This document shows, piece after piece, positions 1 to 64,000 of a stretch of 64,000 nt of DNA. The stretch lies in IMG/VR virus record IMGVR_UViG_3300028585_000514. The stretch is one strand, 5' to 3'. Origin of the DNA: a virus. Taxonomy: Duplodnaviria; Heunggongvirae; Uroviricota; Caudoviricetes. The notes under the pieces were generated by a model that saw only the letters and a program-made list of their open reading frames with translations, had not been told where the DNA came from and searched no databases. Position 1 is the first letter of the stretch. Each line of letters begins with the position of its first letter. The position numbers were made by a program, and so were the translations under genes.

Positions 1-216
1 GTTGGTTGCATGTCGGTGAGGAAACCAACTTGGCCGAGGTTGAAGCCGATGATCGGGATGTCGATGCCTGCTTCAGCCAAGAGCTTGGCGGTATACAGAA
101 CTGTGCCGTCGCCGCCGATTGGCACAGCAACAGTGTTCTCGTCGATGTCTTGTGCTGACCCGATGATTTTCAAATCAACGTCATTGTAATCGGTCTCCGA
201 CAGTACCAGCTTCATG
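1..216 (-). CDS. nadK: NAD+ kinase (NadK/PpnK), N-terminal part; the C-terminus lies beyond the window edge
   Basis: The minus-strand translation starts MKLVLSETDYNDVDLKIIGSAQDIDENTVAVPIGGDGTVLYTAKLLAEAGIDIPIIGFNLGQVGFLTD. The GGDGT and GFNLG(x)LGFLT motifs are typical of NAD kinases. The ORF runs off the window. Confidence 0.6.
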
Positions 217-303
217 TGCTGGATTACTTCATGGGAGACCGCGACATTGGCGCCGCCGACTTTTGGTACTACGAAAATTTTGTTGAACACTGTTGCCTCG
301 AAA

Positions 304-624
304 TTAGAGAACTTGATTGATGAGCTGTTCGATGGCGCCTTTAGACACCGCACCGACTTTGGTAACCTTGACTGCACCATCAGCAAACACCATCAGCGTC
401 GGAATACCACGAACGCCGAACTTGGCTGGTACGTCCATGTTTGCATCGACATCGACTTTGACGATCTTGACCTTGTCACCCAGCTCAACAGCGAGTTGTT
501 CAAGGATCGGACCGATCATTTTGCATGGGCCACACCATGGTGCCCAGAAATCGACTAGGACTGGAACGTCCGCTTTGAGTACGTCTGCTTCAAAGGAAGC
601 ATCGGTTGAATTGATGATTGACAT
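304..624 (-). CDS. trxA: thioredoxin
   Basis: The 106-aa product carries the WCGPC active site and a thioredoxin fold pattern. An AGGA Shine-Dalgarno and the AAAAATAATA motif sit upstream. Confidence 0.9.
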   Translation of the reverse strand: MSIINSTDASFEADVLKADVPVLVDFWAPWCGPCKMIGPILEQLAVELGDKVKIVKVDVDANMDVPAKFGVRGIPTLMVFADGAVKVTKVGAVSKGAIEQLINQVL

Positions 625-652
625 GTGATTCCTATTATTTTTGTTATGTGAG

Positions 653-674
653 AAAGGAGACCGAAGTCTCCTTT
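653..674. terminator. palindromic hairpin AAAGGAGAC-CGAA-GTCTCCTTT (copy 1 of 3)
   Basis: A perfect inverted repeat with a tetraloop, downstream of nadV on the minus strand. Confidence 0.6.
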
Positions 675-692
675 CTATTGTACTGCTGCTGA

Positions 693-2255
693 TTAGATCA
701 GTGCGCTATTTGCACGAGCACGGATTTCATCGAGGCTGTACTCTTTGACGAGCACACCGTTTTCCCAGATCGTTTCCATGATCTCGACGTGGATTTCTGG
801 ATTCACATCTTCGACGCGGATCGTCATGAATTCGCCGACTTGGCTCTTCACAACGGTGAGACGACCTTTCTTGCTGCGCTTGCCCATGTCAGTGATTGGG
901 TCTTTGAACACGTCAACCCATTCACCATCGACCTTCGCTGCGCAGGTCTTTTCAGCGAACTTGTAGGTATCGCGGTTGACCATTTGCAGCAGACCACCAC
1001 CTTGACCGAACACGATATTCTCGATCGAGTAGCCAGCTTCGGTGACTGCCATGCAGATGCGTTCGAAGTCTTCTGGCTTCGACAGGCCATCGCCTTGCAG
1101 AATGCGGACGATGTTCAGCACTTTCTTGCCTTTGCTGTTGATCGTCACACCAAAACCTTCTTCGAAGATTTTCAGCAGTTCGAGGATCACGGTGACGGCA
1201 TCGCCACTATCTGGGCGAACGACCAGGTTGACTTTGCGATCGATGATCTTCTGCTTCAGCGCACCTTTGGTGTACTGGCGAGCGAGGTTGAAGATGTCGT
1301 AGCCGTCCGAGACGATCGACACGATGGTGTTTGGTGCGAACTGGCTGAACTCGTCGATCAGGTCGTTGACCGTTTTCAGTTCACCATCTTTGCCGCGCAT
1401 CGTCATGATGCTGTGCTCAGTAGCAAAGACCGAGTATGCTGCCATCGGCGAGTTGTAGTACTTGTTAGCGAACAGGACGCCGGTGATGGTATCGGTACCC
1501 ATTGCGCCGGTTGCCAAGTGCGCTGCACCGCCGATGCCAGCCGATTCTTGACTCGACACACCACGAGCACCGAAGTCGTGGAACATGAAGGCAATTGCTT
1601 GCTCCCATGGCAGGTCCGAGGTCTCGAGGATGTACTTCTTCAGGATCGAACGAATCTTGAAGGAGCGCGAAGCGACGGTAGTTGGGTACCACACTGCACG
1701 AAGCATTGCGGTCTCGAAGTAGGCAACCATCCACGCCAGTTCTGGATCGGTCGACTCGATCGTCACCAGCGCATTGCTGGAATCGAGCACAGTACCTTCA
1801 GGCACTGCACGGATGCGCAGCGGAGGATAGCCACCGTAGACCTTGACAACCTTCTCCCAGTCTTTACGTGGAAACAGCTTTTCGCCGTTTGCGATGTGTG
1901 CCTTGAAGAAAGCTTCTGCTTCATCGATCATTTCCATCGTGACTGGCTTCAGACGCTTGAGCCACAGTTGGAAACCGAAGTACAGAATCTTGTCGACTTT
2001 CGAGCGGGGCTCGATGTAGGAGAACGCTCCCGTCACACCGAGACGACCGTACATTGCCTGGTGGCAGAGCTTGTACGAGTCCACGTCCAGGATGATGTTG
2101 TCTTCCGGACGTTCGATGGTGCGAGGATCGCCGAGCAATTTCAGCGCAGCCCAGAGTTGAGCACGCACTTTGCTTGGGTCTGAGAATTCTAGGTTACCGT
2201 AGCTTGGCAGCGTTGCGCGCAGTTGTTCGTAGATAGTGGTATTGATTGCGTTCAT
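693..2255 (-). CDS. nadV: nicotinamide phosphoribosyltransferase (NAMPT/NadV)
   Basis: The 520-aa product has the FHDFGARGVSS motif and NAMPT-like length and organisation. AAAAATAATA lies upstream of the ATG. Confidence 0.85.
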   Translation of the reverse strand: MNAINTTIYEQLRATLPSYGNLEFSDPSKVRAQLWAALKLLGDPRTIERPEDNIILDVDSYKLCHQAMYGRLGVTGAFSYIEPRSKVDKILYFGFQLWLKRLKPVTMEMIDEAEAFFKAHIANGEKLFPRKDWEKVVKVYGGYPPLRIRAVPEGTVLDSSNALVTIESTDPELAWMVAYFETAMLRAVWYPTTVASRSFKIRSILKKYILETSDLPWEQAIAFMFHDFGARGVSSQESAGIGGAAHLATGAMGTDTITGVLFANKYYNSPMAAYSVFATEHSIMTMRGKDGELKTVNDLIDEFSQFAPNTIVSIVSDGYDIFNLARQYTKGALKQKIIDRKVNLVVRPDSGDAVTVILELLKIFEEGFGVTINSKGKKVLNIVRILQGDGLSKPEDFERICMAVTEAGYSIENIVFGQGGGLLQMVNRDTYKFAEKTCAAKVDGEWVDVFKDPITDMGKRSKKGRLTVVKSQVGEFMTIRVEDVNPEIHVEIMETIWENGVLVKEYSLDEIRARANSALI

Positions 2256-2324
2256 GATTTAAAACTCCTTTAAGATATTATTTTTGATTTGAAGCACGGA
2301 CTCCCCGTGCCGATTGTACAAGCC

Positions 2325-3353
2325 TTACAGCTTGTTGATAAAGTGCTCGCCGATGTGGAAGTGGTCTTCGAACATCACAGCTTCCATTTGACGGAACTGT
2401 GCGAACGTGAACCATTTTGCCTTCTTGGCATCGTCGGAACCTTTAACTTTTGGCAGACCAGTGCCATGCTGCTCGAGATGAATCAGTGCAGCTTCGGTGA
2501 TGATACGACCGCGGAGCGAACGACCTGGATTCATGAACAACTTCTGTTCGCGAACAGCTTTGCGCAGGATGATTTCTGGCAAGTCAATCTTTGCTTCCTC
2601 GATCAGTTCACGAATCGCTGCATCGAGGTAGGTCTTGTCACCTGGATTCAGGTAACCACCTGGCAGAGCCCACAGGTCCTTCCCAGGGGCATTCTTGCGT
2701 TGGATCAGAAGGATATGTCCAGACTGAACCACAACTGCGTCCCCTGTGTTGAACGTGGGCGCATAGCGAGCAAATGCCCATTGCTTGGCATGCTCGTCCA
2801 GGAACTTTTGTTCTTCGAGGATGTAGTCGTACGCATCAGTTACTTGGAACTCCTTCAGATACTCGATCACGTTCTTTGGCAAATACAGCGGAGCTGCAGC
2901 CATGAACTTGTTCTTAAAGAAGGCAGAACGAAGGTCTGTTGCGTTGATCGTTTCCAAGCCATCGGTCTCGACGTGAGGCGAGAATTGAGGAAACTTTTTC
3001 AGGTAGTACGAAGAGTCGTCTTTCGAGTAGCCAATCAAGGAAACTTTCTTGGCGCCTTTACGATTACGGTGGACGGCGCGTTGCACGCCTTCGATCCATT
3101 GTTCTTCGTTGTATGGGCGATCGCGAAGTGGCTCGAACGATACTCGTTCAAGTTCGGATGCAGTGAGTGCACCTTGGATCATTGCGCGACGTTCGTCGTA
3201 AGTCCAAGGGTTCTTAGGAGTGCGAGGCTGATCTGCACTGCCGATCAAGATGACCAGACGTTCGGATTGTGCAAGTGCCTCTTTGATGACCATCTCATGA
3301 CCGAGATGGAAAGGTTGGAATCGCCCGATGTAGGCGAGAAGTTCGTATTTCAT
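2325..3353 (-). CDS. nadM: bifunctional NMN adenylyltransferase / Nudix ADP-ribose pyrophosphatase (NadM-Nudix, NatV-like)
   Basis: The N-terminus has the GRFQPFHLGH (HxGH) nucleotidyltransferase motif. The C-terminus has a Nudix box, PGGYLNPGDKTYLDAAIRELIEEAKI. Confidence 0.85.
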   Translation of the reverse strand: MKYELLAYIGRFQPFHLGHEMVIKEALAQSERLVILIGSADQPRTPKNPWTYDERRAMIQGALTASELERVSFEPLRDRPYNEEQWIEGVQRAVHRNRKGAKKVSLIGYSKDDSSYYLKKFPQFSPHVETDGLETINATDLRSAFFKNKFMAAAPLYLPKNVIEYLKEFQVTDAYDYILEEQKFLDEHAKQWAFARYAPTFNTGDAVVVQSGHILLIQRKNAPGKDLWALPGGYLNPGDKTYLDAAIRELIEEAKIDLPEIILRKAVREQKLFMNPGRSLRGRIITEAALIHLEQHGTGLPKVKGSDDAKKAKWFTFAQFRQMEAVMFEDHFHIGEHFINKL

Positions 3354-3527
3354 AGGACTACCCTAACAATATTATTTTTGTGTTTACTGCACCAAGAACT
3401 CTCTTGGCTTTTGTCGTTGATCGACAAATTTATTTATATGAGAATTATATCGGCCCCTATGCATCCGACGCTGAAATTGCAGCTAGATGTTTATGAACGG
3501 AAATTTAGAAAGTATAGACGCAAAAAA

Positions 3528-3562
3528 AGCTAGCGAGAACAAGTCTCAACTAGCTTTCTCTG
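3528..3562 (-). terminator. Rho-independent terminator (AAAGCTAG…CTAGCTTTTTTT on the minus strand)
   Basis: An 8-bp stem and a T7 tract, downstream of gene 3606..4277. Confidence 0.55.
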
Positions 3563-3605
3563 GAAGACGCGGAGGCAGTCTTACCTACCTCCCGCCACTT
3601 GACGT

Positions 3606-4277
3606 TTAAGCCAAGACCATCTTGGTCTTGAACTCGTCGGCCGGCACGGTCTTGATGCCATCAGCGCCTTCGACCTTGACGTTCTGCAGCACGACGTCAT
3701 GTGCACGACCTTTCAGGCCAGCCACCTTGTAGGTAGCGTCGTCGCCGGCCAGCTGGACTTCCTTGCCGAGCAGACCAGGACGGATGCCGATCAGCTTTGC
3801 ATTTTCCAGGAAGCGTGCACCTTCACGGGTCATGCCGGCCGCTTTCGGCTTGGCGGTGCCATTCAGTTCGGCGACGTGGGCGACCAGACGCAGGCTCAGG
3901 GCTTGACCTTGTTGGGTCAGGCGAGGCGTCAGTTCACCGAAGTTCACGCCGTGTTTCTGGCCCAGTTCCTTCAGCACCTTCTTCAGGTCGCGCTGGATGC
4001 GCTCGGCACGGGTTTCGCCGATCTTCGGCACTTCCTTCTGTTCCTTGGCGACCGGGACGTTCGTCTCGATCTTGGTCTTGCGCTCGGCGATTTCCGCAGC
4101 GCGCTTTTCAGCAGCTTCGGCTTCACGCTTCAGGCGTTCGGCACGAGCACGTTGCTTGTCGAGCAGCTTGGCTTCACGTTCGACGCGAGCAGCTTGGGTT
4201 TGTTCCGGAGTGCGGCGAGCACGTTTGGTCGGTGCATTGGTGTTGGTGGTTGCGGCGCCGGCTTCTTGGATGTTCAT
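3606..4277 (-). CDS. hypothetical highly charged (K/R/E/A-rich) protein; likely start MNIQEAG
   Basis: This is a GC-rich ORF with a TGTACT-N17-TATTAT promoter about 110 nt upstream and a hairpin terminator downstream. I recognised no domain. Confidence 0.55.
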   Translation of the reverse strand: MNIQEAGAATTNTNAPTKRARRTPEQTQAARVEREAKLLDKQRARAERLKREAEAAEKRAAEIAERKTKIETNVPVAKEQKEVPKIGETRAERIQRDLKKVLKELGQKHGVNFGELTPRLTQQGQALSLRLVAHVAELNGTAKPKAAGMTREGARFLENAKLIGIRPGLLGKEVQLAGDDATYKVAGLKGRAHDVVLQNVKVEGADGIKTVPADEFKTKMVLA

Positions 4278-4389
4278 GGTAATTCCTCTCATGGGACCAC
4301 TTGATTTAGATGGTAGACAAACCGTCTACCGCTCGTGAAACAAGTGAGAAGCATCTCTTTAAATTTCGATACGTCTCAACATGAGTAGA

Positions 4390-4418
4390 ATAATATACCG
4401 CCCTTTATGAAAAGTACA
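4390..4418 (-). promoter_or_regulatory. sigma70-like promoter TGTACT-N17-TATTAT (P1)
   Basis: Hexamers and the 17-nt spacer read on the minus strand, upstream of 3606..4277. Confidence 0.5.
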
Positions 4419-4542
4419 CTGCCCCTACAAACTTTTTTGCGAAAAATCACAAAAAAGTTTTGGAGAATTATTTGAACGAACTGGGCTAACCGTTTAAAAT
4501 CAACAACTTAGCCCATTTCTTTGATCTACATCAATAAGACGC

Positions 4543-4968
4543 TTAATCCAGGTCTTCTTCTTTTCGAATGACCTGTTCAGCCAGCTGAACGATGTCCTTA
4601 TGAAGATCACGTCCCACCTTCATGAACTGGTCACAAGTCAACCAAATGACTTCATCAGTTTCATAGTGAGGTGTGTCGAACTCTTCTTTGTTCTTCACCT
4701 TAGCCACGTAGACCGTAGTACGTCCCAGGAAATTACCCAGTTCGGTTACGGACAACGTATTTTCTTGTCGCAGGCCTAGTTCCTCTGCACCTTCTCTTAA
4801 CGCTGCAGTCCTGTTGTCCTCACCATCTTCCACTACACCTTTGCATAGTTGGAACTGGTCGCCACCGTAAAGTGTTTCGGATGGCTTCATGAACATCATC
4901 AGGACTTCACCGTCTTCGATAAGGTAAGGGATCATACCGGCACGGTATAGAATTTTCTTACCTTTCAT
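4543..4968 (-). CDS. Nudix hydrolase
   Basis: A Nudix box is present: GVVEDGEDNRTAALREGAEELGL, matching GX5EX7REUXEEXGU. Confidence 0.75.
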   Translation of the reverse strand: MKGKKILYRAGMIPYLIEDGEVLMMFMKPSETLYGGDQFQLCKGVVEDGEDNRTAALREGAEELGLRQENTLSVTELGNFLGRTTVYVAKVKNKEEFDTPHYETDEVIWLTCDQFMKVGRDLHKDIVQLAEQVIRKEEDLD

Positions 4969-4985
4969 TTAAAGTTTCCTTTATG

Positions 4986-5210
4986 TTATTTGATAGTGGC
5001 GTTAGGCTTTAATGAAACTTCAACCTTGGCGCCTTTGAATTCGGGACCGGTGTGACCGTGATGGCCATTGAATCCTGCTGATACGTTGAACACAATGGCT
5101 TTGGTATTTACCGAGTCGCGAAGGAGTGGGTAGTTGTCCTTCACGTATTGTGCAAGAATTTCTTGCACTTGTGAGGACGTGAACTCAAGAGTAGCTTTCA
5201 CGTCCTGCAT
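4986..5210 (-). CDS. hypothetical protein
   Basis: A 74-aa ORF that is tightly packed with its neighbours. Confidence 0.45.
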   Translation of the reverse strand: MQDVKATLEFTSSQVQEILAQYVKDNYPLLRDSVNTKAIVFNVSAGFNGHHGHTGPEFKGAKVEVSLKPNATIK

Positions 5211-5213
5211 GTC

Positions 5214-5915
5214 TTACACTCCGGCGAACATCGAGTCGGACATCTTCTGGAACGTACCTTTGATACGGCTGAAGATGTAGTTAGCGATCTTGCGAACTGG
5301 GTCGTTGATGATCGTCCAGGTGAACGAGATCGGCCAGAACATGATCCACTGCGTGATGCTCGACTTGTGTTGCATCGCCAGCGGCTTGAACGATTGCGGG
5401 ATGTTCGATGGGTTCTCGGCCAAGTCGGTCTTGTCGATCGACTCGTACAGACGCATACGGCTGCTGTTCACGAAGCGGAAGAAGTCCAGGTTGCGTTCCA
5501 TGATTTCTTCACGCTCTTGAGCTTCTTCTTTGTTCTCGACCTGGTCTTTCGACTTGGCAGTGCGGAGGAACAGTTCGCCGAGCTTGTTGTTCTTGCGATA
5601 CTTATCTTTCAGCTCGACATATAGGTCACGGACATTGGCCAGTTTGAAGTACCACTTGGCGAAGGACCAGAGGACACCGATGACGAAGTAGCTTGCGATG
5701 CCGATTGCCAGGCTGGTAGGATTGCTGATGATGGCACCGAAGTCGATGCTGAAGTGATTGCCAACCAGCCAGACGAGAAAAGCGGAGAAGATCGTGGTCC
5801 AGCCCCAGCCGGATGCTTTGTCATCGTCGATGTTCAGAGCGATGCCGAGGATGAAGAGGACTACCAGTGCGTAGAACACCAGCGGGATAGCGAAGAAGGC
5901 AAAGATTGCTTCCAT
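5214..5915 (-). CDS. hypothetical membrane protein
   Basis: Several hydrophobic segments at the N-terminus. An AGGAG Shine-Dalgarno and an ATAATA motif lie upstream. Confidence 0.65.
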   Translation of the reverse strand: MEAIFAFFAIPLVFYALVVLFILGIALNIDDDKASGWGWTTIFSAFLVWLVGNHFSIDFGAIISNPTSLAIGIASYFVIGVLWSFAKWYFKLANVRDLYVELKDKYRKNNKLGELFLRTAKSKDQVENKEEAQEREEIMERNLDFFRFVNSSRMRLYESIDKTDLAENPSNIPQSFKPLAMQHKSSITQWIMFWPISFTWTIINDPVRKIANYIFSRIKGTFQKMSDSMFAGV

Positions 5916-5933
5916 TTGAAACTCCTATTATAT

Positions 5934-6293
5934 TTATTGAACGAAAAATACGTAAAATTTTTGAAGCCGTTGACGGGATGTCACGATCGCCTCGATTTGC
6001 TCTACTTCACCATACTCGATAAGAAGAATAACCGGCCTATCGATTTGGTCCCATGAGTTGATCAAACCTTTGGTAAGGTCGATCGAACTGATCAAGACCT
6101 CCATATTCAGTTTATGGGCAACTGACATATAGGGAAAGTGACTCGGTGAATGAATCACAATCAGAGGGTCTTGCTGAAATTCTGATCCAACATCTTGCGA
6201 CGCGGTCAGAATATCCTTGAATCTGCTTAATGCTATTGGGTGTGCCATGATGCTGGCCAGTGGAGTTGGAGCGAGTGAAGCACGAAGCTTCAC
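5934..6293 (-). CDS. hypothetical protein (start uncertain, possibly the internal MAHPIA)
   Basis: The ORF is called only from its presence in the six-frame track. Support is weak. Confidence 0.4.
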   Translation of the reverse strand: MKLRASLAPTPLASIMAHPIALSRFKDILTASQDVGSEFQQDPLIVIHSPSHFPYMSVAHKLNMEVLISSIDLTKGLINSWDQIDRPVILLIEYGEVEQIEAIVTSRQRLQKFYVFFVQ

Positions 6294-6310
6294 TCACTTA
6301 TGCGATAGGC

Positions 6311-6973
6311 TTAGAAGCCGATCTTGGCGCCGAAGGTGGTCTGGCTTGGCAGCTTGACGTCACGGACATCGCGGCCGCCTTCGTTGTAGCTGACGTACAC
6401 GTCGACGTTCGACTTCAGCTTGTACGACAGGGTCGCGTCGTAGTTGGTGTGGCGGGTCACGCCTTCGTTGCGGTAGTGGGTGTAGGCGGTGCCGACATTG
6501 CCGGTGAAGCCCAGGATGGAAGGGGTGGTGTAGCCGACACGAGCGTAGGTGTTGCGGCCGTCGTTGGTGGCGCGATCGATGGTCTGTGCGACGAATGCAT
6601 CGACACCTTTGAAGGCAGCTGCGGCGAACACTTCGTTGAAGTTCTGGGCATGCGATGCTTTGCCTTGGCCGGTCAGCAGGTGTTGGTTGTAGCCAGCGGT
6701 CAGGTCGACACCGGCGATCGAGGTGGTATAGCCAGCAGTGGCGGTGGTGAACAGGTCCGAACGATCCGACAGGGTGTTGGTCTCGACTTGGCCGAACAGG
6801 CCGCCGACGGAAGCACGGACGGTTGCGTTCAGGCTTGCTTGTTCGCCGCTTTGCTGGACACCACGCCAGACATATTTCGATTGTGCACCGACGTTGCCGG
6901 TGACTTCGGCTGCTTGTGCCGAGAACGAGAATGCCAGAATGGCTGCCGCGATTGCAGTGGTAAACTTCTTCAT
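6311..6973 (-). CDS. secreted outer-membrane beta-barrel-like protein
   Basis: Signal peptide MKKFTTAIAAAILAFSFSAQA, a Gly/Thr/Tyr-rich body with alternating residues, and a C-terminal Phe (…GAKIGF). The ORF is GC-rich and host-like. Confidence 0.6.
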   Translation of the reverse strand: MKKFTTAIAAAILAFSFSAQAAEVTGNVGAQSKYVWRGVQQSGEQASLNATVRASVGGLFGQVETNTLSDRSDLFTTATAGYTTSIAGVDLTAGYNQHLLTGQGKASHAQNFNEVFAAAAFKGVDAFVAQTIDRATNDGRNTYARVGYTTPSILGFTGNVGTAYTHYRNEGVTRHTNYDATLSYKLKSNVDVYVSYNEGGRDVRDVKLPSQTTFGAKIGF

Positions 6974-7073
6974 TGAGATTTCCTATTATTTTTGGTTAGA
7001 TAATTCACCGAATCAAATCATCTTTGTGTTTCAATTCGGTGAGGAAATTATACCAATAGGAAACGCGTCAAGG

Positions 7074-8018
7074 TTAATCCTGTATCGCAGTTTCTAGCTC
7101 CGGCGGAACTGGGTAATTCTTGCGCTCAATTCCTTTCTTCACCATTTTCAGGATGTCTTGCAACTTATCCTTCAAAATGAAATCATCAGAATTGATTACG
7201 TCCCAAACTTGTTCCCACGTCAGAACATCAGTAGGCTTGTAGTTGGAACCAAAGAACTTAGTCACGACATCCTGAGGATCGGTTGATACGACCTTCTTGT
7301 CAATTGTCTTAGCCGACTTCGTCAGCTTCTTCTTACCCTTAATCGTCTGTGTACCTTGCATCAGGCCCTTTGCTAGGTCGAAGAAGAATCTATCCCAAGT
7401 AGCTGGAACTTCTTTACCATCAAGTTCACCCTTCTCAGTAACTTGAGTGTCGCAATAACGAGCGCATGCGTAATACACCTCCTTAGGATACAGAGCTTTG
7501 TATTTGCTTTCGTTATGTGCTGGACTGTAGTACGACCACGCGGCATACTTTAAATCATCAACTGGCATTAAGTCAAGTTGAACATGTTTGTCCTCTTGCT
7601 CTCCGTCCTCATTGACAATAGGGTACCCTACGCTCACGACGTCCAACCCAGGGAACGCCTGGCAGCCTTTGTACTGTTTACCTACCTCCTTAAGGAAATC
7701 GAACACAGCGGCCTTATCCTTGAGGTTGTTGGCTTTCATTAAGGCTTTGATCGAAATGCCTAAGTCGATGTCACCTGACGAACCTTCAGGCGTGCCATTC
7801 TTCTCAGGGTCTTTCTTGCCAGTGGAACCAAGAAGTGTCGTGTCGGACTTCTTGATGTTCAGCTTTGGTAGAAGATCAGCGTAGATTGCCTCAATGGTCT
7901 TCTTGACATTAAGCTGATTGATTCGAGTTGAGGTCTTGATCGCGTTCCCGCCTTCCATCAATTGCTTGCGTGAAAGTACTGGGCGCGCCTCGACCAGGAA
8001 TTCTTTAAATGTTCTCAT
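7074..8018 (-). CDS. hypothetical protein with a possible nucleotidyltransferase-fold motif
   Basis: A 314-aa product. The segment GS…SSGDIDLGI resembles the hG[GS]…DhD motif of the Pol-beta nucleotidyltransferase superfamily. Confidence 0.6.
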   Translation of the reverse strand: MRTFKEFLVEARPVLSRKQLMEGGNAIKTSTRINQLNVKKTIEAIYADLLPKLNIKKSDTTLLGSTGKKDPEKNGTPEGSSGDIDLGISIKALMKANNLKDKAAVFDFLKEVGKQYKGCQAFPGLDVVSVGYPIVNEDGEQEDKHVQLDLMPVDDLKYAAWSYYSPAHNESKYKALYPKEVYYACARYCDTQVTEKGELDGKEVPATWDRFFFDLAKGLMQGTQTIKGKKKLTKSAKTIDKKVVSTDPQDVVTKFFGSNYKPTDVLTWEQVWDVINSDDFILKDKLQDILKMVKKGIERKNYPVPPELETAIQD

Positions 8019-8021
8019 GGA

Positions 8022-8480
8022 TTAGAAACTCTGATTGTCGTACTCTAAGGTCTGGCTTAGATTGACACCGTGGTATCGCTTAACGATTTTAGCGAATGCC
8101 ATAAACTGGTCGCCGTGGTCAATGTCGCACATTTCGTCATAGCCATGGCGCTGCGCCAAAGCCTGATGTACCATTTCATGTACAACGACATTGATGAGTT
8201 CTTTGACATCCTTGATACGCTCGCAGAAACGGAGCGTGATGCCATTGGCGCCTTTGTTATCGCAGTAGCCCATGATGTGGGCATTCTCTGGACGATTTTC
8301 TACTGGCACTAGATAATCTAGGTCGGCCTCTAACGTAAACTCTGGCTCATTAAGATTGCCAAAGATTTTTGTATTGACGTCGGCCCAGATTTGTTTGATG
8401 GAGTCGAGCGAAAGCCAATCGTCTTTCGGCTCGAATTTTTCAGGCTGGCTCTCCAGAAACTGTTTGAAGGTTCTTTTCAT
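8022..8480 (-). CDS. SprT-like zinc metallopeptidase domain protein
   Basis: An HEMVHQ (HExxH) motif sits in a 152-aa protein. Confidence 0.6.
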   Translation of the reverse strand: MKRTFKQFLESQPEKFEPKDDWLSLDSIKQIWADVNTKIFGNLNEPEFTLEADLDYLVPVENRPENAHIMGYCDNKGANGITLRFCERIKDVKELINVVVHEMVHQALAQRHGYDEMCDIDHGDQFMAFAKIVKRYHGVNLSQTLEYDNQSF

Positions 8481-9204
8481 GTTGGTCTTTTACGATTTTC
8501 AGTATGTTATCAATCGCTTCTGTGGCCGGCGCGAAGAACGTGCGGTCAAACAGACGATAGTCGATCATACCATATTTATCTTTGTCTTTATTATTCAAGA
8601 TCGTAAAAGACTTGTTGGGAGTACGACGATTGCCGGCAATCTTGTCCATTGCGATCACTTCGCCAGAGGTACCGATCACGAGAATGATGTCCTTACGCGA
8701 GTCACGGAAGGCCTTGTACATGTTCGGATACTCAGGAGCACCTTCGTTAAAGAAGATCACGCCCGGCTTGACACCAGCAACCGACCCACAGCATGGGCAT
8801 GCGGTACCCAACTGAACTTCAGTGAAGCCAACATCCCAGATATGCTCGCAGTCGAGACACTTCATGTCAGTGAACTTGCCATGGACATGGACGACATCTT
8901 CACAGCCAGCACGTTCAAGGAAGTCGTCGATGTTTTGAGTGAACACCTTCACGACATCCTTGCCATACTCCTTCTGCAGTGCAGCGATACCTTCGTGAGC
9001 CTTGTTAGGCTTCAGGGTAGGCAGTTCGACGCGACGTTCGTTGTAGAACTTGAACACCGTTTCTTTATGCAATGGGAACGTCCAGAGGTTTGCTACAACA
9101 TCTGGATTGTACTTCGTCCACAGTCCGTCGTCATTGTCTCGGAAGGTGGAGATGCCAGACTCAGCAGAAAGACCAGCACCAGTGAAAATCAAAATTTGGT
9201 TCAT
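8440..9204 (-). CDS. cobB: Sir2-family NAD-dependent deacylase (CobB-like)
   Basis: GAGLSAESGISTFR matches the GAGISAESGIPTFR sirtuin motif. A CxxC…CxxC zinc site is present (CLDCEH…CPCCGS). Confidence 0.85.
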   Translation of the reverse strand: MNQILIFTGAGLSAESGISTFRDNDDGLWTKYNPDVVANLWTFPLHKETVFKFYNERRVELPTLKPNKAHEGIAALQKEYGKDVVKVFTQNIDDFLERAGCEDVVHVHGKFTDMKCLDCEHIWDVGFTEVQLGTACPCCGSVAGVKPGVIFFNEGAPEYPNMYKAFRDSRKDIILVIGTSGEVIAMDKIAGNRRTPNKSFTILNNKDKDKYGMIDYRLFDRTFFAPATEAIDNILKIVKDQHEKNLQTVSGEPA

Positions 9205-9207
9205 GTA

Positions 9208-9396
9208 TTATCCGAATAGAACCTGTTGTCCTCCGACAGTCTTTGGAAACACGGATGGCGCGACTCCTTCGGTAACAGGCATAGTTGCTGCGCTCAATTG
9301 CGCATGTTCAAACGTTGGGTACGGGCCAACTTCTTGACCTGATCCTAAACGAATATAATACTGCACTTTTGCGGTGTCGGTTGAATTAAGTAACAT
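9208..9396 (-). CDS. hypothetical small protein
   Basis: A 62-aa ORF in a minus-strand operon. Confidence 0.4.
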   Translation of the reverse strand: MLLNSTDTAKVQYYIRLGSGQEVGPYPTFEHAQLSAATMPVTEGVAPSVFPKTVGGQQVLFG

Positions 9397-9451
9397 GATT
9401 TTTCCTTATAGTATGGTTATGATCTTATTTATGATCCCATAAGGAGTAACG

Positions 9452-9480
9452 AAAAAAGCCACCCAATGGGTGGCTTTTTC
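9452..9480. terminator. hairpin GCCACCC-AAT-GGGTGGC with flanking A and T runs
   Basis: Downstream of 9500..10156 on the minus strand. Belongs to the CCAATGG-loop family. Confidence 0.6.
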
Positions 9481-9499
9481 TTTATGTCGGCTTTTTGTT

Positions 9500-10156
9500 T
9501 TACGCGGCCTGCTGGACTGGCTGATCGTCCTTCGGCGGGTTCTTCTCGTTTGCCGAGCGCGAGTAGACGAACGACACCGGACCATCCTTCGACTCTTGCA
9601 GCTTGTCGATCTTCATGGTGAAGCGATCCGATTGCGAACGGAGGATCGAGATGTAGACGTGGGTGATGCGTTCGGTGGTGCCGCAGCGTTCCATCAATTG
9701 CTTGATAGTCCATTGCTTGTAGGTGCCATCTTCGTTCTTCTCCCAGAAGGCGCGGCGCATCTTCTGCAGCTTCGAATCACGCTCCTTGCGTGGCTTCTTG
9801 CCGGCCATGGCTTCTTGTTGAACGATTTCTTCCGACTTCTGTTCGACGACCTTTTCTTCCTGCTTGTCGAACTGAGTCAGCAGGGACAGGTCCATCTTGG
9901 ACAGCAGACCGAAGACTTTCTCGGCTGCTTTCTCTTTCGCGATCTTGAACTTATTGATCGGCTCGACCGAGTGGGACTTGCCGAACTGCTCGAACGCGTT
10001 AAACAAGTCCGTCAGCTGCTGGAGCGACAGGACCTCGAGGTCTTTGGCTGAACTGACGATCAACTGATCCTCGGTGGCTTTCTCTTTTGCAGCATCTGGG
10101 TTTTGTACGAAACCCGCAACGTTGTTCAGTTTGGTGTTGATGATGAAAGCCGACAT
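9500..10156 (-). CDS. hypothetical protein
   Basis: A 218-aa ORF with a TGTACT-N17-TATAAT promoter upstream and a hairpin terminator downstream. Confidence 0.6.
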   Translation of the reverse strand: MSAFIINTKLNNVAGFVQNPDAAKEKATEDQLIVSSAKDLEVLSLQQLTDLFNAFEQFGKSHSVEPINKFKIAKEKAAEKVFGLLSKMDLSLLTQFDKQEEKVVEQKSEEIVQQEAMAGKKPRKERDSKLQKMRRAFWEKNEDGTYKQWTIKQLMERCGTTERITHVYISILRSQSDRFTMKIDKLQESKDGPVSFVYSRSANEKNPPKDDQPVQQAA

Positions 10157-10293
10157 GAAAATTCCTTAAGTAGTGTTACTTGACCATAGCTACGTGGTGT
10201 GGATATATTTTACCATCGCCGCTTTACTATGTAAATGAATTATTACATAATCAAGCGGTTTGTAACATAAGCATTCCACACCACCATGAAATC

Positions 10294-10322
10294 ATTATAA
10301 CCTATACTTTAAAGAAAGTACA
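10294..10322 (-). promoter_or_regulatory. promoter TGTACT-N17-TATAAT (P2)
   Basis: The spacer contains TTCTTTAAAG. Upstream of 9500..10156. Confidence 0.5.
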
Positions 10323-11849
10323 TCAGTTCCGATTCTTTCTCTTAGTACCATGGGCTTTGTAATCGGCTTGGTACCGGCCTTGGGCGTCGAACGTTTCCAC
10401 TACAACATCGAATTCCCAGAGGTTGGCGAGATGGCCGATCGTCTCTTTGGCCAGGTCCGGATGGAGAGCACGACCTTGGTGAGGAGTGTGCACCAGGTAC
10501 ATAGAACGATCGCCTAGGACGTTTACTTCATCGACTTGGATGTCTGGCACCCAGTTGGCACGATTGTAGCTATCGGCCAATGCATTACGGATGTCGATGT
10601 AGCCTTGATCATTGTGGATGGCTGAGATTTCGACGAAGTTTTCTGCCGAGTCATCCTTGACCGAGAACATCTTGAAGTCACGCATCACCTTCGGCGACAG
10701 GAACTGCTGGATGAACGAGTCATCTTTGTAGTTCGCCATTGCGTCATGGACTGCATCGACCCAGTCCTTACCGATCAAGAATGGGAACCAGCGCTTGTCT
10801 TCTTCGGTTGGATTCTCGCAGATGCGCTTGATGTCCATGAAGATCGCGAAGCCGAGCGCATATGGATTCCAGCCACTGAAGTAACGTGAATCGAACTCGG
10901 GCTGATACACGACGCCGGTATGGGACGTGATGAACTCGAGGAACGAACCTTCCGTGATCAGGCCTTCGTTGCGCATCTTCTCCATGATGTAGTAGTGCGT
11001 GAAGGTGGCGAAGCCTTCGTTCAGGACCTTGGTCTGAGCTTGCGGGTAGAAGTACTGGGCGAGCTTGCGGATGATGCGGATGATTTCACGTTTCCACGAA
11101 GGCAGGTCCGGAGCATACTTCTCGATGAAGTACAGGATATTGTCTTCACGATCCTTAGGAAACTTTGGTTCCTCCGCGTCAGCTTCCAGCTTCTTCGGCA
11201 CGGTCTTATCCCAGATTGGATCGTAGTCAATACGTTCCTGTTCCAGGCGATCCATCGCACGTTGCTCTTCATCTTTCGACGAGAGCTTGCTACGGCGAGT
11301 GTAACGATCGACGCCGTAGTCCATGAGGGCATGGCAGCTGTCGAGAACCGATTCGACTTCGTCGGTGCCATACTTCTCTTCGCATGCAGCGATGTACTTC
11401 TTGGCGAACACCAAGTAGTCGATAATGGCGCCGGCATCGGTGAACTGCTTGAACATCATGTTGCCTTTGAACACAGCCGAGTGTCCAGCACTTGCGTGAG
11501 CCATGACCAAGGCTTGCATGGTCATGTTGTTCTCTTCCATCAAGTACGCGATGCACGGATCGGAGTTGATCACGATCTCGTAAGCCAGGCCCATTTGGCC
11601 CGTTTTGTACGCTTCATGGTTCCGCAAGAATTCCTTACCGAACGACCAGTGCTTGTACATGACTGGCAGGCCGGTGGAGGCATAGCAGTCCAGCATCTGT
11701 TCGGACGAGATCACCTCGAATTGAGGCTTGTAGTAATCGAGACGCAGGTCTTGCTTTGCGATGCGGTCGATTTCGATCCAGGTTTTTTCGAGAAGGTCAA
11801 AATTCCAATCTTGACCGGCTTCGAACAGAGGCTTCTTTTTCTTTGCCAT
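10323..11849 (-). CDS. spoVR: SpoVR-family protein
   Basis: The 508-aa product is conserved along its length with the SpoVR/YcgB family. It is the third gene after prkA and yeaH. Confidence 0.9.
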   Translation of the reverse strand: MAKKKKPLFEAGQDWNFDLLEKTWIEIDRIAKQDLRLDYYKPQFEVISSEQMLDCYASTGLPVMYKHWSFGKEFLRNHEAYKTGQMGLAYEIVINSDPCIAYLMEENNMTMQALVMAHASAGHSAVFKGNMMFKQFTDAGAIIDYLVFAKKYIAACEEKYGTDEVESVLDSCHALMDYGVDRYTRRSKLSSKDEEQRAMDRLEQERIDYDPIWDKTVPKKLEADAEEPKFPKDREDNILYFIEKYAPDLPSWKREIIRIIRKLAQYFYPQAQTKVLNEGFATFTHYYIMEKMRNEGLITEGSFLEFITSHTGVVYQPEFDSRYFSGWNPYALGFAIFMDIKRICENPTEEDKRWFPFLIGKDWVDAVHDAMANYKDDSFIQQFLSPKVMRDFKMFSVKDDSAENFVEISAIHNDQGYIDIRNALADSYNRANWVPDIQVDEVNVLGDRSMYLVHTPHQGRALHPDLAKETIGHLANLWEFDVVVETFDAQGRYQADYKAHGTKRKNRN

Positions 11850-11858
11850 GATGATTCC

Positions 11859-13157
11859 TTATTTGACTTTCTTTTCGAAAAGTTCTTTGAACACTGGATA
11901 GATGTCCGAGTCCTCGAAGACCGAGTTCATTTGGAAGTGAGAGACAGCATTAGCCACACTCTCGTACGTCGCCCAGATGTCGCTCTGATACCCCGGGGAT
12001 TGGCCGACTTGGATATAGGCATAGTACTGGCAGGCTGGCAGAATCGTGTCAACCAGGAGGTCGTGGCACACTGCGTTGTCTTCATACCAGTTATCGCCGT
12101 CCGAGCATTGGCAGACGTAGACGTTTGTGTTGCCATCGGCATATTCGTCCGTGATGATCTTGGCCAACGTGCTGAGAGCCGACGACACCATCGTACCACC
12201 TGATTCGCGGGAGTTGAAGAACTCGTCTTCGTCGACCTCTTTCGCTTCGGTGGTGTGCGAGATGAAGCGCACGGTGATCTTCTCGTACTTGCGGGCCAGG
12301 AACATGTACAGCAGCCAGAAGAACTTGCGGGACAGGGTCTTTTCATGCTCACCCATCGAACCCGAGATGTCCATCACGCAGAACATGACAGCACTCGTGA
12401 TCGGATGCTCTTCGGCGACGATCGAGTGGTAGCGCAGGTCGACTGGGTCCAGGAACGGCACGTTCTCGATCTTGCGCTTGTAGCCCAGGATTTTCTTTTC
12501 GAGTTCAGCGATCTCGGCATTGTGCTGGGTGGTAGCCATGATTTCTTGTGGCACGCCCATTGTCAGCAGTTCAGCCAGTTCGGCTTCTGCTTCCTTCAGC
12601 TTACGCTTGTAAGGAGCACGGCTCGTGATGCGACGACCTTGCGATTGGCGCAGGGTTTTCGAACGATCCAGTTTGGCCGGCGAACCAGTCGACGAGTAGC
12701 CAGCGTTGTGATACTTGACTTCGACCATCTGACGCAAGTTTTCCTTGGTCAGGTCTGGCAGTTCCAGTTCTTCGAACAGGAATTCCAGGAACTCCTCGCG
12801 GGAGATTTCGACAATGAAGTCGTCTTCGCCTTGACCAGAGTTTGAAGCTTTACGACCGCCTTGGCCTTGATCTTGTGGCGGCTTACGGAAACGATCGCCC
12901 GTGTTGAATTCTTTATTGCCAGGACGAACCGTCTCGCGAGTACCACCTTGTCCATGACGGAACGATGGCTCGTTGATATTCTTCTGCGGGATGTGGACGA
13001 TGCCGCCATCGCTTGCGATGTCCTGGATTTTACGCGAGTTGATGATGTCTGGTAAGGCTTTCCTTACTGATTCGCGAATACGCTTGAGGAATTTCTGACG
13101 GTTGTCGAGAGATTTACCCTTGCCGTTGATTCGTCGATCGACGATCGTGAAGCTCAT
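11859..13157 (-). CDS. yeaH: YeaH/DUF444 (UPF0229) protein with a vWA-like C-terminus
   Basis: Starts MSFTIVDRRINGKGKS, as in the YeaH family. The true start is the internal Met preceded by AAAATAAT; the track ORF begins too far upstream. Confidence 0.9.
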   Translation of the reverse strand: MSFTIVDRRINGKGKSLDNRQKFLKRIRESVRKALPDIINSRKIQDIASDGGIVHIPQKNINEPSFRHGQGGTRETVRPGNKEFNTGDRFRKPPQDQGQGGRKASNSGQGEDDFIVEISREEFLEFLFEELELPDLTKENLRQMVEVKYHNAGYSSTGSPAKLDRSKTLRQSQGRRITSRAPYKRKLKEAEAELAELLTMGVPQEIMATTQHNAEIAELEKKILGYKRKIENVPFLDPVDLRYHSIVAEEHPITSAVMFCVMDISGSMGEHEKTLSRKFFWLLYMFLARKYEKITVRFISHTTEAKEVDEDEFFNSRESGGTMVSSALSTLAKIITDEYADGNTNVYVCQCSDGDNWYEDNAVCHDLLVDTILPACQYYAYIQVGQSPGYQSDIWATYESVANAVSHFQMNSVFEDSDIYPVFKELFEKKVK

Positions 13158-13158
13158 A

Positions 13159-13422
13159 TTATTTTCCTGATTGAGGGTCGTTGATGACCGGCGCTGCAGG
13201 TTGAACTTGAAGCTTGCATGCAAGCAAGGCGTGTGGAACTTCCGAACCACCTTTCAAGACTACCATCTCTTCGCACGATTTCGCTTGAGCCAGAGCCGCG
13301 TTGGACTTGACACTCGAGTCATGGATGAAATATGCAATGCCGAGGATAACTGACACGATGAAGGTGCCGACCAGAAGTACAGTCACAACCGAGCTCGTGT
13401 TATCGTCCATTTCGATTTTCAT
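13159..13422 (-). CDS. small membrane protein
   Basis: An 87-aa product with one transmembrane segment. Its stop abuts the yeaH start. Confidence 0.5.
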   Translation of the reverse strand: MKIEMDDNTSSVVTVLLVGTFIVSVILGIAYFIHDSSVKSNAALAQAKSCEEMVVLKGGSEVPHALLACKLQVQPAAPVINDPQSGK

Positions 13423-13460
13423 GATTGCCTATTATTTTTGTATGAGGTACTACGTGCTGC

Positions 13461-13727
13461 TTACGAAACCAGGATTTCTCGTTTCAGGTAGGACAAAATC
13501 ATCCAGTCCTGAAAGTAAACTTCCTTGCCGTTGAGTTGGCTGAGGAGGTGTTCTTCATGTTCTTCGTCTTCGGCAAATGCGATGATGAATTCGCGAAGCT
13601 CTTCACGATTCTTGTCCGTCACTTTGACTGGGAAATCGTTGCAGCTATTATTGCTTAACTCGTCGGATGCCTGCTCTAGAAGTTTTGCGAAGATTGCCTT
13701 TTCAGTGTCGTTAAAGCTTAGGTTCAT
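13461..13727 (-). CDS. hypothetical protein
   Basis: An 88-aa acidic ORF. Confidence 0.5.
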   Translation of the reverse strand: MNLSFNDTEKAIFAKLLEQASDELSNNSCNDFPVKVTDKNREELREFIIAFAEDEEHEEHLLSQLNGKEVYFQDWMILSYLKREILVS

Positions 13728-13943
13728 TTGTCAGTCGGGTTGTTAGCCCATTTGAAGATTTTGTATGCACCACGGAGAATGCTGAACACACCGATAACAA
13801 CAACACCGATTAGTCCCACCGTGAATCTCAATAGCACCGGACCAAATACGAGTAACGCAATGATCCCTAAGATAATCAATACTACGGTCATGTTCTCTTT
13901 CGAATGCCACCGACTCGTGAAAGTCGGTGGCGGCCTTTAGTGA

Positions 13944-15884
13944 TTACTTGTTCTTACGAACACGCATCCACCATTCAACCAGCAGGCGGGTCTGGCGCGG
14001 GGTGTAGCCCAGGTCGGACATGCGCTTGACGAAGGACTCGTGTGCTTCTTGATCCTTCTTCGAGCCTTTCGACGAGAAGCTGATCACCGGCAGGATTTCT
14101 TCAGTCGATGCGAACATCTTCTTCTCGATCACCTGGCGCATCTTCTCGAATGCATCCCATTTCGGCGACTTGCCTTTGTTCTCGGCCTTGTGGCGGAGGA
14201 CGAAGTTCACCAGCTCGTTACGGAAGTCTTTCGGGTTCACGATCCCGGCCGGCTTCTCGATCTTCTCGAGTTCGGCGTTCAGCGTCGAGCGATCGAACTG
14301 CTCTTGCGTGTCCGGGTCGCGGAAGTCTTCGTCACGAATCCAGTAGTCAGCGTACTGGAAGTAGCGGTCGAAGATGGTCTGGCCGTAGTCGGCGTACGAG
14401 TCCATGAACGCGATGCGAATCTGGTTCTCGACGAACTCGACGTACTTGTCGCCCAGGTGATGCTTGATCAGGTTGACGAGATGTTCTTCGCGATCGGATG
14501 GATACTGCTCCTTGACGATTTCCTGCTCGAGGACGTACATCAGGTGGATCGGGTTCGCGGCCAGTTCTTCCGAGTCGAAGTTGAACACCTTCGACAGGAT
14601 TTTGAAGGCGAAGCGAGTCGAGACGCCGTTCATGCCTTCGTTGACGCCGGCCAGGTCCTTGTATTCCTGCAGCGGCTTGGCACGCGGGTCGGTGTTCTTG
14701 ATGTTCTCGCCGTTGTAGACCGACATCTTCGAGAACAGGTTCGAGTTCTGTGGTTCGACCAGGCGGGACATGACAGCGAACTTGGCCAACATTTCCAGGG
14801 TTTCAGGAGCACATGGCGCCTTGGCCAGGGCCGAACCAGCCAGCATCTTCTTGTAGATCGACACTTCTTCGTCGACACGCAGGCAGTACGGCACCTTGAC
14901 GATGTAGACACGATCCAGGAAGGCTTCGTTGTTCTTGTTGTTGCGGAACGTTTTCCATTCCGATTCGTTCGAGTGTGCCAGGACGATGCCATCGAACGGG
15001 ATCGACGAAACGCTGTCGGTGCCGTTGAAGTTCTTTTCCTGCGTCGCGGTCAGCAGCGGATGCAGCATCTTGATCGGCGCCTTGAACATCTCGACGAAGT
15101 CCAGGATACCTTGGTTGGCGCGGCACAGGCCGCCGCTGTAGCTGTATGCGTATGGGTGGTCGGCGGCGTAGTCTTCCAGCTTGCGGATGTCGACCTTGCC
15201 GACGAGGGTCGAGATGTCTTGATTGTTCTCGTCGCCTGGTTCGACCTTGTCGATTGCCAGATGTTTCAGCACCGATGGGTATTGCTTGACGACGGTCAGT
15301 TGGGACAGGTCGCCGTTGACTTCTTTCAGGCGTTCAACCAGCCATGGCGAAGCGTTGACGCGCAGTGCGGTGCGTGGGATGCCGAACTCTTCTTCGAGTT
15401 GCTTAGCGTAGGTGGCCTTGTCGAATGCCGACAGTGGGTGGTCATGGATTGGCGAACCTTCGATCGAGTAGATCGGTTCGTGTTCCATCAGCTCTTTCAG
15501 CTTTTCAGCCAGGGACGATTTGCCGCCGCCGACTGGGCCGAGCAGGTACAGGATTTGTTTCGATTCTTCCAGGCCTTGGGCGCTGTGACGGAAGTACGAA
15601 ACGATCGATTCGACGGCGTCTTCCATGCCGAAGAATTCACGGAACGCGGGGTAGACCTTGATCACGCGATTCGAGAAGATACGACCGAGACGGCTGTCGC
15701 TCTTGGTGTCGATGGTTTCCGGTTCGCCGATTGCTTTCAGCATGCGCTGAGCAGGAGAAGCGTAGACGGACGGATCGTTCTTGCAACGTTCCAGGAAATC
15801 CGTCATGGACATCTTCTCGCTGGTGTTGCGGCGAGCATAATCGCTTGCGAATTGAGCAAGCATACCGGTCGGTGCGTTAGACAT
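13944..15884 (-). CDS. prkA: PrkA-family serine protein kinase (YeaG)
   Basis: The 646-aa product has a Walker A motif (LLGPVGGGKSSLAEKLK) and PrkA-family conservation throughout. Confidence 0.9.
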   Translation of the reverse strand: MSNAPTGMLAQFASDYARRNTSEKMSMTDFLERCKNDPSVYASPAQRMLKAIGEPETIDTKSDSRLGRIFSNRVIKVYPAFREFFGMEDAVESIVSYFRHSAQGLEESKQILYLLGPVGGGKSSLAEKLKELMEHEPIYSIEGSPIHDHPLSAFDKATYAKQLEEEFGIPRTALRVNASPWLVERLKEVNGDLSQLTVVKQYPSVLKHLAIDKVEPGDENNQDISTLVGKVDIRKLEDYAADHPYAYSYSGGLCRANQGILDFVEMFKAPIKMLHPLLTATQEKNFNGTDSVSSIPFDGIVLAHSNESEWKTFRNNKNNEAFLDRVYIVKVPYCLRVDEEVSIYKKMLAGSALAKAPCAPETLEMLAKFAVMSRLVEPQNSNLFSKMSVYNGENIKNTDPRAKPLQEYKDLAGVNEGMNGVSTRFAFKILSKVFNFDSEELAANPIHLMYVLEQEIVKEQYPSDREEHLVNLIKHHLGDKYVEFVENQIRIAFMDSYADYGQTIFDRYFQYADYWIRDEDFRDPDTQEQFDRSTLNAELEKIEKPAGIVNPKDFRNELVNFVLRHKAENKGKSPKWDAFEKMRQVIEKKMFASTEEILPVISFSSKGSKKDQEAHESFVKRMSDLGYTPRQTRLLVEWWMRVRKNK

Positions 15885-15989
15885 TAGAGCTCCTATATTA
15901 TTTGGATATGTCTGGTTGGAGTAGATTTCGTTTATGCTTCCGGCTTATCACCATCAGCATAGGATGTATTATTACAACAAAGGCGTTTA

Positions 15990-16030
15990 AAGTGTAGTAT
16001 TTCCCACTTGAAACGCCTTGATGTTTCATT
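15990..16030 (-). terminator. hairpin AAGGCGTTT…AAACGCCTT followed by TTTGTTGT
   Basis: A 9-bp stem between gene 16063..16275 and prkA. Confidence 0.4.
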
Positions 16031-16062
16031 TTCGTCAGTTCCGTAGAACCGATAACAAAATT

Positions 16063-16275
16063 TTATTCTTCGTCGAGAACGTTGATCACGGCAATCATGC
16101 TAGCGGTCGGCGAGTTATCATGACCGACAATCGTGACATCGCCGTTCTCTTCCAGTTGGGCCACGGTGTACGTGCCATTCGTGTAACCCGAGTCACGATC
16201 ACAGTTCACGAGCTCGATTTCGTCGCGGACCGAGATGGCATCTGGAACTTGTTGGTTGAGGAAGCGGAGTTCCAT
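16063..16275 (-). CDS. hypothetical protein, translationally coupled to the bactofilin gene
   Basis: The start overlaps the upstream stop as TAATG. Confidence 0.5.
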   Translation of the reverse strand: MELRFLNQQVPDAISVRDEIELVNCDRDSGYTNGTYTVAQLEENGDVTIVGHDNSPTASMIAVINVLDEE

Positions 16276-16727
16276 TATGCACCTCCCAGAGCCGGTTCGC
16301 TGGAAGGCATACCACGAGGCCCTACGTTATGCAGGGCGAACTCGGACTCGTCGCCGAAGGTGCACTTCAGCTCGCCGTTCACTTGTGCCCCTGGCTCCAT
16401 CTGGAGGGCCTGATAGATCACTTTGCCATTGACACGGCCGGTGCTGGTGATATAGACACTGCCGGCCTGGATGTCGCCATTGACAGTTCCGGCAACGATC
16501 ACGTTGTCACAGGCCAGGTCACTGTGTATGGTGCCCGTCTTGTCGACGGTGACCGAGGTCGAGGTCTCGTCGTCGACACGTTCCATCTTGCCGTGGACCT
16601 CGCCACTGACCTTGATCGAGCCCTTGAATTTCATCGCGCCATGAACCGAAGTTCCTTCCGAGATGATCGAGTCGACGCCAGCGATGTTGGTCTTGACCTT
16701 TGGTTTGTTCTTACCGAATCCGAGCAT
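16275..16727 (-). CDS. bactofilin-family protein
   Basis: Repeated beta-helical G…V…G turns, for example GTVNGDIQAGSVYITSTGRVNGKV, typical of the DUF583/bactofilin domain. The start is the internal Met preceded by GGAGAATAAT. A promoter lies upstream. Confidence 0.7.
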   Translation of the reverse strand: MLGFGKNKPKVKTNIAGVDSIISEGTSVHGAMKFKGSIKVSGEVHGKMERVDDETSTSVTVDKTGTIHSDLACDNVIVAGTVNGDIQAGSVYITSTGRVNGKVIYQALQMEPGAQVNGELKCTFGDESEFALHNVGPRGMPSSEPALGGA

Positions 16728-16767
16728 ATTATTCTCCTGTGAAAAGTTGACAAATAAATATGAGTGA

Positions 16768-16796
16768 ATCATAACATGCGATTTATCGTTTGTACA
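16768..16796 (-). promoter_or_regulatory. promoter TGTACA-N17-TATGAT (P3)
   Basis: It lies 40 nt upstream of the bactofilin start. Confidence 0.5.
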
Positions 16797-16859
16797 ACCC
16801 GCGTATGTTAGAATTCAGCTCTAGCAGCACCCATAACAAAAATAATAAAGGAAGTTAAA

Positions 16860-17435
16860 GTGAATCGCCCATTCTCCAAAATATTGGTCCTCGACCAGGG
16901 CGGGACTCCTAAGTCATGGATTGACCGTCAAAAGGCAATTGAATATGCAGCAACCAACTCGGTTGCTTGGATTCCGCCGACCGCAGAAACAAACACCGTT
17001 TTCGGTGGTACAAGTTCTCTCACAGGCCTACCATCTCAAGTAGAGATTGCGTCAATCATCGCAATCAAAGGTCCTATGGCGGCACAGCTAAACGGCTACA
17101 AGACTCCAAAGGTCTCCAACAAAGCATTGTTCGCTCGCGACCATCACCGTTGCGCGTACTGTGGAAACTACTTTGACACCGAAGCCTTGACTAAGGATCA
17201 CATTAATCCAAAAGCAAAGGGTGGCAAGAATACGTGGATGAACTTGATCACTTCGTGCAAGCCATGTAACGCTAGAAAAGCAGACCGAACTCCAGAACGC
17301 GCTGGTATGCAACTGAGATACAAGCCGTACAATCCAACGCCGATCGAATACCTCTGGCTTCGGAACCGTTCCATGACTGATGAACAAATCAAGTACTTGG
17401 AAGACTTCGATACCAAAGGTCGTCGCAAGCAATAA
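16860..17435 (+). CDS. HNH homing-type endonuclease
   Basis: HHRCAYCG…DHINPKAKGG…N…CKPCNARK forms an HNH motif. The gene has a GTG start preceded by CAAAAATAATAAAGGAAG, and it is an isolated plus-strand gene. Confidence 0.8.
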   Translation: MNRPFSKILVLDQGGTPKSWIDRQKAIEYAATNSVAWIPPTAETNTVFGGTSSLTGLPSQVEIASIIAIKGPMAAQLNGYKTPKVSNKALFARDHHRCAYCGNYFDTEALTKDHINPKAKGGKNTWMNLITSCKPCNARKADRTPERAGMQLRYKPYNPTPIEYLWLRNRSMTDEQIKYLEDFDTKGRRKQ

Positions 17436-17465
17436 AAAAGGGAGCCAATGGCTCCCTTTTCTTTT
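17434..17465. terminator. bidirectional terminator AAAAAAGGGAGCC-AAT-GGCTCCCTTTTCTTTT
   Basis: It lies between the convergent HNH (plus) and cca (minus) genes. Belongs to the CCAATGG family. Confidence 0.7.
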
Positions 17466-17477
17466 CGTCGGATCAGT

Positions 17478-18572
17478 TTATTGCGACAGTGCTTCGACCC
17501 GTGCGTTGAAGATCGTTTCGGCAATCTTTGACTTGTCCGTGCACTGCTGCGCGATTCCACCAGCCGGCACCTGATACACCTTGCCCGCATCGCTTCGGAT
17601 CACGTTGAAGACTTCGGGCGGCCATTCCTCGCCGGTGTTGCTCGACATAATGAAGCTGGCAGCCGTCATGATCTGGTTGAAGCGTGGGATGCGACGGATG
17701 GCATCGCAACGCTGGAAGAACTGCACGCGTTCGATTGGCGTCAGCTTCTCGTAATTCGTGAAGGACTGCATGTTATTGTTCACGACCATCGAGACTTCTT
17801 GACAGTCCGAAGGGATAGTCCACTTGGCGTAGTCTTCCTTCATCTTGAAGCCACTGGCAATCGTCGCGAAACGAACTTCCAGGCTTGCATCGTTCTCGGC
17901 AGCCATTTGCAAGGCGCCCATCGATTTCGAGTAGCCGACGAAGAACTCTTTCAGAACGCGATCGGCATGAACACCATGCAGCGCGATGAACATGCGATCC
18001 GGCCGACGTTCCATCAACCCCTTCTTGAATTCAGCCCACACGCGTTCGGGCGTCACGTGATCGAGCTCACCCATACGAATCATTTCGGCTGCCATGTTCA
18101 AAGTCTCGCTGGCGATTTCGAAGGTGTCGTAACGAGCGAAGAAACGAGCGAGACGCAGGACGCGCACTGGGTCTTCACGGAAGGCGTCCGAAGTGTGTCG
18201 CAGAACTTTGCGCTCCAAGTCTTCCTGGCCGCCATAGGGATCGACGACGGTACCATCAGGAAGCATGGCCATGGCATTGATCGTCAAGTCACGACGAGCC
18301 AGATCATCTTCCAGTGTCACGTCTGGCGAGAACATGACTTCGAAGCCATGGTAGCCTGGACCGGTTTTCTTTTCCTGGCGAGCCAGTGCATACTCCTCGC
18401 CGGTGGTCGGGTGCAGGAACACCGGGAATTCTGCGCCGACTTGCTGAAAGCCGAGCGACACCATTTCCTCGATCGTTGACCCGACCACAACGTAATCGAT
18501 GTCTTGAGGGTCGAAGCCGAGCAGCTTGTCTCGCACTGCACCACCAACCATGTATACTTTCAACTGATCCAT
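17478..18572 (-). CDS. cca: tRNA nucleotidyltransferase (CCA-adding enzyme) with an HD domain
   Basis: Starts MDQLKVYMVGGAVRDKLLG, matching the Cca N-terminus. The start is the internal Met preceded by AAGGATAAT. Confidence 0.85.
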   Translation of the reverse strand: MDQLKVYMVGGAVRDKLLGFDPQDIDYVVVGSTIEEMVSLGFQQVGAEFPVFLHPTTGEEYALARQEKKTGPGYHGFEVMFSPDVTLEDDLARRDLTINAMAMLPDGTVVDPYGGQEDLERKVLRHTSDAFREDPVRVLRLARFFARYDTFEIASETLNMAAEMIRMGELDHVTPERVWAEFKKGLMERRPDRMFIALHGVHADRVLKEFFVGYSKSMGALQMAAENDASLEVRFATIASGFKMKEDYAKWTIPSDCQEVSMVVNNNMQSFTNYEKLTPIERVQFFQRCDAIRRIPRFNQIMTAASFIMSSNTGEEWPPEVFNVIRSDAGKVYQVPAGGIAQQCTDKSKIAETIFNARVEALSQ

Positions 18573-18579
18573 ATTATCC

Positions 18580-18792
18580 TTAGTCGTAAACGTGTTCTGG
18601 AATTCGGTGCCAGCAACCTGTAAAGGTTTCTGACACAATAGCACTGAATGATTTATTGAGGTTCTGATCGACATAGCCGGACGGGATTTTCTTGCGATTT
18701 AGCTCGCGAAGCCACACCCATCCAAATTCAATCGAGTAAACTGGATACCAGCAGAACCACTCATGCCATTCGGTTTTAGGTTTCTTTTTCAT
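18580..18792 (-). CDS. hypothetical Trp-rich protein
   Basis: A 70-aa ORF. Confidence 0.5.
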   Translation of the reverse strand: MKKKPKTEWHEWFCWYPVYSIEFGWVWLRELNRKKIPSGYVDQNLNKSFSAIVSETFTGCWHRIPEHVYD

Positions 18793-18796
18793 ACGC

Positions 18797-19291
18797 CTAT
18801 TCTATAACACGTGGCGCACTGCGGAGTGCACGCATCACCGCTTTTTCCAGCGCTTCGCAGCCGGCGTAGTCGTGGCGGAACCGCATATTCTCGTAGGTCT
18901 TCCGGATCGGCAGCATGACCTTTTCGATTTCAGAAATTCGACCTTCGTCCTTCTCGAGCTTGGCATTGCGCAAGGCAACATCGACCGCCTCAGTTTCAGA
19001 CTGCCAGATCATGCGATCTTCTTGATTCGGCCACAGCTTCTGGAACTCCGAACCTTCGAGATTACGAGCAGAACCCTTTTCGTTGAACGAAGCTCCGTGA
19101 TAGACGCCGCCGACATTCTTGTTCATCTTGGCACTCCACTTGTAGAGGCCTTTCTCGCCGAGCGTACCGTCATCGTTGACGTGCTGAATTTCGGCGAACT
19201 GTTGAAGTTTGCTGTTGGCGCGCTTGCCGAGGAACACGAAGTCGCGTGGGATGTAGCCGTCTTTGTCTGGGGTCGCAGTGGACATATTCAC
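18797..19291 (-). CDS. hypothetical protein
   Basis: A 164-aa ORF. Confidence 0.6.
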   Translation of the reverse strand: MNMSTATPDKDGYIPRDFVFLGKRANSKLQQFAEIQHVNDDGTLGEKGLYKWSAKMNKNVGGVYHGASFNEKGSARNLEGSEFQKLWPNQEDRMIWQSETEAVDVALRNAKLEKDEGRISEIEKVMLPIRKTYENMRFRHDYAGCEALEKAVMRALRSAPRVIE

Positions 19292-19294
19292 TCC

Positions 19295-19453
19295 TTACTG
19301 GTAGGACATCACGATTGCCGGACCGTGAACTTCTGGAACCAAGCTCTTGGCGCAGGCGGCGGCATCCTCGTACTTGGTGAAGCCCACCACCTCTTTGGTG
19401 ATGATCTTGCCGGAGTACAAACCGAGCAGCTTAAAAACCCATGGAGTGTTCAT
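19295..19453 (-). CDS. hypothetical small protein (52 aa)
   Basis: Not in the 60-aa-minimum track. Its ATG lies 30 nt downstream of a TGTACA-N17-TATAAT promoter. Confidence 0.4.
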   Translation of the reverse strand: MNTPWVFKLLGLYSGKIITKEVVGFTKYEDAAACAKSLVPEVHGPAIVMSYQ

Positions 19454-19482
19454 AGTGTTCACTTAATGTTTGTCGATGAAAG

Positions 19483-19511
19483 CATTATACACCGCAACTT
19501 TAAGCATGTAC
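19483..19511 (-). promoter_or_regulatory. promoter TGTACA-N17-TATAAT (P4) with the downstream box GCTTTCATCGACAA
   Basis: Upstream of mini-ORF 19295..19453. Confidence 0.55.
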
Positions 19512-19859
19512 ACTGCTTTCTTTAAAGATTTTAGCAGCGCGATGAATGAAGTGGCGGACGCTGGTTCCTTCGGAGTACCAGCCATTGCACCACAGTTCGA
19601 TCGAGGAATTGCGGGACAGGCGGAAGTCATGGCCTCGGAAGCGACCTTCATACTGAGGAGCCAGACGCAAGGCCTTGATGATCGCTTCAGCAAACTCGCT
19701 GTTTGCTTCGATGATCAGGATGCCAGTCTCCCCAGCATCGCTGCAGTCTTCCGCGCCAGAGATTTTCAGAGCTTGATCAACGATTGCATTCATGATTTGA
19801 TTCCATGTTTGTTTAACTTGAATAGAATTATATCCAGCATTCTTAAAGTTGTAAACCAT
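19500..19859 (-). CDS. hypothetical protein (start MVYNFK)
   Basis: The track start lies inside the upstream terminator hairpin, so I use the internal Met. Confidence 0.5.
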   Translation of the reverse strand: MVYNFKNAGYNSIQVKQTWNQIMNAIVDQALKISGAEDCSDAGETGILIIEANSEFAEAIIKALRLAPQYEGRFRGHDFRLSRNSSIELWCNGWYSEGTSVRHFIHRAAKIFKESSVHA

Positions 19860-19861
19860 TC

Positions 19862-19900
19862 GCGCAAAAAAAACCGCCATACTTTTACATATGGCGGTAA
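19862..19900 (-). terminator. Rho-independent terminator (CCGCCATA…TATGGCGG then T8 on the minus strand)
   Basis: Downstream of 19953..20330. Confidence 0.6.
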
Positions 19901-19952
19901 ACGGAAGCGATGCCTACCGGTAAGTAGCACCTTTCCCTGCGAAATCAGTAAA

Positions 19953-20330
19953 TCAAAGCAGCTTGAAGCCACCGAGGATGGACCATGACATGATTAATTC
20001 ATTTTCCTTGTAGATCGTGCAGTCAAAACCATTTTTGACAACGGCATCCCTCACTTGTTTGATATTATCAAACGACTCATCCAAGTAGTACTGGAAATTA
20101 GTCAAATGCACACGGTACTCGGCTTTCGAGAACTTTTCGAGACGGCACTTCTGTTCTTTTGCCAGAGCTTCGGCGCGATTGTAGCATGCATCGTACAGCT
20201 TGGCCGGCAGGTCAACATCGACTGTCGAGAAGCCAATATGGTCTTCACGGCCATCGGAGAACGTGTATTTGATCTCGACTACTGCACTGGTCGAATTGGA
20301 CGGCGCGTAGGTAGCGATAGCAGTGTTCAT
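19953..20330 (-). CDS. hypothetical protein
   Basis: A 125-aa ORF with a promoter at 20362-20390. Confidence 0.6.
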   Translation of the reverse strand: MNTAIATYAPSNSTSAVVEIKYTFSDGREDHIGFSTVDVDLPAKLYDACYNRAEALAKEQKCRLEKFSKAEYRVHLTNFQYYLDESFDNIKQVRDAVVKNGFDCTIYKENELIMSWSILGGFKLL

Positions 20331-20361
20331 GTTTGTTCTCCGATTGACTTAACGTAAAGCC

Positions 20362-20390
20362 ATTATACACAAACTTAAAGAATGTGTACA
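20362..20390 (-). promoter_or_regulatory. promoter TGTACA-N17-TATAAT (P5)
   Basis: Spacer CATTCTTTAAGTTTGTG. Upstream of 19953..20330. Confidence 0.55.
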
Positions 20391-20628
20391 ACTTTTTAGC
20401 GATACGAATATTGGTCTCTAGGCGTCGAGCAAACTATTGGAGAACTTGGATGATGTGGCCGTTGGAAGCCTTTGAACCACCAAGTCCTTTCCAAGCCACC
20501 GGAGTATGGACAGTCAGAAGGTTGTTTATTCGAGACTTTAGCTTGTGATCCTTCTTCAAGGCATTTCAAGCGGGTAGCTGCGTTGGCATCGGCCATGAAA
20601 CACTCCTATTAGATTTGGTGTGAGACGA

Positions 20629-21189
20629 TTATAAATTGGCTTTCCCTATGGCACTCTTTAAATGTGCTTCGAGTTCCATTTCATCCTCATCGGTCATCCC
20701 AATGTTTCCTTCCGTGATGTATACATTTTCATGGTTATCAGGAAATAAACTTTTGGAATCATCGATAGCAATCCAACCACCATCGTAGCTGTTGTCTTCC
20801 ATGAACTTCTGGCATTCTTTAAAGCGTTCATGCTTAACATATGGCGGCCACTTCTCCTGCACCTCCGGCGTCACACCAACAAATCGGTGCCGAACATCCG
20901 GTGCAAAGTAGCCAACCATTGTTTCCATCGTTTGATTGAATCGCCAACTGGTCGAGATGACAATACAAACTTCTGGGTTGTCGCGGAGGATGCGTTCGAT
21001 CCGATATGTGTATTGGAGCAAGCCAGCATGCCCTTTACCAAAGCCGTGAAGGACGCCATCAAAGTCCAGGAATAGGATGCACTTGTATTGTGCAAGAACA
21101 TCCTGAAGTCCTGTGAGAAGTGCCTTGACACGGATCGCTGGTTCGCCAGCAACCTTGATGCGAGGCTTATTGAATGTCGTCGTCTGCAT
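20629..21189 (-). CDS. HAD-superfamily hydrolase
   Basis: ILFLDFDGVLH is HAD motif I (DxDG). The start is uncertain; alternatives are 21213 or 21228. Confidence 0.6.
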   Translation of the reverse strand: MQTTTFNKPRIKVAGEPAIRVKALLTGLQDVLAQYKCILFLDFDGVLHGFGKGHAGLLQYTYRIERILRDNPEVCIVISTSWRFNQTMETMVGYFAPDVRHRFVGVTPEVQEKWPPYVKHERFKECQKFMEDNSYDGGWIAIDDSKSLFPDNHENVYITEGNIGMTDEDEMELEAHLKSAIGKANL

Positions 21190-21535
21190 AGAATTTGGTT
21201 CCATCGACGAGGTCGTACTCGCCGCCATAGTTGGTTGTCAACGTACCATCGGTATTGTAAATGCCAAGCTCAACTGCAAGGTTGAACGCATACTTCGGGT
21301 CCTTCATCGTTTGGTTGAAGAAGGTTTCGCCACCAATTTCCATGGCAACTGAGTTGATGTGCAGTAACTTGTAATCAACGCGACCTTTGTCTAGGTATTT
21401 GACGATGACTCTTGCTGCGCCATCTTCGCCATTAAAGGTGAGGTGGACAACGCCTTCGGTGTCTGGCTTATCACGAAGGGACGTTGGCTTACCTACGAAG
21501 TAAACCTTGTCGCCTGGATTGATTTTAATTTCCAC
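21167..21535 (-). CDS. hypothetical protein
   Basis: A 122-aa ORF. Confidence 0.55.
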   Translation of the reverse strand: MEIKINPGDKVYFVGKPTSLRDKPDTEGVVHLTFNGEDGAARVIVKYLDKGRVDYKLLHINSVAMEIGGETFFNQTMKDPKYAFNLAVELGIYNTDGTLTTNYGGEYDLVDGTKFYADDDIQ

Positions 21536-22049
21536 AGAACACCGAGTAAAGGTCGTTGTACTCGACGAACTCTTTGTCGCCTTGTTTCTTGCGAGTCACC
21601 TTGACGTTGTACTCGTCGCCTTCATTGTTCTGACGATGGTTATTGCAGTGCTTCGAGACGTATGCTCGCTTCACTGTTTCGCCAGTGGTCAAGTCCAAGA
21701 AGTCTGCATACACATGCTTTGGTGGGTCGATTCCAATCAACTGGATGCGATGCACCTCTTCAGCAAGGACAACGACGGGCAAAGGCTTGTTGGCTTCGCG
21801 TGCTTTCTCAGATTCGTAGAAGAAGTTCCCGACGGACCATGCGGTCATGAGGCCAAAGATGAGTGGTGCGGCGACAACGAAGAGGGCGTAGAAGATGCCA
21901 GCACCGCCTTCAGTGCTTTCATCCAAGAACACGTCGTGAATGAAGGCTGGGATACCCCACACCAGAAAGCCACCAAGAACACCGGCTAGGATAGTTCCAA
22001 TTGCGAAAAACATGAAGCCAAGGACGGCAATGACGAAGTCTGCGATCAT
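21525..22049 (-). CDS. hypothetical membrane protein
   Basis: Multiple transmembrane segments at the N-terminus. Confidence 0.6.
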   Translation of the reverse strand: MIADFVIAVLGFMFFAIGTILAGVLGGFLVWGIPAFIHDVFLDESTEGGAGIFYALFVVAAPLIFGLMTAWSVGNFFYESEKAREANKPLPVVVLAEEVHRIQLIGIDPPKHVYADFLDLTTGETVKRAYVSKHCNNHRQNNEGDEYNVKVTRKKQGDKEFVEYNDLYSVFCGN

Positions 22050-22444
22050 TCCATTCTCCCGAAAGTAATGTGAAAGTTATAGTTAGGATTGAGGCCGAGA
22101 CTCTGACGAATCTCTTCCAGTTTTTTGCTACGAACCGGAAGCGTCCAAAACTTCCAGTGTTGCTCCATGTCAACGGAGTATTCGAAGTCGATCACTTGCC
22201 CATGGAACTTCTTCCACATTGGGTGCTGATTGTCGTTCTTGACTTTGCCGTCCACGATAGTGATGTGCGGCAAGAATGCTGTGTTCTGGAGGATCAAGCC
22301 GTGGCGCTTGCGAACCCAGTACCGATACAATTCGGCAATACCTGGATCGACATTAGCCACGACCAAAGTACCAGGCCGAACCTTACGGAGGCCTGGCCGG
22401 TATGGATCATAGAACACCTTTGCAGTGGATTTGACCCATGTCAT
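22046..22444 (-). CDS. 2H phosphoesterase (LigT / 2'-5' RNA ligase-like)
   Basis: Two H-x-T motifs are present: PHITIVD and FHITFGR. Confidence 0.65.
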   Translation of the reverse strand: MTWVKSTAKVFYDPYRPGLRKVRPGTLVVANVDPGIAELYRYWVRKRHGLILQNTAFLPHITIVDGKVKNDNQHPMWKKFHGQVIDFEYSVDMEQHWKFWTLPVRSKKLEEIRQSLGLNPNYNFHITFGRME

Positions 22445-22446
22445 GA

Positions 22447-22935
22447 TTACTTCAAGAGCTTAAGCTCGCCTGTGATTTTATCAATGTCATCCGGATTCGC
22501 CGGACCGATCGCTGCGGTAGTGTACGTCTTCACACCTTTGAACACCGTATGACCGTTGTCCTGGATCAGAGCACACGGAATACCGAGGCCAGATGCCTTA
22601 GCGTACAGCACCAGCAGCTCTTCTTCTGAATGAACTTCGAGAATGATCTTGGTGAACTCACCATTTTTCCATTCCCACATGTCCGGGGTCATTGCGATCT
22701 TCAGCGAGCCGCCAGTTTGTGGTAGGCCAAACTTTGCTTGTGCTGCTTGCATCGCATTTTGTTCTTCACGATCGAAGAACACCTTCATTGATGCGTGAGC
22801 TACTTGTGAAGCAAGCTTACCGGGTTTCATACCGATGTCGGTGCGGACGAGGATGACTTGCTTTGGCTTTTTGTATTCGGGGATTGCTAATAGGTTAGTG
22901 TCCATGTTTTTCGTATTCTTTTCTTGCATGGTCAA
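22447..22935 (-). CDS. peptidyl-tRNA hydrolase, PTH2 type
   Basis: VILVRTDIGMKPGKLASQVAHAS matches the PTH2 signature [22 protein letters not shown]. Confidence 0.65.
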   Translation of the reverse strand: MTMQEKNTKNMDTNLLAIPEYKKPKQVILVRTDIGMKPGKLASQVAHASMKVFFDREEQNAMQAAQAKFGLPQTGGSLKIAMTPDMWEWKNGEFTKIILEVHSEEELLVLYAKASGLGIPCALIQDNGHTVFKGVKTYTTAAIGPANPDDIDKITGELKLLK

Positions 22936-23464
22936 GGTCTCCGACTATTGCTTTGGCCATGATGATGGTGCCGTCTTCTTCACTGTATTCAAAACGGCCT
23001 TTTAGCTTGGCTTTGTCCATGAAGAACACGACCTTCTGGAACTCCGAATTTAGCATGAATTCAAATGCACCATTGGGGCGTTCAAACACCACATTCGGAT
23101 CACTGAACTCAACAAACTTTAGTTCGTCGATGAACGCGTCATGTTTGGTGCTGCCTGGATACATTTGCTCTGATTTCTCGGCCCACTTGTTCAGCTTCTT
23201 CTGAATCATTTCAGCGAGCTGTTCTTCAGTAACGTCGTTTTGATGACGATGAATCAGGTCAATCAGACATACGATCATGTCGAGTGCTTCACCAATCACG
23301 CCATCTTTACCCGCTGGCTTGTAATGCTTGCCTGCTTGGATCAGAAGTTCTTGCGACAGTTCACCGAATTCTTCTCCGAGTTTGAAGAAGATATCGGATG
23401 GGGTACGGCTGTCCTTAATGCGCCTCGACATTGCGAGGCATCGGTTTACGAGTGTGTCGGTCAT
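22895..23464 (-). CDS. MazG-like nucleotide pyrophosphohydrolase domain protein
   Basis: An N-terminal LGEEFGELSQE…EALDMI pattern resembles MazG/NTP-PPase. Confidence 0.5.
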   Translation of the reverse strand: MTDTLVNRCLAMSRRIKDSRTPSDIFFKLGEEFGELSQELLIQAGKHYKPAGKDGVIGEALDMIVCLIDLIHRHQNDVTEEQLAEMIQKKLNKWAEKSEQMYPGSTKHDAFIDELKFVEFSDPNVVFERPNGAFEFMLNSEFQKVVFFMDKAKLKGRFEYSEEDGTIIMAKAIVGDLDHARKEYEKHGH

Positions 23465-23994
23465 TCTTTAGGCTCCATGATTTCCTGAATCCAGAACTTT
23501 GCGCCTTTCGACTTAAAGATCACCTCAGTGACATCGATGATGCGTTGTAGTTCATGCGTTTTGTTCTTGATCGATGCAGCCATTTTGTGGAGGCTGAGGC
23601 CTTCGACATTTGTGTATTCGCAGTCAACAACAAAGTCTTCTTGACCAAGGCCATTTCCGTTTTCTAGGAAATTGTAGAAGCCTTTAGAATTTTGAGAGCC
23701 CGACACATAGCGATTTGGCTCATGCTTCGAAATGAAGTCTTCAACCTTCTTGTGGTCAAGTGCGCTGCGCCAGCTATGGGTTTCGCCGTCATCATGCCTG
23801 AGTGCTTTTGCGTCCTCTTTAGTAATGGTAACTGCACGCCGAACGTCATCGCTGAACTTAAACTCTGGGTATTTCTTGATCAGCTCGTCGATCGTTTCTG
23901 GTTTGACCATTTCGTGATCGCGATACCATTTGGTCAGAAACGCGGTCAGTTCTGAATCATTGTCTGATTCTTGTAGAAGTTCGTGTACTTTCAT
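23461..23994 (-). CDS. hypothetical protein
   Basis: A 177-aa ORF. Confidence 0.55.
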   Translation of the reverse strand: MKVHELLQESDNDSELTAFLTKWYRDHEMVKPETIDELIKKYPEFKFSDDVRRAVTITKEDAKALRHDDGETHSWRSALDHKKVEDFISKHEPNRYVSGSQNSKGFYNFLENGNGLGQEDFVVDCEYTNVEGLSLHKMAASIKNKTHELQRIIDVTEVIFKSKGAKFWIQEIMEPKE

Positions 23995-24224
23995 GGGTTT
24001 GCTTCGCCGCAGATTTCATCCGACAGCTCATTCATCAGGTGGATATGCCGAAGCATCGTGCGCATCTCATCTTCAAGGAGTTCTTCTTCGGTGTAGTACG
24101 GACCACCGATCCCCTTTTGGACCTTGCGTGTCTTGTAAATGCCACTACGGATGCGAGCATCGTAATAAGTGACATAGGCTTGGCGCACAGCAAGCTGTGA
24201 CTGCAACGCTGCAATTCGGCTCAT
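23991..24224 (-). CDS. hypothetical protein (start MSRIAAL)
   Basis: The internal Met is preceded by AAAAATAAT. The track start is too far upstream. Confidence 0.55.
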   Translation of the reverse strand: MSRIAALQSQLAVRQAYVTYYDARIRSGIYKTRKVQKGIGGPYYTEEELLEDEMRTMLRHIHLMNELSDEICGEANP

Positions 24225-24351
24225 ATTATTTTTGGAAGTTGGAGAAGACAATTACAATAACGCAAATGATCGCAAGGATCAAGCCGCCAATGTAAATCAG
24301 TACGTGTTTCATTTATTATTTTTATGCGATATGAAATTGTACCACTCGGAA

Positions 24352-24615
24352 CTACAATGGGGTGAATCCGTACTCATTAATCCAGGACGCCAATTGCATG
24401 CAATTTGTGATTGCGTATTTCGGCTTGAGTTGTGCAGGAACATCAACCACGAAACCACATGCTGGATTTACCTTGCCGTGAGAACGAACCATCGTTTCTC
24501 TGATGTCGACCACTACGTCGTATGGAATCATGCAATACTCGAGGATCGCAAGAGTGCCGACGTGGTTGGGACAATCCGACATGTCTTCCTTTGATTGGTA
24601 GACAGTGAGCCGCAT
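24352..24615 (-). CDS. hypothetical protein
   Basis: An 87-aa ORF. Confidence 0.5.
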   Translation of the reverse strand: MRLTVYQSKEDMSDCPNHVGTLAILEYCMIPYDVVVDIRETMVRSHGKVNPACGFVVDVPAQLKPKYAITNCMQLASWINEYGFTPL

Positions 24616-24929
24616 TATGACATCGTTTTTACGGAGAAGACGAAGTAAGCTTCGTAGTTGTCACCGATGCTAGGCTTGTCGTATGCAACCGACCAACCGT
24701 TTGCGCGGTAGTGTGGTTCGATGTTCAGCATGCCACTTTTGAAGATGTCTTCCTTGGAGACATTCATCGTCTTCTGAATTTCCTCGATGACTTCACGTTG
24801 TGTGAAGCGAGCACGATGATTCGTGTAGTTACGAGTGATCAGAGTGTTGAAAGCTTCGATCACGAATGCAGGAGCCGCGTGCACAATGCCCGACTCCAAA
24901 TCTTTTGGAGTGATTGGTTTGACGTTCAT
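24615..24929 (-). CDS. hypothetical protein (start MNVKPIT)
   Basis: The internal Met is preceded by AAAAATAAT. Confidence 0.55.
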   Translation of the reverse strand: MNVKPITPKDLESGIVHAAPAFVIEAFNTLITRNYTNHRARFTQREVIEEIQKTMNVSKEDIFKSGMLNIEPHYRANGWSVAYDKPSIGDNYEAYFVFSVKTMS

Positions 24930-24930
24930 A

Positions 24931-25170
24931 TTATTTTTCTTGGTAGTGTGGTAGAACAACTCCTTGATACCAGACCTTGGAGTAATACGCTGGTTTGCCA
25001 TCTGGAGATTCACCCCAACAACGGCGAACACACTTTGCGTAGATTTTTTCCTTGCTGTCGATTCTGATGATCTTTATGATAATCATAGCGTCAAGCATAT
25101 TTGTAGCCGCGAGCGCTACGTATTGGCCTGGCGCCAATGGCGTACCAAGCATGTCGGTAACACCATCCAT
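24931..25170 (-). CDS. hypothetical protein (start MDGVTDM)
   Basis: It starts 1 nt after the stop of a 39-aa membrane mini-ORF (25172..25289) that itself carries the AAAAATAAT motif. Confidence 0.45.
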   Translation of the reverse strand: MDGVTDMLGTPLAPGQYVALAATNMLDAMIIIKIIRIDSKEKIYAKCVRRCWGESPDGKPAYYSKVWYQGVVLPHYQEK

Positions 25171-25298
25171 GTTACCAGAACTTCTGGATGAAGTGAACAG
25201 CAACGTAGATCGCGCCGCCTAATACACCGAAGCCAAGTACCATTGCGACGGCCCAAACGTAGACCATTCGCTCAAACATTTTACCCATAATTGCCTTA

Positions 25299-25859
25299 TT
25301 ATTTTTGTTGGTAGAAGACACCGAAGGTCGAATGATCTTCCGCGCTTATTGCAGCAGCCATCGCCTTGATGGTGTGGCCACTCATGATGAAGTCATCAAT
25401 CAGCAAAACCTTCTTGCTGACTTCGACTTCAACCTTCTCGAACAGATACGGAACATAGTCCTTACGTTTGTTCGATTTGATCTTGTTAATTTGAAATGTC
25501 GAGCCCATTTCATCCCAAGCACGTTGAGCACTTTCAAGGTCGAGTTTCTTCCAACCTTTGGTTTGGCGCACCAAAGAGCAAATCTCTTCTTTGCCACGCT
25601 TCTTCAACTCGATTGTATTTGGAATGCTGGATGTAATCTGACGCATGAATGGATACCGTGATTCCGGAAATACGACAACATCGTAATCCTTCGCCACTTG
25701 GTCCACTATTGCTTTGACCTCTGCAATGAAGGCATCAGCATTGACCATGTGATAGTCATGCTTACCTTTCAATGCAAAGTAAAGTGGTAAACTACAGAAT
25801 GATGCGTCAAACAGAAAGCTTACACTCTCCGCTTGACGCACTGATAAAGCTCTCGACAA
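25299..25859 (-). CDS. type I phosphoribosyltransferase-domain protein
   Basis: A PRPP-binding motif is present: VLLIDDFIMSGHT. Confidence 0.6.
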   Translation of the reverse strand: MSRALSVRQAESVSFLFDASFCSLPLYFALKGKHDYHMVNADAFIAEVKAIVDQVAKDYDVVVFPESRYPFMRQITSSIPNTIELKKRGKEEICSLVRQTKGWKKLDLESAQRAWDEMGSTFQINKIKSNKRKDYVPYLFEKVEVEVSKKVLLIDDFIMSGHTIKAMAAAISAEDHSTFGVFYQQK

Positions 25860-25870
25860 GTAGGTAAAAC

Positions 25871-26113
25871 TTACTTGTGTTTCTTTCGTATGTCCTCCAT
25901 ATCAGCTTTATCGACAGGCCACCCAATGATAACCCGTTGGCCAGATTTGGTCATGTAGATGCGATCACCGTCTTCACCTTCACCGGCAAGTTTCCATCGT
26001 TCGCCAGTCTGACGACATACACCGCCGTTCCAGCGATATCGATCGATGAGGTACCAGCCGCCTATAATGACCAGCCCGATAACTGCAAGCAGCAGAAGAA
26101 ATTCGAAGGACAT
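25871..26113 (-). CDS. small membrane protein
   Basis: An AAGGAAGG Shine-Dalgarno precedes the start, which overlaps the upstream stop as TAATG. Confidence 0.5.
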   Translation of the reverse strand: MSFEFLLLLAVIGLVIIGGWYLIDRYRWNGGVCRQTGERWKLAGEGEDGDRIYMTKSGQRVIIGWPVDKADMEDIRKKHK

Positions 26114-26784
26114 TATCCTTCCTTCGATTCGAACTGTGGTTCGACGTAGCCTCGGAACGTCAGGGAGATGCGAGGGCCACAAAGATAAGACGCCTTTGGA
26201 ATTCTATGAAGATGCGTGTCCTGCATCCCTGGCGCCATCAGGCAAAGGCTACCAGATTCCAGCCACAGCTTCTCGACCGTTTCGATGTGCGAGAAAGTAA
26301 CCGATTGTTCTTCGGTGACGATGCCTTCGGCTAGGCCACAGTTATCGCTGTGCTCTTCACCGACAGGACCAACGCAGTCTGGGCAACGTTCGTCTGGTGC
26401 ACGCTTGAAATAAATCTCGCGACGAGCACCTAGGCTGACGATTGCGATTGGACGTGCGTCGTCCATCTCTGGCGAATTGTCGGCGTGATAGCCGAGCTGA
26501 TCTTTGCCATCACGATAGCCATTCAAGAAGCAGACATCGAAGCGAACTCCGGTATGCTGCTCCAGCTTGGCACGAATTTCAGCGATGGCTGGATGATCTG
26601 GCTGCGACTCGTACGTGCGATCGTTCGGCGGCTTGCCGTAGGTATACGGGACACCGTGATCATTCACGTAGTATTCGAGACGTGGGCCTGCTACGTCGAG
26701 CCAGTTCAGCTCATTCCACAGCTTGTTGAACAGTTCTTCATGATTCTTGAAGAAGTCCGGCAAGTATGTTACCGGCGTTTTCAT
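26113..26784 (-). CDS. AlkB-like 2OG-Fe(II) dioxygenase
   Basis: YHADNSPEMD (HxD), a downstream His in LHRIPK, and RISLTFR (the RxSxTFR 2OG-binding motif). Confidence 0.65.
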   Translation of the reverse strand: MKTPVTYLPDFFKNHEELFNKLWNELNWLDVAGPRLEYYVNDHGVPYTYGKPPNDRTYESQPDHPAIAEIRAKLEQHTGVRFDVCFLNGYRDGKDQLGYHADNSPEMDDARPIAIVSLGARREIYFKRAPDERCPDCVGPVGEEHSDNCGLAEGIVTEEQSVTFSHIETVEKLWLESGSLCLMAPGMQDTHLHRIPKASYLCGPRISLTFRGYVEPQFESKEG

Positions 26785-27211
26785 TACACCTCCTTTGGTT
26801 TGAATTGTTTTATCAGAACAATCATTTTACACAAAGCAACGCAAAATGCTATATGTTTATTAGGATGATCGCTGAATTTCTCGATTATTATCGCAGGTGT
26901 TGGAGGTTCGTGAATACCCGCTTTGGTCACATACGAATGGCGTGCGCCAACGGAATTATTGTACCACTCAACATTAATATCGAGCTCCGAGATCAAGTCT
27001 TTAACTTTACCTTCGTAGATGTAACGAGGCACCAAGAACTCAGGCGGATGGAATCCGGCTTTCCCTGGAGGAACACCATACAGGATTGTTTGGTTGTGCC
27101 AGGCGGTAGACCACCCACCAAAATCAAGGTCACCATTAATGATGACCTCCGTCCAACCCAATGCCTCTGCAACTTGTTTTTCAAGTTCGAGGTATGGACG
27201 CATGTATGTCA
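26784..27211 (-). CDS. hypothetical protein
   Basis: An ATGA start/stop overlap with the upstream gene. Confidence 0.55.
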
Positions 27212-27574
27212 TTGGAAGAAACCTTGGTAGTAGCGCGCATCGTTGACGAGCCAGTCTTCGATCCACGAGGTGTCAGGCAGAGCCATCTTGACCATGGCGA
27301 AGCGGCCGATGTTGAACGGTGCGCCTTCTTTGCAGACCATGATCAGGTCGCAGCGACCACCTTCACTGCGACGAAGTGGGGTAGTAGTCGACATGATTTC
27401 GCTCCAGGCATCTTCAGGCTTGGTACCGGCTGGCAGAACACCAGCGGTGCACAGTTCTTCCGTGATCCAGTTGATAAAGCCATCACGGTTTTCCTGGGTG
27501 GTGAGGTCGCAGCCGCGCATCACGATGCCGAGGACATTCTGGATTTCGTTGAACTTCTTGAAGGAGATTTCCAT
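27208..27574 (-). CDS. hypothetical protein (start MEISFKK)
   Basis: An AAAGGAATCGAC-ATG ribosome-binding site, with a promoter at 27608-27636. Confidence 0.55.
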
Positions 27575-27607
27575 GTCGATTCCTTTAAAGCGGTAGTTGA
27601 TGTAGCA

Positions 27608-27636
27608 ATTATACCTATGCTTTAAAGAAATGTACA
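27608..27636 (-). promoter_or_regulatory. promoter TGTACA-N17-TATAAT (P6)
   Basis: Spacer TTTCTTTAAAGCATAGG. Upstream of 27208..27574. Confidence 0.55.
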
Positions 27637-27642
27637 CTTATT

Positions 27643-27827
27643 TTATGAGTCGGCGGCACAGATGCTCACGACGCCAGAAATGATAGCGGTGACGATTGAA
27701 GCGAAGCCGAATGATGGGTTGACCTCGTTCGCGAAGATGAGGGCAGCGAGCCAGATGAAGAAGATTGTACCGAGTAGCCATTTGGCTGCTGGGTAATCAC
27801 TGAACCATTCTACGATTTTGTTTTTCA
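27643..27827 (-). CDS. small membrane protein; paralog of the next gene
   Basis: MKNKIVEWFSDYPAAKW… followed by a transmembrane segment. Confidence 0.45.
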
Positions 27828-28022
27828 TTACATGGACTCCGATGCTGCGACACAAAGAGCAACCACTGCGATCAGTAAGGTGATGCAGCCAGTAGCGACC
27901 ACATAACCTTCATACGCTCCCATTTGGCCAAGCAGAGCAGTGAAGTAAGAAAGGATCGCGACAAGCGCGAACCATTTCGGTGCGCGATACTCGGTGAAAA
28001 AGTTAATGATTTTATTTTTCAT
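27828..28022 (-). CDS. small membrane protein; paralog of the previous gene
   Basis: MKNKIINFFTEYRAPKW… followed by a transmembrane segment. The two form a tandem duplicate pair. Confidence 0.45.
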   Translation of the reverse strand: MKNKIINFFTEYRAPKWFALVAILSYFTALLGQMGAYEGYVVATGCITLLIAVVALCVAASESM

Positions 28023-28023
28023 G

Positions 28024-28335
28024 TTATTGCATTTTCAGTTCAAACTTGTCGTTTTCGACTTTGTTCCAGTGGTCGAGCCAAACTTTACGAATGGCTTCAA
28101 CAAGCTCAGGTGGAGGTGGAGGATCGAACTTGTAGCTCGGATCAGGAATCTTGCCGGTGTTGTTGCAACGGTAGCAGGGAACAGGATCGTCAAGCATTCC
28201 GAAGTGCGGACGGCAGCTACCACCACAGGATGTGCAGGTGACGTCAGGGGCACTCGGAACGTGAGATGGGTATAGTTTCAATACCCATTCGAAGTTATGT
28301 CCCTGGAACGTATCCTTGAGGACGTATCGACTCAT
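28024..28335 (-). CDS. Cys-rich (CxxC…CxxC) putative zinc-ribbon protein (start MSRYVLK)
   Basis: An ATGA overlap with the upstream 57-aa membrane mini-ORF (28332..28505). Cysteine pairs: CTSCGGSC and CYRCNN. Confidence 0.5.
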   Translation of the reverse strand: MSRYVLKDTFQGHNFEWVLKLYPSHVPSAPDVTCTSCGGSCRPHFGMLDDPVPCYRCNNTGKIPDPSYKFDPPPPPELVEAIRKVWLDHWNKVENDKFELKMQ

Positions 28336-28509
28336 TTCATGAATTTGAAGAATGGCCAGATGAAGGCCATAGCAAACATCATGATGCGAGCGCGCCATGG
28401 AGTTTGTTCAGCGACCATCGAAAGGAACATCATGATGCCCGGTTGTTGCTTGACGACTTTAACGCCGTAGTATAGCCAGATTGCGAGGATGATTAAGGTC
28501 AGCATATGA

Positions 28510-28920
28510 TTACATGTAGAAGTGGTCGAGTGGTTCGTATTTTTCTAAGCGAATGTGTTGGATGTGTTCAACCGTGCATTCGTAGATATTTTCGTATTGA
28601 TGCTTCAGCGGAGTGATGCCGGTGTATAGGATGTTGCCAAACGCGACCGGAGTGTGATGCTTGACACCGACAGTGCATGGGCTATCCTCGAAATCGATCC
28701 AGCAAGTCGAGTTGGCATGCGGGTCTGGAGCTTTGTGAGCATACTCCAAACGTGCTTTGATTATTGGAAGTCTGAACAGCCATCCAAAGAAACCAGGACG
28801 ATACCCGCCGATTTCTTTTGCTGCTGGCCAAGCGCTATGCTGGCATGGGCGATTGAGTTTCATGCTGGGAGATAGGAGAGAAGGTGAAACTTTGACAGCT
28901 CCCAGAGTAGCGACTTTCAC
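28510..28920 (-). CDS. hypothetical protein (start may be the internal MKLNRPC)
   Basis: Called only from the ORF track. Confidence 0.45.
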   Translation of the reverse strand: MKVATLGAVKVSPSLLSPSMKLNRPCQHSAWPAAKEIGGYRPGFFGWLFRLPIIKARLEYAHKAPDPHANSTCWIDFEDSPCTVGVKHHTPVAFGNILYTGITPLKHQYENIYECTVEHIQHIRLEKYEPLDHFYM

Positions 28921-29005
28921 GCGCTATGTTATCCCATTGCGGGATGGCCGGTGCTTAGGTTGTAGGAGCGACCTACTATCTTGCTGAGTGTAACGCTGTC
29001 AAAGT

Positions 29006-29089
29006 TGGTGCCCAAAGCCGGACTCGAACCGGCACGCCTTGCGGCAGCGGATTTTGAATCCGCCAAGTCTACCATTCCATCATTTGGGC
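29006..29089 (-). tRNA. tRNA-Leu, anticodon read as CAA; type II with a long variable arm; CCA encoded
   Basis: Hand-folded: acceptor GCCCAAA/TTTGGGC, anticodon stem GCGGA/TCCGC with loop TTCAAAA, T-arm CCGGTTCGAGTCCGG, and a 3' CCA. Confidence 0.7.
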
Positions 29090-29099
29090 ATATGTGATA

Positions 29100-29400
29100 T
29101 TTATCATTCACACTCCATAGTGAACTCTTAGCGTTTCGAACCGCATAAATTCACTACAGGCTATGAACAAAGTTCTTGTAAGTGTCTTAACTGCCTAGTG
29201 GGACTCGAACCTCACGACGGCGCCGATCACCATTTCTGATGTGGCCGCTCTACCAACTGAGCTATAGGAACGGACATTTTCCTCAGCATCCACACCTTAC
29301 AAAACCTTCATCCGGAGTTTCACCGGGCTGGACAGCTAATCCAGTCATTCTGCTCACCTAACTTAACCATAGACTATATCGGTCCGCCGCTAAGCTTCGG
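29100..29400. repeat. duplicated ~300-bp noncoding module A; contains the degenerate tRNA-like sequence plus flanking conserved hairpins
   Basis: Shared blocks with module B: ACTCCATAG…GCGTTT…AACCGC…CTACAGGCTATGARCAAAGTTYTTGT…[tRNA-like]…GGAGTTTCACC…GCTARTCC. Confidence 0.55.
29192..29276 (-). tRNA. degenerate tRNA-like sequence (pseudo-tRNA?); no CCA; T-stem carries a bulged nucleotide
   Basis: A canonical D-arm (TAGCTCAGTTGGTAGAGCG) and T-loop (GTGAGG-TTCGAGT-CCCAC with one bulged A) are present. The acceptor and anticodon stems do not pair. Confidence 0.3.
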
Positions 29401-29508
29401 TAGTGATCTTGGCTGCATTCGGGTCCTTGGCCTTCGGCGTCCTAGCAAGCAGCAGCTCACCCGTCAAGATCACATTTGGAGTGGGTATCGCTCCCACCTT
29501 CGACTTTT

Positions 29509-29682
29509 ACGCCTTATCCGAACCTTGTCGTTCCAAATTCTTTTCAAGAAATCCTATGATAAGAGGAATGTCATTCACGTCATAAACTTCTGGCTCTCCC
29601 AATGTTGCTAGGTCGGCATTGAGTTCATCGAGTTCTTGCTGAATACGCTTCAGGCGTTCCAGTACTTTGACGGTGTTTGCCA
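29509..29682 (-). CDS. hypothetical small protein (58 aa)
   Basis: Translates to MANTVKVLERLKRIQQELDELNADLATLGE…. It lies between the two repeat modules and has an AAAGG ribosome-binding site. Confidence 0.35.
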
Positions 29683-29689
29683 TTTCTTA

Positions 29690-29990
29690 CCTTTAAGTTT
29701 CATACTCCATAGCACACTCATGCGTTTGCAACCGCTTCAAATGTGCTACAGGCTATGAGCAAAGTTTTTGTGCTGCGACATAGATCATTCGGGATTCGAA
29801 CCGCGACACCCTCCGGTAGAAAACCGGTATGCAACCACTACACCTATGACGTCCCTATAACACAACACAAACTTCGCATGGAGTTTCACCACTCGGATAG
29901 CTAGTCCGACCATTGCTCCCGTGCTTTACACTAAGTCAGCTATTCGCACGTAGCTCGAGTTCCAAGGATGGGCAACAGTTATGTATTCCT
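29690..29990. repeat. duplicated ~300-bp noncoding module B, a paralog of module A
   Basis: Same conserved blocks as module A, and it contains tRNA-like sequence 29766..29851. Confidence 0.55.
29766..29851 (-). tRNA. degenerate tRNA-like sequence; no CCA; T-stem with a bulged C (TCGCGG-TTCGAAT-CCCGA)
   Basis: Hand-folded. The T-arm is recognisable but the acceptor stem does not pair. Confidence 0.3.
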
Positions 29991-30041
29991 GCGCGATGCC
30001 ATGGACCACATCCCTCGAGATGGACGATGTTCTTTACTTGC

Positions 30042-30356
30042 TTACTGCGTGGACCAAAGCTTCAGGAGCTTTTTGGCCTTTGCTGCTTTGATGCCTTTCA
30101 AACGAGCGACTTGTTTCATATGGTACTCGAACAGACCAGTCACCATTGATTTCACCGCCCATTCACCCATGGTGGAAGCACCAACAACAGCTTGGGCAAA
30201 CGTTTCGCTTTTCGGATTGTCGCGCTTGATGTTCTTTGCAACAAGAACGATCGCTTCGCGTACCGAATACTGAATCACCAACTTTTCGAGTTGTTCACGA
30301 ATGATGGTCGGTGATGCAGAATTGAAGTTCTGGCCAGGCGGGATGATCTTATCCAC
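30042..30356 (-). CDS. hypothetical protein
   Basis: A 104-aa ORF. Confidence 0.55.
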   Translation of the reverse strand: MDKIIPPGQNFNSASPTIIREQLEKLVIQYSVREAIVLVAKNIKRDNPKSETFAQAVVGASTMGEWAVKSMVTGLFEYHMKQVARLKGIKAAKAKKLLKLWSTQ

Positions 30357-30861
30357 GATGCGTCACGCGCTGGGCTGGACCGCCTGGCGTTTTACCACTT
30401 GCTGCTGGCGGTGGTGGCGTCACGGTCTTGTTCACACCTTCGTCGACGCGTTCCAGACGCACCGAGCTCAGGTAGTTTTCCTTCGGTGCCTCGTTGAACA
30501 GCGTGGCGTCCTTGACCTTTGGGATCACGACGTAGGAAACACAGCCGTTCAGGTAGGTGGCCTTGGCAACGGCGATACCTTCGAAGCCAGAGACCTTGTC
30601 CTTGACGCGTTCGCCCAGCTTGAACTTCTCTTCTTCGGTCACTTCGGTAACACGAGCCGAAACACCGTCGTCGACGTAGTCGAGCATGTGGTGATCGAGG
30701 AACATGGCTTCTGGATAGTTGTCACCAGTCTTGGTCTGCGGTTGCAGAGCATACTGGGTATTGCCGGCGAGGTTTTCCATCTTCTGGATGGCGATGCCAG
30801 TGAAGCCAGAAGTGGCGTCACGAAGGGTTTGACCGAGTTTGAGTTCGACTGTCGTTTCCAT
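30349..30861 (-). CDS. hypothetical protein (start METTVELKL)
   Basis: The internal Met is preceded by GAATAATATG. The track start is upstream and overlaps a tRNA. Confidence 0.6.
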   Translation of the reverse strand: METTVELKLGQTLRDATSGFTGIAIQKMENLAGNTQYALQPQTKTGDNYPEAMFLDHHMLDYVDDGVSARVTEVTEEEKFKLGERVKDKVSGFEGIAVAKATYLNGCVSYVVIPKVKDATLFNEAPKENYLSSVRLERVDEGVNKTVTPPPPAASGKTPGGPAQRVTHRG

Positions 30862-30888
30862 ATTATTCACGTAAGTGGATTGATCGGT

Positions 30889-30973
30889 TGGTGCCCAGAG
30901 CGGGACTCGAACCCGCACTTCTTTCGAAACCGGATTTTGAGTCCGGCGCGTCTACCAATTCCGCCATCTGGGC
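30889..30973 (-). tRNA. tRNA-Leu, anticodon read as CAA; type II; CCA encoded
   Basis: Hand-folded: acceptor GCCCAGA/TCTGGGC, anticodon stem CCGGA/TCCGG with loop CTCAAAA, long variable arm, T-arm GCGGGTTCGAGTCCCGC. Confidence 0.65.
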
Positions 30974-31142
30974 AAGGGGCTTGTCAAGGGTACATCTCAA
31001 CAAGCTAATCTCAAAGTCGCACTGATGTTCCAGTTCATCCACTAAGGCAGTTGGCTCCCCACGCATACGCAGTATCAATCTCGTCAGTCACAAACCGTAT
31101 GCGGCTTATAACTCAAGGATGGCCCAATCCAGAGCATACTAT

Positions 31143-31264
31143 CCAGACCCCACTGTTGGCGTCGAACCAACGACCTCAGTTCCTACTTGCTCACCGCGAG
31201 GCTTGTGTTTATCAAGCAATCCGGGCTTTCGTACTTTGCGCTCTACCAACCTGAGCTAAGTGGT
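31143..31264 (-). tRNA. tRNA-like gene with a ~45-nt insertion between the D-arm and T-arm; no CCA
   Basis: D-arm TAGCTCAGGTTGGTAGAGCG and T-arm GTTGG-TTCGACG-CCAAC are canonical. The internal hairpin GCTTG-ATAAACA-CAAGC is the only anticodon-like stem, and the acceptor stem is only 5 bp. Confidence 0.3.
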
Positions 31265-31275
31265 TTCAGTTGGAG

Positions 31276-31482
31276 TTAACCAACTTGAACTCGTTCAACC
31301 TCGATGCCGGCCTTACGCAGATCATCTTCGGTTTCGCAAACGTCATCTGCATGAATGACATTCGCTTGCACCGATGCACCTTTCATTGGCTGAAGGAACA
31401 CTGGTCTGAACTTACCTAAGATTTTGGTGGACGTAAAGCCACCAAAAACCTTACCATCTTTGTCACGAAGAATGTAAAACAT
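31276..31482 (-). CDS. hypothetical protein
   Basis: A 68-aa ORF with a TATAAT plus conserved GCTTCCATCGACAA box upstream. Confidence 0.5.
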   Translation of the reverse strand: MFYILRDKDGKVFGGFTSTKILGKFRPVFLQPMKGASVQANVIHADDVCETEDDLRKAGIEVERVQVG

Positions 31483-31544
31483 TCAATCCCCATCAGCATT
31501 TGTCGATGGAAGCATTATATCACTTCCATCAATCTTTTGCTGTT

Positions 31545-32351
31545 TTACTTCGCTGGAAGAAGCATTGGGGTGTTCGTGGCACCCATCACGAAGGTGCAGG
31601 TCGTTCCGGCGCGGCATGCATCGCTGTAGCGCTTGATGCCTTCCAGTTGCAGGAACTGGTCAGGCGACAGTTGCATTTCTTGGCGATATGCATTGTCGGC
31701 AGCAGCACGAGCTTGTTCGGCACGCTTACGCTGAACTTCAGCTTTTTCCTGCTCGATCATGGTCTTCGAACGCTGTTGCTGGGCCGCAGTCATGTCGATT
31801 TGTTCGAGCACGTTCTTGTTCGGAAGTGCACGCCCGATCGACAGGTCGGCGACGACGAATGGCAGCTTGTTCTCTTTGATGATCTTGTCCAGACCAGCAC
31901 GAACGTTGCGTTCCATGGTCGATGCCGTATCGGTGCCGGTCAGCAGGTCGTTCATCGAGTACTTCTTGGCTTCATCGCGAACCAGCGCCTGGTATTGACG
32001 TTGCAGGTTGTTTGCGTACCAGGTTTCGGTACCGTAGGTCTTCACGATGGCGATTGGATCGGTGATGCGAATCTGCAGCGTGGTGCGGAAGTCGACTGGG
32101 ACAGTATCCGAAGTCATGAGGTCGTCGAAGACTTCCTCGATCTTCAGGTTCTGCATGTTGATGCCGATGGCTTCGCTCGACCACCAGGTGTAGTTACGGC
32201 CTGGTTTGAAGGTCTCGCCGCGCACACCGCCTTGACCGACGAAGATTGGCTTGTCCATGATCACCGATTCGGTACCAGGAGCAGTATCCACTTTGGTACA
32301 ACCGGTCAGCAGAAGAACACCCGCGACAATCGCGGAAGTGAGTAAACGCAT
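31545..32351 (-). CDS. lipoprotein with an SPFH/band-7-like domain
   Basis: Lipobox LLLTGC, and a stomatin/prohibitin-like core (TLQIRITDPIAIVKTYG…). The ORF is GC-rich. Confidence 0.6.
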   Translation of the reverse strand: MRLLTSAIVAGVLLLTGCTKVDTAPGTESVIMDKPIFVGQGGVRGETFKPGRNYTWWSSEAIGINMQNLKIEEVFDDLMTSDTVPVDFRTTLQIRITDPIAIVKTYGTETWYANNLQRQYQALVRDEAKKYSMNDLLTGTDTASTMERNVRAGLDKIIKENKLPFVVADLSIGRALPNKNVLEQIDMTAAQQQRSKTMIEQEKAEVQRKRAEQARAAADNAYRQEMQLSPDQFLQLEGIKRYSDACRAGTTCTFVMGATNTPMLLPAK

Positions 32352-32453
32352 TGTTTGAATTCCTATATTATTTTTGAAGGGTGTTGACGTAGAGCCAACA
32401 GTGAAATTATATCGGACAATGCGCTTTCCGAGAGGAAATTGTTGCGTGAAAAA

Positions 32454-33038
32454 TTATTTGACGCTTCGTTCAAATGCTTCACGAATAGTGTCTGGGTCTT
32501 TTGCAGTCTTAGTGCAAAGGTACTTTGGATCAGGCATCACATGCACTCGCCCTAAATCAAGACGATCTGCATCATAGCAAACTTGGACTGTGATGTCTTC
32601 ATGTGTACCACCATGGCTATGGCCGCTCATAGCAGCACACAGGAGGTCAAAGCCCTCATCGTCAATGGTGAAATAGCTTCCATCAGCACGGAGCGCCCTG
32701 GCGTTCTCTACCGCTCTCTCGCCGTGCTCGATGTCGTGCCAGTCGTCAAAGCGTTCATGATCATGGAGGAAGGCAAATAGGGTGACAACATCAAGACGGG
32801 CGCCTTCAGCTCGAGCAAGCTTAGTACCATTAACGAGGACGCGAGCCCAGTGAGGAGCACCATGAATGCCCTTCCAATCTAGACGGAAATGTTGTTTGAG
32901 GTATTTGGTAAGTGCGGGAACGTTAATGGTTCCAGTAGAGGCGGGATTCATCATTGCTGCTTGACGATTGGCAGCAACTAGTCGGTTGTCCGACGGTTTA
33001 TCGTATTCGTATTCCATAGCAGAGAAAGGAAAGGCCAA
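32454..33038 (-). CDS. HD-domain phosphohydrolase-like protein
   Basis: H…HD motif: LFAFLHDHERFDD. Confidence 0.5.
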   Translation of the reverse strand: MAFPFSAMEYEYDKPSDNRLVAANRQAAMMNPASTGTINVPALTKYLKQHFRLDWKGIHGAPHWARVLVNGTKLARAEGARLDVVTLFAFLHDHERFDDWHDIEHGERAVENARALRADGSYFTIDDEGFDLLCAAMSGHSHGGTHEDITVQVCYDADRLDLGRVHVMPDPKYLCTKTAKDPDTIREAFERSVK

Positions 33039-33066
33039 TCCTTTCGAATTGGCCTTTGTTAGTTAA

Positions 33067-34617
33067 TTAAGGGCAGTACTGGTTGCAGAAGCAGTCATTT
33101 TTATCGCAGCCAAAGCATTGGCCGTCGCATGGGCCACTGCAATATTGACCGCATAGGCTGTCATATCGAATGTTTGGCCAAATGTCAACTGGGTACGAAC
33201 CCGGCTGAGTACCGGCTTGCGCGATATACAATGTCATTGGGAAAGTATTCACACCACCAGTATCATGCGTAACGGTGACGACATACTCGAGGACTTGAGT
33301 CTCGGCGTGTGCAGAGCCGACTAAGCGCCCAACGATCCAGCCATTTGAGAGGTATAGGCCTTCAGGCAGTTCACCATCTAGCTCAACCTTAGTGGTGTAC
33401 GGAGAAACAACCAGCATCCCGTGAGTGTCAGTATTCTCATATACCACACGATTTACTTTGATGGAACCAGAGACCATAGTTTCGGTCGCCTTGGTCACGA
33501 AGGTTGCGACTTGATTAACGCTAGCCGCATACTTCTCCGAAAGAACTAGCATGTTCTTCTTTAGCATACCGTACATTTCCAGCAAAGATTTGATGGACGC
33601 TGTGTAGCCAACGTTAGAGTACAAGATGTCACTATTGTACGCGAGGCATGCAGTCATGATGCCAGCGGCGATTGAAGTTCCTGAGACCGATCCTACGTTT
33701 CCATCGATCAACGCCGCGGTGATGTTCGTACCTGGAGCCCAGCCATCCAGTGCACCGTAGTTTGTTTCGCCAGCGGTGTTCGACGTTGCGCTGGTGTAGT
33801 TTGAGAAGTCAGCGGGTTCAAAGTTCTCGTCATATGCGCCAACAGTCAGCACATCGGACATCGATGCTGGAGTCACGTTCTGGATTGGGGTGCCATTGTT
33901 ACCAGCAGATACGACGACAAAAGCACCAGCGTTGATCAACTCTTGAATCTTCGATTCGATGTACTCGTTCTTGGTAATGGACCAAGAAATGTTCACGATT
34001 GGCACCGAACCAGCGCTAGCTAGAATGTCGGCGAGGATCGCATCGAACGCCTGAACTAGGTCCGAAGTCATTGTCGACTTAGAGCTGTCGAACACCTTCA
34101 CGACCTTGATGATTGAGTTAGAGATGCCAAGTGATTTGCCGGCTACCACGGAAGCAATCGAGGTGCCATGACCGTTGGTGTCTTCAAAGTCGCCATTGAA
34201 CGAGAATACATTCTGGATGTTCACTCCTTCAAATTCTGAATGAGCGGCGTTGATACCAGAGTCAACGATGTACACCGAAGTCTTGGCACCGCGCTTAACG
34301 AAGGATGAGTTGTCGGCGTTGAAGTCGATTTCGTAAGCTGAGGCAGTTTTCCACCAATCAGCATCGTGACTGAAGGATGAAACTTCACCAATAGACGCTG
34401 GGATGATTTCAACGGTGTTTAGCAGTTGTGCCGAAACGTTTTGGTCTTCGACGATAGTCTCGACGATTTCAGTTGCAGTCGGGGCGACAGCGCACTCAAC
34501 GATGTATACGCCGTTGAGCGCATTCATACTTGAGTAAGCAGCCACATTATTTTGGGACATCCATGAGTCGATTTCTTGTTGAGAAGCCGAATCTGTAAAG
34601 TCGATTAGAAATTTCAT
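33067..34617 (-). CDS. S8 subtilisin-like serine peptidase with an N-terminal propeptide-like domain and a Cys-rich C-terminal tail (module 1)
   Basis: Catalytic triad VYIVDSGI (Asp), NGHGTSIASV (His) and GTSIAAGIMTA (Ser). The C-terminus is …CGQYCSGPCDGQCFGCDKNDCFCNQYCP. Confidence 0.8.
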   Translation of the reverse strand: MKFLIDFTDSASQQEIDSWMSQNNVAAYSSMNALNGVYIVECAVAPTATEIVETIVEDQNVSAQLLNTVEIIPASIGEVSSFSHDADWWKTASAYEIDFNADNSSFVKRGAKTSVYIVDSGINAAHSEFEGVNIQNVFSFNGDFEDTNGHGTSIASVVAGKSLGISNSIIKVVKVFDSSKSTMTSDLVQAFDAILADILASAGSVPIVNISWSITKNEYIESKIQELINAGAFVVVSAGNNGTPIQNVTPASMSDVLTVGAYDENFEPADFSNYTSATSNTAGETNYGALDGWAPGTNITAALIDGNVGSVSGTSIAAGIMTACLAYNSDILYSNVGYTASIKSLLEMYGMLKKNMLVLSEKYAASVNQVATFVTKATETMVSGSIKVNRVVYENTDTHGMLVVSPYTTKVELDGELPEGLYLSNGWIVGRLVGSAHAETQVLEYVVTVTHDTGGVNTFPMTLYIAQAGTQPGSYPVDIWPNIRYDSLCGQYCSGPCDGQCFGCDKNDCFCNQYCP

Positions 34618-34892
34618 GTTGATGAGCTTTCGTTAGCAATGATTGTTATTTTTGTCCATTTGCCAACTGGGCACTCCGCTGATGACAAATAAGTTTTGGC
34701 GGCCATGAAGCAACCACATTTTTTACACGTTGATGTTACTTCAACAAAGTGTGGGCACGACTTGCAAATGTCATATCGTTCTTCACGAACAGAACTTTCA
34801 ACCTTCAGTTCGTCAAAGCGTTCGGCTGCTGCTTGCGCGCCAGCGGCAACAACGGCTTGAGTGCGCTCGGCGAGTTTTTTTAGAAAGGACAT
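34614..34892 (-). CDS. small Cys-rich (CxxC…CxxC) protein
   Basis: DICKSCPHF…CKKCGCF…AECP; GACATATTATTTTT lies upstream. It sits between the PP-loop gene and the peptidase gene of module 1. Confidence 0.55.
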   Translation of the reverse strand: MSFLKKLAERTQAVVAAGAQAAAERFDELKVESSVREERYDICKSCPHFVEVTSTCKKCGCFMAAKTYLSSAECPVGKWTKITIIANESSST

Positions 34893-34893
34893 A

Positions 34894-35766
34894 TTATTTT
34901 TCGTTAATTAAAAAAACTGGGGTGTAATGGTTTTTGAATTTGATGAGGTATTTATTCCTGAATAACTGATCAAAAACTCTTTTTGATGGTAGACTGGAAT
35001 GTGCTAATTTCATTTTGACTGTTACTCTATCACCAAACGCGTCGTAATAATCCTTTAGGCGTTCGAAGCCAGTAAGTTTATTGCTTTGCGGAATAATCGG
35101 GATACCGAGCATCTCATACCTTGCACATTTAAACAAATACGGATCATGGTGAAGTGAACTTAAACCCTCATCATTCCGATTCATCTGGATCACACTCGAT
35201 TTTGCGACAGCAGAATCGCTCATTAAGAAAAATGGAATGATGCTACTATTCGTGATGGTCGCGTATCGCTGTAGTCCAAAAATTGTATTGTCGATAGAGA
35301 GGCGACCCGGATATGGTATGTTACCGGAAAAGACTTTGGTGCCACCGGATACTAGTTCGGAGAATCTCATATGCGTACATAATTGCGGACTTGCGCATTG
35401 ATATATGGTCGCATAATGATCCAAATGATTTTCTAGGAAATCTAGAATATCAAAATCAAGATAGGATAATTCTATCCGTTCACGATCACAAAACAGTTTG
35501 CACTCTTCGATGTCATGATCGTTGAAGCCGTTGTATCGCACGTGAACAGCATTGAACGGGACGCCAGAAAGCTTCCATACGTATAGCATAGTTTGGCTAT
35601 CAATACCACCGGAAACAAATAGGGTGAATGGGGAAGGGTAGGTGTCAGAGATTCGATGTACATAAGCAACCAATGATTCTAAACAATCCAGTTTAGAATC
35701 ATTGGCAACATCAATCTCAAGATGAATTACTTTGTTTAAAGAAATGCCGTCGGCGGTTAGTTCCAT
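34894..35766 (-). CDS. PP-loop ATP pyrophosphatase superfamily protein (module 1)
   Basis: SGGxDS-type PP-loop: FVSGGIDSQ. Confidence 0.75.
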   Translation of the reverse strand: MELTADGISLNKVIHLEIDVANDSKLDCLESLVAYVHRISDTYPSPFTLFVSGGIDSQTMLYVWKLSGVPFNAVHVRYNGFNDHDIEECKLFCDRERIELSYLDFDILDFLENHLDHYATIYQCASPQLCTHMRFSELVSGGTKVFSGNIPYPGRLSIDNTIFGLQRYATITNSSIIPFFLMSDSAVAKSSVIQMNRNDEGLSSLHHDPYLFKCARYEMLGIPIIPQSNKLTGFERLKDYYDAFGDRVTVKMKLAHSSLPSKRVFDQLFRNKYLIKFKNHYTPVFLINEK

Positions 35767-35822
35767 AATGAACTCGTCAAGTGAATGATGTTAAGTATTT
35801 ATTCACATAACAAGTTCATTAC

Positions 35823-37373
35823 TTATCGACATTCCAAATTACTGCAAGAACAATCGTACTTCTCGCACTCACGGCAATAACCAGAGCAGCCACCGGAAGT
35901 GCAGCCGACGGTGTTCCAAGTACATACCACTGATAGGTCGATGCCGACTGGCGAATCGCCTGGCATCACAGATTCTGGAGCTAGGATTAGGTACAACGTA
36001 AACACGTGGACTTCACCAGTGTTAAATGTCGCGGTGACCTCATAGTCAAGAGTTTGTGTCTCTGCTGGTGGATTGGCCATGCGGCCAACGATCCAGCCAT
36101 TCGAAAGGCTTAGGCCTTCCGGCAACACGCCGCTCAGTTCGATCTTTTGGACCATCGAGTTGAAAGCCAGAAACGCGTAGACATCGGTATTGGCGTACAC
36201 GACGCGAGTGGCGGTGTAATGTCCCGATGTCAAGCCAGGCCCAGCTTTATGACTGAACGATGCAAGGATGTTGACACTGCCTTCATACTTGTCAGACAAT
36301 GTCAATAGGTTTGCCTTACGCAAAGTAATGTCAATCAGGAAGTTACTGAAGCTTGGAACAACTTGCGTTTCAGTGTACATCAGGTTACTATTGTAGGCAA
36401 GGCATGCAGACATAATGCCGGTCGCGATAGAAGTCCCAGCCGCCGTTCCTACGTTCCCGTCGATCGTCGCTACTTGGATGTTCGTACCCGGAGCCCAAGC
36501 GTCCAATGCACCGAAGTTGGTAGCATTTTGGGTGTTCTTGGTGGTGCTGGTATAGTTTGAGAATTCTGCCGGCTCGAAGTCTTCAGTATACGCGCCAATT
36601 GTGAATACCGCTTCCATCGAAGCCGGAGTAACTTGCTCGATTGGCACACCGCTATTACCAGCCGACGCAACCACCAAGGCACCAGCGTTGATTAGCGCTT
36701 GAATTTTTGATTCAAGATATTCGTCTTTAGGAATTGACCATGAAAGATTCACGATCGATGCTGAATCTTTATTTGCGATAATATCGTCAAGAATTGCGTC
36801 AAACGCCGCAACTAGATCGGAAGTCATCGTGGTCTTCGAACTATCAAAGACTTTCACGTTCTTGATTACTGAATTAGTGATACCGAGATTGACACCAGCG
36901 ATCACCGAAGCGATTGCGGTACCATGACCATTAGTATCGGAGAAGTCGCCGTTGAACGAGAACAAGTTCTGGACGTTGACGTCGGCAAATTCGGAGTGCG
37001 ATTGCATCACGCCAGAGTCGACCACATAAACGTTGGTGCGGGCGCCGCGCTTTTCATAAGTTGTTGAGGTGTCGGCGAATTCTAGTTCGCCGGCGCTTGC
37101 AGTCTTCCACCAGTCGGCATCGTGATCAAACGTAGCGGTAACTGTGGTAGCAGCAGGGATGACTTCAGCCGTATTTAGGAGTTTTGCTGAGACATTGCTG
37201 TCTTCGGTGATTTCATCCACTAGGTCCGTCGCTGTTGGAGCAACTACGCTTTCCACAACGAACACATTGGATCGAGTGGTTACACGCTTTGACGTGGTGA
37301 TGTTATTTGACGCCAGCCAGGAATCAATTTGTTCCTGAGTTGCTGTGTCTAGAAAATCGATGATATATTTCAT
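35823..37373 (-). CDS. S8 subtilisin-like peptidase, paralog 2, with a Cys-rich C-tail (module 2)
   Basis: VYVVDSGV / NGHGTAIASV / GTSIATGIMS. The tail is …CTWNTVGCTSGGCSGYCRECEKYDCSCSNLECR, and the N-terminus aligns with paralog 1 (MKYIIDFLDTATQEQIDSW…). Confidence 0.8.
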   Translation of the reverse strand: MKYIIDFLDTATQEQIDSWLASNNITTSKRVTTRSNVFVVESVVAPTATDLVDEITEDSNVSAKLLNTAEVIPAATTVTATFDHDADWWKTASAGELEFADTSTTYEKRGARTNVYVVDSGVMQSHSEFADVNVQNLFSFNGDFSDTNGHGTAIASVIAGVNLGITNSVIKNVKVFDSSKTTMTSDLVAAFDAILDDIIANKDSASIVNLSWSIPKDEYLESKIQALINAGALVVASAGNSGVPIEQVTPASMEAVFTIGAYTEDFEPAEFSNYTSTTKNTQNATNFGALDAWAPGTNIQVATIDGNVGTAAGTSIATGIMSACLAYNSNLMYTETQVVPSFSNFLIDITLRKANLLTLSDKYEGSVNILASFSHKAGPGLTSGHYTATRVVYANTDVYAFLAFNSMVQKIELSGVLPEGLSLSNGWIVGRMANPPAETQTLDYEVTATFNTGEVHVFTLYLILAPESVMPGDSPVGIDLSVVCTWNTVGCTSGGCSGYCRECEKYDCSCSNLECR

Positions 37374-37384
37374 TGATGGAGTTC

Positions 37385-38260
37385 TTAATTAGAAGATTTT
37401 GTTTGATCGGTTACTACTAACCGAGGTGAGTAATCATTGTTCAAACGTACTTGATATTTATTCCTAAACAATTGGTCAAATACGCGTTTCGATCTAGTGT
37501 TCATTTGCTGCCACTTCATCTTAGTTGTTACTCGCTCAGGATAGTGATCGTAGTAACACTTGACCATTTCGAATCCATTAAGCTTGGCGTATTGAGGTAT
37601 GATCGGAATCCCAATCATTTGATAATGCGCGCATTTAGCAACGTAGTTCGATCCGTCTGGAGTTTTAGGCAGGCGCTCGGAACATATGATTGCTGCTTTA
37701 GCTACCTTTTCGTTTTGGAGAAGGAAAAACGGGATCACTGAATATCCGCTAAGAGCCGCGTACCTATACAATCCAAAAATGGTATTATCGAGAGACAACG
37801 TTTTGGTCGGTAGATTTCCTGAGAACAATTTAGTCCCAGATGGAACCAATTCGGACATGGCCATATGAGTGCAAAGCTGTGGGCTAGAGCACTCATATTT
37901 CATTGCGTAATCTTCTAACCGATTTTCTAAGAAGTCGATAAGGTCAAAATCAATAATGCGTATTGAAACATTTTGCTGCTCACAAAATTGAATGATCTCG
38001 TTTCGGTCATGAAGATTAAAGCCTTCGTAATTTACATGAACGACATCAAATGGAACATTGGCGAGCTTCCAAACATAAACCATCGCTTGGCTGTCAATGC
38101 CACCAGATACAAACAACGTATGAGGAGCTGGCGTAGTAGCTGCGATTTCGCGAGCGTATTTTACCAACTCCTCTAAGCAATCAAGTTTGCTATCTACTTC
38201 ACTATCAATCGTTATTTTAACCGTTCGATTTAGATTTAATCCATCGTCTGATAGGTTCAT
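37385..38260 (-). CDS. PP-loop ATP pyrophosphatase, paralog 2 (module 2)
   Basis: FVSGGIDSQAMVYVW. It aligns with paralog 1 along its whole length. Confidence 0.75.
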   Translation of the reverse strand: MNLSDDGLNLNRTVKITIDSEVDSKLDCLEELVKYAREIAATTPAPHTLFVSGGIDSQAMVYVWKLANVPFDVVHVNYEGFNLHDRNEIIQFCEQQNVSIRIIDFDLIDFLENRLEDYAMKYECSSPQLCTHMAMSELVPSGTKLFSGNLPTKTLSLDNTIFGLYRYAALSGYSVIPFFLLQNEKVAKAAIICSERLPKTPDGSNYVAKCAHYQMIGIPIIPQYAKLNGFEMVKCYYDHYPERVTTKMKWQQMNTRSKRVFDQLFRNKYQVRLNNDYSPRLVVTDQTKSSN

Positions 38261-38302
38261 AGTGGTTTAAGAAATAGTGTTATGCACTATTTATTCACCG
38301 CT

Positions 38303-38335
38303 GCAAATCAAAATTCCAGCACACTCGCTGAATGT
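38303..38335 (-). terminator. hairpin CCAGCACA…TGTGCTGG followed by AATTTTGATTT on the minus strand
   Basis: Downstream of the vWA gene and upstream of PP-loop paralog 2. Confidence 0.45.
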
Positions 38336-38348
38336 GCTGGAACATGGT

Positions 38349-39647
38349 TTACTGCTTGATGATCAGCGTTGCTTTCTTCTGACGCTTAGCTTTTGCGATT
38401 TCTGCATTGGCTTCGGTGAGAGTGTTAACGGTCATCACTGCGATACCATCCTTCTTACGAACGAGGGTGATCTTGCCGGTTGGAGCAGCGTGACCAGGGA
38501 ATGGCCATGCTGGAGCAACTGGAGCGACAGGGATAACCGGTGCAACTGGTGCTGCGACCTTGGCGGCTTGTGCAGCAGCTTGTGGCACATACGAAGGACC
38601 TTCGGTGAAGGCTTGACCAACACGTGGCCAGTACATCACTTGAGTGCCAGCGACCAGATGGCGGTTGACTGAGGTCGATTGGACGAAGACGTCGAAGTCA
38701 CCGAACTTACCAGGGTGAACACGAGCATTGCCAGTGGTTGGTAGACCGATCATTTGACGAGCAGCAGGACCGTAGTACACTGCACCAGATTTCTTGTCAC
38801 GGATGACAATCATCTTCGAGTCTTGAATCTTCGATTCAGTCTTGGACAGCTGGTAGAATGCAGCGCCTTTCAGCATTGCCGACTTCAGGTGGCCTTCGAC
38901 GAATGGACGGATTTCCATCTTGTCCTGGTGGCTTGCCACATAGAACATCGACACTTCAGCCGAGATGTCTTTCAGGTTTGCTTTGACATCGGCGACGGTC
39001 ACATTGGACAGGTCAGCGAAGAAGGTCGAGGACGACTTCTTACCAGCAGCACGATCGCTGAAGTAGTTGTTGAATGCAGCAGTGGTTGCAGCGGTAGCGA
39101 CTTCCACACCACGAACGGTTTGATCCCATTCTTGGATATTGCCAGCTGGGATACCAAGACGTTCTAGTTCGCGCGAATTGCCACGTGGAACACGGAACAC
39201 GAAGGTCCAACGATCGGTAGCTTGCAGCTTACGCATTTCGTTAGCCAGCGAGGAGCCACTCCAACGCTTCGACGAATTCTCGCCGCCGTCAGTGGTGACG
39301 AGGACCAGGAAGGAAACTTCTGGGTCGTTGTAATCCGGGGTTGCTTTGAAGATGTCGATCAGTTCACCGACGGAGTCGAACAGGGGAGTTGAATTGCCAT
39401 TTGCGACATAGTTGTCGATTGGGCGAAGTGCGGTCACCGCGTTGTTGACGATTTGACGTTTGACGATGGTACCGCGACCGCTATCACGAATGCCGCATTG
39501 CACGACGCTGACGATAGTGTCTGAGAAGTTCTTGATTGATGCAGTTTTGATTGCGTCGATCGACGTGTTGTAGTCGCGAGCTGCTGCTTGGGTGAGGCCG
39601 CCCATTGAAGCTGAGTGGTCGTTTGAAAAGCCGATATATTGTTTCAT
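38349..39647 (-). CDS. von Willebrand factor A (vWA/MIDAS) domain protein
   Basis: GFSNDHSASMGG matches the DxSxS MIDAS motif, and TDGGEN follows. Start MKQYIG with a GGAG ribosome-binding site. It lies directly upstream of the peptidase/PP-loop modules. Confidence 0.7.
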   Translation of the reverse strand: MKQYIGFSNDHSASMGGLTQAAARDYNTSIDAIKTASIKNFSDTIVSVVQCGIRDSGRGTIVKRQIVNNAVTALRPIDNYVANGNSTPLFDSVGELIDIFKATPDYNDPEVSFLVLVTTDGGENSSKRWSGSSLANEMRKLQATDRWTFVFRVPRGNSRELERLGIPAGNIQEWDQTVRGVEVATAATTAAFNNYFSDRAAGKKSSSTFFADLSNVTVADVKANLKDISAEVSMFYVASHQDKMEIRPFVEGHLKSAMLKGAAFYQLSKTESKIQDSKMIVIRDKKSGAVYYGPAARQMIGLPTTGNARVHPGKFGDFDVFVQSTSVNRHLVAGTQVMYWPRVGQAFTEGPSYVPQAAAQAAKVAAPVAPVIPVAPVAPAWPFPGHAAPTGKITLVRKKDGIAVMTVNTLTEANAEIAKAKRQKKATLIIKQ

Positions 39648-39881
39648 AAAATTCTCCGAAAGTATTATTTTTGTAAAGGGGTATTGCAAAGATGAAAATC
39701 AAACTATGCGAAAAGTGATCAGCACCAACAAGGCGTTGATGTAGATATTTATAGTAGGATTTTGAAGCGGATTTCGTGAATCGCTGGAATTTTTCGTGGT
39801 GAACGAAAGGAGATGTTGCTCCAACGATGAATAGAATTATATCGCGATCGTGGCCGCGCCCACGCTAGAAATGATCGCAAA

Positions 39882-39903
39882 AAAGGAGACCGAAGTCTCC
39901 TTT
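39882..39903. terminator. palindromic hairpin AAAGGAGAC-CGAA-GTCTCCTTT (copy 2 of 3), with a T6 tract on the minus strand
   Basis: Downstream of the photolyase-like gene. Confidence 0.65.
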
Positions 39904-39922
39904 GTTTGAAGCTTGATAAAGC

Positions 39923-41125
39923 TTAGTATGCCAGCTTTTCGAAGGCCGTGTCGCGTACCATTTTCAGGACCTTGCCGTATGAGAGACCATAGGCACCGAT
40001 GCACTGCGTATAGTTGTTTGGTGATTGGCCATCGAGGCCAATGAAGTCAAACGTGTCGATGATGGTCTCGAGTGCCTTGGGCCCGTTGTCGGACATATAG
40101 AACACCTTGCTAGCGAAGTACATTCGAGCACGATTTGGCATGATGCCGTGCTTGTACATTTCCGTGATCAGGAAGTCGAGGTCCTTGTCGCCAGTGTTTG
40201 CAGCCTTGACCGCCTGAATGTCCAGGGTTGAGCCAGGGAGCGGCGATTGCGAAATGAGATTGTCATATGCTGCATGATGCATGAGCGCCTTGGCCCACTG
40301 CAGCGGCGTATTTTCCAAGGTCATACGAGCCTTACGAGCCTGGATGATCGAGATTTCACGGAACGCCATTTGGCGAAGGATCGCGATACCAGGGCTACCT
40401 TCACCGAGGTCTTTGAATTCCTTGGCAACCGAGTAGAAGATGTTGGCTGGGTCGAGGATGCCGTTGTGCAGGGCGACGGACATGTTGGTTTGGCCATCGT
40501 GGCGATCACGCGTTGCATGGTACGTTTCAACTGTTGCGTGAATGCGACGCAGAACAGCTTGACGATCCATGAGCGGATGAGGAGTTTTGACTATAGGATA
40601 GCCAGTACCCAGGCCGACATAGCGCAGCAAGTTGAATGGCTTAATGTCGCGCGACAGACGATGTGGGATGAACGTGCTGATTGCCTTGACATGCGATTGC
40701 CAACGAGACTTGGCGGTCATTTTGAAGCACTCGTGATCGACCAGGTCCGAGTCGATAATGGTGACGGGCGCCTCGATTTTGTGGAGGTTAATCGAGTGCC
40801 ACATGTGGAACAGCGGCTGATCAATGATGACTTGATCGAAGCCATGCTCCTTGATAAGAGCATTCATATGGCTGACTGGGTCTTGCTCACGGAAGACGTG
40901 AAGTTTGCACTTGGTCATGTCGAACAGGACACGGTCGAACTCGTTGATCGAGTAGTAGAAGGCATCCAGATTTTCCTGGCTGCAACGGTTATAGATGTCA
41001 CGTTCGCGTTGACCTGCGAAATGGTATGGCGAATAGTACACGAAGCAGCATTCGCCACCAAGCAGGGAAGTGAGACGTGAATCCATTCGGAAGGAATGGG
41101 TCATCCAGACAAGAGTCCGTGCCAT
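39923..41125 (-). CDS. photolyase/cryptochrome-family protein
   Basis: The C-terminal GIMPNRARMYFASKVF resembles the photolyase FAD-domain motif (…HNRxRMIVASFL…). It is about 400 aa long with an alpha/beta N-terminal domain. Confidence 0.55.
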   Translation of the reverse strand: MARTLVWMTHSFRMDSRLTSLLGGECCFVYYSPYHFAGQRERDIYNRCSQENLDAFYYSINEFDRVLFDMTKCKLHVFREQDPVSHMNALIKEHGFDQVIIDQPLFHMWHSINLHKIEAPVTIIDSDLVDHECFKMTAKSRWQSHVKAISTFIPHRLSRDIKPFNLLRYVGLGTGYPIVKTPHPLMDRQAVLRRIHATVETYHATRDRHDGQTNMSVALHNGILDPANIFYSVAKEFKDLGEGSPGIAILRQMAFREISIIQARKARMTLENTPLQWAKALMHHAAYDNLISQSPLPGSTLDIQAVKAANTGDKDLDFLITEMYKHGIMPNRARMYFASKVFYMSDNGPKALETIIDTFDFIGLDGQSPNNYTQCIGAYGLSYGKVLKMVRDTAFEKLAY

Positions 41126-41166
41126 AATGATTCCTATGTAATATTGATAGACCGATTATACCACGC

Positions 41167-41583
41167 TTAATGTCGGTGGGTAGGAATTCGGGAATGTTCG
41201 TGTTGGCCATGATTTTTGACATGGACTTCGATGTACTCGAGATCAGGCATCCAGCGATAGGTGATGGTGAGCATCACGCCGTCGTACCATTCGCCGTCGT
41301 TGCCATCTTCTGGAAATTTAGTTTGAACAAACATCTTGGTGATCGACACGTGACGATCAGGATACTTGGTGAGTTCCGACTTGTAATATTGACGGAGGTC
41401 CTGGATGGCGTCGCGGAACTGTGCGCGTTGAGCATCGGTCGTGATGATCGTTCCCATTTGCATGCAATCTTCATCTTCAGTGCCAGCAAAGACTTCGACC
41501 TCATTCTGGGCGGCTGCCACTAGGAAAGCGAGAGACTTGAGACCGTCGAACTCAACCAAATCCATGTCGCATGAAATAAACAT
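41167..41583 (-). CDS. hypothetical protein (start MFISCDMDL)
   Basis: Promoter at 41615-41643. Confidence 0.5.
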   Translation of the reverse strand: MFISCDMDLVEFDGLKSLAFLVAAAQNEVEVFAGTEDEDCMQMGTIITTDAQRAQFRDAIQDLRQYYKSELTKYPDRHVSITKMFVQTKFPEDGNDGEWYDGVMLTITYRWMPDLEYIEVHVKNHGQHEHSRIPTHRH

Positions 41584-41614
41584 TTGAATCCCCAAGCATG
41601 TTGAACTTGAAGCA

Positions 41615-41643
41615 ATTATATACTAACTTAAAGAATGTGTACA
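41615..41643 (-). promoter_or_regulatory. promoter TGTACA-N17-TATAAT (P7)
   Basis: Spacer CATTCTTTAAGTTAGTA. Upstream of 41167..41583. Confidence 0.55.
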
Positions 41644-41661
41644 CTTTTTGTGGGCAACAAA

Positions 41662-41683
41662 AAAGGAGACCGAAGTCTCCTTT
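41662..41683. terminator. palindromic hairpin AAAGGAGAC-CGAA-GTCTCCTTT (copy 3 of 3), with a T6 tract on the minus strand
   Basis: Downstream of 41700..42242. Confidence 0.65.
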
Positions 41684-41699
41684 GTAAGGTCTGGCTTAA

Positions 41700-42242
41700 T
41701 TATTCAGCGAGCATTGGGAATTTCTCGTCGATCTGTTCATCGTCGAGGCCAACTGCTTCTACCAGGTATTCACGGAGCAAGTTAGCTTTACCGGTCATCT
41801 CATATACCTCTTGATGGCCGTTAATACGAATCACTGCTTTCGGCTTAACACCGATTCCGAGGTTTGCGAGGTATTCGACCTCTTGATTAGTCAGTTCACG
41901 TGGCGAAACGAATTCGATGGTTGCTTCGGTTTTCGCTTCTGGATATTCGTACGTGATCTTCATCTTCACGTTTGGGTTGTTGCGATCTACTTCACTGGCG
42001 AAGGACGGCAGGTCGATGCCACGAACATAGCTGTAGAATCCACGGGCATTCTTGATGCAGCCGATCCGCATGAGCACATCGATCATGGATTGGACTGTGC
42101 TTTCTTTACGCCCGAGCAGTGTCATGATCGGACGAAGTTCGGCGATCATTTCGCGCCGCGTCGGGTAGTGTTCTTGCTTGGTCTTGTTGCGGAGGAAATC
42201 GGAGACGGTCTTTGCGACCTGGAAATGTGCAGCAGCTGGCAT
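41700..42242 (-). CDS. hypothetical protein
   Basis: A 180-aa ORF with a terminator at 41662-41683. Confidence 0.6.
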   Translation of the reverse strand: MPAAAHFQVAKTVSDFLRNKTKQEHYPTRREMIAELRPIMTLLGRKESTVQSMIDVLMRIGCIKNARGFYSYVRGIDLPSFASEVDRNNPNVKMKITYEYPEAKTEATIEFVSPRELTNQEVEYLANLGIGVKPKAVIRINGHQEVYEMTGKANLLREYLVEAVGLDDEQIDEKFPMLAE

Positions 42243-42353
42243 GGTGATCCTTTAAAAAGTTTAGTGTATATGAACAACAATTCCCTTAAGAGGGTTCGAA
42301 CGCATAGCATTCGGAATTGATTATACGCTAAACATTTTTCAAAGTAACTGGAA

Positions 42354-42432
42354 TGGTACCCGTGGACGGATTCGAACCGACACATGAACTGCGTTTGAGG
42401 CAGCCGCCTTCTTCCAATTGGGCTACACGGGC
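42354..42432 (-). tRNA. tRNA, anticodon read as CAA, but type I (short variable arm); CCA encoded; identity uncertain
   Basis: Hand-folded: acceptor GCCCGTG/CACGGGT, anticodon stem GCTGC/GCAGT with loop CTCAAAC, T-arm GTCGG-TTCGAAT-CCGTC (one mismatch). Confidence 0.5.
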
Positions 42433-42445
42433 ATTGTAAAGTATT

Positions 42446-42541
42446 TGGCGGAAGATGTGGGATTCGAACCCACGAGGCGTCTTTTGGACACCTTCACTCC
42501 TTAGCAGGGAGGACCAATCAACCAGGCTCTGGCAATCTTCC
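42446..42541 (-). tRNA. tRNA-Ser(GCT), type II, CCA encoded
   Basis: Acceptor GGAAGAT/ATCTTCC, anticodon loop CTGCTAA, long variable arm, T-arm GTGGG-TTCGAAT-CCCAC. Confidence 0.75.
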
Positions 42542-42549
42542 GTAATGTT

Positions 42550-42642
42550 TGGCGGAGAGCGAGGGACTCGAACCCCCACACCCATTGCTGGGCCTTCTGC
42601 TTTCGAGGCAGCTGCCGCTATGCCGATTCGGCTAAGCTCTCC
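42550..42642 (-). tRNA. tRNA-Ser(CGA), type II, CCA encoded
   Basis: Acceptor GGAGAGC/GCTCTCC, anticodon loop CTCGAAA, long variable arm. Confidence 0.75.
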
Positions 42643-42736
42643 GTATATGACATCAGGTACCGTCGCAAAGCGCCCATTTAAGGGGTGACCATGGCTGCGG
42701 ATGTGTACACTATCCATCGTTTGCTTACTGATGTCA

Positions 42737-42816
42737 TGGAGTCCCCGGCCGGAATCGAACCGAAAAAGCATCTCTTGTTTTGCAGACAAGCGGATGAACC
42801 ATTCTCCCACAGGGAC
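42737..42816 (-). tRNA. tRNA-Cys(GCA), CCA encoded
   Basis: Acceptor GTCCCTG/CGGGGAC (one G-U pair), anticodon stem CTTGT/ACAAG with loop CTGCAAA. Confidence 0.6.
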
Positions 42817-42830
42817 TTAGATTGTATTGC

Positions 42831-42925
42831 TGGCGGAGACGGAGGGACTCGAACCCCCACACCCACTTCCGTGAGCCCTCTGTTTTCAAGACAGCTGCCG
42901 CTATGCCGATTCGGCTAACGTCTCC
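42831..42925 (-). tRNA. tRNA-Ser(TGA), type II, CCA encoded
   Basis: A paralog of 42550..42642. Anticodon loop CTTGAAA. Confidence 0.75.
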
Positions 42926-42931
42926 GTAATT

Positions 42932-43099
42932 TTAGTCGCACTCGTCGACTAGTTCGAAATCGCCTGCTTCGAGGTTGTCGATTGCTTTGTTGATTGCTGC
43001 TTCAACTTGATCAATCGTGGCGTTTGGGTTGGTACCAGGGAAAATACTGCGAACAGTAACGCCACGTGGTTTCAATCGTTCATTTAATTCGGTCAACAT
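42932..43099 (-). CDS. hypothetical small protein between tRNAs (55 aa)
   Basis: MLTELNERLKPRGVTV…. The upstream part of the track ORF overlaps a tRNA. Confidence 0.4.
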   Translation of the reverse strand: MLTELNERLKPRGVTVRSIFPGTNPNATIDQVEAAINKAIDNLEAGDFELVDECD

Positions 43100-43117
43100 A
43101 AAGTTCTCCATAAAGTT

Positions 43118-43208
43118 TGGCGGTGATGGTGGGATTCGAACCCACGGACCCATTTCCGAATCGCTACCTTTCCAGGGTAGTACCTTAAACCAACTCAGCC
43201 ACATCACC
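43118..43208 (-). tRNA. tRNA-Ser(GGA), type II, CCA encoded
   Basis: Acceptor GGTGATG/CATCACC, anticodon stem CTACC/GGTAG with loop CTGGAAA. Confidence 0.75.
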
Positions 43209-43240
43209 GTAGGATGCGGAGTTAACCGCATCGTTGTATC

Positions 43241-43597
43241 TTAGGTCGTATGATCACCGATCGACACAGGCAATTTCAAAGTCGATTGGAGAGTCATTAG
43301 AACTTTTAGGACTTCTTCTTTCGAAGCAGTCAAGCGCAATTCCGTGCCGCTTGGGTTTGAGCTCGTGAACATATCTTTCACGGCACTGATGGCTTTGTCA
43401 CCAACAGCGTCAAAAATATTTCCGATGTCATCAACCCAAAGACGCAGTTCGATTTGGTCGCCTTTGGTAACAATCATGCCGACCGCTTGATCACGGAAAA
43501 TGACATGGTTATCCAACGACTTCGAAAGTCTCGCGGAAAGTTGTTCTTCGGTTTTCAAACCTGCTTCCATCAGCATTAGTTCTTTGATTAGGTTCAT
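43241..43597 (-). CDS. hypothetical protein
   Basis: A 118-aa ORF. Confidence 0.55.
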   Translation of the reverse strand: MNLIKELMLMEAGLKTEEQLSARLSKSLDNHVIFRDQAVGMIVTKGDQIELRLWVDDIGNIFDAVGDKAISAVKDMFTSSNPSGTELRLTASKEEVLKVLMTLQSTLKLPVSIGDHTT

Positions 43598-43647
43598 TGC
43601 AATTCCTATGTTATGTTATTGGATGAATTATTTATAGCATCATAACA

Positions 43648-44025
43648 TCACATGACAGATTCAGGATCAAGTTGCAATTTTCTGCCGATCGCTTGTTGCA
43701 TCACGACTAGAACTTGTGCCATCTCTTGTTTGGAACCTGAAATCACTCGACCATCTTTTGTTATCTGGTTATCGCGTGAATTTTCAAATTCCTTAGCCAT
43801 CTTGTTCCACACTGCAGCACCAAACGTAGCACGAATGTCGCGGTCGTAACCGTGAAGTTCTAGTGCATTGCCTCTGGTGAAGAAAGCAGCGATGACAACA
43901 TCAGTCTTCGCTTCGTGGACCATGATTAGGCCATTGCGTTTCGAAAGAATGTCTTTCTCAATATCAGCTCGCGTTAGCAAGTCTGTTGAAGGAGTAAACT
44001 CCATAATCAAATCACTTAGTCTCAT
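43648..44025 (-). CDS. hypothetical protein (start MRLSDLIME)
   Basis: The internal Met is preceded by AAGATTTATATG. Confidence 0.5.
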   Translation of the reverse strand: MRLSDLIMEFTPSTDLLTRADIEKDILSKRNGLIMVHEAKTDVVIAAFFTRGNALELHGYDRDIRATFGAAVWNKMAKEFENSRDNQITKDGRVISGSKQEMAQVLVVMQQAIGRKLQLDPESVM

Positions 44026-44061
44026 ATAAATCTTCCGGTTGGTTGTGGAAGTATTTATCGC

Positions 44062-44136
44062 TGGCATCCCGCACGAGAGTCGAACTCGTCTTTATAGAGT
44101 GAAAGTCTATTGTCCTAACCGATAGACGAACGGGAT
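44062..44136 (-). tRNA. tRNA-Glu(TTC), CCA encoded
   Basis: Acceptor ATCCCGT/GCGGGAT, anticodon stem ATAGA/TCTAT with loop CTTTCAC, T-arm ACGAG-TTCGACT-CTCGT. Confidence 0.7.
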
Positions 44137-44142
44137 AATGTT

Positions 44143-44247
44143 TGGTGTAGCATCCGGGAATCGAACCGCGGTAGGTCTAAGGAATCTGCAGCTCCCATGG
44201 ACATCGACATCACTGGCCGCGCTGGCTCCATACCAGCCTAATACTAC
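44143..44247 (-). tRNA. 105-nt tRNA-like gene with a ~30-nt internal insertion and a bulged T-stem; CCA encoded
   Basis: Acceptor GTAGTAT/ATGCTAC pairs, and the D-arm GGCT-GGTATGG-AGCC is canonical. The T-arm CCGCGG-TTCGATT-CCCGG has one bulged C. I could not fold the anticodon region. Confidence 0.4.
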
Positions 44248-44248
44248 A

Positions 44249-44332
44249 TGGTGGGTTGTGTAGGAGTCGAACCTACTGACCAGAGGTCACGGGGTTACAG
44301 CCCGCTGCAGTCACCAATGCTGCTCACAACCC
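44249..44332 (-). tRNA. tRNA-Tyr(GTA), long variable arm, CCA encoded
   Basis: Acceptor GGGTTGT/ACAACCC, anticodon stem GCGGG/CCCGT with loop CTGTAAC. Confidence 0.7.
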
Positions 44333-44344
44333 ATATTGTTGTTT

Positions 44345-44426
44345 TGGTGTACATGGTTGGAATCGAACCAACTCAGCCGAAGCCACTGCTTTACAGGCAG
44401 CTTATCTCTCCAAGGATTGCACGTAC
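44345..44426 (-). tRNA. tRNA with a GTA anticodon (Tyr-like), long variable arm, atypical D-arm
   Basis: Acceptor GTACGTG/CATGTAC, anticodon loop CTGTAAA, T-arm GTTGG-TTCGATT-CCAAC. Confidence 0.55.
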
Positions 44427-44429
44427 ATA

Positions 44430-44521
44430 TGGTGGACGCGGTAGGACTCGAACCTACACAGTCTTATTTGGTTGCGGGAGGGTTACAGCCTCTTGAGCTC
44501 TAGCCAGTGCTCAGCACGTCC
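44430..44521 (-). tRNA. tRNA with a GTA anticodon (Tyr-like), long variable arm
   Basis: Acceptor GGACGTG/CGCGTCC, D-arm GAGC/GCTC, anticodon loop CTGTAAC, T-arm TAGG-TTCGAGT-CCTA. Confidence 0.6.
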
Positions 44522-44532
44522 ATATTATTGTT

Positions 44533-44616
44533 TGGCATCGCATGGGGGACTCGAACCCCAGTCGTGAGACGTCACCTTGAAAGGGTGATGACGGTTACCG
44601 GCCGTCAACATGCGAT
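44533..44616 (-). tRNA. tRNA with a TTC anticodon but a long variable arm (identity uncertain)
   Basis: Acceptor ATCGCAT/ATGCGAT, D-stem TGAC/GTCA, anticodon stem TCACC/GGTGA with loop CTTTCAA. Confidence 0.5.
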
Positions 44617-44626
44617 GTAGTTGCGT

Positions 44627-53262: not shown

Positions 53263-54081
53263 TTGAATAAATATATGTTCAGTCGTTCGACGACGTTATT
53301 CATGAAGTGTATTATGAAATCTTATGGCATGGACTTACAGCATTCCGACATAAACTCCAGAGCTGATATGCTTATCAGCCGTCCAACTTTCCCAGAAAAA
53401 CCTGAAAAAGGAGCTATCTTTTTCCTATCTGAGAAAGTTGGCAGCAGCGATGTTGGCAACTATATGTTCAACGGCAAAAAGTGGGTCGATCTCGGAATAG
53501 AAAATATCATACAAGAAACACCAATAGAATCTAAACCGATAACACTGATTGCATCCGATATCATAAACGCATTGGGATACGCTCCGACAAATCCAGCTGT
53601 CCTAAATAACTACGCTCTCAAATCTCAAATCGTGCAGCCGGCAGCGACTGGTAAAGTGTATGACGGATCAATCAATGTTATTTCAGGCACTGCGGTTATT
53701 CAATTGGATTCAAGTGCTCCGACTATTGCTGATGGTGCTCCGCTTTGGTCGTGTCAAGTTTCACCAACTTCAGTGAATTCAAAGTTCGCAATTGATTTTT
53801 CAGCTGTCTCCAACTCCACTGCATTTTTGGCGACTCGAACCGTCATCATCACACTGTTTAGAAATAACACAATCATTGCTTGGTCCGCTTCAACGCAGTC
53901 CGCCAATTCACCGGTACCTATTTCATTGAAAGTCTTAGACGTGCCAAAGAGCACCACGCCAGTAACGTACTCATTGCGAGTTGGTATTTCTGGCTCAGGA
54001 ACTTTTTACATTGGTCGAGCATCAGGTGCTTCAATGGGTGATGCAAATAACAGTGGTTGGACAATTAGAGAGGTATTGTAA
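53263..54081 (+). CDS. putative tail-fibre/receptor-binding-like structural protein
   Basis: A Ser/Thr/Gly/Asn-rich beta-type composition (…GTFYIGRASGASMGDANNSGW…). It is on the plus strand, followed by a translationally coupled gene. This is a compositional call only. Confidence 0.45.
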   Translation: MNKYMFSRSTTLFMKCIMKSYGMDLQHSDINSRADMLISRPTFPEKPEKGAIFFLSEKVGSSDVGNYMFNGKKWVDLGIENIIQETPIESKPITLIASDIINALGYAPTNPAVLNNYALKSQIVQPAATGKVYDGSINVISGTAVIQLDSSAPTIADGAPLWSCQVSPTSVNSKFAIDFSAVSNSTAFLATRTVIITLFRNNTIIAWSASTQSANSPVPISLKVLDVPKSTTPVTYSLRVGISGSGTFYIGRASGASMGDANNSGWTIREVL

Positions 54082-54599
54082 TGACTGAAAATTATGTGAA
54101 TGTACTTGGCGCAAAATACCCAAATGTGCAAGTAATGTGTGATGGTGACCCATCCGTTTACGAGAACCTGATTCATCTATCGGGCGATCCAATTCCACCA
54201 AAAGAAGAGTTGGATGCTTTAATGCGAGAAGTGTCCACTATGGACATTTGGTATCGCATTAAAGCGGAGCGTGATATGAGAAAAGCAGGTGGCGTTAAGG
54301 TCAATGGATATTGGTTCCACTCTGATGACGCGAGTCGCATTCAGCAAATTGCGCTGACTATGCTCAAGACGACTTTCCCGCCTAATCTTCAATGGAAGAC
54401 TATGACTGGCGAATTCATCACGATGTCTCATGAGTTAGCTGTTCTGGTATTTCAAACGTCAATAGCATCCGATACTGTGATTTTCGCTATTGCAGAAAAT
54501 CATCGTAAACAGATGCTAGAGTCTGGCGATCCAGAGAGCTATAACTTTTCCGGTGGTTGGCCAATGACTTACGCAGAGTCACCGGAATATGTTGCTTAA
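54081..54599 (+). CDS. hypothetical protein, possibly a tail-fibre assembly or chaperone
   Basis: A TAATG overlap with the upstream gene. The assignment rests on position alone. Confidence 0.45.
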   Translation: MTENYVNVLGAKYPNVQVMCDGDPSVYENLIHLSGDPIPPKEELDALMREVSTMDIWYRIKAERDMRKAGGVKVNGYWFHSDDASRIQQIALTMLKTTFPPNLQWKTMTGEFITMSHELAVLVFQTSIASDTVIFAIAENHRKQMLESGDPESYNFSGGWPMTYAESPEYVA

Positions 54600-55291
54600 G
54601 CGTATCGTGGATCGACGTAGTACGTAGAATCCTTCAACATATTTTTCACAGCCTGACGTTCAGGGATACTCATCCAATGTTCGTCCGTCTGGACATGATG
54701 TGGGCGAACCACTTTAGCGATGTTCTTTGCAGCATCGTTATAGTGGAATGCTTTCGCATTTGATACGACATATCCTTCATCCTTATCAAAGTCGAGACCG
54801 AAATGGTCTTTGAAATTGATACCTCTAAATGGACCGCGTTTTAGAACCGGAGCCATCCACAAGCCCAAACAATCGCAATAGTCCTTCATATCGTCAAGGG
54901 ATAGGCGCGTGTTTGTATTATCCCACACTGAGAATACAGCGAAGAATGATTCGAGATCGCGGTAGTGGATTGAGTGCATCGCAAGCATGTTCTCACCGCA
55001 AATCCTCCAGCCAGGTTCAATGTCCCGGTAAAGATCAGCAGCTAGCCTTTTGATGTGGTGTCTCGACCAATGATCTTTGGAGTCGAGTGATCTGGCGTGC
55101 GAGTAACCTCGACCAATTGTGGTATTTTCACCATCAAGCTTGATCGAGGCGTACGCGTCATCCATCGGGTAGAAATATTTCTCCACCTCTTTTTGCGTCA
55201 AGGTTTTGTCATCACTTGTTCGCGCCATTGACGTTGGCAAGTGAAACGTCTTGAAGTACTTATGTTCTGGGATATCGGTATCGATTATCAT
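54596..55291 (-). CDS. ATP-dependent RNA/DNA ligase-family protein (Rnl-like)
   Basis: Nucleotidyltransferase motif I (KxDG): SIKLDGENTTIG. At about 230 aa it is the size of a minimal ligase. Confidence 0.65.
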   Translation of the reverse strand: MIIDTDIPEHKYFKTFHLPTSMARTSDDKTLTQKEVEKYFYPMDDAYASIKLDGENTTIGRGYSHARSLDSKDHWSRHHIKRLAADLYRDIEPGWRICGENMLAMHSIHYRDLESFFAVFSVWDNTNTRLSLDDMKDYCDCLGLWMAPVLKRGPFRGINFKDHFGLDFDKDEGYVVSNAKAFHYNDAAKNIAKVVRPHHVQTDEHWMSIPERQAVKNMLKDSTYYVDPRYA

Positions 55292-55319
55292 TATAGTTTT
55301 TTGATATGGGTATACGGTA

Positions 55320-55700
55320 TTAGTTGGTGATCAACTCCCATGGGTCACCAGGTTCGTAACCAGAAATTGCCCACCACTGATAATTAGTCAAGTCGTCTCG
55401 GGACATGACTCGATCCTGATTATTGCAGAAAATCCAACCGTCTACTTCAAGAACAGCGTGACCTTCTCCATCAAGATTGCAAAGTACAAGGCGACTGCGA
55501 ATACCAGCGTCGCGGCAAAGCTTCCTACAAGCCAAAGCGAAATCCTCGCAATCTCCTTGAATGCGGGATGAGCCAGTGTACGCTTGATCAGGCATAATCC
55601 ATTTCTCAATGGTGCCAAATTGATCGGCGTCAGTTTCATAGGTGAACTTTTGATAGACTTTGCGGTGAATTGAATTCAGAGTGGTATACAGATTGTCCAT
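55320..55700 (-). CDS. transglutaminase-like cysteine peptidase (BTLCP) domain, lacking its own signal peptide
   Basis: GDCEDFALACRKL (catalytic Cys), GHAVLEVDGWIFCNN (His) and a downstream Asp. The start is immediately after the stop of the lipoprotein-signal mini-ORF. Confidence 0.6.
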   Translation of the reverse strand: MDNLYTTLNSIHRKVYQKFTYETDADQFGTIEKWIMPDQAYTGSSRIQGDCEDFALACRKLCRDAGIRSRLVLCNLDGEGHAVLEVDGWIFCNNQDRVMSRDDLTNYQWWAISGYEPGDPWELITN

Positions 55701-55701
55701 A

Positions 55702-55857
55702 TTAGCAATCCGCATCTGAACGTTGTTTGCGAAGCTCGACGCAACCGATCGGTGCTTCGACAGTTGCGCCTGTTTTGAATGGCGTGGGAGCCTTAGGCGG
55801 CGTAGAAGAACATGCAACCAAAAGACCAGTAAGGAAAACCAGGAGTAGTTTTTTCAT
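55702..55857 (-). pseudogene. 51-aa lipoprotein-signal ORF that may be the frameshifted N-terminus of the BTLCP gene
   Basis: MKKLLLVFLTGLLVACSSTPPKAP… with an LVAC lipobox. It ends …TAATATG, where the BTLCP ORF begins in another frame. Confidence 0.35.
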
Positions 55858-55915
55858 GAATAACTCACAATGCAGTTATTCTATTTATACTGGAATTTCG
55901 GTCACATTTTCAAGA

Positions 55916-56527
55916 TTACTTCAAAATTGCAGTGGAGAATCGTGGTTCAGCCAAGGCCGTACCATAGACCCATGAAAAGCCCTCGAAGTGGCGTATACCG
56001 TATGAGCCAACTTCAATTCCATTCAAGGTAACATCGTATCCTTCAGGTGTCTTGACAACGTGAATACGTTTGTTGCGATGATGCGAATACCGATCGGCCA
56101 ATCGCTGAAACCAGTAAGCAGCTTCGCGCGCCAGCCAATAGTCTTCGTCGTCTGTCCCAGTGTATGGCTGGATCAGTTCGACCTTCATGAAATGATTTTG
56201 GTGCAGCTCATCAACGATGGGCTCGTCACGGAAGCATGGCGACAGCGCAACATACTGTTCCTTAGGATCAAGCTCGCCATCTAGCAGAAGTTGTGCGAAT
56301 GATTGTTCGGCACTGCCAACAGCAAATTGCCCAGGCAATGCTTCGTGGATGTTGCCTTGGAAAGTAGAGCGAATCGCTTTTTCCGATACTAGCCATGGGA
56401 CTTCAATGAATTGAAATGCTCCACGAGTTGATGCTTGGCTTTGAGTTGAGTAGTATTCGGTAGTTGCGTGGAGAAGGTCCCACGCAATCTTATTACGAGC
56501 GGTGGCCACTTCGGAAAGCCTTTTCAT
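55916..56527 (-). CDS. hypothetical protein
   Basis: A 203-aa ORF. Confidence 0.55.
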   Translation of the reverse strand: MKRLSEVATARNKIAWDLLHATTEYYSTQSQASTRGAFQFIEVPWLVSEKAIRSTFQGNIHEALPGQFAVGSAEQSFAQLLLDGELDPKEQYVALSPCFRDEPIVDELHQNHFMKVELIQPYTGTDDEDYWLAREAAYWFQRLADRYSHHRNKRIHVVKTPEGYDVTLNGIEVGSYGIRHFEGFSWVYGTALAEPRFSTAILK

Positions 56528-56960
56528 TCAAGCGCATCATTTTGATTACGTCTTCGATGTCCATGCCATGGTACTTGTTGACGAATCCATCGATGGCGCC
56601 GACGATGTCAGCAAGTTCATTCAGCACGAGGATTGGATTGCTTTGTTCGTGAGCATCTTTCAGCTCGTCACATTCCTCGAAGATTTTGGACAACTCGCCA
56701 TACACGCCTTTTGGAATATGTCGAGTATGGTATGGGCTGATCTTTGCTTCCCTTGCTTCTTCATGAGTCAACTCGAGCTCGAGCGGCGGGAAGTGTTCGA
56801 GCTCATTAGGACCGAAGGTAATTAGGTCGTGGGAATTATCCAGGGATACGGAAGCCAAACCACTCGGCGAAACATTGACTACCGAGCCGAGTTCTTTGAA
56901 ATAGGCGCTAGCGCCAGCAGTAACACGAACAGTGTCGCCGAATTTAAATTTATGTTGCAT
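56493..56960 (-). CDS. MazG-like NTP pyrophosphohydrolase domain protein
   Basis: The C-terminal ELADIVGAIDGFV…DIEDVI resembles MazG. Confidence 0.5.
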   Translation of the reverse strand: MQHKFKFGDTVRVTAGASAYFKELGSVVNVSPSGLASVSLDNSHDLITFGPNELEHFPPLELELTHEEAREAKISPYHTRHIPKGVYGELSKIFEECDELKDAHEQSNPILVLNELADIVGAIDGFVNKYHGMDIEDVIKMMRLNEKAFRSGHRS

Positions 56961-56961
56961 G

Positions 56962-57456
56962 TCAGTCTTTCAGGAGGACGTTGAGAAGATAGTTGCGATC
57001 GTACTTGCGCAGCTCGCAGTTCTTTGCACCGCCGGCAACAGGATCGATGTCGCGCATCAGCATGCCATGGCAGAACAGGACCAGGTTATATGGATGGTCT
57101 TGGACCAGTGAACGAACACGAGCACGAACTTCAGCTGGATTTTCTTCAGGCGTTTCATGAGCCGAATGGTACACTTCATTCAGGCGATAGTCGTGGATGA
57201 TCGGTAGCACGAGGTTCACATCATGCATCACGATGCGGGCAGTAAGTTGCGCACGAACGAATTCAGAAGCGATGACGCGAGTGTACTTACCGAAGTGGTC
57301 AGGACACATGTGCTCTTTGATTTCTTTCGACAGAGCAAGTGCTTGGTTCACACCTTTAGGCGAAAGAATGTTAGCAGCATCGGTATGCTTGTAGTACGAT
57401 GGGTCGGTGTTGCCTAGGCTCTCGCCGTGGCGAATGAAGATGACACTTGATTTCAT
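56962..57456 (-). CDS. histidine phosphatase (phosphoglycerate mutase family)
   Basis: RHGES catalytic motif near the N-terminus, and a downstream His. Confidence 0.75.
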   Translation of the reverse strand: MKSSVIFIRHGESLGNTDPSYYKHTDAANILSPKGVNQALALSKEIKEHMCPDHFGKYTRVIASEFVRAQLTARIVMHDVNLVLPIIHDYRLNEVYHSAHETPEENPAEVRARVRSLVQDHPYNLVLFCHGMLMRDIDPVAGGAKNCELRKYDRNYLLNVLLKD

Positions 57457-57463
57457 ATTATTC

Positions 57464-57688
57464 TTATGGGGCTTTGTGGTGGATTACTACGTCGTTGACC
57501 TTTCGGTCGTGGCCTCCGGTGAGGAGGCTCATTGCATCGCGATACTGAGGGTAACCGAAGCAAGCATCAACGCCTTTGATCAGTTCAGCGAGGATTAGCT
57601 TGCGCTGTTCCTTACTGATGTTGGTGAGATGCTTGTCCTTTACCTTTTGCAGATCATCGCGAAACTCTTGAAGTTCGGATGGCGTCAT
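57464..57688 (-). CDS. hypothetical protein
   Basis: A 74-aa ORF. Confidence 0.5.
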   Translation of the reverse strand: MTPSELQEFRDDLQKVKDKHLTNISKEQRKLILAELIKGVDACFGYPQYRDAMSLLTGGHDRKVNDVVIHHKAP

Positions 57689-58143
57689 TACATGTACATT
57701 TCGATTGTTCTGTTACCGATGGTATGCGTGATTTTCAGGCGAATTGCGCCGCGTTGATGCTCGAACTGGTAGTACTCATAGCCGGCAGTCCATTCAACAG
57801 ATTCATATCGTGGTGGCCCACAATGGTAATCTGGATACGTGTATGGCGAGGTTGGCTCATATGGGTTATGAGTAAAATCCTCGTACTTTCCAGCTTCATC
57901 CTTTTGAGCGGCCATGAAGCCGTCAGACCACCAAGGCGATTTCGGAGCTTGAGGTAGAGGCATCCAATGCGTTGCGCCAGCGATGTCGACGTTGCATTCA
58001 AACGCTTCCTCATCATCGTTCCATGAAGCTGGTATCACGACTGGAATTGCAGTCGGATCATACAGTACGACAAGCATCCCGTGTTCACGAGGAAGCGAGT
58101 GACGAAGGTCGATCCAATCGCCAAAGTCTTGGTCTCTTCTCAT
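57688..58143 (-). CDS. hypothetical protein
   Basis: A 151-aa ORF. Confidence 0.55.
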   Translation of the reverse strand: MRRDQDFGDWIDLRHSLPREHGMLVVLYDPTAIPVVIPASWNDDEEAFECNVDIAGATHWMPLPQAPKSPWWSDGFMAAQKDEAGKYEDFTHNPYEPTSPYTYPDYHCGPPRYESVEWTAGYEYYQFEHQRGAIRLKITHTIGNRTIEMYM

Positions 58144-58874
58144 TTTTGTTTTGGTTTGCGGAAGCTGTGCTTGTCGAAGCCATGTTGGGCAATACGATCT
58201 TTGTCAGAGATTTCGATCGGCATTGCAGTGCTCTGTGGCAGGGTGCCAGAGATGAACATGTCAAGTTCTTGGTAGGCCGAGAACGGATCGAAGACCTTGA
58301 AGAAGTTCAGATTGCCGATGTTGCCGTTCGCTACCCAAGATTTGGTATTGACTTGGCGCCAATTGTAGCTATCAGGGATGCTCTCGTTGTACGTCAGGGT
58401 CACAAAGCGATTGGCGATGCAGTAATCCATCAGCTCAGTCGTTCCTTGGGCTCCTAGGAACTCTCGCACCTTGACAGACTTATCGACCATCCAAGCATAG
58501 CGGGTCTCGTCCTTAATGATCATCTCATACTCGGCGAGGTATGCTTCAAGCTCTTCGGCGCTGAAGAAGACTTTGAGTTCGGTGTCGGTGAAACCATACA
58601 CTCGTTTCGCTGGCTCGAGTTGAGTAACGCGTCGAACCATCATACCACGATAGGTCTTACCGCAGAATACAATGACGACTGGCCCAAAGAACATTTCAGT
58701 GTCCTTCTTTTTCTTGTACTCAAGCTGGACCTTAGGCGAGTGCTGATTAAGCAAGTCGTATGGTGATTGTTTGAGGTCGAGCTCCTGTTGGTCTCGAACA
58801 AATACGACCGATTTGTCTTGCCCGAAAGCAAGCGCGCTATCGTAATAGTCTTTGAACTTTGAGATGATCCGCAT
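58140..58874 (-). CDS. hypothetical protein (start MRIISKF)
   Basis: The internal Met is preceded by CAAAAATAAT. Confidence 0.6.
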   Translation of the reverse strand: MRIISKFKDYYDSALAFGQDKSVVFVRDQQELDLKQSPYDLLNQHSPKVQLEYKKKKDTEMFFGPVVIVFCGKTYRGMMVRRVTQLEPAKRVYGFTDTELKVFFSAEELEAYLAEYEMIIKDETRYAWMVDKSVKVREFLGAQGTTELMDYCIANRFVTLTYNESIPDSYNWRQVNTKSWVANGNIGNLNFFKVFDPFSAYQELDMFISGTLPQSTAMPIEISDKDRIAQHGFDKHSFRKPKQK

Positions 58875-58925
58875 ATTATTTTTGTAAAGGAAAGAGGACC
58901 AGCATTGCACTGGTCCTTGTGCTGC

Positions 58926-59430
58926 TTACAGGTCGATGCCGTCCAGGCCGTTCAGCGCGAGGCTGATGTTGGTGTAGCGACCATCGTTGGTGACATCAGC
59001 GCCAAACCATTCTGGGATGTCGATCTTCTCGTCCACCGATCCCACTTCGATTTCGGCAACGACCAGACCGGAGTGTGCACCGTCGAACATGTCGAGCTCG
59101 ATGATGTGGCCGTTGGTGTGAGCGAAGCGATAGCGAGTTTTCGTGATGATGCGACCTTCAGCTAGCGCCATCATTTCTTGTGCATCTACGAGTGGGATAG
59201 GATACTCCCATTCTTTACGTGCCAGACCTGGTGTAGGACTCTTGACCGTGAAGAATGCTTCTTGACGACCATCTTCCCATTCTGATGCACGAACACGAAT
59301 TGCGGAACCATCACCTGGTTTGGTGAGGTAGCCTTGCATGATGTATTCGCGACTGAGTGGGGTTAGGGCGTTGATCGCGCCGATGTCAGCGATCAGGAAC
59401 TTGTATTCGATTTCGGTGGTGTTAGCCATG
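58926..59430 (-). CDS. CYTH-domain protein (triphosphate tunnel metalloenzyme)
   Basis: EIEYKFLI near the N-terminus is the CYTH signature (ExExK). Confidence 0.7.
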
Positions 59431-59763
59431 CTTTTCCAGTTTGGTTGGTTGTTTGGATTCGGCCATCTTGGCTTCGACGCTCTTGACGACGGTGTTTGCC
59501 AATAGCTCGGGGACACCGAACTTCTTGACCACTTCGCCAACCACGTTCGGGATCGATGGATTGCCGGACATGTACTTCTTCACATTGCGGTAGTCGGTGT
59601 ACAGCAAGTACGGAATACCAAGGATGAACCAGGCGCCAAACAGCAACATCGTCAAGAACGGGAGAATGCCGTCGAAGATGAAGATGGTTCCCATCCAGAG
59701 GATGAAGAAGGCTGCGATACCAGTAAGGTATGGAATGAGGTAGTTGGCGTAGATAGCTTTCAT
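59422..59763 (-). CDS. membrane protein (start MKAIYAN)
   Basis: The internal Met is preceded by CAAAATAAT. Three transmembrane segments. Confidence 0.55.
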   Translation of the reverse strand: MKAIYANYLIPYLTGIAAFFILWMGTIFIFDGILPFLTMLLFGAWFILGIPYLLYTDYRNVKKYMSGNPSIPNVVGEVVKKFGVPELLANTVVKSVEAKMAESKQPTKLEKHG

Positions 59764-59764
59764 A

Positions 59765-60349
59765 TTATTTTGATATGAGGTTGAGAAGTTGACGACCGCG
59801 CTTGTCGATATGCTTGTATTTGATCTTAAACGAGGTCGATTCGATACCACCAAACATCGCCGCGTTGGAATGAATCTCACATAGACCAGTAATGAGCAAG
59901 GAAACGGCTTCAGGCCTTTTACTAAACTCACCAAGGGACTCCGCGTTGAGGAGATGAATATCCATGTCCATTCCAATCAGTCCGCCAATCAGGACGTTCC
60001 TAGGAGTTTCCTCGGTACATTCCATCCAACGTTGCTTGGAGATGTTTGCGTGGTCTGGGAAGTGTTGTCTTCCGGACTCGTCAATTGTAATACAAAGCGG
60101 CTTTCCACAGTCGTGAAAGATGTGGTAGTCGTGCATAACATCTAATGGAAGCAGATTGGCTTTGATGAAGTCCGCATTAGCGGAGAGCCAATCTGGCAAG
60201 CGCCATTCGAATTTCAGTGGTTCATTGTTGAACAAGTAGTTGTGTAGGTCCAGATAGTACGCATGCACCGATTCACCGTGTTCGAGAATAGACATGCCTT
60301 TGGTTTGGAAGCACGTCTTCATTGGCCCAGTCAACTTCTCGTAGTTCAC
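59765..60349 (-). CDS. hypothetical protein with a possible HD-like motif
   Basis: VMHDYHIFHDCGK. Confidence 0.5.
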   Translation of the reverse strand: MNYEKLTGPMKTCFQTKGMSILEHGESVHAYYLDLHNYLFNNEPLKFEWRLPDWLSANADFIKANLLPLDVMHDYHIFHDCGKPLCITIDESGRQHFPDHANISKQRWMECTEETPRNVLIGGLIGMDMDIHLLNAESLGEFSKRPEAVSLLITGLCEIHSNAAMFGGIESTSFKIKYKHIDKRGRQLLNLISK

Positions 60350-60748
60350 TCACAACATGGCAGCCTCCAGCTCAGCATTCAGTTCAGCAACCTGTTTCTC
60401 ATTACGCTCAACACTTGCACGTGCAGAGGAAAGGTTGTTCTTGGCTTCAGTGAGACGCTTGTTGATCCCATAGATCGTTGCTGCTTTGATCGGGTCTTCA
60501 GCATCGATGATGCTCATCGGAATGCGGTAATCGCTGGATTGGGCACAACCACGAGCAGACCATTCAGTACGAATGTGGAGATAGTCGCTGTAGATGTCGA
60601 GGCTAGTAAGGTGATCACGATTGATGCCACCGATCTTGGCGGCAGTCAGAATGTCGTGGAGTTTACCCTGAACTTCATCCACGTCAGGGTGTTTGTAGGT
60701 TTCGATTGCTTCGGTTGCTTCATTGATCAGTTCACGCAGTGTTTTCAT
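60350..60748 (-). CDS. hypothetical protein
   Basis: A 132-aa ORF. Confidence 0.55.
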   Translation of the reverse strand: MKTLRELINEATEAIETYKHPDVDEVQGKLHDILTAAKIGGINRDHLTSLDIYSDYLHIRTEWSARGCAQSSDYRIPMSIIDAEDPIKAATIYGINKRLTEAKNNLSSARASVERNEKQVAELNAELEAAML

Positions 60749-60757
60749 TTTCTTCCT

Positions 60758-61045
60758 CTAGTATTCTAAGAACTTTTTTGTTGAGACGTACTTGCGAACA
60801 AGTTCAACAAGTACGTCGCCGTGACATGGCAGAGGATGGCACCAACAACCCAGAATCTTTCCTTCAAGCTCATGAAGCGAAGCCATCAGTTCAGGATTGT
60901 TAAGCACGTAGTCTTTGTACTTCGCAATTACCTCTTTACGCGTACCATCCTTGCCAATCTCAAATGGGTTTCCCCACTTGCTAGGTCGTCCAATGTAAAT
61001 GTCGTGATGCGACTTTTTAAAATGAACGACACAGGTCTTGCACAT
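60758..61045 (-). CDS. DUF4326-family protein
   Basis: C-terminal GCWCHPLPCHGD motif. Confidence 0.65.
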   Translation of the reverse strand: MCKTCVVHFKKSHHDIYIGRPSKWGNPFEIGKDGTRKEVIAKYKDYVLNNPELMASLHELEGKILGCWCHPLPCHGDVLVELVRKYVSTKKFLEY

Positions 61046-61048
61046 GGA

Positions 61049-61366
61049 TTATGGTTTGTAGAGCGAGTATTTCCGCATCAGTCGACGAGTTTTGAGGTCA
61101 TTGATCGGTTCGGTTGCAATCGCCGAGTGACCCATTTCAAAGTCTGGTTCGAAGAACATGTGATGGCGAATGCCATGCTTATCGAGTCGCTCTCCGATTT
61201 GGTAGAGTTCGTCTTTGTCCTTCGCACCAATCATGATGATGCTGGAAGTCTTGTGAGGTTTGTCGAAGGTAAATCCTGCTTCGAGGGCTGCATGACTTGC
61301 TTGCACAAGTTGCTGAGCCAGCGACAGGTCTTTACGGATAAAGATGTACGTGTACGGGTGGTCCAT
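61049..61366 (-). CDS. PTH2-like peptidyl-tRNA hydrolase (short form)
   Basis: YIFIRKDLSLAQQLVQASHAALEAG matches the PTH2 core. Confidence 0.5.
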   Translation of the reverse strand: MDHPYTYIFIRKDLSLAQQLVQASHAALEAGFTFDKPHKTSSIIMIGAKDKDELYQIGERLDKHGIRHHMFFEPDFEMGHSAIATEPINDLKTRRLMRKYSLYKP

Positions 61367-61376
61367 GGCTCGCTCC

Positions 61377-61730
61377 TTAGATTGCGTTGCACAGTTGACG
61401 GTTATGACCGATGATCGTTTCCACTTGTTGATCAGTGAATTCGATATTGGCAAAGATCGGTGCCTGGAAGAAGCGAGCACGATTGTATGTCAAGTTGTGG
61501 ATCAGATTGGTCGTAACCGCTTTGATCGTTGCTGCGAAGTAGGAGTTATGAGCCGGCTTAAACGCACGACGCATGTTCTTCTCGATATCGGGCTGAGCCG
61601 ATTTGAGGAGTTGGAAGATGAAATAGTCAAGACCGGTGAAGGTATGACGTGCAGCGTGAAGCTGCTTCCAGTTGGCGATAAAAGCATCGCGCTGGGTTTT
61701 GGTGAGGATGAAGTCGAATTTGGTGTCCAT
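61377..61730 (-). CDS. hypothetical protein (start MDTKFDF)
   Basis: Ribosome-binding site AAGGAAATAAAA-ATG. Confidence 0.45.
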   Translation of the reverse strand: MDTKFDFILTKTQRDAFIANWKQLHAARHTFTGLDYFIFQLLKSAQPDIEKNMRRAFKPAHNSYFAATIKAVTTNLIHNLTYNRARFFQAPIFANIEFTDQQVETIIGHNRQLCNAI

Positions 61731-62110
61731 TTTTATTTCCTTAATGTTTTGGGTAATTTGTATTGCGGTAATTGCTACGGGCAATACGAACATTAAGGTG
61801 GACGCTGTAAGTACACTCACAACATGGTACAATCTCCTGAGGTTATCAATAATTCTGTTGGGGTCGCAACAGCACGATGAAACTATTTATAAGCTATGCA
61901 CACCGCATCACTTCGACATACCGCCTCTTAGCAAACTGAGGAGAAGGCTCGAAAACGGCACATACTTCGGATGCGGTGCGCATAAATGATTTGTCTCTCA
62001 TTACTACCCAAGGCTATCGGTGCTTGGTGCCTCATGTAAGGCAAATCATTTATACGTACTGCCGATGATGACATATTAACATCGGCAGTACTGGGCGTAA
62101 CTGGAATAAA

Positions 62111-62914
62111 TTACGGCGCGACTGGCAAAGCGCGCTTATGGATGGTGTTCACGTAGTGACGCAGGATGATCGAACGAGCAGCTTCACCAACATCCTTCCC
62201 TTCCAGGAAATCGTCGATCTGATCATAGGTCACGCCATACGACACTTCATCCGGCTTGCCCGGGTTCAGGTCTTCGAGGTCCGCAGTAGGAACCTTGTTA
62301 GCCATTGCCACTGGGGCGCCGAGTGCTTGTGCGATGGTACGCACTTGGCGTTTGTTCAGGCCAGTTAGTGGGGTTACATCACAGGCACCGTCACCGAACT
62401 TGGTGAAGAAGCCCATGACTGCTTCCGCCGCATGATCGGTACCGATGACAAGACCGTTGACTTGGCCTGCGATCGAGTACTGTGCAACCATACGCTGGCG
62501 TGCTTTGATGTTGCCCATGACGAAGTCCATCTTGTCCGCATCGTCTTCAGCGAAGTACGAATGGTTCATCATGCCGTTCGCAGCATCTTCGATGTTCACG
62601 GTCAGACGTTCATCCGGTTGGATGAAGTCGAGTGCAGCTTGTGCATCTTCTTCGTCACGCTGGACACTGTACGGCAGGCGAACTGCATAGAACTTGGCGA
62701 CAAGGCCTTTGGCGCGGACGCGTTCGACCGCAAGTTGAGCGAGACGACCAGCAGTCGTCGAATCGACACCGCCGCTGATTCCGAGGACGTAAGCCTTGCA
62801 GCCCGAACGTTCCAGATAATCAGCCAAGAAACCGACACGGCGTTCGATTTCGGCATTGACGTCGATCATCGGCTTGACGCCGAGTTCGTTAATGATTTGT
62901 GATTGTAATGGCAT
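62111..62914 (-). CDS. nadE: NH3-dependent NAD+ synthetase
   Basis: [15 protein letters not shown]-loop, NadE length, and NadE-family conservation. Confidence 0.9.
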
Positions 62915-63004
62915 GTTTATTCCATGGTTGTTATTGCAATGACATTATACGCTGAGACAGCATCGCACCAATAAATACGTGTACACAATTCAAGAACTAT
63001 TATC

Positions 63005-63448
63005 ATGAAATCTTATTCAGGTCCGTCACAACCAAAACGTCACGCAGTTGTCTTCCCAGTAGTTTCCGATCTTCCTGATCCGCTAGAGATTGGCGAAACT
63101 GTCTATAAAAATGATCCGATGTTTCCAGGTCTTTACATATACCTCGGTGAGAAGCGTTGGGTTACAATCATGTCGCCTAAGAACAATATCATCGAAGAGC
63201 ACATTGCTGCTCCCGATCAGAAGATGTTCACTCTGTCAACTGCTTATCCAACTGATGGTTCGAGCTTAAACGTGTATGTTAATGGCACACGTCTCGCAAA
63301 GAATCAATATGCTGAACTAAGTGATACGATGGTGTGCATTAAGCAAGATGGGTTCTTAGAGGGTGGAGAGAAAGTTGAGTTCCAAATCTTTAACAAGTAT
63401 GAGGAACGCATCCATCATATGCGACCATATAACCACACACAAGGATAA
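63005..63448 (+). CDS. hypothetical protein
   Basis: A 147-aa plus-strand ORF upstream of apt. Confidence 0.5.
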   Translation: MKSYSGPSQPKRHAVVFPVVSDLPDPLEIGETVYKNDPMFPGLYIYLGEKRWVTIMSPKNNIIEEHIAAPDQKMFTLSTAYPTDGSSLNVYVNGTRLAKNQYAELSDTMVCIKQDGFLEGGEKVEFQIFNKYEERIHHMRPYNHTQG

Positions 63449-63450
63449 TA

Positions 63451-64000: not shown

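What the first reader, a model, noticed from the sequence alone, without database searches (positions are those of the whole stretch)
1..4968. NAD+ salvage set (NAMPT plus bifunctional NMNAT-Nudix) with NadK and Nudix; Sir2, NadE and APRT lie elsewhere in the window
NadV (NAMPT) and NadM-Nudix together can rebuild NAD+ from nicotinamide and PRPP. This is the same enzyme pair known from vibriophage-type NAD salvage and from phage NAD-reconstitution pathways that counter NAD-depleting defences such as Thoeris, DSR, SIR2 and SEFIR. The window adds a partial NadK (1-216), thioredoxin, a free-standing Nudix hydrolase, Sir2 (8440-9204), NadE (62111-62914) and Apt (63451-63969). This is an unusually complete pyridine/purine nucleotide toolkit.
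Basis: partly seen in the sequence, partly recalled or inferred. Interest (0 to 1): 0.55.

Follow-up and report, generated by a model that had tools for sequence, protein, structure and literature searches.

The report
Jumbo-phage NAD+ salvage genes with NAD kinase
An uncultured giant bacteriophage carries the already known two-enzyme kit that rebuilds the cofactor NAD+ from nicotinamide, so it is an ordinary new example, with the small twist that an NAD kinase and a thioredoxin are attached to it.

Summary
Family models and alignments to solved structures confirm them. They are NadK (partial; the true start is probably GTG at 290, not 216), thioredoxin, NadV/Nampt, NadM-Nudix, a free-standing Nudix, a CobB-like Sir2, NadE and Apt.

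The window comes from a roughly 349-kb uncultured jumbo phage. It has 17 tRNAs. Its nearest cultured relative is Ralstonia phage RsoM2USA.

The adjacent NadM-NadV pair is the known NARP2-type NAD+ reconstitution pair, first characterised in vibriophage KVP40. The same pair sits side by side in 17 of 19 related viral contigs. The NadV here resembles true Nampt far more than the NARP1 enzyme Namat. Catalytic motifs are intact.

NAD gene sets in jumbo phages have also been described. The finding is therefore a new member of a known kind.

One point was modestly new in the literature I searched. NadK lies just downstream of NAD-synthesis genes, on the same strand, in several divergent large-phage lineages. 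The upstream enzymes differ between lineages (NadV/NadM, PnuC/NadR or PncA/PncB/NadD). This suggests phages also replenish NADP+.

NadE and Apt lie 58 kb away and are not linked to the cluster. The substrate of the free-standing Nudix and the function of the 228-aa ORF remain unknown. No function has been tested.

The parts
1..290 (-). N-terminal ~96 codons of an NAD kinase (NadK). The gene runs off the left edge of the window and is 285 aa in the source contig.
   Evidence: It contains the GGDGT motif and matches PF01513 at 1e-11. The full gene is called in L001 at 11966-12823 with both NAD_kinase and NAD_kinase_C domains. The GTG start at 290 is supported by N-terminal conservation in 25 homologues. 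All three relatives examined also have a GTG start and lack a promoter-like motif of their own.
304..624 (-). Thioredoxin of the TrxA type with a WCGPC active site. Probably co-transcribed with NadK.
   Evidence: PF00085 at 1.4e-32; TIGR01068 at 125 bits, above the cutoff. It occupies the same position between NadV and NadK in L027, L028, L029 and L032.
633..675 (-). Hairpin (652-675) followed by the promoter-like motif CAAAAATAATA (633-643), upstream of thioredoxin.
   Evidence: The motif occurs 18 times in the window against 1.3 expected. Its position relative to start codons and to a tRNA array is shown. A related hairpin-plus-motif layout is present in relatives.
693..2255 (-). NadV, a nicotinamide phosphoribosyltransferase (Nampt) of 520 aa. 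It has an N-terminal extension of roughly 35-50 residues.
   Evidence: NAMPT_N plus NAPRTase domains; NF006629 at 523.6 bits against a cutoff of 405. It scores 411 bits to Xanthomonas Nampt 7yqo and 326 bits to human NAMPT, with the HDFGxRG, AAHL, RPDSGD, GxGGxLLQ and RDT motifs aligned. It scores only 199.6 bits to Namat 9W5W.
2276..2310 (-). Hairpin (2294-2310) followed by the promoter-like motif (2276-2286), upstream of NadV.
   Evidence: The hairpin is conserved in L027-L029, with a compensatory change in L027 (GCACGG/CCGTGC becomes GCATGG/CCATGC).
2325..3353 (-). NadM-Nudix, a bifunctional NMN adenylyltransferase / Nudix hydrolase of the same type as KVP40 NatV. 342 aa.
   Evidence: CTP_transf_like plus NUDIX domains. 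Full-length alignments to Synechocystis 2qjo (272 bits) and Francisella 2qjt (228 bits). The GRFQPFHLGH, NATDLR and RELIEE motifs are present. NF003786 scores 369 bits, below the cutoff of 397.
3370..3380 (-). Promoter-like motif CAAAAATAATA, 27 nt upstream of the NadM start codon.
3521..3562 (-). Terminator-like hairpin with a U-tract after the 228-aa ORF. It separates that ORF from the NadM transcription unit.
   Evidence: RNA fold of 3354-3610(-): z-score -3.76, with a strong stem followed by UUUUUUU.
3606..4292 (-). ORF of 228 aa (the gene call uses 223 aa from 4277) of unknown function. It is syntenic but restricted to this phage clade, and there is no evidence that it belongs to the NAD set.
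   Evidence: No hit in Pfam, NCBIfam, PHROGs or PDB. Only 14 homologues were found. The AF2 model is weak (pLDDT 72.9, pTM 0.35) and gives no Foldseek hit at E<=0.001.
4543..4968 (-). Free-standing Nudix hydrolase of 141 aa. It belongs to a family seen mostly on uncultured long contigs and in two cultured jumbo phages. Its substrate is unassigned.
   Evidence: PF00293. There are 79 homologues of about 140 aa. The Nudix box core is invariant. The AF2 model has pLDDT 94.8. Its best folds are Ap4A hydrolases and RppH, with TM 0.73-0.75. A homologue at 50% identity lies between NadM and NadV in Ralstonia phage RsoM2USA.
8440..9204 (-). Sir2/CobB-like NAD+-dependent protein deacylase. It consumes NAD+ and releases nicotinamide. 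It overlaps a SprT-like gene at 8022-8480.
   Evidence: PF02146 at 3e-37. The GAGxS, QNID and HG motifs and four Zn-binding cysteines are visible in the translation. It is 39% identical to KVP40 Sir2. It is conserved upstream of the cluster in L028 and L032.
62111..62914 (-). NadE, an NH3-dependent NAD+ synthetase of the classical NaAD-amidating type. It lies 58 kb from the cluster.
   Evidence: NF001979 at 399 bits against a cutoff of 250. PDB 3dpi scores 321 bits and E. coli 1wxe 270 bits, while the Francisella NMN-synthetase type 3fiu scores 125 bits.
63451..63969 (+). Apt, adenine phosphoribosyltransferase. It belongs to purine salvage and consumes PRPP. It is not demonstrably part of the NAD set.
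   Evidence: NF002636 at 162.5 bits against a cutoff of 125.

Best explanation
The window is part of a roughly 349-kb uncultured jumbo phage. At 693-3353 it carries a NARP2-type NAD+ reconstitution pair.

Inferred from homology to characterised enzymes:
- NadV (Nampt) condenses nicotinamide with PRPP to give NMN.
- The N-terminal domain of NadM adenylates NMN with ATP to give NAD+.
- The C-terminal Nudix domain of NadM probably hydrolyses ADP-ribose or NAD(H), as in characterised NadM-Nudix proteins.

Shown by sequence: NadM, NadV and the Trx-NadK unit are each preceded by the same phage promoter-like motif, so they appear to belong to one expression class.

In this phage lineage the pair is extended immediately downstream by thioredoxin and an NAD kinase. 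NadK would convert part of the rebuilt NAD+ into NADP+. NADPH in turn feeds thioredoxin-dependent and other reductive steps of nucleotide synthesis. This step is inferred.

The most likely selective role is to keep the NAD(P) pool up during infection. That pool is threatened by host NAD+-cleaving defence effectors (Thoeris, DSR, SIR2-HerA, SEFIR). It is also drawn on by the phage's own consumers, such as its CobB-like Sir2, whose nicotinamide product NadV can recycle.

NadE elsewhere in the genome can finish NAD+ from host NaAD. The free-standing Nudix is a syntenic companion of unknown substrate.
For: Gene identities rest on curated models and solved structures.

Evidence for Nampt rather than Namat: 411 bits against 199.6 bits, and no PRPS-like Adps in the window or its 10-kb flanks.

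Evidence for a conserved pair: 18 of 19 IMG/VR loci that hold NadM also hold NadV on the same strand, and in 17 of them it lies 28-510 nt downstream. Iyer et al. report that every NadM phage also has NadV (PMC9503650).

Experimental precedent: KVP40 Nampt plus Nmnat makes NAD+, counters NAD+-depleting defence systems when co-expressed with them, and partly overcomes type I Thoeris when knocked into phage SBSphiJ (bioRxiv 10.1101/2024.02.11.579819).

Evidence that this is a phage:
- 17 tRNAs.
- Contigs of up to 348,873 bp carry the identical proteins.
- Shared synteny with Ralstonia phage RsoM2USA, in the order PrkA ... NadM ... Nudix ... NadV.

Evidence for NadK linkage:
- The order Nudix-ORF-NadM-NadV-Trx-NadK is conserved in L027, L028, L029 and L032, at NadK identities of 67-51%.
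- In other lineages NadK again follows NAD-synthesis genes, but different ones: PncA/PncB/NadD-like/NadM in L030, PnuC/NadR-like/NadV in L042, and NadM/NadV in L031, L033 and L037.
- 15 of 47 distinct IMG/VR NadK loci have such a gene within 10 kb, always upstream and on the same strand.

A shared promoter-like motif precedes NadM, NadV and Trx, and is conserved in relatives.
Against: - Nothing has been tested biochemically or in infection. The host is unknown, so it is also unknown whether it has NAD+-depleting defences.
- NadM scores below NCBI's equivalog cutoffs (369 against 397 bits).
- The first glutamate and the spacing of the Nudix box (GX5E) in NadM are altered, and relatives carry insertions of up to 12 residues there. 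The Nudix activity may therefore differ from that of characterised NadM-Nudix proteins.
- No PRPP synthetase was found in the roughly 84 kb examined, and the phage Apt would compete for PRPP.
- Much of the gene order is shared by descent within one clade, so synteny there is weak evidence of coupling.
- None of the 19 NadM-centred IMG/VR loci has NadK, so NadK is an optional addition.
- The fold of the free-standing Nudix resembles Ap4A hydrolase and RppH more than ADP-ribose pyrophosphatase.
Confidence: 0.75

Rival explanations
1. The genes are auxiliary metabolic genes, not counter-defence genes. They raise NAD(P) supply for the phage's own needs. These needs would be NAD+-consuming enzymes such as the CobB-like Sir2, and NADPH- and thioredoxin-dependent nucleotide synthesis during replication of a very large genome. 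This is the 'NAD-jumbo phage' idea. It can coexist with the best explanation.
For: - A Sir2 deacylase lies 5 kb upstream, is conserved in relatives, and also occurs in KVP40.
- Thioredoxin and NadK sit directly downstream. Flavodoxin_2, UDG and thymidylate synthase follow within 10 kb.
- Li et al. describe 174 jumbo phages that have both complete NAD pathways and NAD-consuming enzymes (PMC11662467).
- In the KVP40 work NARP2 raised NAD+ even without a defence system present.
Against: - The KVP40 pair demonstrably counters NAD+-depleting defence systems.
- NadM and NadV are strongly concentrated in phages (469 and about 2,000 records).
- There is no direct evidence that host NAD supply limits replication of these phages.
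Confidence: 0.35
2. NadK, thioredoxin and the free-standing Nudix are merely neighbours by inherited gene order. Only NadM-NadV is a functional unit.
For: - None of the 19 NadM-centred IMG/VR loci has NadK, thioredoxin or this Nudix within 10 kb.
- The exact order is seen only in one clade.
- RsoM2USA has the Nudix homologue, but no NadK was found in the first 22 kb of its genome, the region holding NadV and NadM.
- The Nudix fold is not specifically ADPRase-like.
Against: - NadK recurs downstream of NAD-synthesis genes in several lineages with different upstream enzymes and arrangements, at NadK identities from 67% down to 26%.
- A rough expectation is about 2%. This assumes that about one third of jumbo phages have NadV (PMC9503650) and that a 20-kb span covers about 7% of a 300-kb genome. 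The observed fraction is 15 of 47.
- The Nudix homologue also lies between NadM and NadV in the distant phage RsoM2USA.
Confidence: 0.25
3. The NAPRTase-family protein is a NARP1 Namat, which joins ADPR-PP and nicotinamide, rather than a PRPP-using Nampt.
For: Namat and Nampt are homologous, and both occur in phages (PMC12774641).
Against: - The protein scores 411 bits to Xanthomonas Nampt and 326 bits to human NAMPT, but only 199.6 bits to SpbetaL1 Namat 9W5W.
- It carries a NAMPT_N domain.
- It sits beside NadM rather than Adps. No PRPS-like gene was seen in the roughly 84 kb examined.
- No phage was found to encode both pathways.
Confidence: 0.03
4. The region is bacterial chromosome or a plasmid, so these are ordinary host housekeeping NAD genes.
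For: NadE, Apt, TrxA, NadK and PrkA-YeaH-SpoVR are typical bacterial genes.
Against: - There are 17 clustered tRNAs.
- Most ORFs have no family match.
- Homing endonucleases are inserted in relatives.
- The best matches for NadV, NadM, Nudix and PrkA include the cultured jumbo phage RsoM2USA, in the same gene order.
- The contigs are 216-349 kb long.
Confidence: 0.02

Closest known systems
NARP2 (NAD+ reconstitution pathway 2): Vibrio phage KVP40 Nampt (NadV) plus Nmnat (NatV, a NadM-Nudix). Osterman et al. 2024 (bioRxiv 10.1101/2024.02.11.579819), building on the earlier KVP40 biochemistry cited there.
   Same: - The same two protein families and domain architectures: NAMPT_N plus NAPRTase, and HIGH-type adenylyltransferase plus Nudix.
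- The genes are adjacent and on the same strand.
- Catalytic motifs are intact.
- No Adps is present.
- The genome also encodes a CobB-like Sir2, as KVP40 does.
   Different: - NadM is only about 35% identical to those of KVP40-like phages.
- The phage is a roughly 349-kb RsoM2USA-like jumbo phage, not a T4-like schizotequatrovirus.
- NadV has a 35-50-residue N-terminal extension.
- The Nudix GX5E spacing is altered.
- Thioredoxin and NadK are appended downstream, and a second Nudix sits upstream.
- Activity and anti-defence effect are untested.
NadM / Nudix / NadV region of Ralstonia phage RsoM2USA (MG752970.1), the closest cultured relative. Its genes are annotated only as hypothetical proteins.
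   Same: - NadM is 48% identical, NadV 45.5%, the free-standing Nudix 50% and PrkA 60.5%.
- The order along one strand is the same: PrkA ... NadM ... Nudix ... NadV.
   Different: - In RsoM2USA NadM and NadV are 4.6 kb apart, with the Nudix between them.
- No NadK or thioredoxin was found in the first 22 kb of its genome, the region holding NadV and NadM.
'NAD-jumbo phages' (Li et al. 2024, PMC11662467) and the survey of phage NAD+ synthesis domains by Iyer et al. 2022 (PMC9503650)
   Same: A genome over 200 kb with a complete nicotinamide salvage route, NAD+-consuming enzymes and physically clustered NAD genes.
   Different: Neither paper mentions NAD kinase. Here, and in other lineages, NadK sits at the downstream end of the NAD gene cluster.
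Sinorhizobium phage Phosso (PV764938.1, 469 kb)
   Same: It encodes NAD kinase (29% identity) and NadE (58.8% identity), together with an NAD salvage route.
   Different: Its salvage route is PnuC plus a NadR-like NMNAT (NARP3-like). That route lies about 5 kb downstream of NadK rather than upstream. No NadV was found in the 24.7-kb stretch I looked at.
Bacterial NadM-Nudix proteins (Synechocystis slr0787, PDB 2qjo; Francisella, PDB 2qjt)
   Same: Full-length two-domain alignment, at 272 and 228 bits, including the HxGH and Nudix REx2EE motifs.
   Different: A phage copy, with a one-residue insertion and D in place of E at the first Nudix-box glutamate.

Membership tests
NARP2 (phage Nampt + Nmnat NAD+ reconstitution) | A Nampt-clade NAPRTase-family enzyme, PRPP-using and not of the Namat clade | tested here: met
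   NAMPT_N plus NAPRTase domains; NF006629 at 523.6 bits, above the cutoff of 405. It scores 411 bits to Xanthomonas Nampt and 326 bits to human NAMPT, against 199.6 bits to Namat 9W5W. No explicit phylogenetic tree was built.
NARP2 (phage Nampt + Nmnat NAD+ reconstitution) | An Nmnat (NadM-Nudix type) in the same phage, functionally linked to Nampt | tested here: met
   NadM-Nudix lies 69 nt upstream of NadV on the same strand. NadV lies 28-510 nt downstream of NadM in 17 of 19 related IMG/VR loci. The same promoter-like motif precedes both genes.
NARP2 (phage Nampt + Nmnat NAD+ reconstitution) | Absence of the NARP1 partner Adps (PRPS-like) | tested here: met
   The only Pribosyltran-family protein found in the window, among the ten ORFs scanned and the precomputed Pfam hits for called genes, is a 172-aa Apt. 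No PRPS-like gene appears among called genes from about -10 kb to +9 kb around the window. The rest of the roughly 349-kb genome was not seen.
NARP2 (phage Nampt + Nmnat NAD+ reconstitution) | Intact catalytic residues in both enzymes | tested here: met
   NadV has DSYK, HDFGARG, AAHL (the catalytic His position), RPDSGD, GQGGGLLQ and RDT aligned to Nampt structures. NadM has GRFQPFHLGH, NATDLR and RELIEE. Assigning these motifs to catalysis rests on my knowledge of the NAMPT and NadM literature. The Nudix GX5E element deviates.
NARP2 (phage Nampt + Nmnat NAD+ reconstitution) | Produces NAD+ from nicotinamide, PRPP and ATP, and rescues phage from NAD+-depleting defence | not testable with these tools
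   This needs enzyme assays and plaque assays like those done for KVP40 NARP2.
NAD-jumbo phage (Li et al. 2024) | Phage genome over 200 kb that encodes all steps of at least one NAD+ synthesis route | tested here: met
   Contigs of 216.6 kb and up to 348,873 bp carry the identical proteins. NadV plus NadM gives a complete nicotinamide salvage route.
NARP1 (Adps + Namat) | A PRPS-like Adps gene next to a Namat-clade enzyme | tested here: not met
   No Adps was found, and the enzyme is Nampt-like.
NARP3 (PnuC + NadR-like) | A PnuC transporter and a NadR-like NMNAT / ribosylnicotinamide kinase | tested here: not met
   No PnuC or NadR-like family appears among the precomputed Pfam hits for the called genes of the window and its flanks. 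This pairing is seen in Phosso and in L042.
Francisella-type NMN synthetase route (NadE* + NadM) | A NadE of the NaMN-amidating subtype | tested here: not met
   The NadE scores 270-321 bits to classical NaAD-specific NadE structures, but only 125.6 bits to Francisella 3fiu. Substrate preference itself is not testable here.
Defence-type SIR2 NADase (Thoeris ThsA, DSR, SIR2-HerA) | A SIR2 domain fused to or paired with a sensor (SLOG, HerA, DSR regions), usually without the sirtuin Zn ribbon | tested here: not met
   This is a stand-alone 254-aa protein. Its best matches are CobB-type deacylase models (NF001753, 163 bits). It has four Zn-ribbon cysteines and the HG motif, and it is 39% identical to KVP40 Sir2/CobB.

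The most novel reading that the evidence does not exclude
NAD kinase, here coupled to a thioredoxin, may be a recurrent third component of NAD+ reconstitution modules in large phages, and none of the papers I searched mentions it. It sits immediately downstream of whichever NAD+-making enzymes a lineage uses: NadV/NadM, PnuC/NadR or PncA/PncB/NadD. On this reading, these phages rebuild the NADP(H) pool as well as NAD+. They would do so either because NADase defence effectors collapse NADP+ as well, or because NADPH limits dNTP synthesis once NAD+ falls. This would be an 'extended NARP', comparable to the phosphatase-extended NARP1 recently reported.
Probability: 0.4. Interest if true: 0.5.

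Novelty: new member of a known kind. Interest (0 to 1): 0.3.

Why it matters
NAD+ depletion is one of the most common bacterial abortive-infection strategies, and phage pathways that rebuild NAD+ defeat many such systems at once.

This locus adds a divergent, uncultured jumbo-phage example of the known NARP2 pair, so on its own it changes little.

What might matter is the repeated attachment of NAD kinase to phage NAD-synthesis clusters. If it is functional, the contest over the cofactor pool would extend to NADP(H). It would also suggest a simple experiment: test NARP2 with and without NadK against NADase defences while measuring NADP+. The locus also supplies enzymes only 35-48% identical to the phage versions in cultured isolates, which could be used for such tests.

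Tried and rejected
- Megablast of 1-5000 against 50,697 phage records gave no match. The phage has no close sequenced relative in that collection.
- A single-sequence NadK scan of IMG/VR found nothing. An alignment-based scan was needed.
- An exact-protein look-up of ORF 20629-21228 failed. The recorded gene call uses a later start, at 21189.
- I tested whether NadE plus NadM forms the Francisella-type NMN-synthetase route. I rejected this because the NadE is of the classical NaAD type.
- I tested whether NadV is a NARP1 Namat. Rejected.
- I looked for an NAD+ or other riboswitch in 1-10200 with Rfam at a permissive threshold. The only hit was a sub-threshold Phe_leader match on the non-coding strand, at a bidirectional terminator.
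- I tried to assign a substrate to the free-standing Nudix by structure. The model is confident, but the nearest folds are generic small Nudix enzymes (Ap4A hydrolase, RppH, then NrtR and ADPRase). No assignment was possible.
- I tried to identify the 228-aa ORF. Pfam, NCBIfam, PHROGs and PDB sequence search gave nothing. The AF2 model is weak, and Foldseek gave no hit at E<=0.001.
- I tried to identify the 314-aa ORF at 7074-8018 by Pfam, PHROGs and PDB sequence search. No hits.
- I checked whether the best NadK hit in the phage database was a phage gene. 'Acinetobacter phage MD-2021a' places NadK among bacterial housekeeping genes, so the count of 31 phage records overstates how often phages carry NadK.

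Full report
**What is there**

All genes in 1-10,200 are on the minus strand. Reading in the direction of transcription, the order and family matches are:

| Gene | Coordinates | Evidence |
|---|---|---|
| Sir2 | 8440-9204 | PF02146, 3e-37 |
| SprT-like | 8022-8480 | overlaps Sir2 |
| Five ORFs with no family match | between SprT-like and the Nudix | 314, 220, 119/104, 233 and 74 aa |
| Nudix hydrolase, 141 aa | 4543-4968 | PF00293 |
| ORF, 228 aa | 3606-4292 | no match |
| NadM-Nudix | 2325-3353 | CTP_transf_like + NUDIX |
| NadV | 693-2255 | NAMPT_N + NAPRTase; NF006629 at 523.6 bits, cutoff 405 |
| Thioredoxin | 304-624 | TIGR01068 above cutoff |
| NAD kinase, first ~96 codons | runs off the left edge | GGDGT motif |

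At the far end of the window, NadE (62111-62914) scores 399 bits on NF001979 against a cutoff of 250. Apt (63451-63969) scores 162 bits on NF002636 against a cutoff of 125.

Two details need correcting:
- NadK most likely starts at the GTG at 290, 13 nt after the thioredoxin stop. The source contig calls a 285-aa protein from there. The extra N-terminal residues are conserved in 25 homologues. The same GTG start is seen in three relatives.

**Where it comes from**

The exact NadV protein is on JGI metagenome contig Ga0265798_10000068 (216.6 kb) and on six contigs of 0.2-1 Mb. The exact Nudix and 228-aa proteins are on a contig of 348,873 bp.

The window holds 17 tRNA genes, and most of its ORFs have no family match. 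It has no megablast match among 50,697 phage records.

The nearest cultured relative is Ralstonia jumbo phage RsoM2USA (343.8 kb). Identities are NadM 48%, NadV 45.5%, the free-standing Nudix 50% and PrkA 60.5%. The order along one strand is the same: PrkA ... NadM ... Nudix ... NadV. This is a jumbo phage, not a bacterial chromosome.

**The core pair**

NadV:
- It aligns over its whole catalytic region to Xanthomonas Nampt (7yqo, 411 bits) and to mammalian NAMPT (326-336 bits).
- The DSYK, HDFGxRG, AAHL, RPDSGD, GxGGxLLQ and RDT segments are conserved. Assigning these to substrate binding and to the phospho-histidine rests on my knowledge of the NAMPT literature.
- It scores only 199.6 bits to 9W5W. 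9W5W is the NARP1 enzyme Namat of phage SpbetaL1 (PMC12774641).

NadM:
- It aligns end to end with the solved bifunctional NadM-Nudix proteins of Synechocystis (2qjo, 272 bits) and Francisella (2qjt, 228 bits).
- It keeps GRFQPFHLGH, NATDLR and the Nudix RELIEE helix.
- The first Nudix-box glutamate is replaced by Asp with a one-residue insertion. Relatives carry insertions of up to 12 residues at this point, so the Nudix activity may not be identical to that of the characterised proteins.

Conservation of the pair:
- 18 of 19 IMG/VR loci fetched with NadM also hold NadV on the same strand. In 17 of them it lies 28-510 nt downstream, and in one it is 4.1 kb away.

This is the enzyme pair of KVP40 that Osterman et al. 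named NARP2. They reported four things about it: it makes NAD+ via NMN, it inhibits NAD+-depleting defence systems when co-expressed with them, it partly overcomes type I Thoeris when knocked into phage SBSphiJ, and it occurs in about 1.1% of phages. In the phage collection used here, NadM matches 469 of 50,697 records. No PRPS-like Adps gene was seen in the window or its flanks, so the locus is NARP2-like, not NARP1.

**Expression signals**

The 11-mer CAAAAATAATA, allowing up to one mismatch, occurs 18 times in the window against 1.3 expected. Sixteen copies are on the coding strand. Most copies lie 0-30 nt upstream of an ATG (two lie about 50-60 nt upstream or lack a nearby ATG), and one abuts the first tRNA of a tRNA array. 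The tRNA case argues for a transcription signal rather than a ribosome-binding signal.

- Copies precede NadM (3370-3380), NadV (2276-2286) and thioredoxin (633-643). A hairpin lies just upstream of each.
- This layout is conserved in relatives at 51-67% NadK identity. The NadV hairpin shows a compensatory base-pair change in one of them.
- NadK has no motif of its own and follows thioredoxin by 13 nt, so Trx-NadK is probably one transcript.
- A terminator-like hairpin with a U-tract follows the 228-aa ORF. NadM is therefore not co-transcribed with it.
- No Rfam family, and so no NAD+ riboswitch, is detected in 1-10,200.

**The extras**

*NadK.* In the phage collection only 31 records match the full NadK. 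The best of them places the gene among bacterial housekeeping genes. A clear phage case is Sinorhizobium phage Phosso (469 kb), which also has NadE (58.8% identity) and a PnuC/NadR-like route.

In metagenomes a family of NadK proteins occurs on contigs of 200-460 kb. Looking at their neighbourhoods:
- The order Nudix-ORF-NadM-NadV-Trx-NadK-...-UDG-Flavodoxin_2-SIS-...-ThyA is conserved in three relatives, and the Nudix-to-NadK core also in L032. GIY-YIG homing endonucleases are inserted between the NAD genes in two of them.
- More distant phages again place NadK directly after NAD-synthesis genes, but different ones:
  - NadM, a NadD-like protein, PncA and PncB in L030.
  - NadM ... NadV in L031, L033 and L037.
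  - NadV, PnuC and a NadR-like protein in L042.
- Fifteen of 47 distinct IMG/VR NadK loci have such a gene within 10 kb, always upstream and on the same strand. Among the 12 loci whose NadK is most like this one, 11 do.
- My rough expectation for chance proximity is about 2%. It assumes a 20-kb span of a 300-kb genome and NadV present in about one third of jumbo phages.

None of the papers I read on phage NAD metabolism mentions NAD kinase, and two literature searches for it found none that do. That is absence in the library searched, not proof of novelty.

*Thioredoxin.* It is a standard WCGPC TrxA-type protein. Its position next to NadK suggests a link through NADPH-dependent thioredoxin reduction. 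This is an inference.

*Free-standing Nudix.* It belongs to a family of 79 proteins of about 140 aa with an invariant Nudix-box core. Nearly all members are on unnamed metagenome contigs, several over 300 kb. The named ones are from jumbo phages: Xanthomonas phage Xoo-sp13, plus the RsoM2USA homologue found by tblastn. A confident model (pLDDT 94.8) is closest to Ap4A hydrolases and RppH (TM 0.73-0.75). ADP-ribose-binding Nudix proteins rank lower. Its substrate cannot be assigned.

*228-aa ORF.* It is restricted to this clade (14 homologues), models poorly and has no fold match. Its function is unknown.

*Sir2.* It is a CobB-type sirtuin. The GAGxS, QNID and HG motifs and four Zn-ribbon cysteines are visible in the sequence. 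Its best phage matches are KVP40-like phages at 39% identity, so the combination Sir2 + NadV + NadM has a precedent. Sir2 consumes NAD+ and releases nicotinamide, the substrate of NadV.

*NadE.* It is of the classical NaAD-amidating type (321 bits to 3dpi). It is not the Francisella NMN-synthetase type (125 bits to 3fiu).

*Linkage of NadE and Apt.* Both lie 58 kb from the cluster, and nothing I found links them to it. No PRPP synthetase was seen in the roughly 84 kb examined.

**How it most likely works**

Shown by sequence:
- An intact Nampt and an intact NadM-type NMNAT are adjacent, share a promoter-like motif and are conserved as a pair.

Inferred from characterised homologues:
- Nicotinamide + PRPP gives NMN.
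- NMN + ATP gives NAD+.
- The Nudix domain trims ADP-ribose or NAD(H).

Inferred from context:
- NadK converts part of the NAD+ to NADP+, and thioredoxin uses the resulting reducing power.
- Sir2-derived and defence-derived nicotinamide is recycled by NadV.
- NadE completes NAD+ from host NaAD.

Inferred from the KVP40 experiments only:
- The module protects the phage from NAD+-depleting defences.

The main rival is that the module simply supports the phage's own NAD(P) demand, as in the 'NAD-jumbo phage' view (PMC11662467). The two readings are not exclusive, and sequence alone cannot separate them.

**Verdict**

This is a real feature, correctly read by the first stage. It is a divergent new member of a known kind: NARP2 in a jumbo phage. 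Overall interest is low to moderate.

The one point that goes beyond the literature I could search is the recurrent placement of NAD kinase at the downstream end of phage NAD-synthesis clusters. This would be worth a systematic test and a simple experiment.

Noticed in passing
window, 18 sites, e.g. 633-643, 2276-2286, 3370-3380, 6984-6994, 13430-13440, 44975-44985, 58874-58884: A promoter-like 11-mer, CAAAAATAATA, occurs 18 times (up to one mismatch) against 1.3 expected, and 16 copies are on the coding strand. Most copies lie 0-30 nt upstream of an ATG, and in four cases the ATG overlaps the end of the motif. One copy abuts the first tRNA of the 44-45 kb tRNA array. It is probably a phage-specific transcription signal giving very short leaders.
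   Followed up: partly
window 10323-15884 (-): The phage carries a complete PrkA / YeaH (DUF444) / SpoVR trio, which in bacteria forms a stress and sporulation-associated operon. In the phage collection PrkA matches at about 60% identity RsoM2USA, three uncultured 635-642 kb huge phages and the 5' end of Enterobacter phage LAU1. It also matches the Thermus phiYS40 group at 28%.
   Followed up: partly
window 33067-38260 and 49296-51838 (-): There are three paralogous subtilase (Peptidase_S8) genes of 516, 516 and 542 aa. Each is paired with an adjacent ORF of 290-304 aa with no family match, which suggests a duplicated two-gene cassette.
   Followed up: no
window 29006-53197, mainly 42354-44973 (-): There are 17 tRNA genes, with several isoacceptor duplicates: three Leu-CAA, three Glu-TTC, two Tyr-GTA and four Ser.
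   Followed up: no
window 17478-18674, 20629-22935, 54596-55291 (-): A set of RNA-repair-type genes is present: a CCA-adding/poly(A) polymerase-family enzyme, PTH2, 2H-SAK (weak), HAD_SAK_2 and an RNA ligase. A weak RMF match lies at about 20396-20596. This may be a tRNA or RNA repair kit that goes with the tRNA arrays.
   Followed up: no
window 8022-9204 (-): The Sir2 gene overlaps a SprT-like HExxH metalloprotease gene by 41 nt. The Sir2-SprT pair is kept in relatives L027 and L028. The reason for this pairing is unknown.
   Followed up: no
window 6311-6973 (-): A 220-aa ORF has an N-terminal signal-peptide-like sequence (MKKFTTAIAAAILAFSFSAQA) and a C-terminal ...GAKIGF, which looks like an outer-membrane beta-barrel protein. 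It has its own CAAAAATAATA motif and no family match. If correct, it points to a Gram-negative host. This is my reading of the sequence only.
   Followed up: no
window 7074-8018 (-): A conserved 314-aa ORF contains ...GSSGDIDLGISI..., reminiscent of the GS...DxD signature of pol-beta-type nucleotidyltransferases. It has no Pfam, PHROGs or PDB sequence match. It is conserved at the same position in L027 and L028.
   Followed up: partly
L027 6299-7078 and 8757-9404; L028 7433-8008: In relatives, GIY-YIG (SegE-like) homing endonuclease genes are inserted on the opposite strand between NadM and NadV and between NadV and Trx. They are absent from the window's phage.
   Followed up: no
L031, L034-L042, L083 (about 0.1-1.9 kb downstream of NadK); L038 and L039 (7.4-10.8 kb): In other large-phage lineages a NADAR-domain gene follows NadK within about 2 kb, and two contigs carry tandem NadK paralogues. 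NADAR next to NadM/NadV was noted by Iyer et al., but its adjacency to NadK was not.
   Followed up: partly
window 46401-47849 (-), 56962-57456 (-), 58926-59429 (-): Other conflict-type or nucleotide-related domains occur in the window: an R2K ATP-grasp protein separated by one small ORF from a cREC_REC protein, a His_Phos_1 phosphatase and a CYTH-domain protein.
   Followed up: no

Follow-up and report, generated by a model that had tools for sequence, protein, structure and literature searches.

The yeaG-yeaH-ycgB module (prkA-yhbH-spoVR) is among the most conserved bacterial stress modules, and its mechanism is mysterious. The E. coli PrkA (YeaG) has been described as a kinase, its B. subtilis counterpart as an ATP-dependent protease (PMC9512850) and B. 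anthracis PrkA as having neither kinase nor protease activity (PMC13001217), and the enzymatic activity of PrkA is disputed across these three species. The three genes act together, with cofitness of r>0.7 in six species (10.1101/072470). Starved E. coli cells quiet their metabolism and put off regrowth through the joint action of YeaG and YeaH; loss of the two proteins shortens the lag phase and excess lengthens it (PMC10954441).

Systems of related architecture are the MoxR AAA+/vWA pairs (RavA-ViaA, CbbQ-CbbO and NorQ-NorD), in which an AAA+ protein adjoins a MIDAS-bearing vWA protein, as in the locus described here. A MoxR-vWA-metallopeptidase pair was described in group 2.2 jumbo phages by Iyer et al. 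2021 (PMC7824862).

The trio itself has stood in public phage records since 2006, and again in 2018–2021, so that its bare presence in a phage is not new. The Thermus phage phiYS40/TMA carries gp56 (DUF444), gp57 (SpoVR), gp58 and gp59 (PrkA) in a cluster (DQ997624, 2006), and its record already annotates SpoVR and a ‘serine kinase’. In the paper on Ralstonia phage RsoM2USA, PrkA was placed under signalling and SpoVR under replication/repair, whilst the DUF444 gene was omitted and no module was recognised (PMC8504454).

The trio in the window

The window, the whole 64,000-nucleotide stretch of viral DNA analysed here, contains the following features in and around the trio.

9453..9479, no strand: G+C-rich hairpin, 12-bp stem, with A and T runs on its flanks (terminator scan)
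9500..10156, minus: orphan gene (ORF), 218 aa, directly downstream of SpoVR
10323..11849, minus: SpoVR/YcgB-family protein (Pfam and NCBIfam), 508 aa, zincin-like predicted fold
11859..13157, minus: YeaH/YhbH-family DUF444 protein, 432 aa; the ATG at 13157 agrees with the source gene call
13159..13422, minus: small inserted gene, 87 aa, hydrophobic segment at residues 12–30 (source-contig gene call)
13461..13727, minus: small inserted gene, 88 aa, acidic, net charge −10 (source-contig gene call)
13724..13891, minus: small inserted gene, 55 aa, strongly hydrophobic, likely a membrane protein (source-contig gene call)
13944..15884, minus: PrkA/YeaG-family AAA+ protein (‘serine protein kinase’), 646 aa (Pfam and NCBIfam)
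16063-16275: acidic ORF, 70 aa, between the bactofilin gene and PrkA
16275..16727, minus: bactofilin-domain gene upstream of PrkA (Pfam Bactofilin, 4.4e-24)
16860..17435, plus: HNH endonuclease (PHROG HNH, 3.6e-27)

The initial annotation had described a full-length PrkA with a Walker A motif, a YeaH and a SpoVR, free of inactivating lesions, and this description holds: all three proteins score above curated cutoffs, lie on the minus strand and have no internal stops in their ORFs. PrkA, for which the family models were NCBIfam NF011999 and Pfam PF08298 and PF06798, matches AAA_PrkA (1.6e-165, profile positions 1–358 of 358), PrkA_C (4.2e-60, 2–255 of 255) and PRK15455 (NF011999; 1079.7 bits, cutoff 576, model positions 3–643 of 644). 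Its Walker A motif is GPVGGGKS at residues 116–123 (K122), and E265, D324/R325 and K428, the counterpart of E. coli K426, show 99–100% conservation in 146 sequences; PrkA-family mutants at B. subtilis K108 and E. coli K426 are defined in PMC9512850 and PMC10954441. The protein matches PDB chain 9xip with E 3e-49. In the Pfam search, kinship with MoxR amounted to a weak bpMoxR match far under threshold.

The longest ORF of YeaH begins at a GTG at 13250. The protein matches DUF444 (PF04285) with 2.1e-155 over profile positions 2–418 of 418 and NF003707 with 541.5 bits against a cutoff of 396. The DUF444 part of its earlier description, as DUF444 plus a vWA-like region, is thereby secure, whilst the vWA part leans on two motifs in the C-terminal half, a MIDAS DxSxS and a β4 (S/T)DG. 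The corresponding sequences, DISGS (residues 263–267) and CSDGDN, are 99–100% conserved in the 146 sequences, phiYS40 included; the sole Pfam match to a vWA profile is CobT_C, sub-threshold at E=0.16 (12 bits, cutoff 21).

SpoVR matches PF04293 (1.2e-154, positions 1–405 of 407), SpoVR_C (PF24755, positions 1–54 of 55) and NF008737 (747.7 bits against a cutoff of 679). Its predicted model, new in this analysis, is gluzincin-like, with a thermolysin-like catalytic-domain fold. The sequence contains neither the HExxH motif nor its catalytic Glu, and the protein is classed for this reason as having a zincin-like fold and not as a zincin peptidase. A conserved set consisting of AH118AxxGH123 (HVYGH in phiYS40) and E278 in xEGFA provides candidate metal ligands, and the module is probably metal-binding. 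If the model is right, this fold, with its His/His/Glu set, would be a new structural lead that recasts the trio.

The three genes are thus intact, retain their ATPase, MIDAS and candidate metal-ligand residues and evolve under purifying selection, with dN/dS of 0.10–0.18 (0.12 for PrkA against viral contig L004 and 0.18 for YeaH). Every catalytic and ligand motif of the trio is retained, as are 83–87% of the residues invariant in bacteria.

The order PrkA-YeaH-SpoVR with common orientation is found in 69/69 bacterial loci, in 54/54 complete viral loci and in the window. Contiguity, which had also been claimed, does not hold: 786 bp and three small genes part PrkA from YeaH, the one directly adjoining pair being YeaH and SpoVR, with 9 bp between them. 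The window shares families and order with the bacterial module (E. coli, Shewanella, Pseudomonas and Bacillus); it differs in that its trio is viral, interrupted, phage-adapted in composition and presumably outside RpoS/NtrC/SdsR control.

Other jumbo phages do carry the trio: RsoM2USA (gp30-29-28), three uncultured phages of ~640 kb and nearly all of 69 IMG/VR viral contigs have it, with its order unchanged. RsoM2USA (MG752970; ORF30-ORF29-ORF28) resembles the window in order, orientation and identity (PrkA 60%, YeaH 46%, SpoVR 59%), shares the neighbouring NAMPT, NUDIX, NMNAT and HNH genes and is of similar size class (344 kb, against window-type contigs of up to 349 kb), although its trio is contiguous, without the three small genes. 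PhiYS40, at 152 kb also a large phage, likewise has all three families grouped, but its PrkA is only 28% identical, the gene order is different and there is an extra 616-aa gene; these differences, together with a PrkA that matches the solved chain 9xip far better (E 7e-97) than the window PrkA does, suggest a separate acquisition.

Phage context and age of the acquisition

The phage context assumed at the outset is borne out by tRNA genes, orphan genes, PHROG content and synteny with RsoM2USA, which together point to a jumbo phage. The window and 10 kb beyond each of its ends (84 kb) hold ~150 mostly small orphan genes. Within the window, 17 tRNA genes form a cluster and 74 of 100 crude ORF calls are on one strand. 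A block comprising NAMPT, NUDIX, NMNAT, SpoVR-YeaH-PrkA, HNH and a 2H phosphoesterase is collinear with RsoM2USA, whilst most other window genes tested have no match in RsoM2USA or other phages. A 216.6 kb contig carries the exact window PrkA, and members of its 90% cluster lie on contigs as long as 348.9 kb, lengths that exceed the 200 kb of the jumbo phage definition. The evidence for phage identity is strong but indirect, and the trio probably lies in the accessory arm of a ~345–350 kb jumbo phage, a distant relative of RsoM2USA. A scan with the RsoM2USA terminase did not retrieve the source contig. The neighbouring phage genes include NAD+ synthesis genes, Sir2, tRNA-maintenance genes and an RMF-like ORF, the last a marginal Pfam match (28.7 bits against a threshold of 27.9).

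Two explanations would deny the trio a lasting place in a phage genome. Were the window bacterial chromosome or prophage-adjacent host DNA, the trio would be the host's own operon; this artefact is real in one record, that of Enterobacter phage LAU1, in which yeaG-yeaH lies at the extreme edge of a lambdoid prophage record, and the window with the 10 kb on each side of it yielded no capsid, terminase, portal or tail genes. We consider it extremely improbable here, as the tRNA cluster, the majority of small orphan genes, the strand bias and the synteny with an isolated jumbo phage all speak against it, as does the finding of no bacterial housekeeping genes in the 84 kb. Moreover, genes are inserted inside the operon in 17/54 viral loci, the type to which the 786-bp gap of the window belongs, against 0/69 bacterial loci (tight packing being taken as gaps of at most 300 bp), and no PrkA above ~67% identity is found in cellular genomes. 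The initial annotation, for its part, had read the co-occurrence and GC content of the three genes as a sign of en bloc capture from a host; were this capture recent, the genes could be a neutral foreign passenger. The trio is indeed richer in GC than the rest of the window (0.529 against 0.484, a difference of +0.045), and its GC3 values of 0.77 (PrkA), 0.67 (YeaH) and 0.69 (SpoVR) place them 1st, 8th and 5th among the 55 genes that reach 150 aa; gene order is as in bacteria, phage PrkA is nearer to bacterial PrkAs (~66%) than to other phage lineages (~60%), and a single viral PrkA clade was not recovered with broad sampling. However, adjacent orphan phage genes have equally high GC3 (0.774 at 5214-5915 and 0.758 at 9500-10156), so that the claim of GC enrichment stands against the window and fails against the immediate neighbours, and across 62 viral loci the GC of the trio follows that of its flanks (r=0.97, range 0.27–0.66), as expected of ameliorated genes. 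The search for a donor lineage gave no single answer: the nearest cellular PrkA is ~67% identical (185,579 species genomes; 5.8 billion proteins) and the best bacterial SpoVR matches ~59%, with the best relatives in Burkholderiales and Chromobacteriaceae for PrkA but in Vibrio and Chitinimonas for SpoVR. Related phage-type contigs are 71–100% identical. Against viral contig L007, dS is saturated yet the proteins are still 67–81% identical, which with the low dN/dS and the same block and neighbours in RsoM2USA makes recent capture very improbable.

Old acquisition, followed by inheritance within phage lineages, is what these sequence comparisons indicate, because there is no near cellular donor, the best bacterial relatives differ by gene, GC tracks the phage and the block is syntenic with RsoM2USA. 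Of ~640 ORFs flanking the viral loci, only 4 have a match in the flanks of bacterial ones. Viral PrkA sequences also share derived residues, V273M, carried by 92% of them but by 5% of bacterial PrkAs, and K73R.

Possible role in infection

We regard it as reasonably probable that the trio is an old, vertically inherited and functionally maintained phage copy of the bacterial PrkA(YeaG)-YeaH-SpoVR(YcgB) stress module that steers the infected cell. The three proteins may work as one machine, with PrkA as its Walker-A/B AAA+ motor, YeaH as the kind of vWA/MIDAS adaptor known from MoxR-vWA pairs, and SpoVR as a zincin-like, probably metal-binding module lacking the HExxH catalytic motif; it is the gluzincin-like SpoVR model without HExxH that lets the trio be read as an AAA+/vWA/zincin-like machine. 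Because the biochemistry of PrkA is disputed, this model is drawn from architecture. The likeness to the MoxR-vWA pairs would be a functional analogy only, as PrkA is an AAA+ family of its own with a C-terminal PrkA domain and the third component is predicted to be zincin-like but has no HExxH. The machine would act on a few conserved proteins by remodelling, modifying or processing them, and these would be cellular ones since the phage proteins are 55–67% identical to cellular orthologs.

Acting free of host RpoS/NtrC control, the phage copy would bring the infected cell into, or keep it in, a state like that of starvation, with low growth yet continued viability, a proposal made because the YeaG and YeaH proteins of E. 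coli quiet metabolism and delay regrowth. Neighbouring phage genes for NAD+ synthesis, Sir2, tRNA maintenance and the RMF-like ribosome-hibernation factor would act beside it, and the benefit would come when infection is prolonged or hosts are starved of nutrients. That the phage manipulates host starvation or persistence physiology, as first suggested from the gene content, is plausible by analogy, since the E. coli role of the module and the nearby genes (RMF-like, NAD+ and Sir2) are both in keeping with it.

Two other functions can be set against this reading. The trio could be an antagonist or decoy of host YeaG-YeaH-YcgB that, through mixed inactive complexes or hyper-activated turnover, prevents a quiescent state that would stall replication. 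Host quiescence is generally bad for lytic replication, the dose of YeaG/YeaH matters in starvation exit of E. coli (PMC10954441), and viral copies carry lineage-specific substitutions where bacteria are nearly invariant, among them V273M in PrkA and W284T and R476N in SpoVR. We nevertheless hold a decoy to be unlikely, as the retained catalytic and ligand motifs and invariant residues have the look of conserved activity, and a simple decoy would not need all three partners. Alternatively, the trio could serve as an assembly chaperone for virions or replication factories, acting on phage proteins like the MoxR-vWA systems of jumbo phages and of Acidianus two-tailed virus. The AAA+ motor, vWA/MIDAS partner and zincin-like fold form an analogous architecture, a comparable pair has been described in jumbo phages (PMC7824862) and a gene for a cytoskeletal protein, bactofilin, lies upstream; yet the cellular orthologs to which the phage proteins are so similar work in phage-free cells, the locus lies amid metabolic and auxiliary genes and not structural ones, and most jumbo phages do without the trio (PrkA is found in 17/50,697 phage records). 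This function appears still less likely than a decoy.

Steering of the infected cell, our preferred reading, can be extended tentatively to the unrelated large phage lineages that carry the trio (RsoM2USA-like, ~640 kb and Thermus phages), in which it would impose a dormancy-like host state together with RMF and NAD+/Sir2 genes. We think this wider claim rather doubtful; if true, very large phages would replicate in, or wait inside, starved cells, and the phage copies would offer a tractable route to the biochemical mechanism of the module. That several independent very large phage lineages keep the trio together is strong comparative evidence that it is one functional unit and that control of the pathway pays off in infection. 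The trio, the RMF-like ORF, NAD+ synthesis genes and Sir2 form a candidate ‘host-quiescence’ toolkit, which would extend the auxiliary repertoire of jumbo phages.

Inserted and flanking genes

The three small genes between PrkA and YeaH are under purifying selection. The 55-aa gene has a Kyte-Doolittle 19-residue maximum of 3.15 and is 68% identical in L004 with a dN/dS of 0.115 (over a frame-preserving range shifted by one codon, which had no match in Pfam and PADLOC searches). The 88-aa gene is 85% identical in L004 (dN/dS 0.125) and the 87-aa gene 93% (dN/dS 0.085), with a weak match in L007; neither had a match in Pfam, NCBIfam or PADLOC. The PADLOC search of six proteins, the trio and the three inserted ones, returned no defence-system match.

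Downstream of SpoVR, the 218-aa orphan gene shares the strand of the trio, has no Pfam or PHROG match and is 40% identical in L007 at an equal relative position; it is possibly the last gene of the transcription unit of the trio. The hairpin beyond it is a candidate bidirectional terminator closing this unit, as a consensus match only. Upstream of PrkA, the bactofilin gene is kept in L004 (82%) and L007 (33%), and homologs of the HNH endonuclease lie 1–6 kb upstream of PrkA in RsoM2USA, L004, L007 and 9 further viral contigs.

Identity and integrity of the trio genes

The three large genes named in the initial annotation are present as minus-strand open reading frames (ORFs) within 10323-15884 and encode PrkA (YeaG), YeaH (DUF444) and SpoVR (YcgB), with strong Pfam and NCBIfam matches; PrkA also scores 1079.7 bits against its NCBIfam equivalog (cutoff 576). 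Family matches of such strength make the trio a real observation, far beyond chance.

Genes of the trio and the small genes inserted between PrkA and YeaH
13944-15884, minus strand: PrkA, 646 aa; full-length matches to the two Pfam PrkA domains (1.6e-165 and 4.2e-60)
13724-13891: small inserted gene, 55 aa
13461-13727: small inserted gene, 88 aa
13159-13422: small inserted gene, 87 aa
start at ATG 13157, minus strand: YeaH/DUF444, 432 aa; DUF444 2.1e-155; NF003707 541.5 bits versus 396
10323-11849, minus strand: SpoVR, 508 aa; 1.2e-154 plus SpoVR C-terminal domain; NF008737 747.7 bits versus 679

The start of YeaH is most likely the ATG at 13157, which agrees with the gene call on the source contig, an upstream GTG at 13250 being less likely. 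The description of the trio as contiguous holds for YeaH and SpoVR, the only abutting pair, but not for PrkA and YeaH, which are split by 786 bp containing the three small genes.

The trio is complete and free of inactivating lesions, as had been judged by eye: the genes contain no internal stops, key motifs are kept and dN/dS relative to L004, the most closely related viral contig carrying the trio, is low (PrkA 0.12, YeaH 0.18 and SpoVR 0.105). The three small inserted ORFs have dN/dS values of 0.085-0.125, which indicates that they too are genuine genes. The window proteins retain 83-87% of the residues that are invariant to at least 98% among bacterial orthologs (69-81 sequences). The PrkA Walker A motif GPVGGGKS (residues 116-123), E265, D324/R325 and K428 are 99-100% conserved among 146 sequences, K428 being the counterpart of E. 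coli K426, the ‘catalytic’ lysine used in PMC10954441. The only Pfam vWA match in YeaH is to CobT_C and is below threshold (E=0.16); the MIDAS DxSGS and β4 ‘CSDGDN’ motifs, 99-100% conserved, support its assignment as a vWA-type protein.

Probable phage setting and neighbouring genes

The window is very likely phage DNA, on the indirect evidence of its tRNA arrays, its gene content and its synteny with RsoM2USA, a cultured Ralstonia jumbo phage of 344 kb; the hallmark capsid, terminase and tail genes were not seen. The tRNA genes number 17 and lie in minus-strand arrays, several of them being present more than once (Leu-CAA x3, Glu-UUC x3, Tyr x2 and Ser x4); with the adjacent CCA-adding enzyme, PTH2 and 2H phosphoesterase genes they make up a set for supplying and repairing tRNAs. 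Other window genes encode MazG, AlkB, HNH, NAMPT, an NMNAT-NUDIX fusion and Sir2, and the remainder are mostly small orphans. The block collinear with RsoM2USA comprises NAMPT, NUDIX, NMNAT, SpoVR-YeaH-PrkA, HNH and 2H phosphoesterase. The 10 kb past each window end encodes thioredoxin, NAD kinase, UDG, thymidylate synthase, NAD synthase, RNA ligase and DUF551, and adds no bacterial housekeeping genes. An identical PrkA is encoded by a JGI contig of 216.6 kb, and the longest contig with a member of its cluster measures 348,873 bp; a scan of metagenome contigs for the RsoM2USA terminase returned three loci, all unrelated, with no link to the source contig. The 17 tRNAs, small orphans, collinear block and lack of housekeeping genes thus uphold the phage-like context first proposed for the trio. 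The single ‘phage’ record whose trio genes are host DNA, that of Enterobacter phage LAU1 with yeaGH at a prophage edge, has a quite different appearance.

Features around the trio
693-2255, 2325-3353, 4543-4968, 8440-9204 and 62111-62914, with L162 11632-12823: NAD+ toolkit
8022-8480, minus strand: SprT-like zincin, HEMVH motif, weak Pfam SprT-like match
9453-9479: hairpin, perfect 12-bp stem, AAAAAGCCACCC-AAT-GGGTGGCTTTTT, flanked by A and T runs
16063-16275, minus strand: 70-aa acidic ORF
16275-16727, minus strand: bactofilin-domain protein (Pfam 4.4e-24)
16860-17435, plus strand: HNH endonuclease
17478-18674: CCA-adding enzyme
20396-20596, minus strand: RMF-like ORF, 66 aa (Pfam RMF 28.7 versus 27.9 bits gathering threshold, E 1.4e-6)
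22046-22444: 2H phosphoesterase
22447-22935: PTH2
29006-29089, 30889-30973 and 53121-53197, minus strand: tRNA genes
42354-44973, minus strand: main tRNA array
33067-35766, 35823-38260 and 49296-51838, minus strand: paralogous S8 protease cassettes, two genes each

The HNH gene lies on the strand opposite to the trio, and the same gene recurs at a distance of 1-6 kb upstream of PrkA in the trio-carrying viral contigs L004 and L007, in RsoM2USA and in nine further viral contigs; its linkage with the phage trio is conserved. Just upstream of PrkA, the bactofilin gene and the 70-aa acidic ORF are kept in L004 and weakly in L007. The RMF-like ORF, ~4.5 kb upstream of PrkA and 82% conserved in L004, is a candidate phage-encoded ribosome-hibernation factor. 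The NAD+ toolkit is near-complete (NAMPT, NMNAT-NUDIX fusion, NUDIX hydrolase, Sir2 deacetylase and NAD synthase), with NAD kinase and thioredoxin just beyond the left window end. The SprT-like gene overlaps the 3' end of the minus-strand Sir2 gene at 8440-9204 by ~40 nt, and the two may be translationally coupled. A promoter and terminator consensus scan yielded nothing informative except one strong hairpin, likely a bidirectional intrinsic terminator, past a 218-aa gene downstream of SpoVR.

The cassettes each pair an S8 (subtilisin-like) protease (516, 516 and 542 aa; 39-57% mutual identity) with a partner protein (290, 291 and 304 aa; 36-53% identical), and their nearest phage matches, Bacillus phage S8 peptidases, are ~30% identical. 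Orphan window proteins searched by tblastn against phages gave either no match or matches of just ~30% to Bacillus phages or Lak megaphages; outside the block shared with RsoM2USA, the window is largely novel. For the trio and its three inserted genes, PADLOC gave no defence-system match.

Distribution and origin of the trio in phages

Megablast found nothing similar to the locus among 50,697 phage records, and its relatives are detectable at the protein level only. With PrkA as the tblastn query, 17 of the same records matched: eleven are of Thermus phages and four of uncultured phages of ~600-640 kb, the other two being RsoM2USA and the LAU1 artefact. In RsoM2USA the trio is contiguous (gp30-29-28) and labelled ‘hypothetical’ in GenBank, and the paper describing this phage assigned PrkA to one functional class and SpoVR to another, never treating them as a unit (PMC8504454). 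In the 2006 record of Thermus phage phiYS40, DUF444, SpoVR, a 616-aa gene and PrkA cluster together. Phage trio genes are therefore already on record (phiYS40 2006, RsoM2USA 2018-2021); those large comparative jumbo-phage papers that were searchable make no mention of the module. IMG/VR contains 69 PrkA-encoding contigs; in nearly all that reach far enough, PrkA is followed by YeaH and then SpoVR. The question of whether other jumbo phages carry the trio is thus answered by RsoM2USA, three phages of ~640 kb and nearly all of these contigs. The trio is tightly packed in 69/69 complete bacterial loci; insertions of more than 300 bp, as in the window, occur inside it in 17 of 54 complete loci of the viral set. 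Phage-type neighbours like those in the window recur in many viral loci (NAMPT and NMNAT in five, Sir2 in three), and viral flanks have short ORFs, only 4 of ~640 flank ORFs matching bacterial flanks.

The co-occurrence of the three genes and their GC richness had been taken to suggest en bloc acquisition from a host; a recent capture of this kind is not supported. The window trio is indeed 0.045 higher in GC than the remainder, with high GC3 (PrkA 0.774). However, two adjacent orphan genes match its GC3, the small inserted genes being average, and across 62 viral loci (GC 0.27-0.66) trio GC tracks flanking GC (r=0.97, mean difference +0.006), which implies long residence; GC is therefore no evidence of recent capture. 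A search for the donor lineage, covering 5.8 billion proteins and 185,579 species genomes, found top cellular PrkA at ~66-67% identity, chiefly from Burkholderiales and Chromobacteriaceae, and a group of metagenomic proteins, whose contigs reach 350 kb, at 73-100%. SpoVR has a similar gap (71-92%, then at most ~59%), with Vibrio, Chitinimonas and Endozoicomonas as the best named bacteria, and no coherent recent donor is apparent from these identities. PrkA of a 636 kb, 27% GC phage likewise has few close relatives, followed by a bacterial plateau at 65-68%. Two apparent close relatives, P0004 and P0018, labelled ‘Salmonella’ and ‘E. coli’ PrkA, owed their selection to very high bit scores and were discarded as ordinary YeaG with internal duplications.

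In trees where bacteria were limited to the window's closest relatives, all viral copies separated from every bacterial one, with bootstrap values of 97, 94 and 86; the window joined L004 and L007 (98-100) and, weakly, RsoM2USA. When bacteria were sampled more broadly and distances gamma-corrected, the single viral clade was lost, leaving viral-only groups on an unresolved backbone; neither monophyly nor any particular number of captures, one included, is therefore claimed. Derived residues that they share argue for a common ancestry of most viral copies: among 83 viral and 294 bacterial PrkA sequences, V273M occurs in 92% versus 5% and K73R in 86% versus 10%. Thermus-phage PrkA is only 28% identical to window PrkA, a distance that makes a separate acquisition probable, and is much closer to PDB chain 9xip than window PrkA is.

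Module architecture and proposed role

In bacteria, yeaG, yeaH and ycgB are mutual best cofitness partners in six species and form one operon in most (10.1101/072470). PrkA uses its Walker A motif to bind and hydrolyse ATP, and published accounts of its activity differ: kinase, ATP-dependent protease (PMC9512850) or neither (PMC13001217). SpoVR gave no match by Foldseek or sequence profile. Residues H118, H123 and E278 (‘xEGFA’ motif) form a His/His/Glu set common to every member including phiYS40, whilst HExxH and a catalytic Glu are absent. The idea that RExxR replaces HExxH in helix 251-272 was dropped as the motif is not kept in phiYS40, and no SpoVR-zincin link was found in the literature. 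The trio can thus be read as a machine in which PrkA is the AAA+ motor, YeaH the vWA/MIDAS adaptor and SpoVR a zincin-like component that may bind metal, an architecture that echoes the MoxR-vWA-metallopeptidase pairs of other jumbo phages (PMC7824862). The breadth and conservation of the trio in large phages and the predicted zincin-like fold of SpoVR seem to have been under-appreciated, and make an old question on this module more testable.

Under nitrogen starvation, E. coli YeaG and YeaH jointly quiesce metabolism; growth restarts sooner in mutants, and the lag is longer when YeaG is in excess (PMC10954441). It is plausible that the phage controls host growth or quiescence through the trio, close to the starvation or persistence manipulation proposed initially: on this favoured explanation the phage would express its own machine and set the state of the infected cell free of host regulation, the trio acting jointly with the RMF-like gene (20396-20596), the NAD+ synthesis genes and Sir2. 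Under an antagonist model the effect of the phage trio could instead run in the opposite direction, and under an assembly model its targets could be phage proteins. Mutations of yeaG and ycgB in a T7/iron experimental evolution study were judged uninformative for phage biology.

In phiYS40, the 616-aa product gp58 (L157 4073-5923), encoded between SpoVR and PrkA and lacking a Pfam match, could represent either a fourth partner protein or a paralog of PrkA that has diverged strongly.
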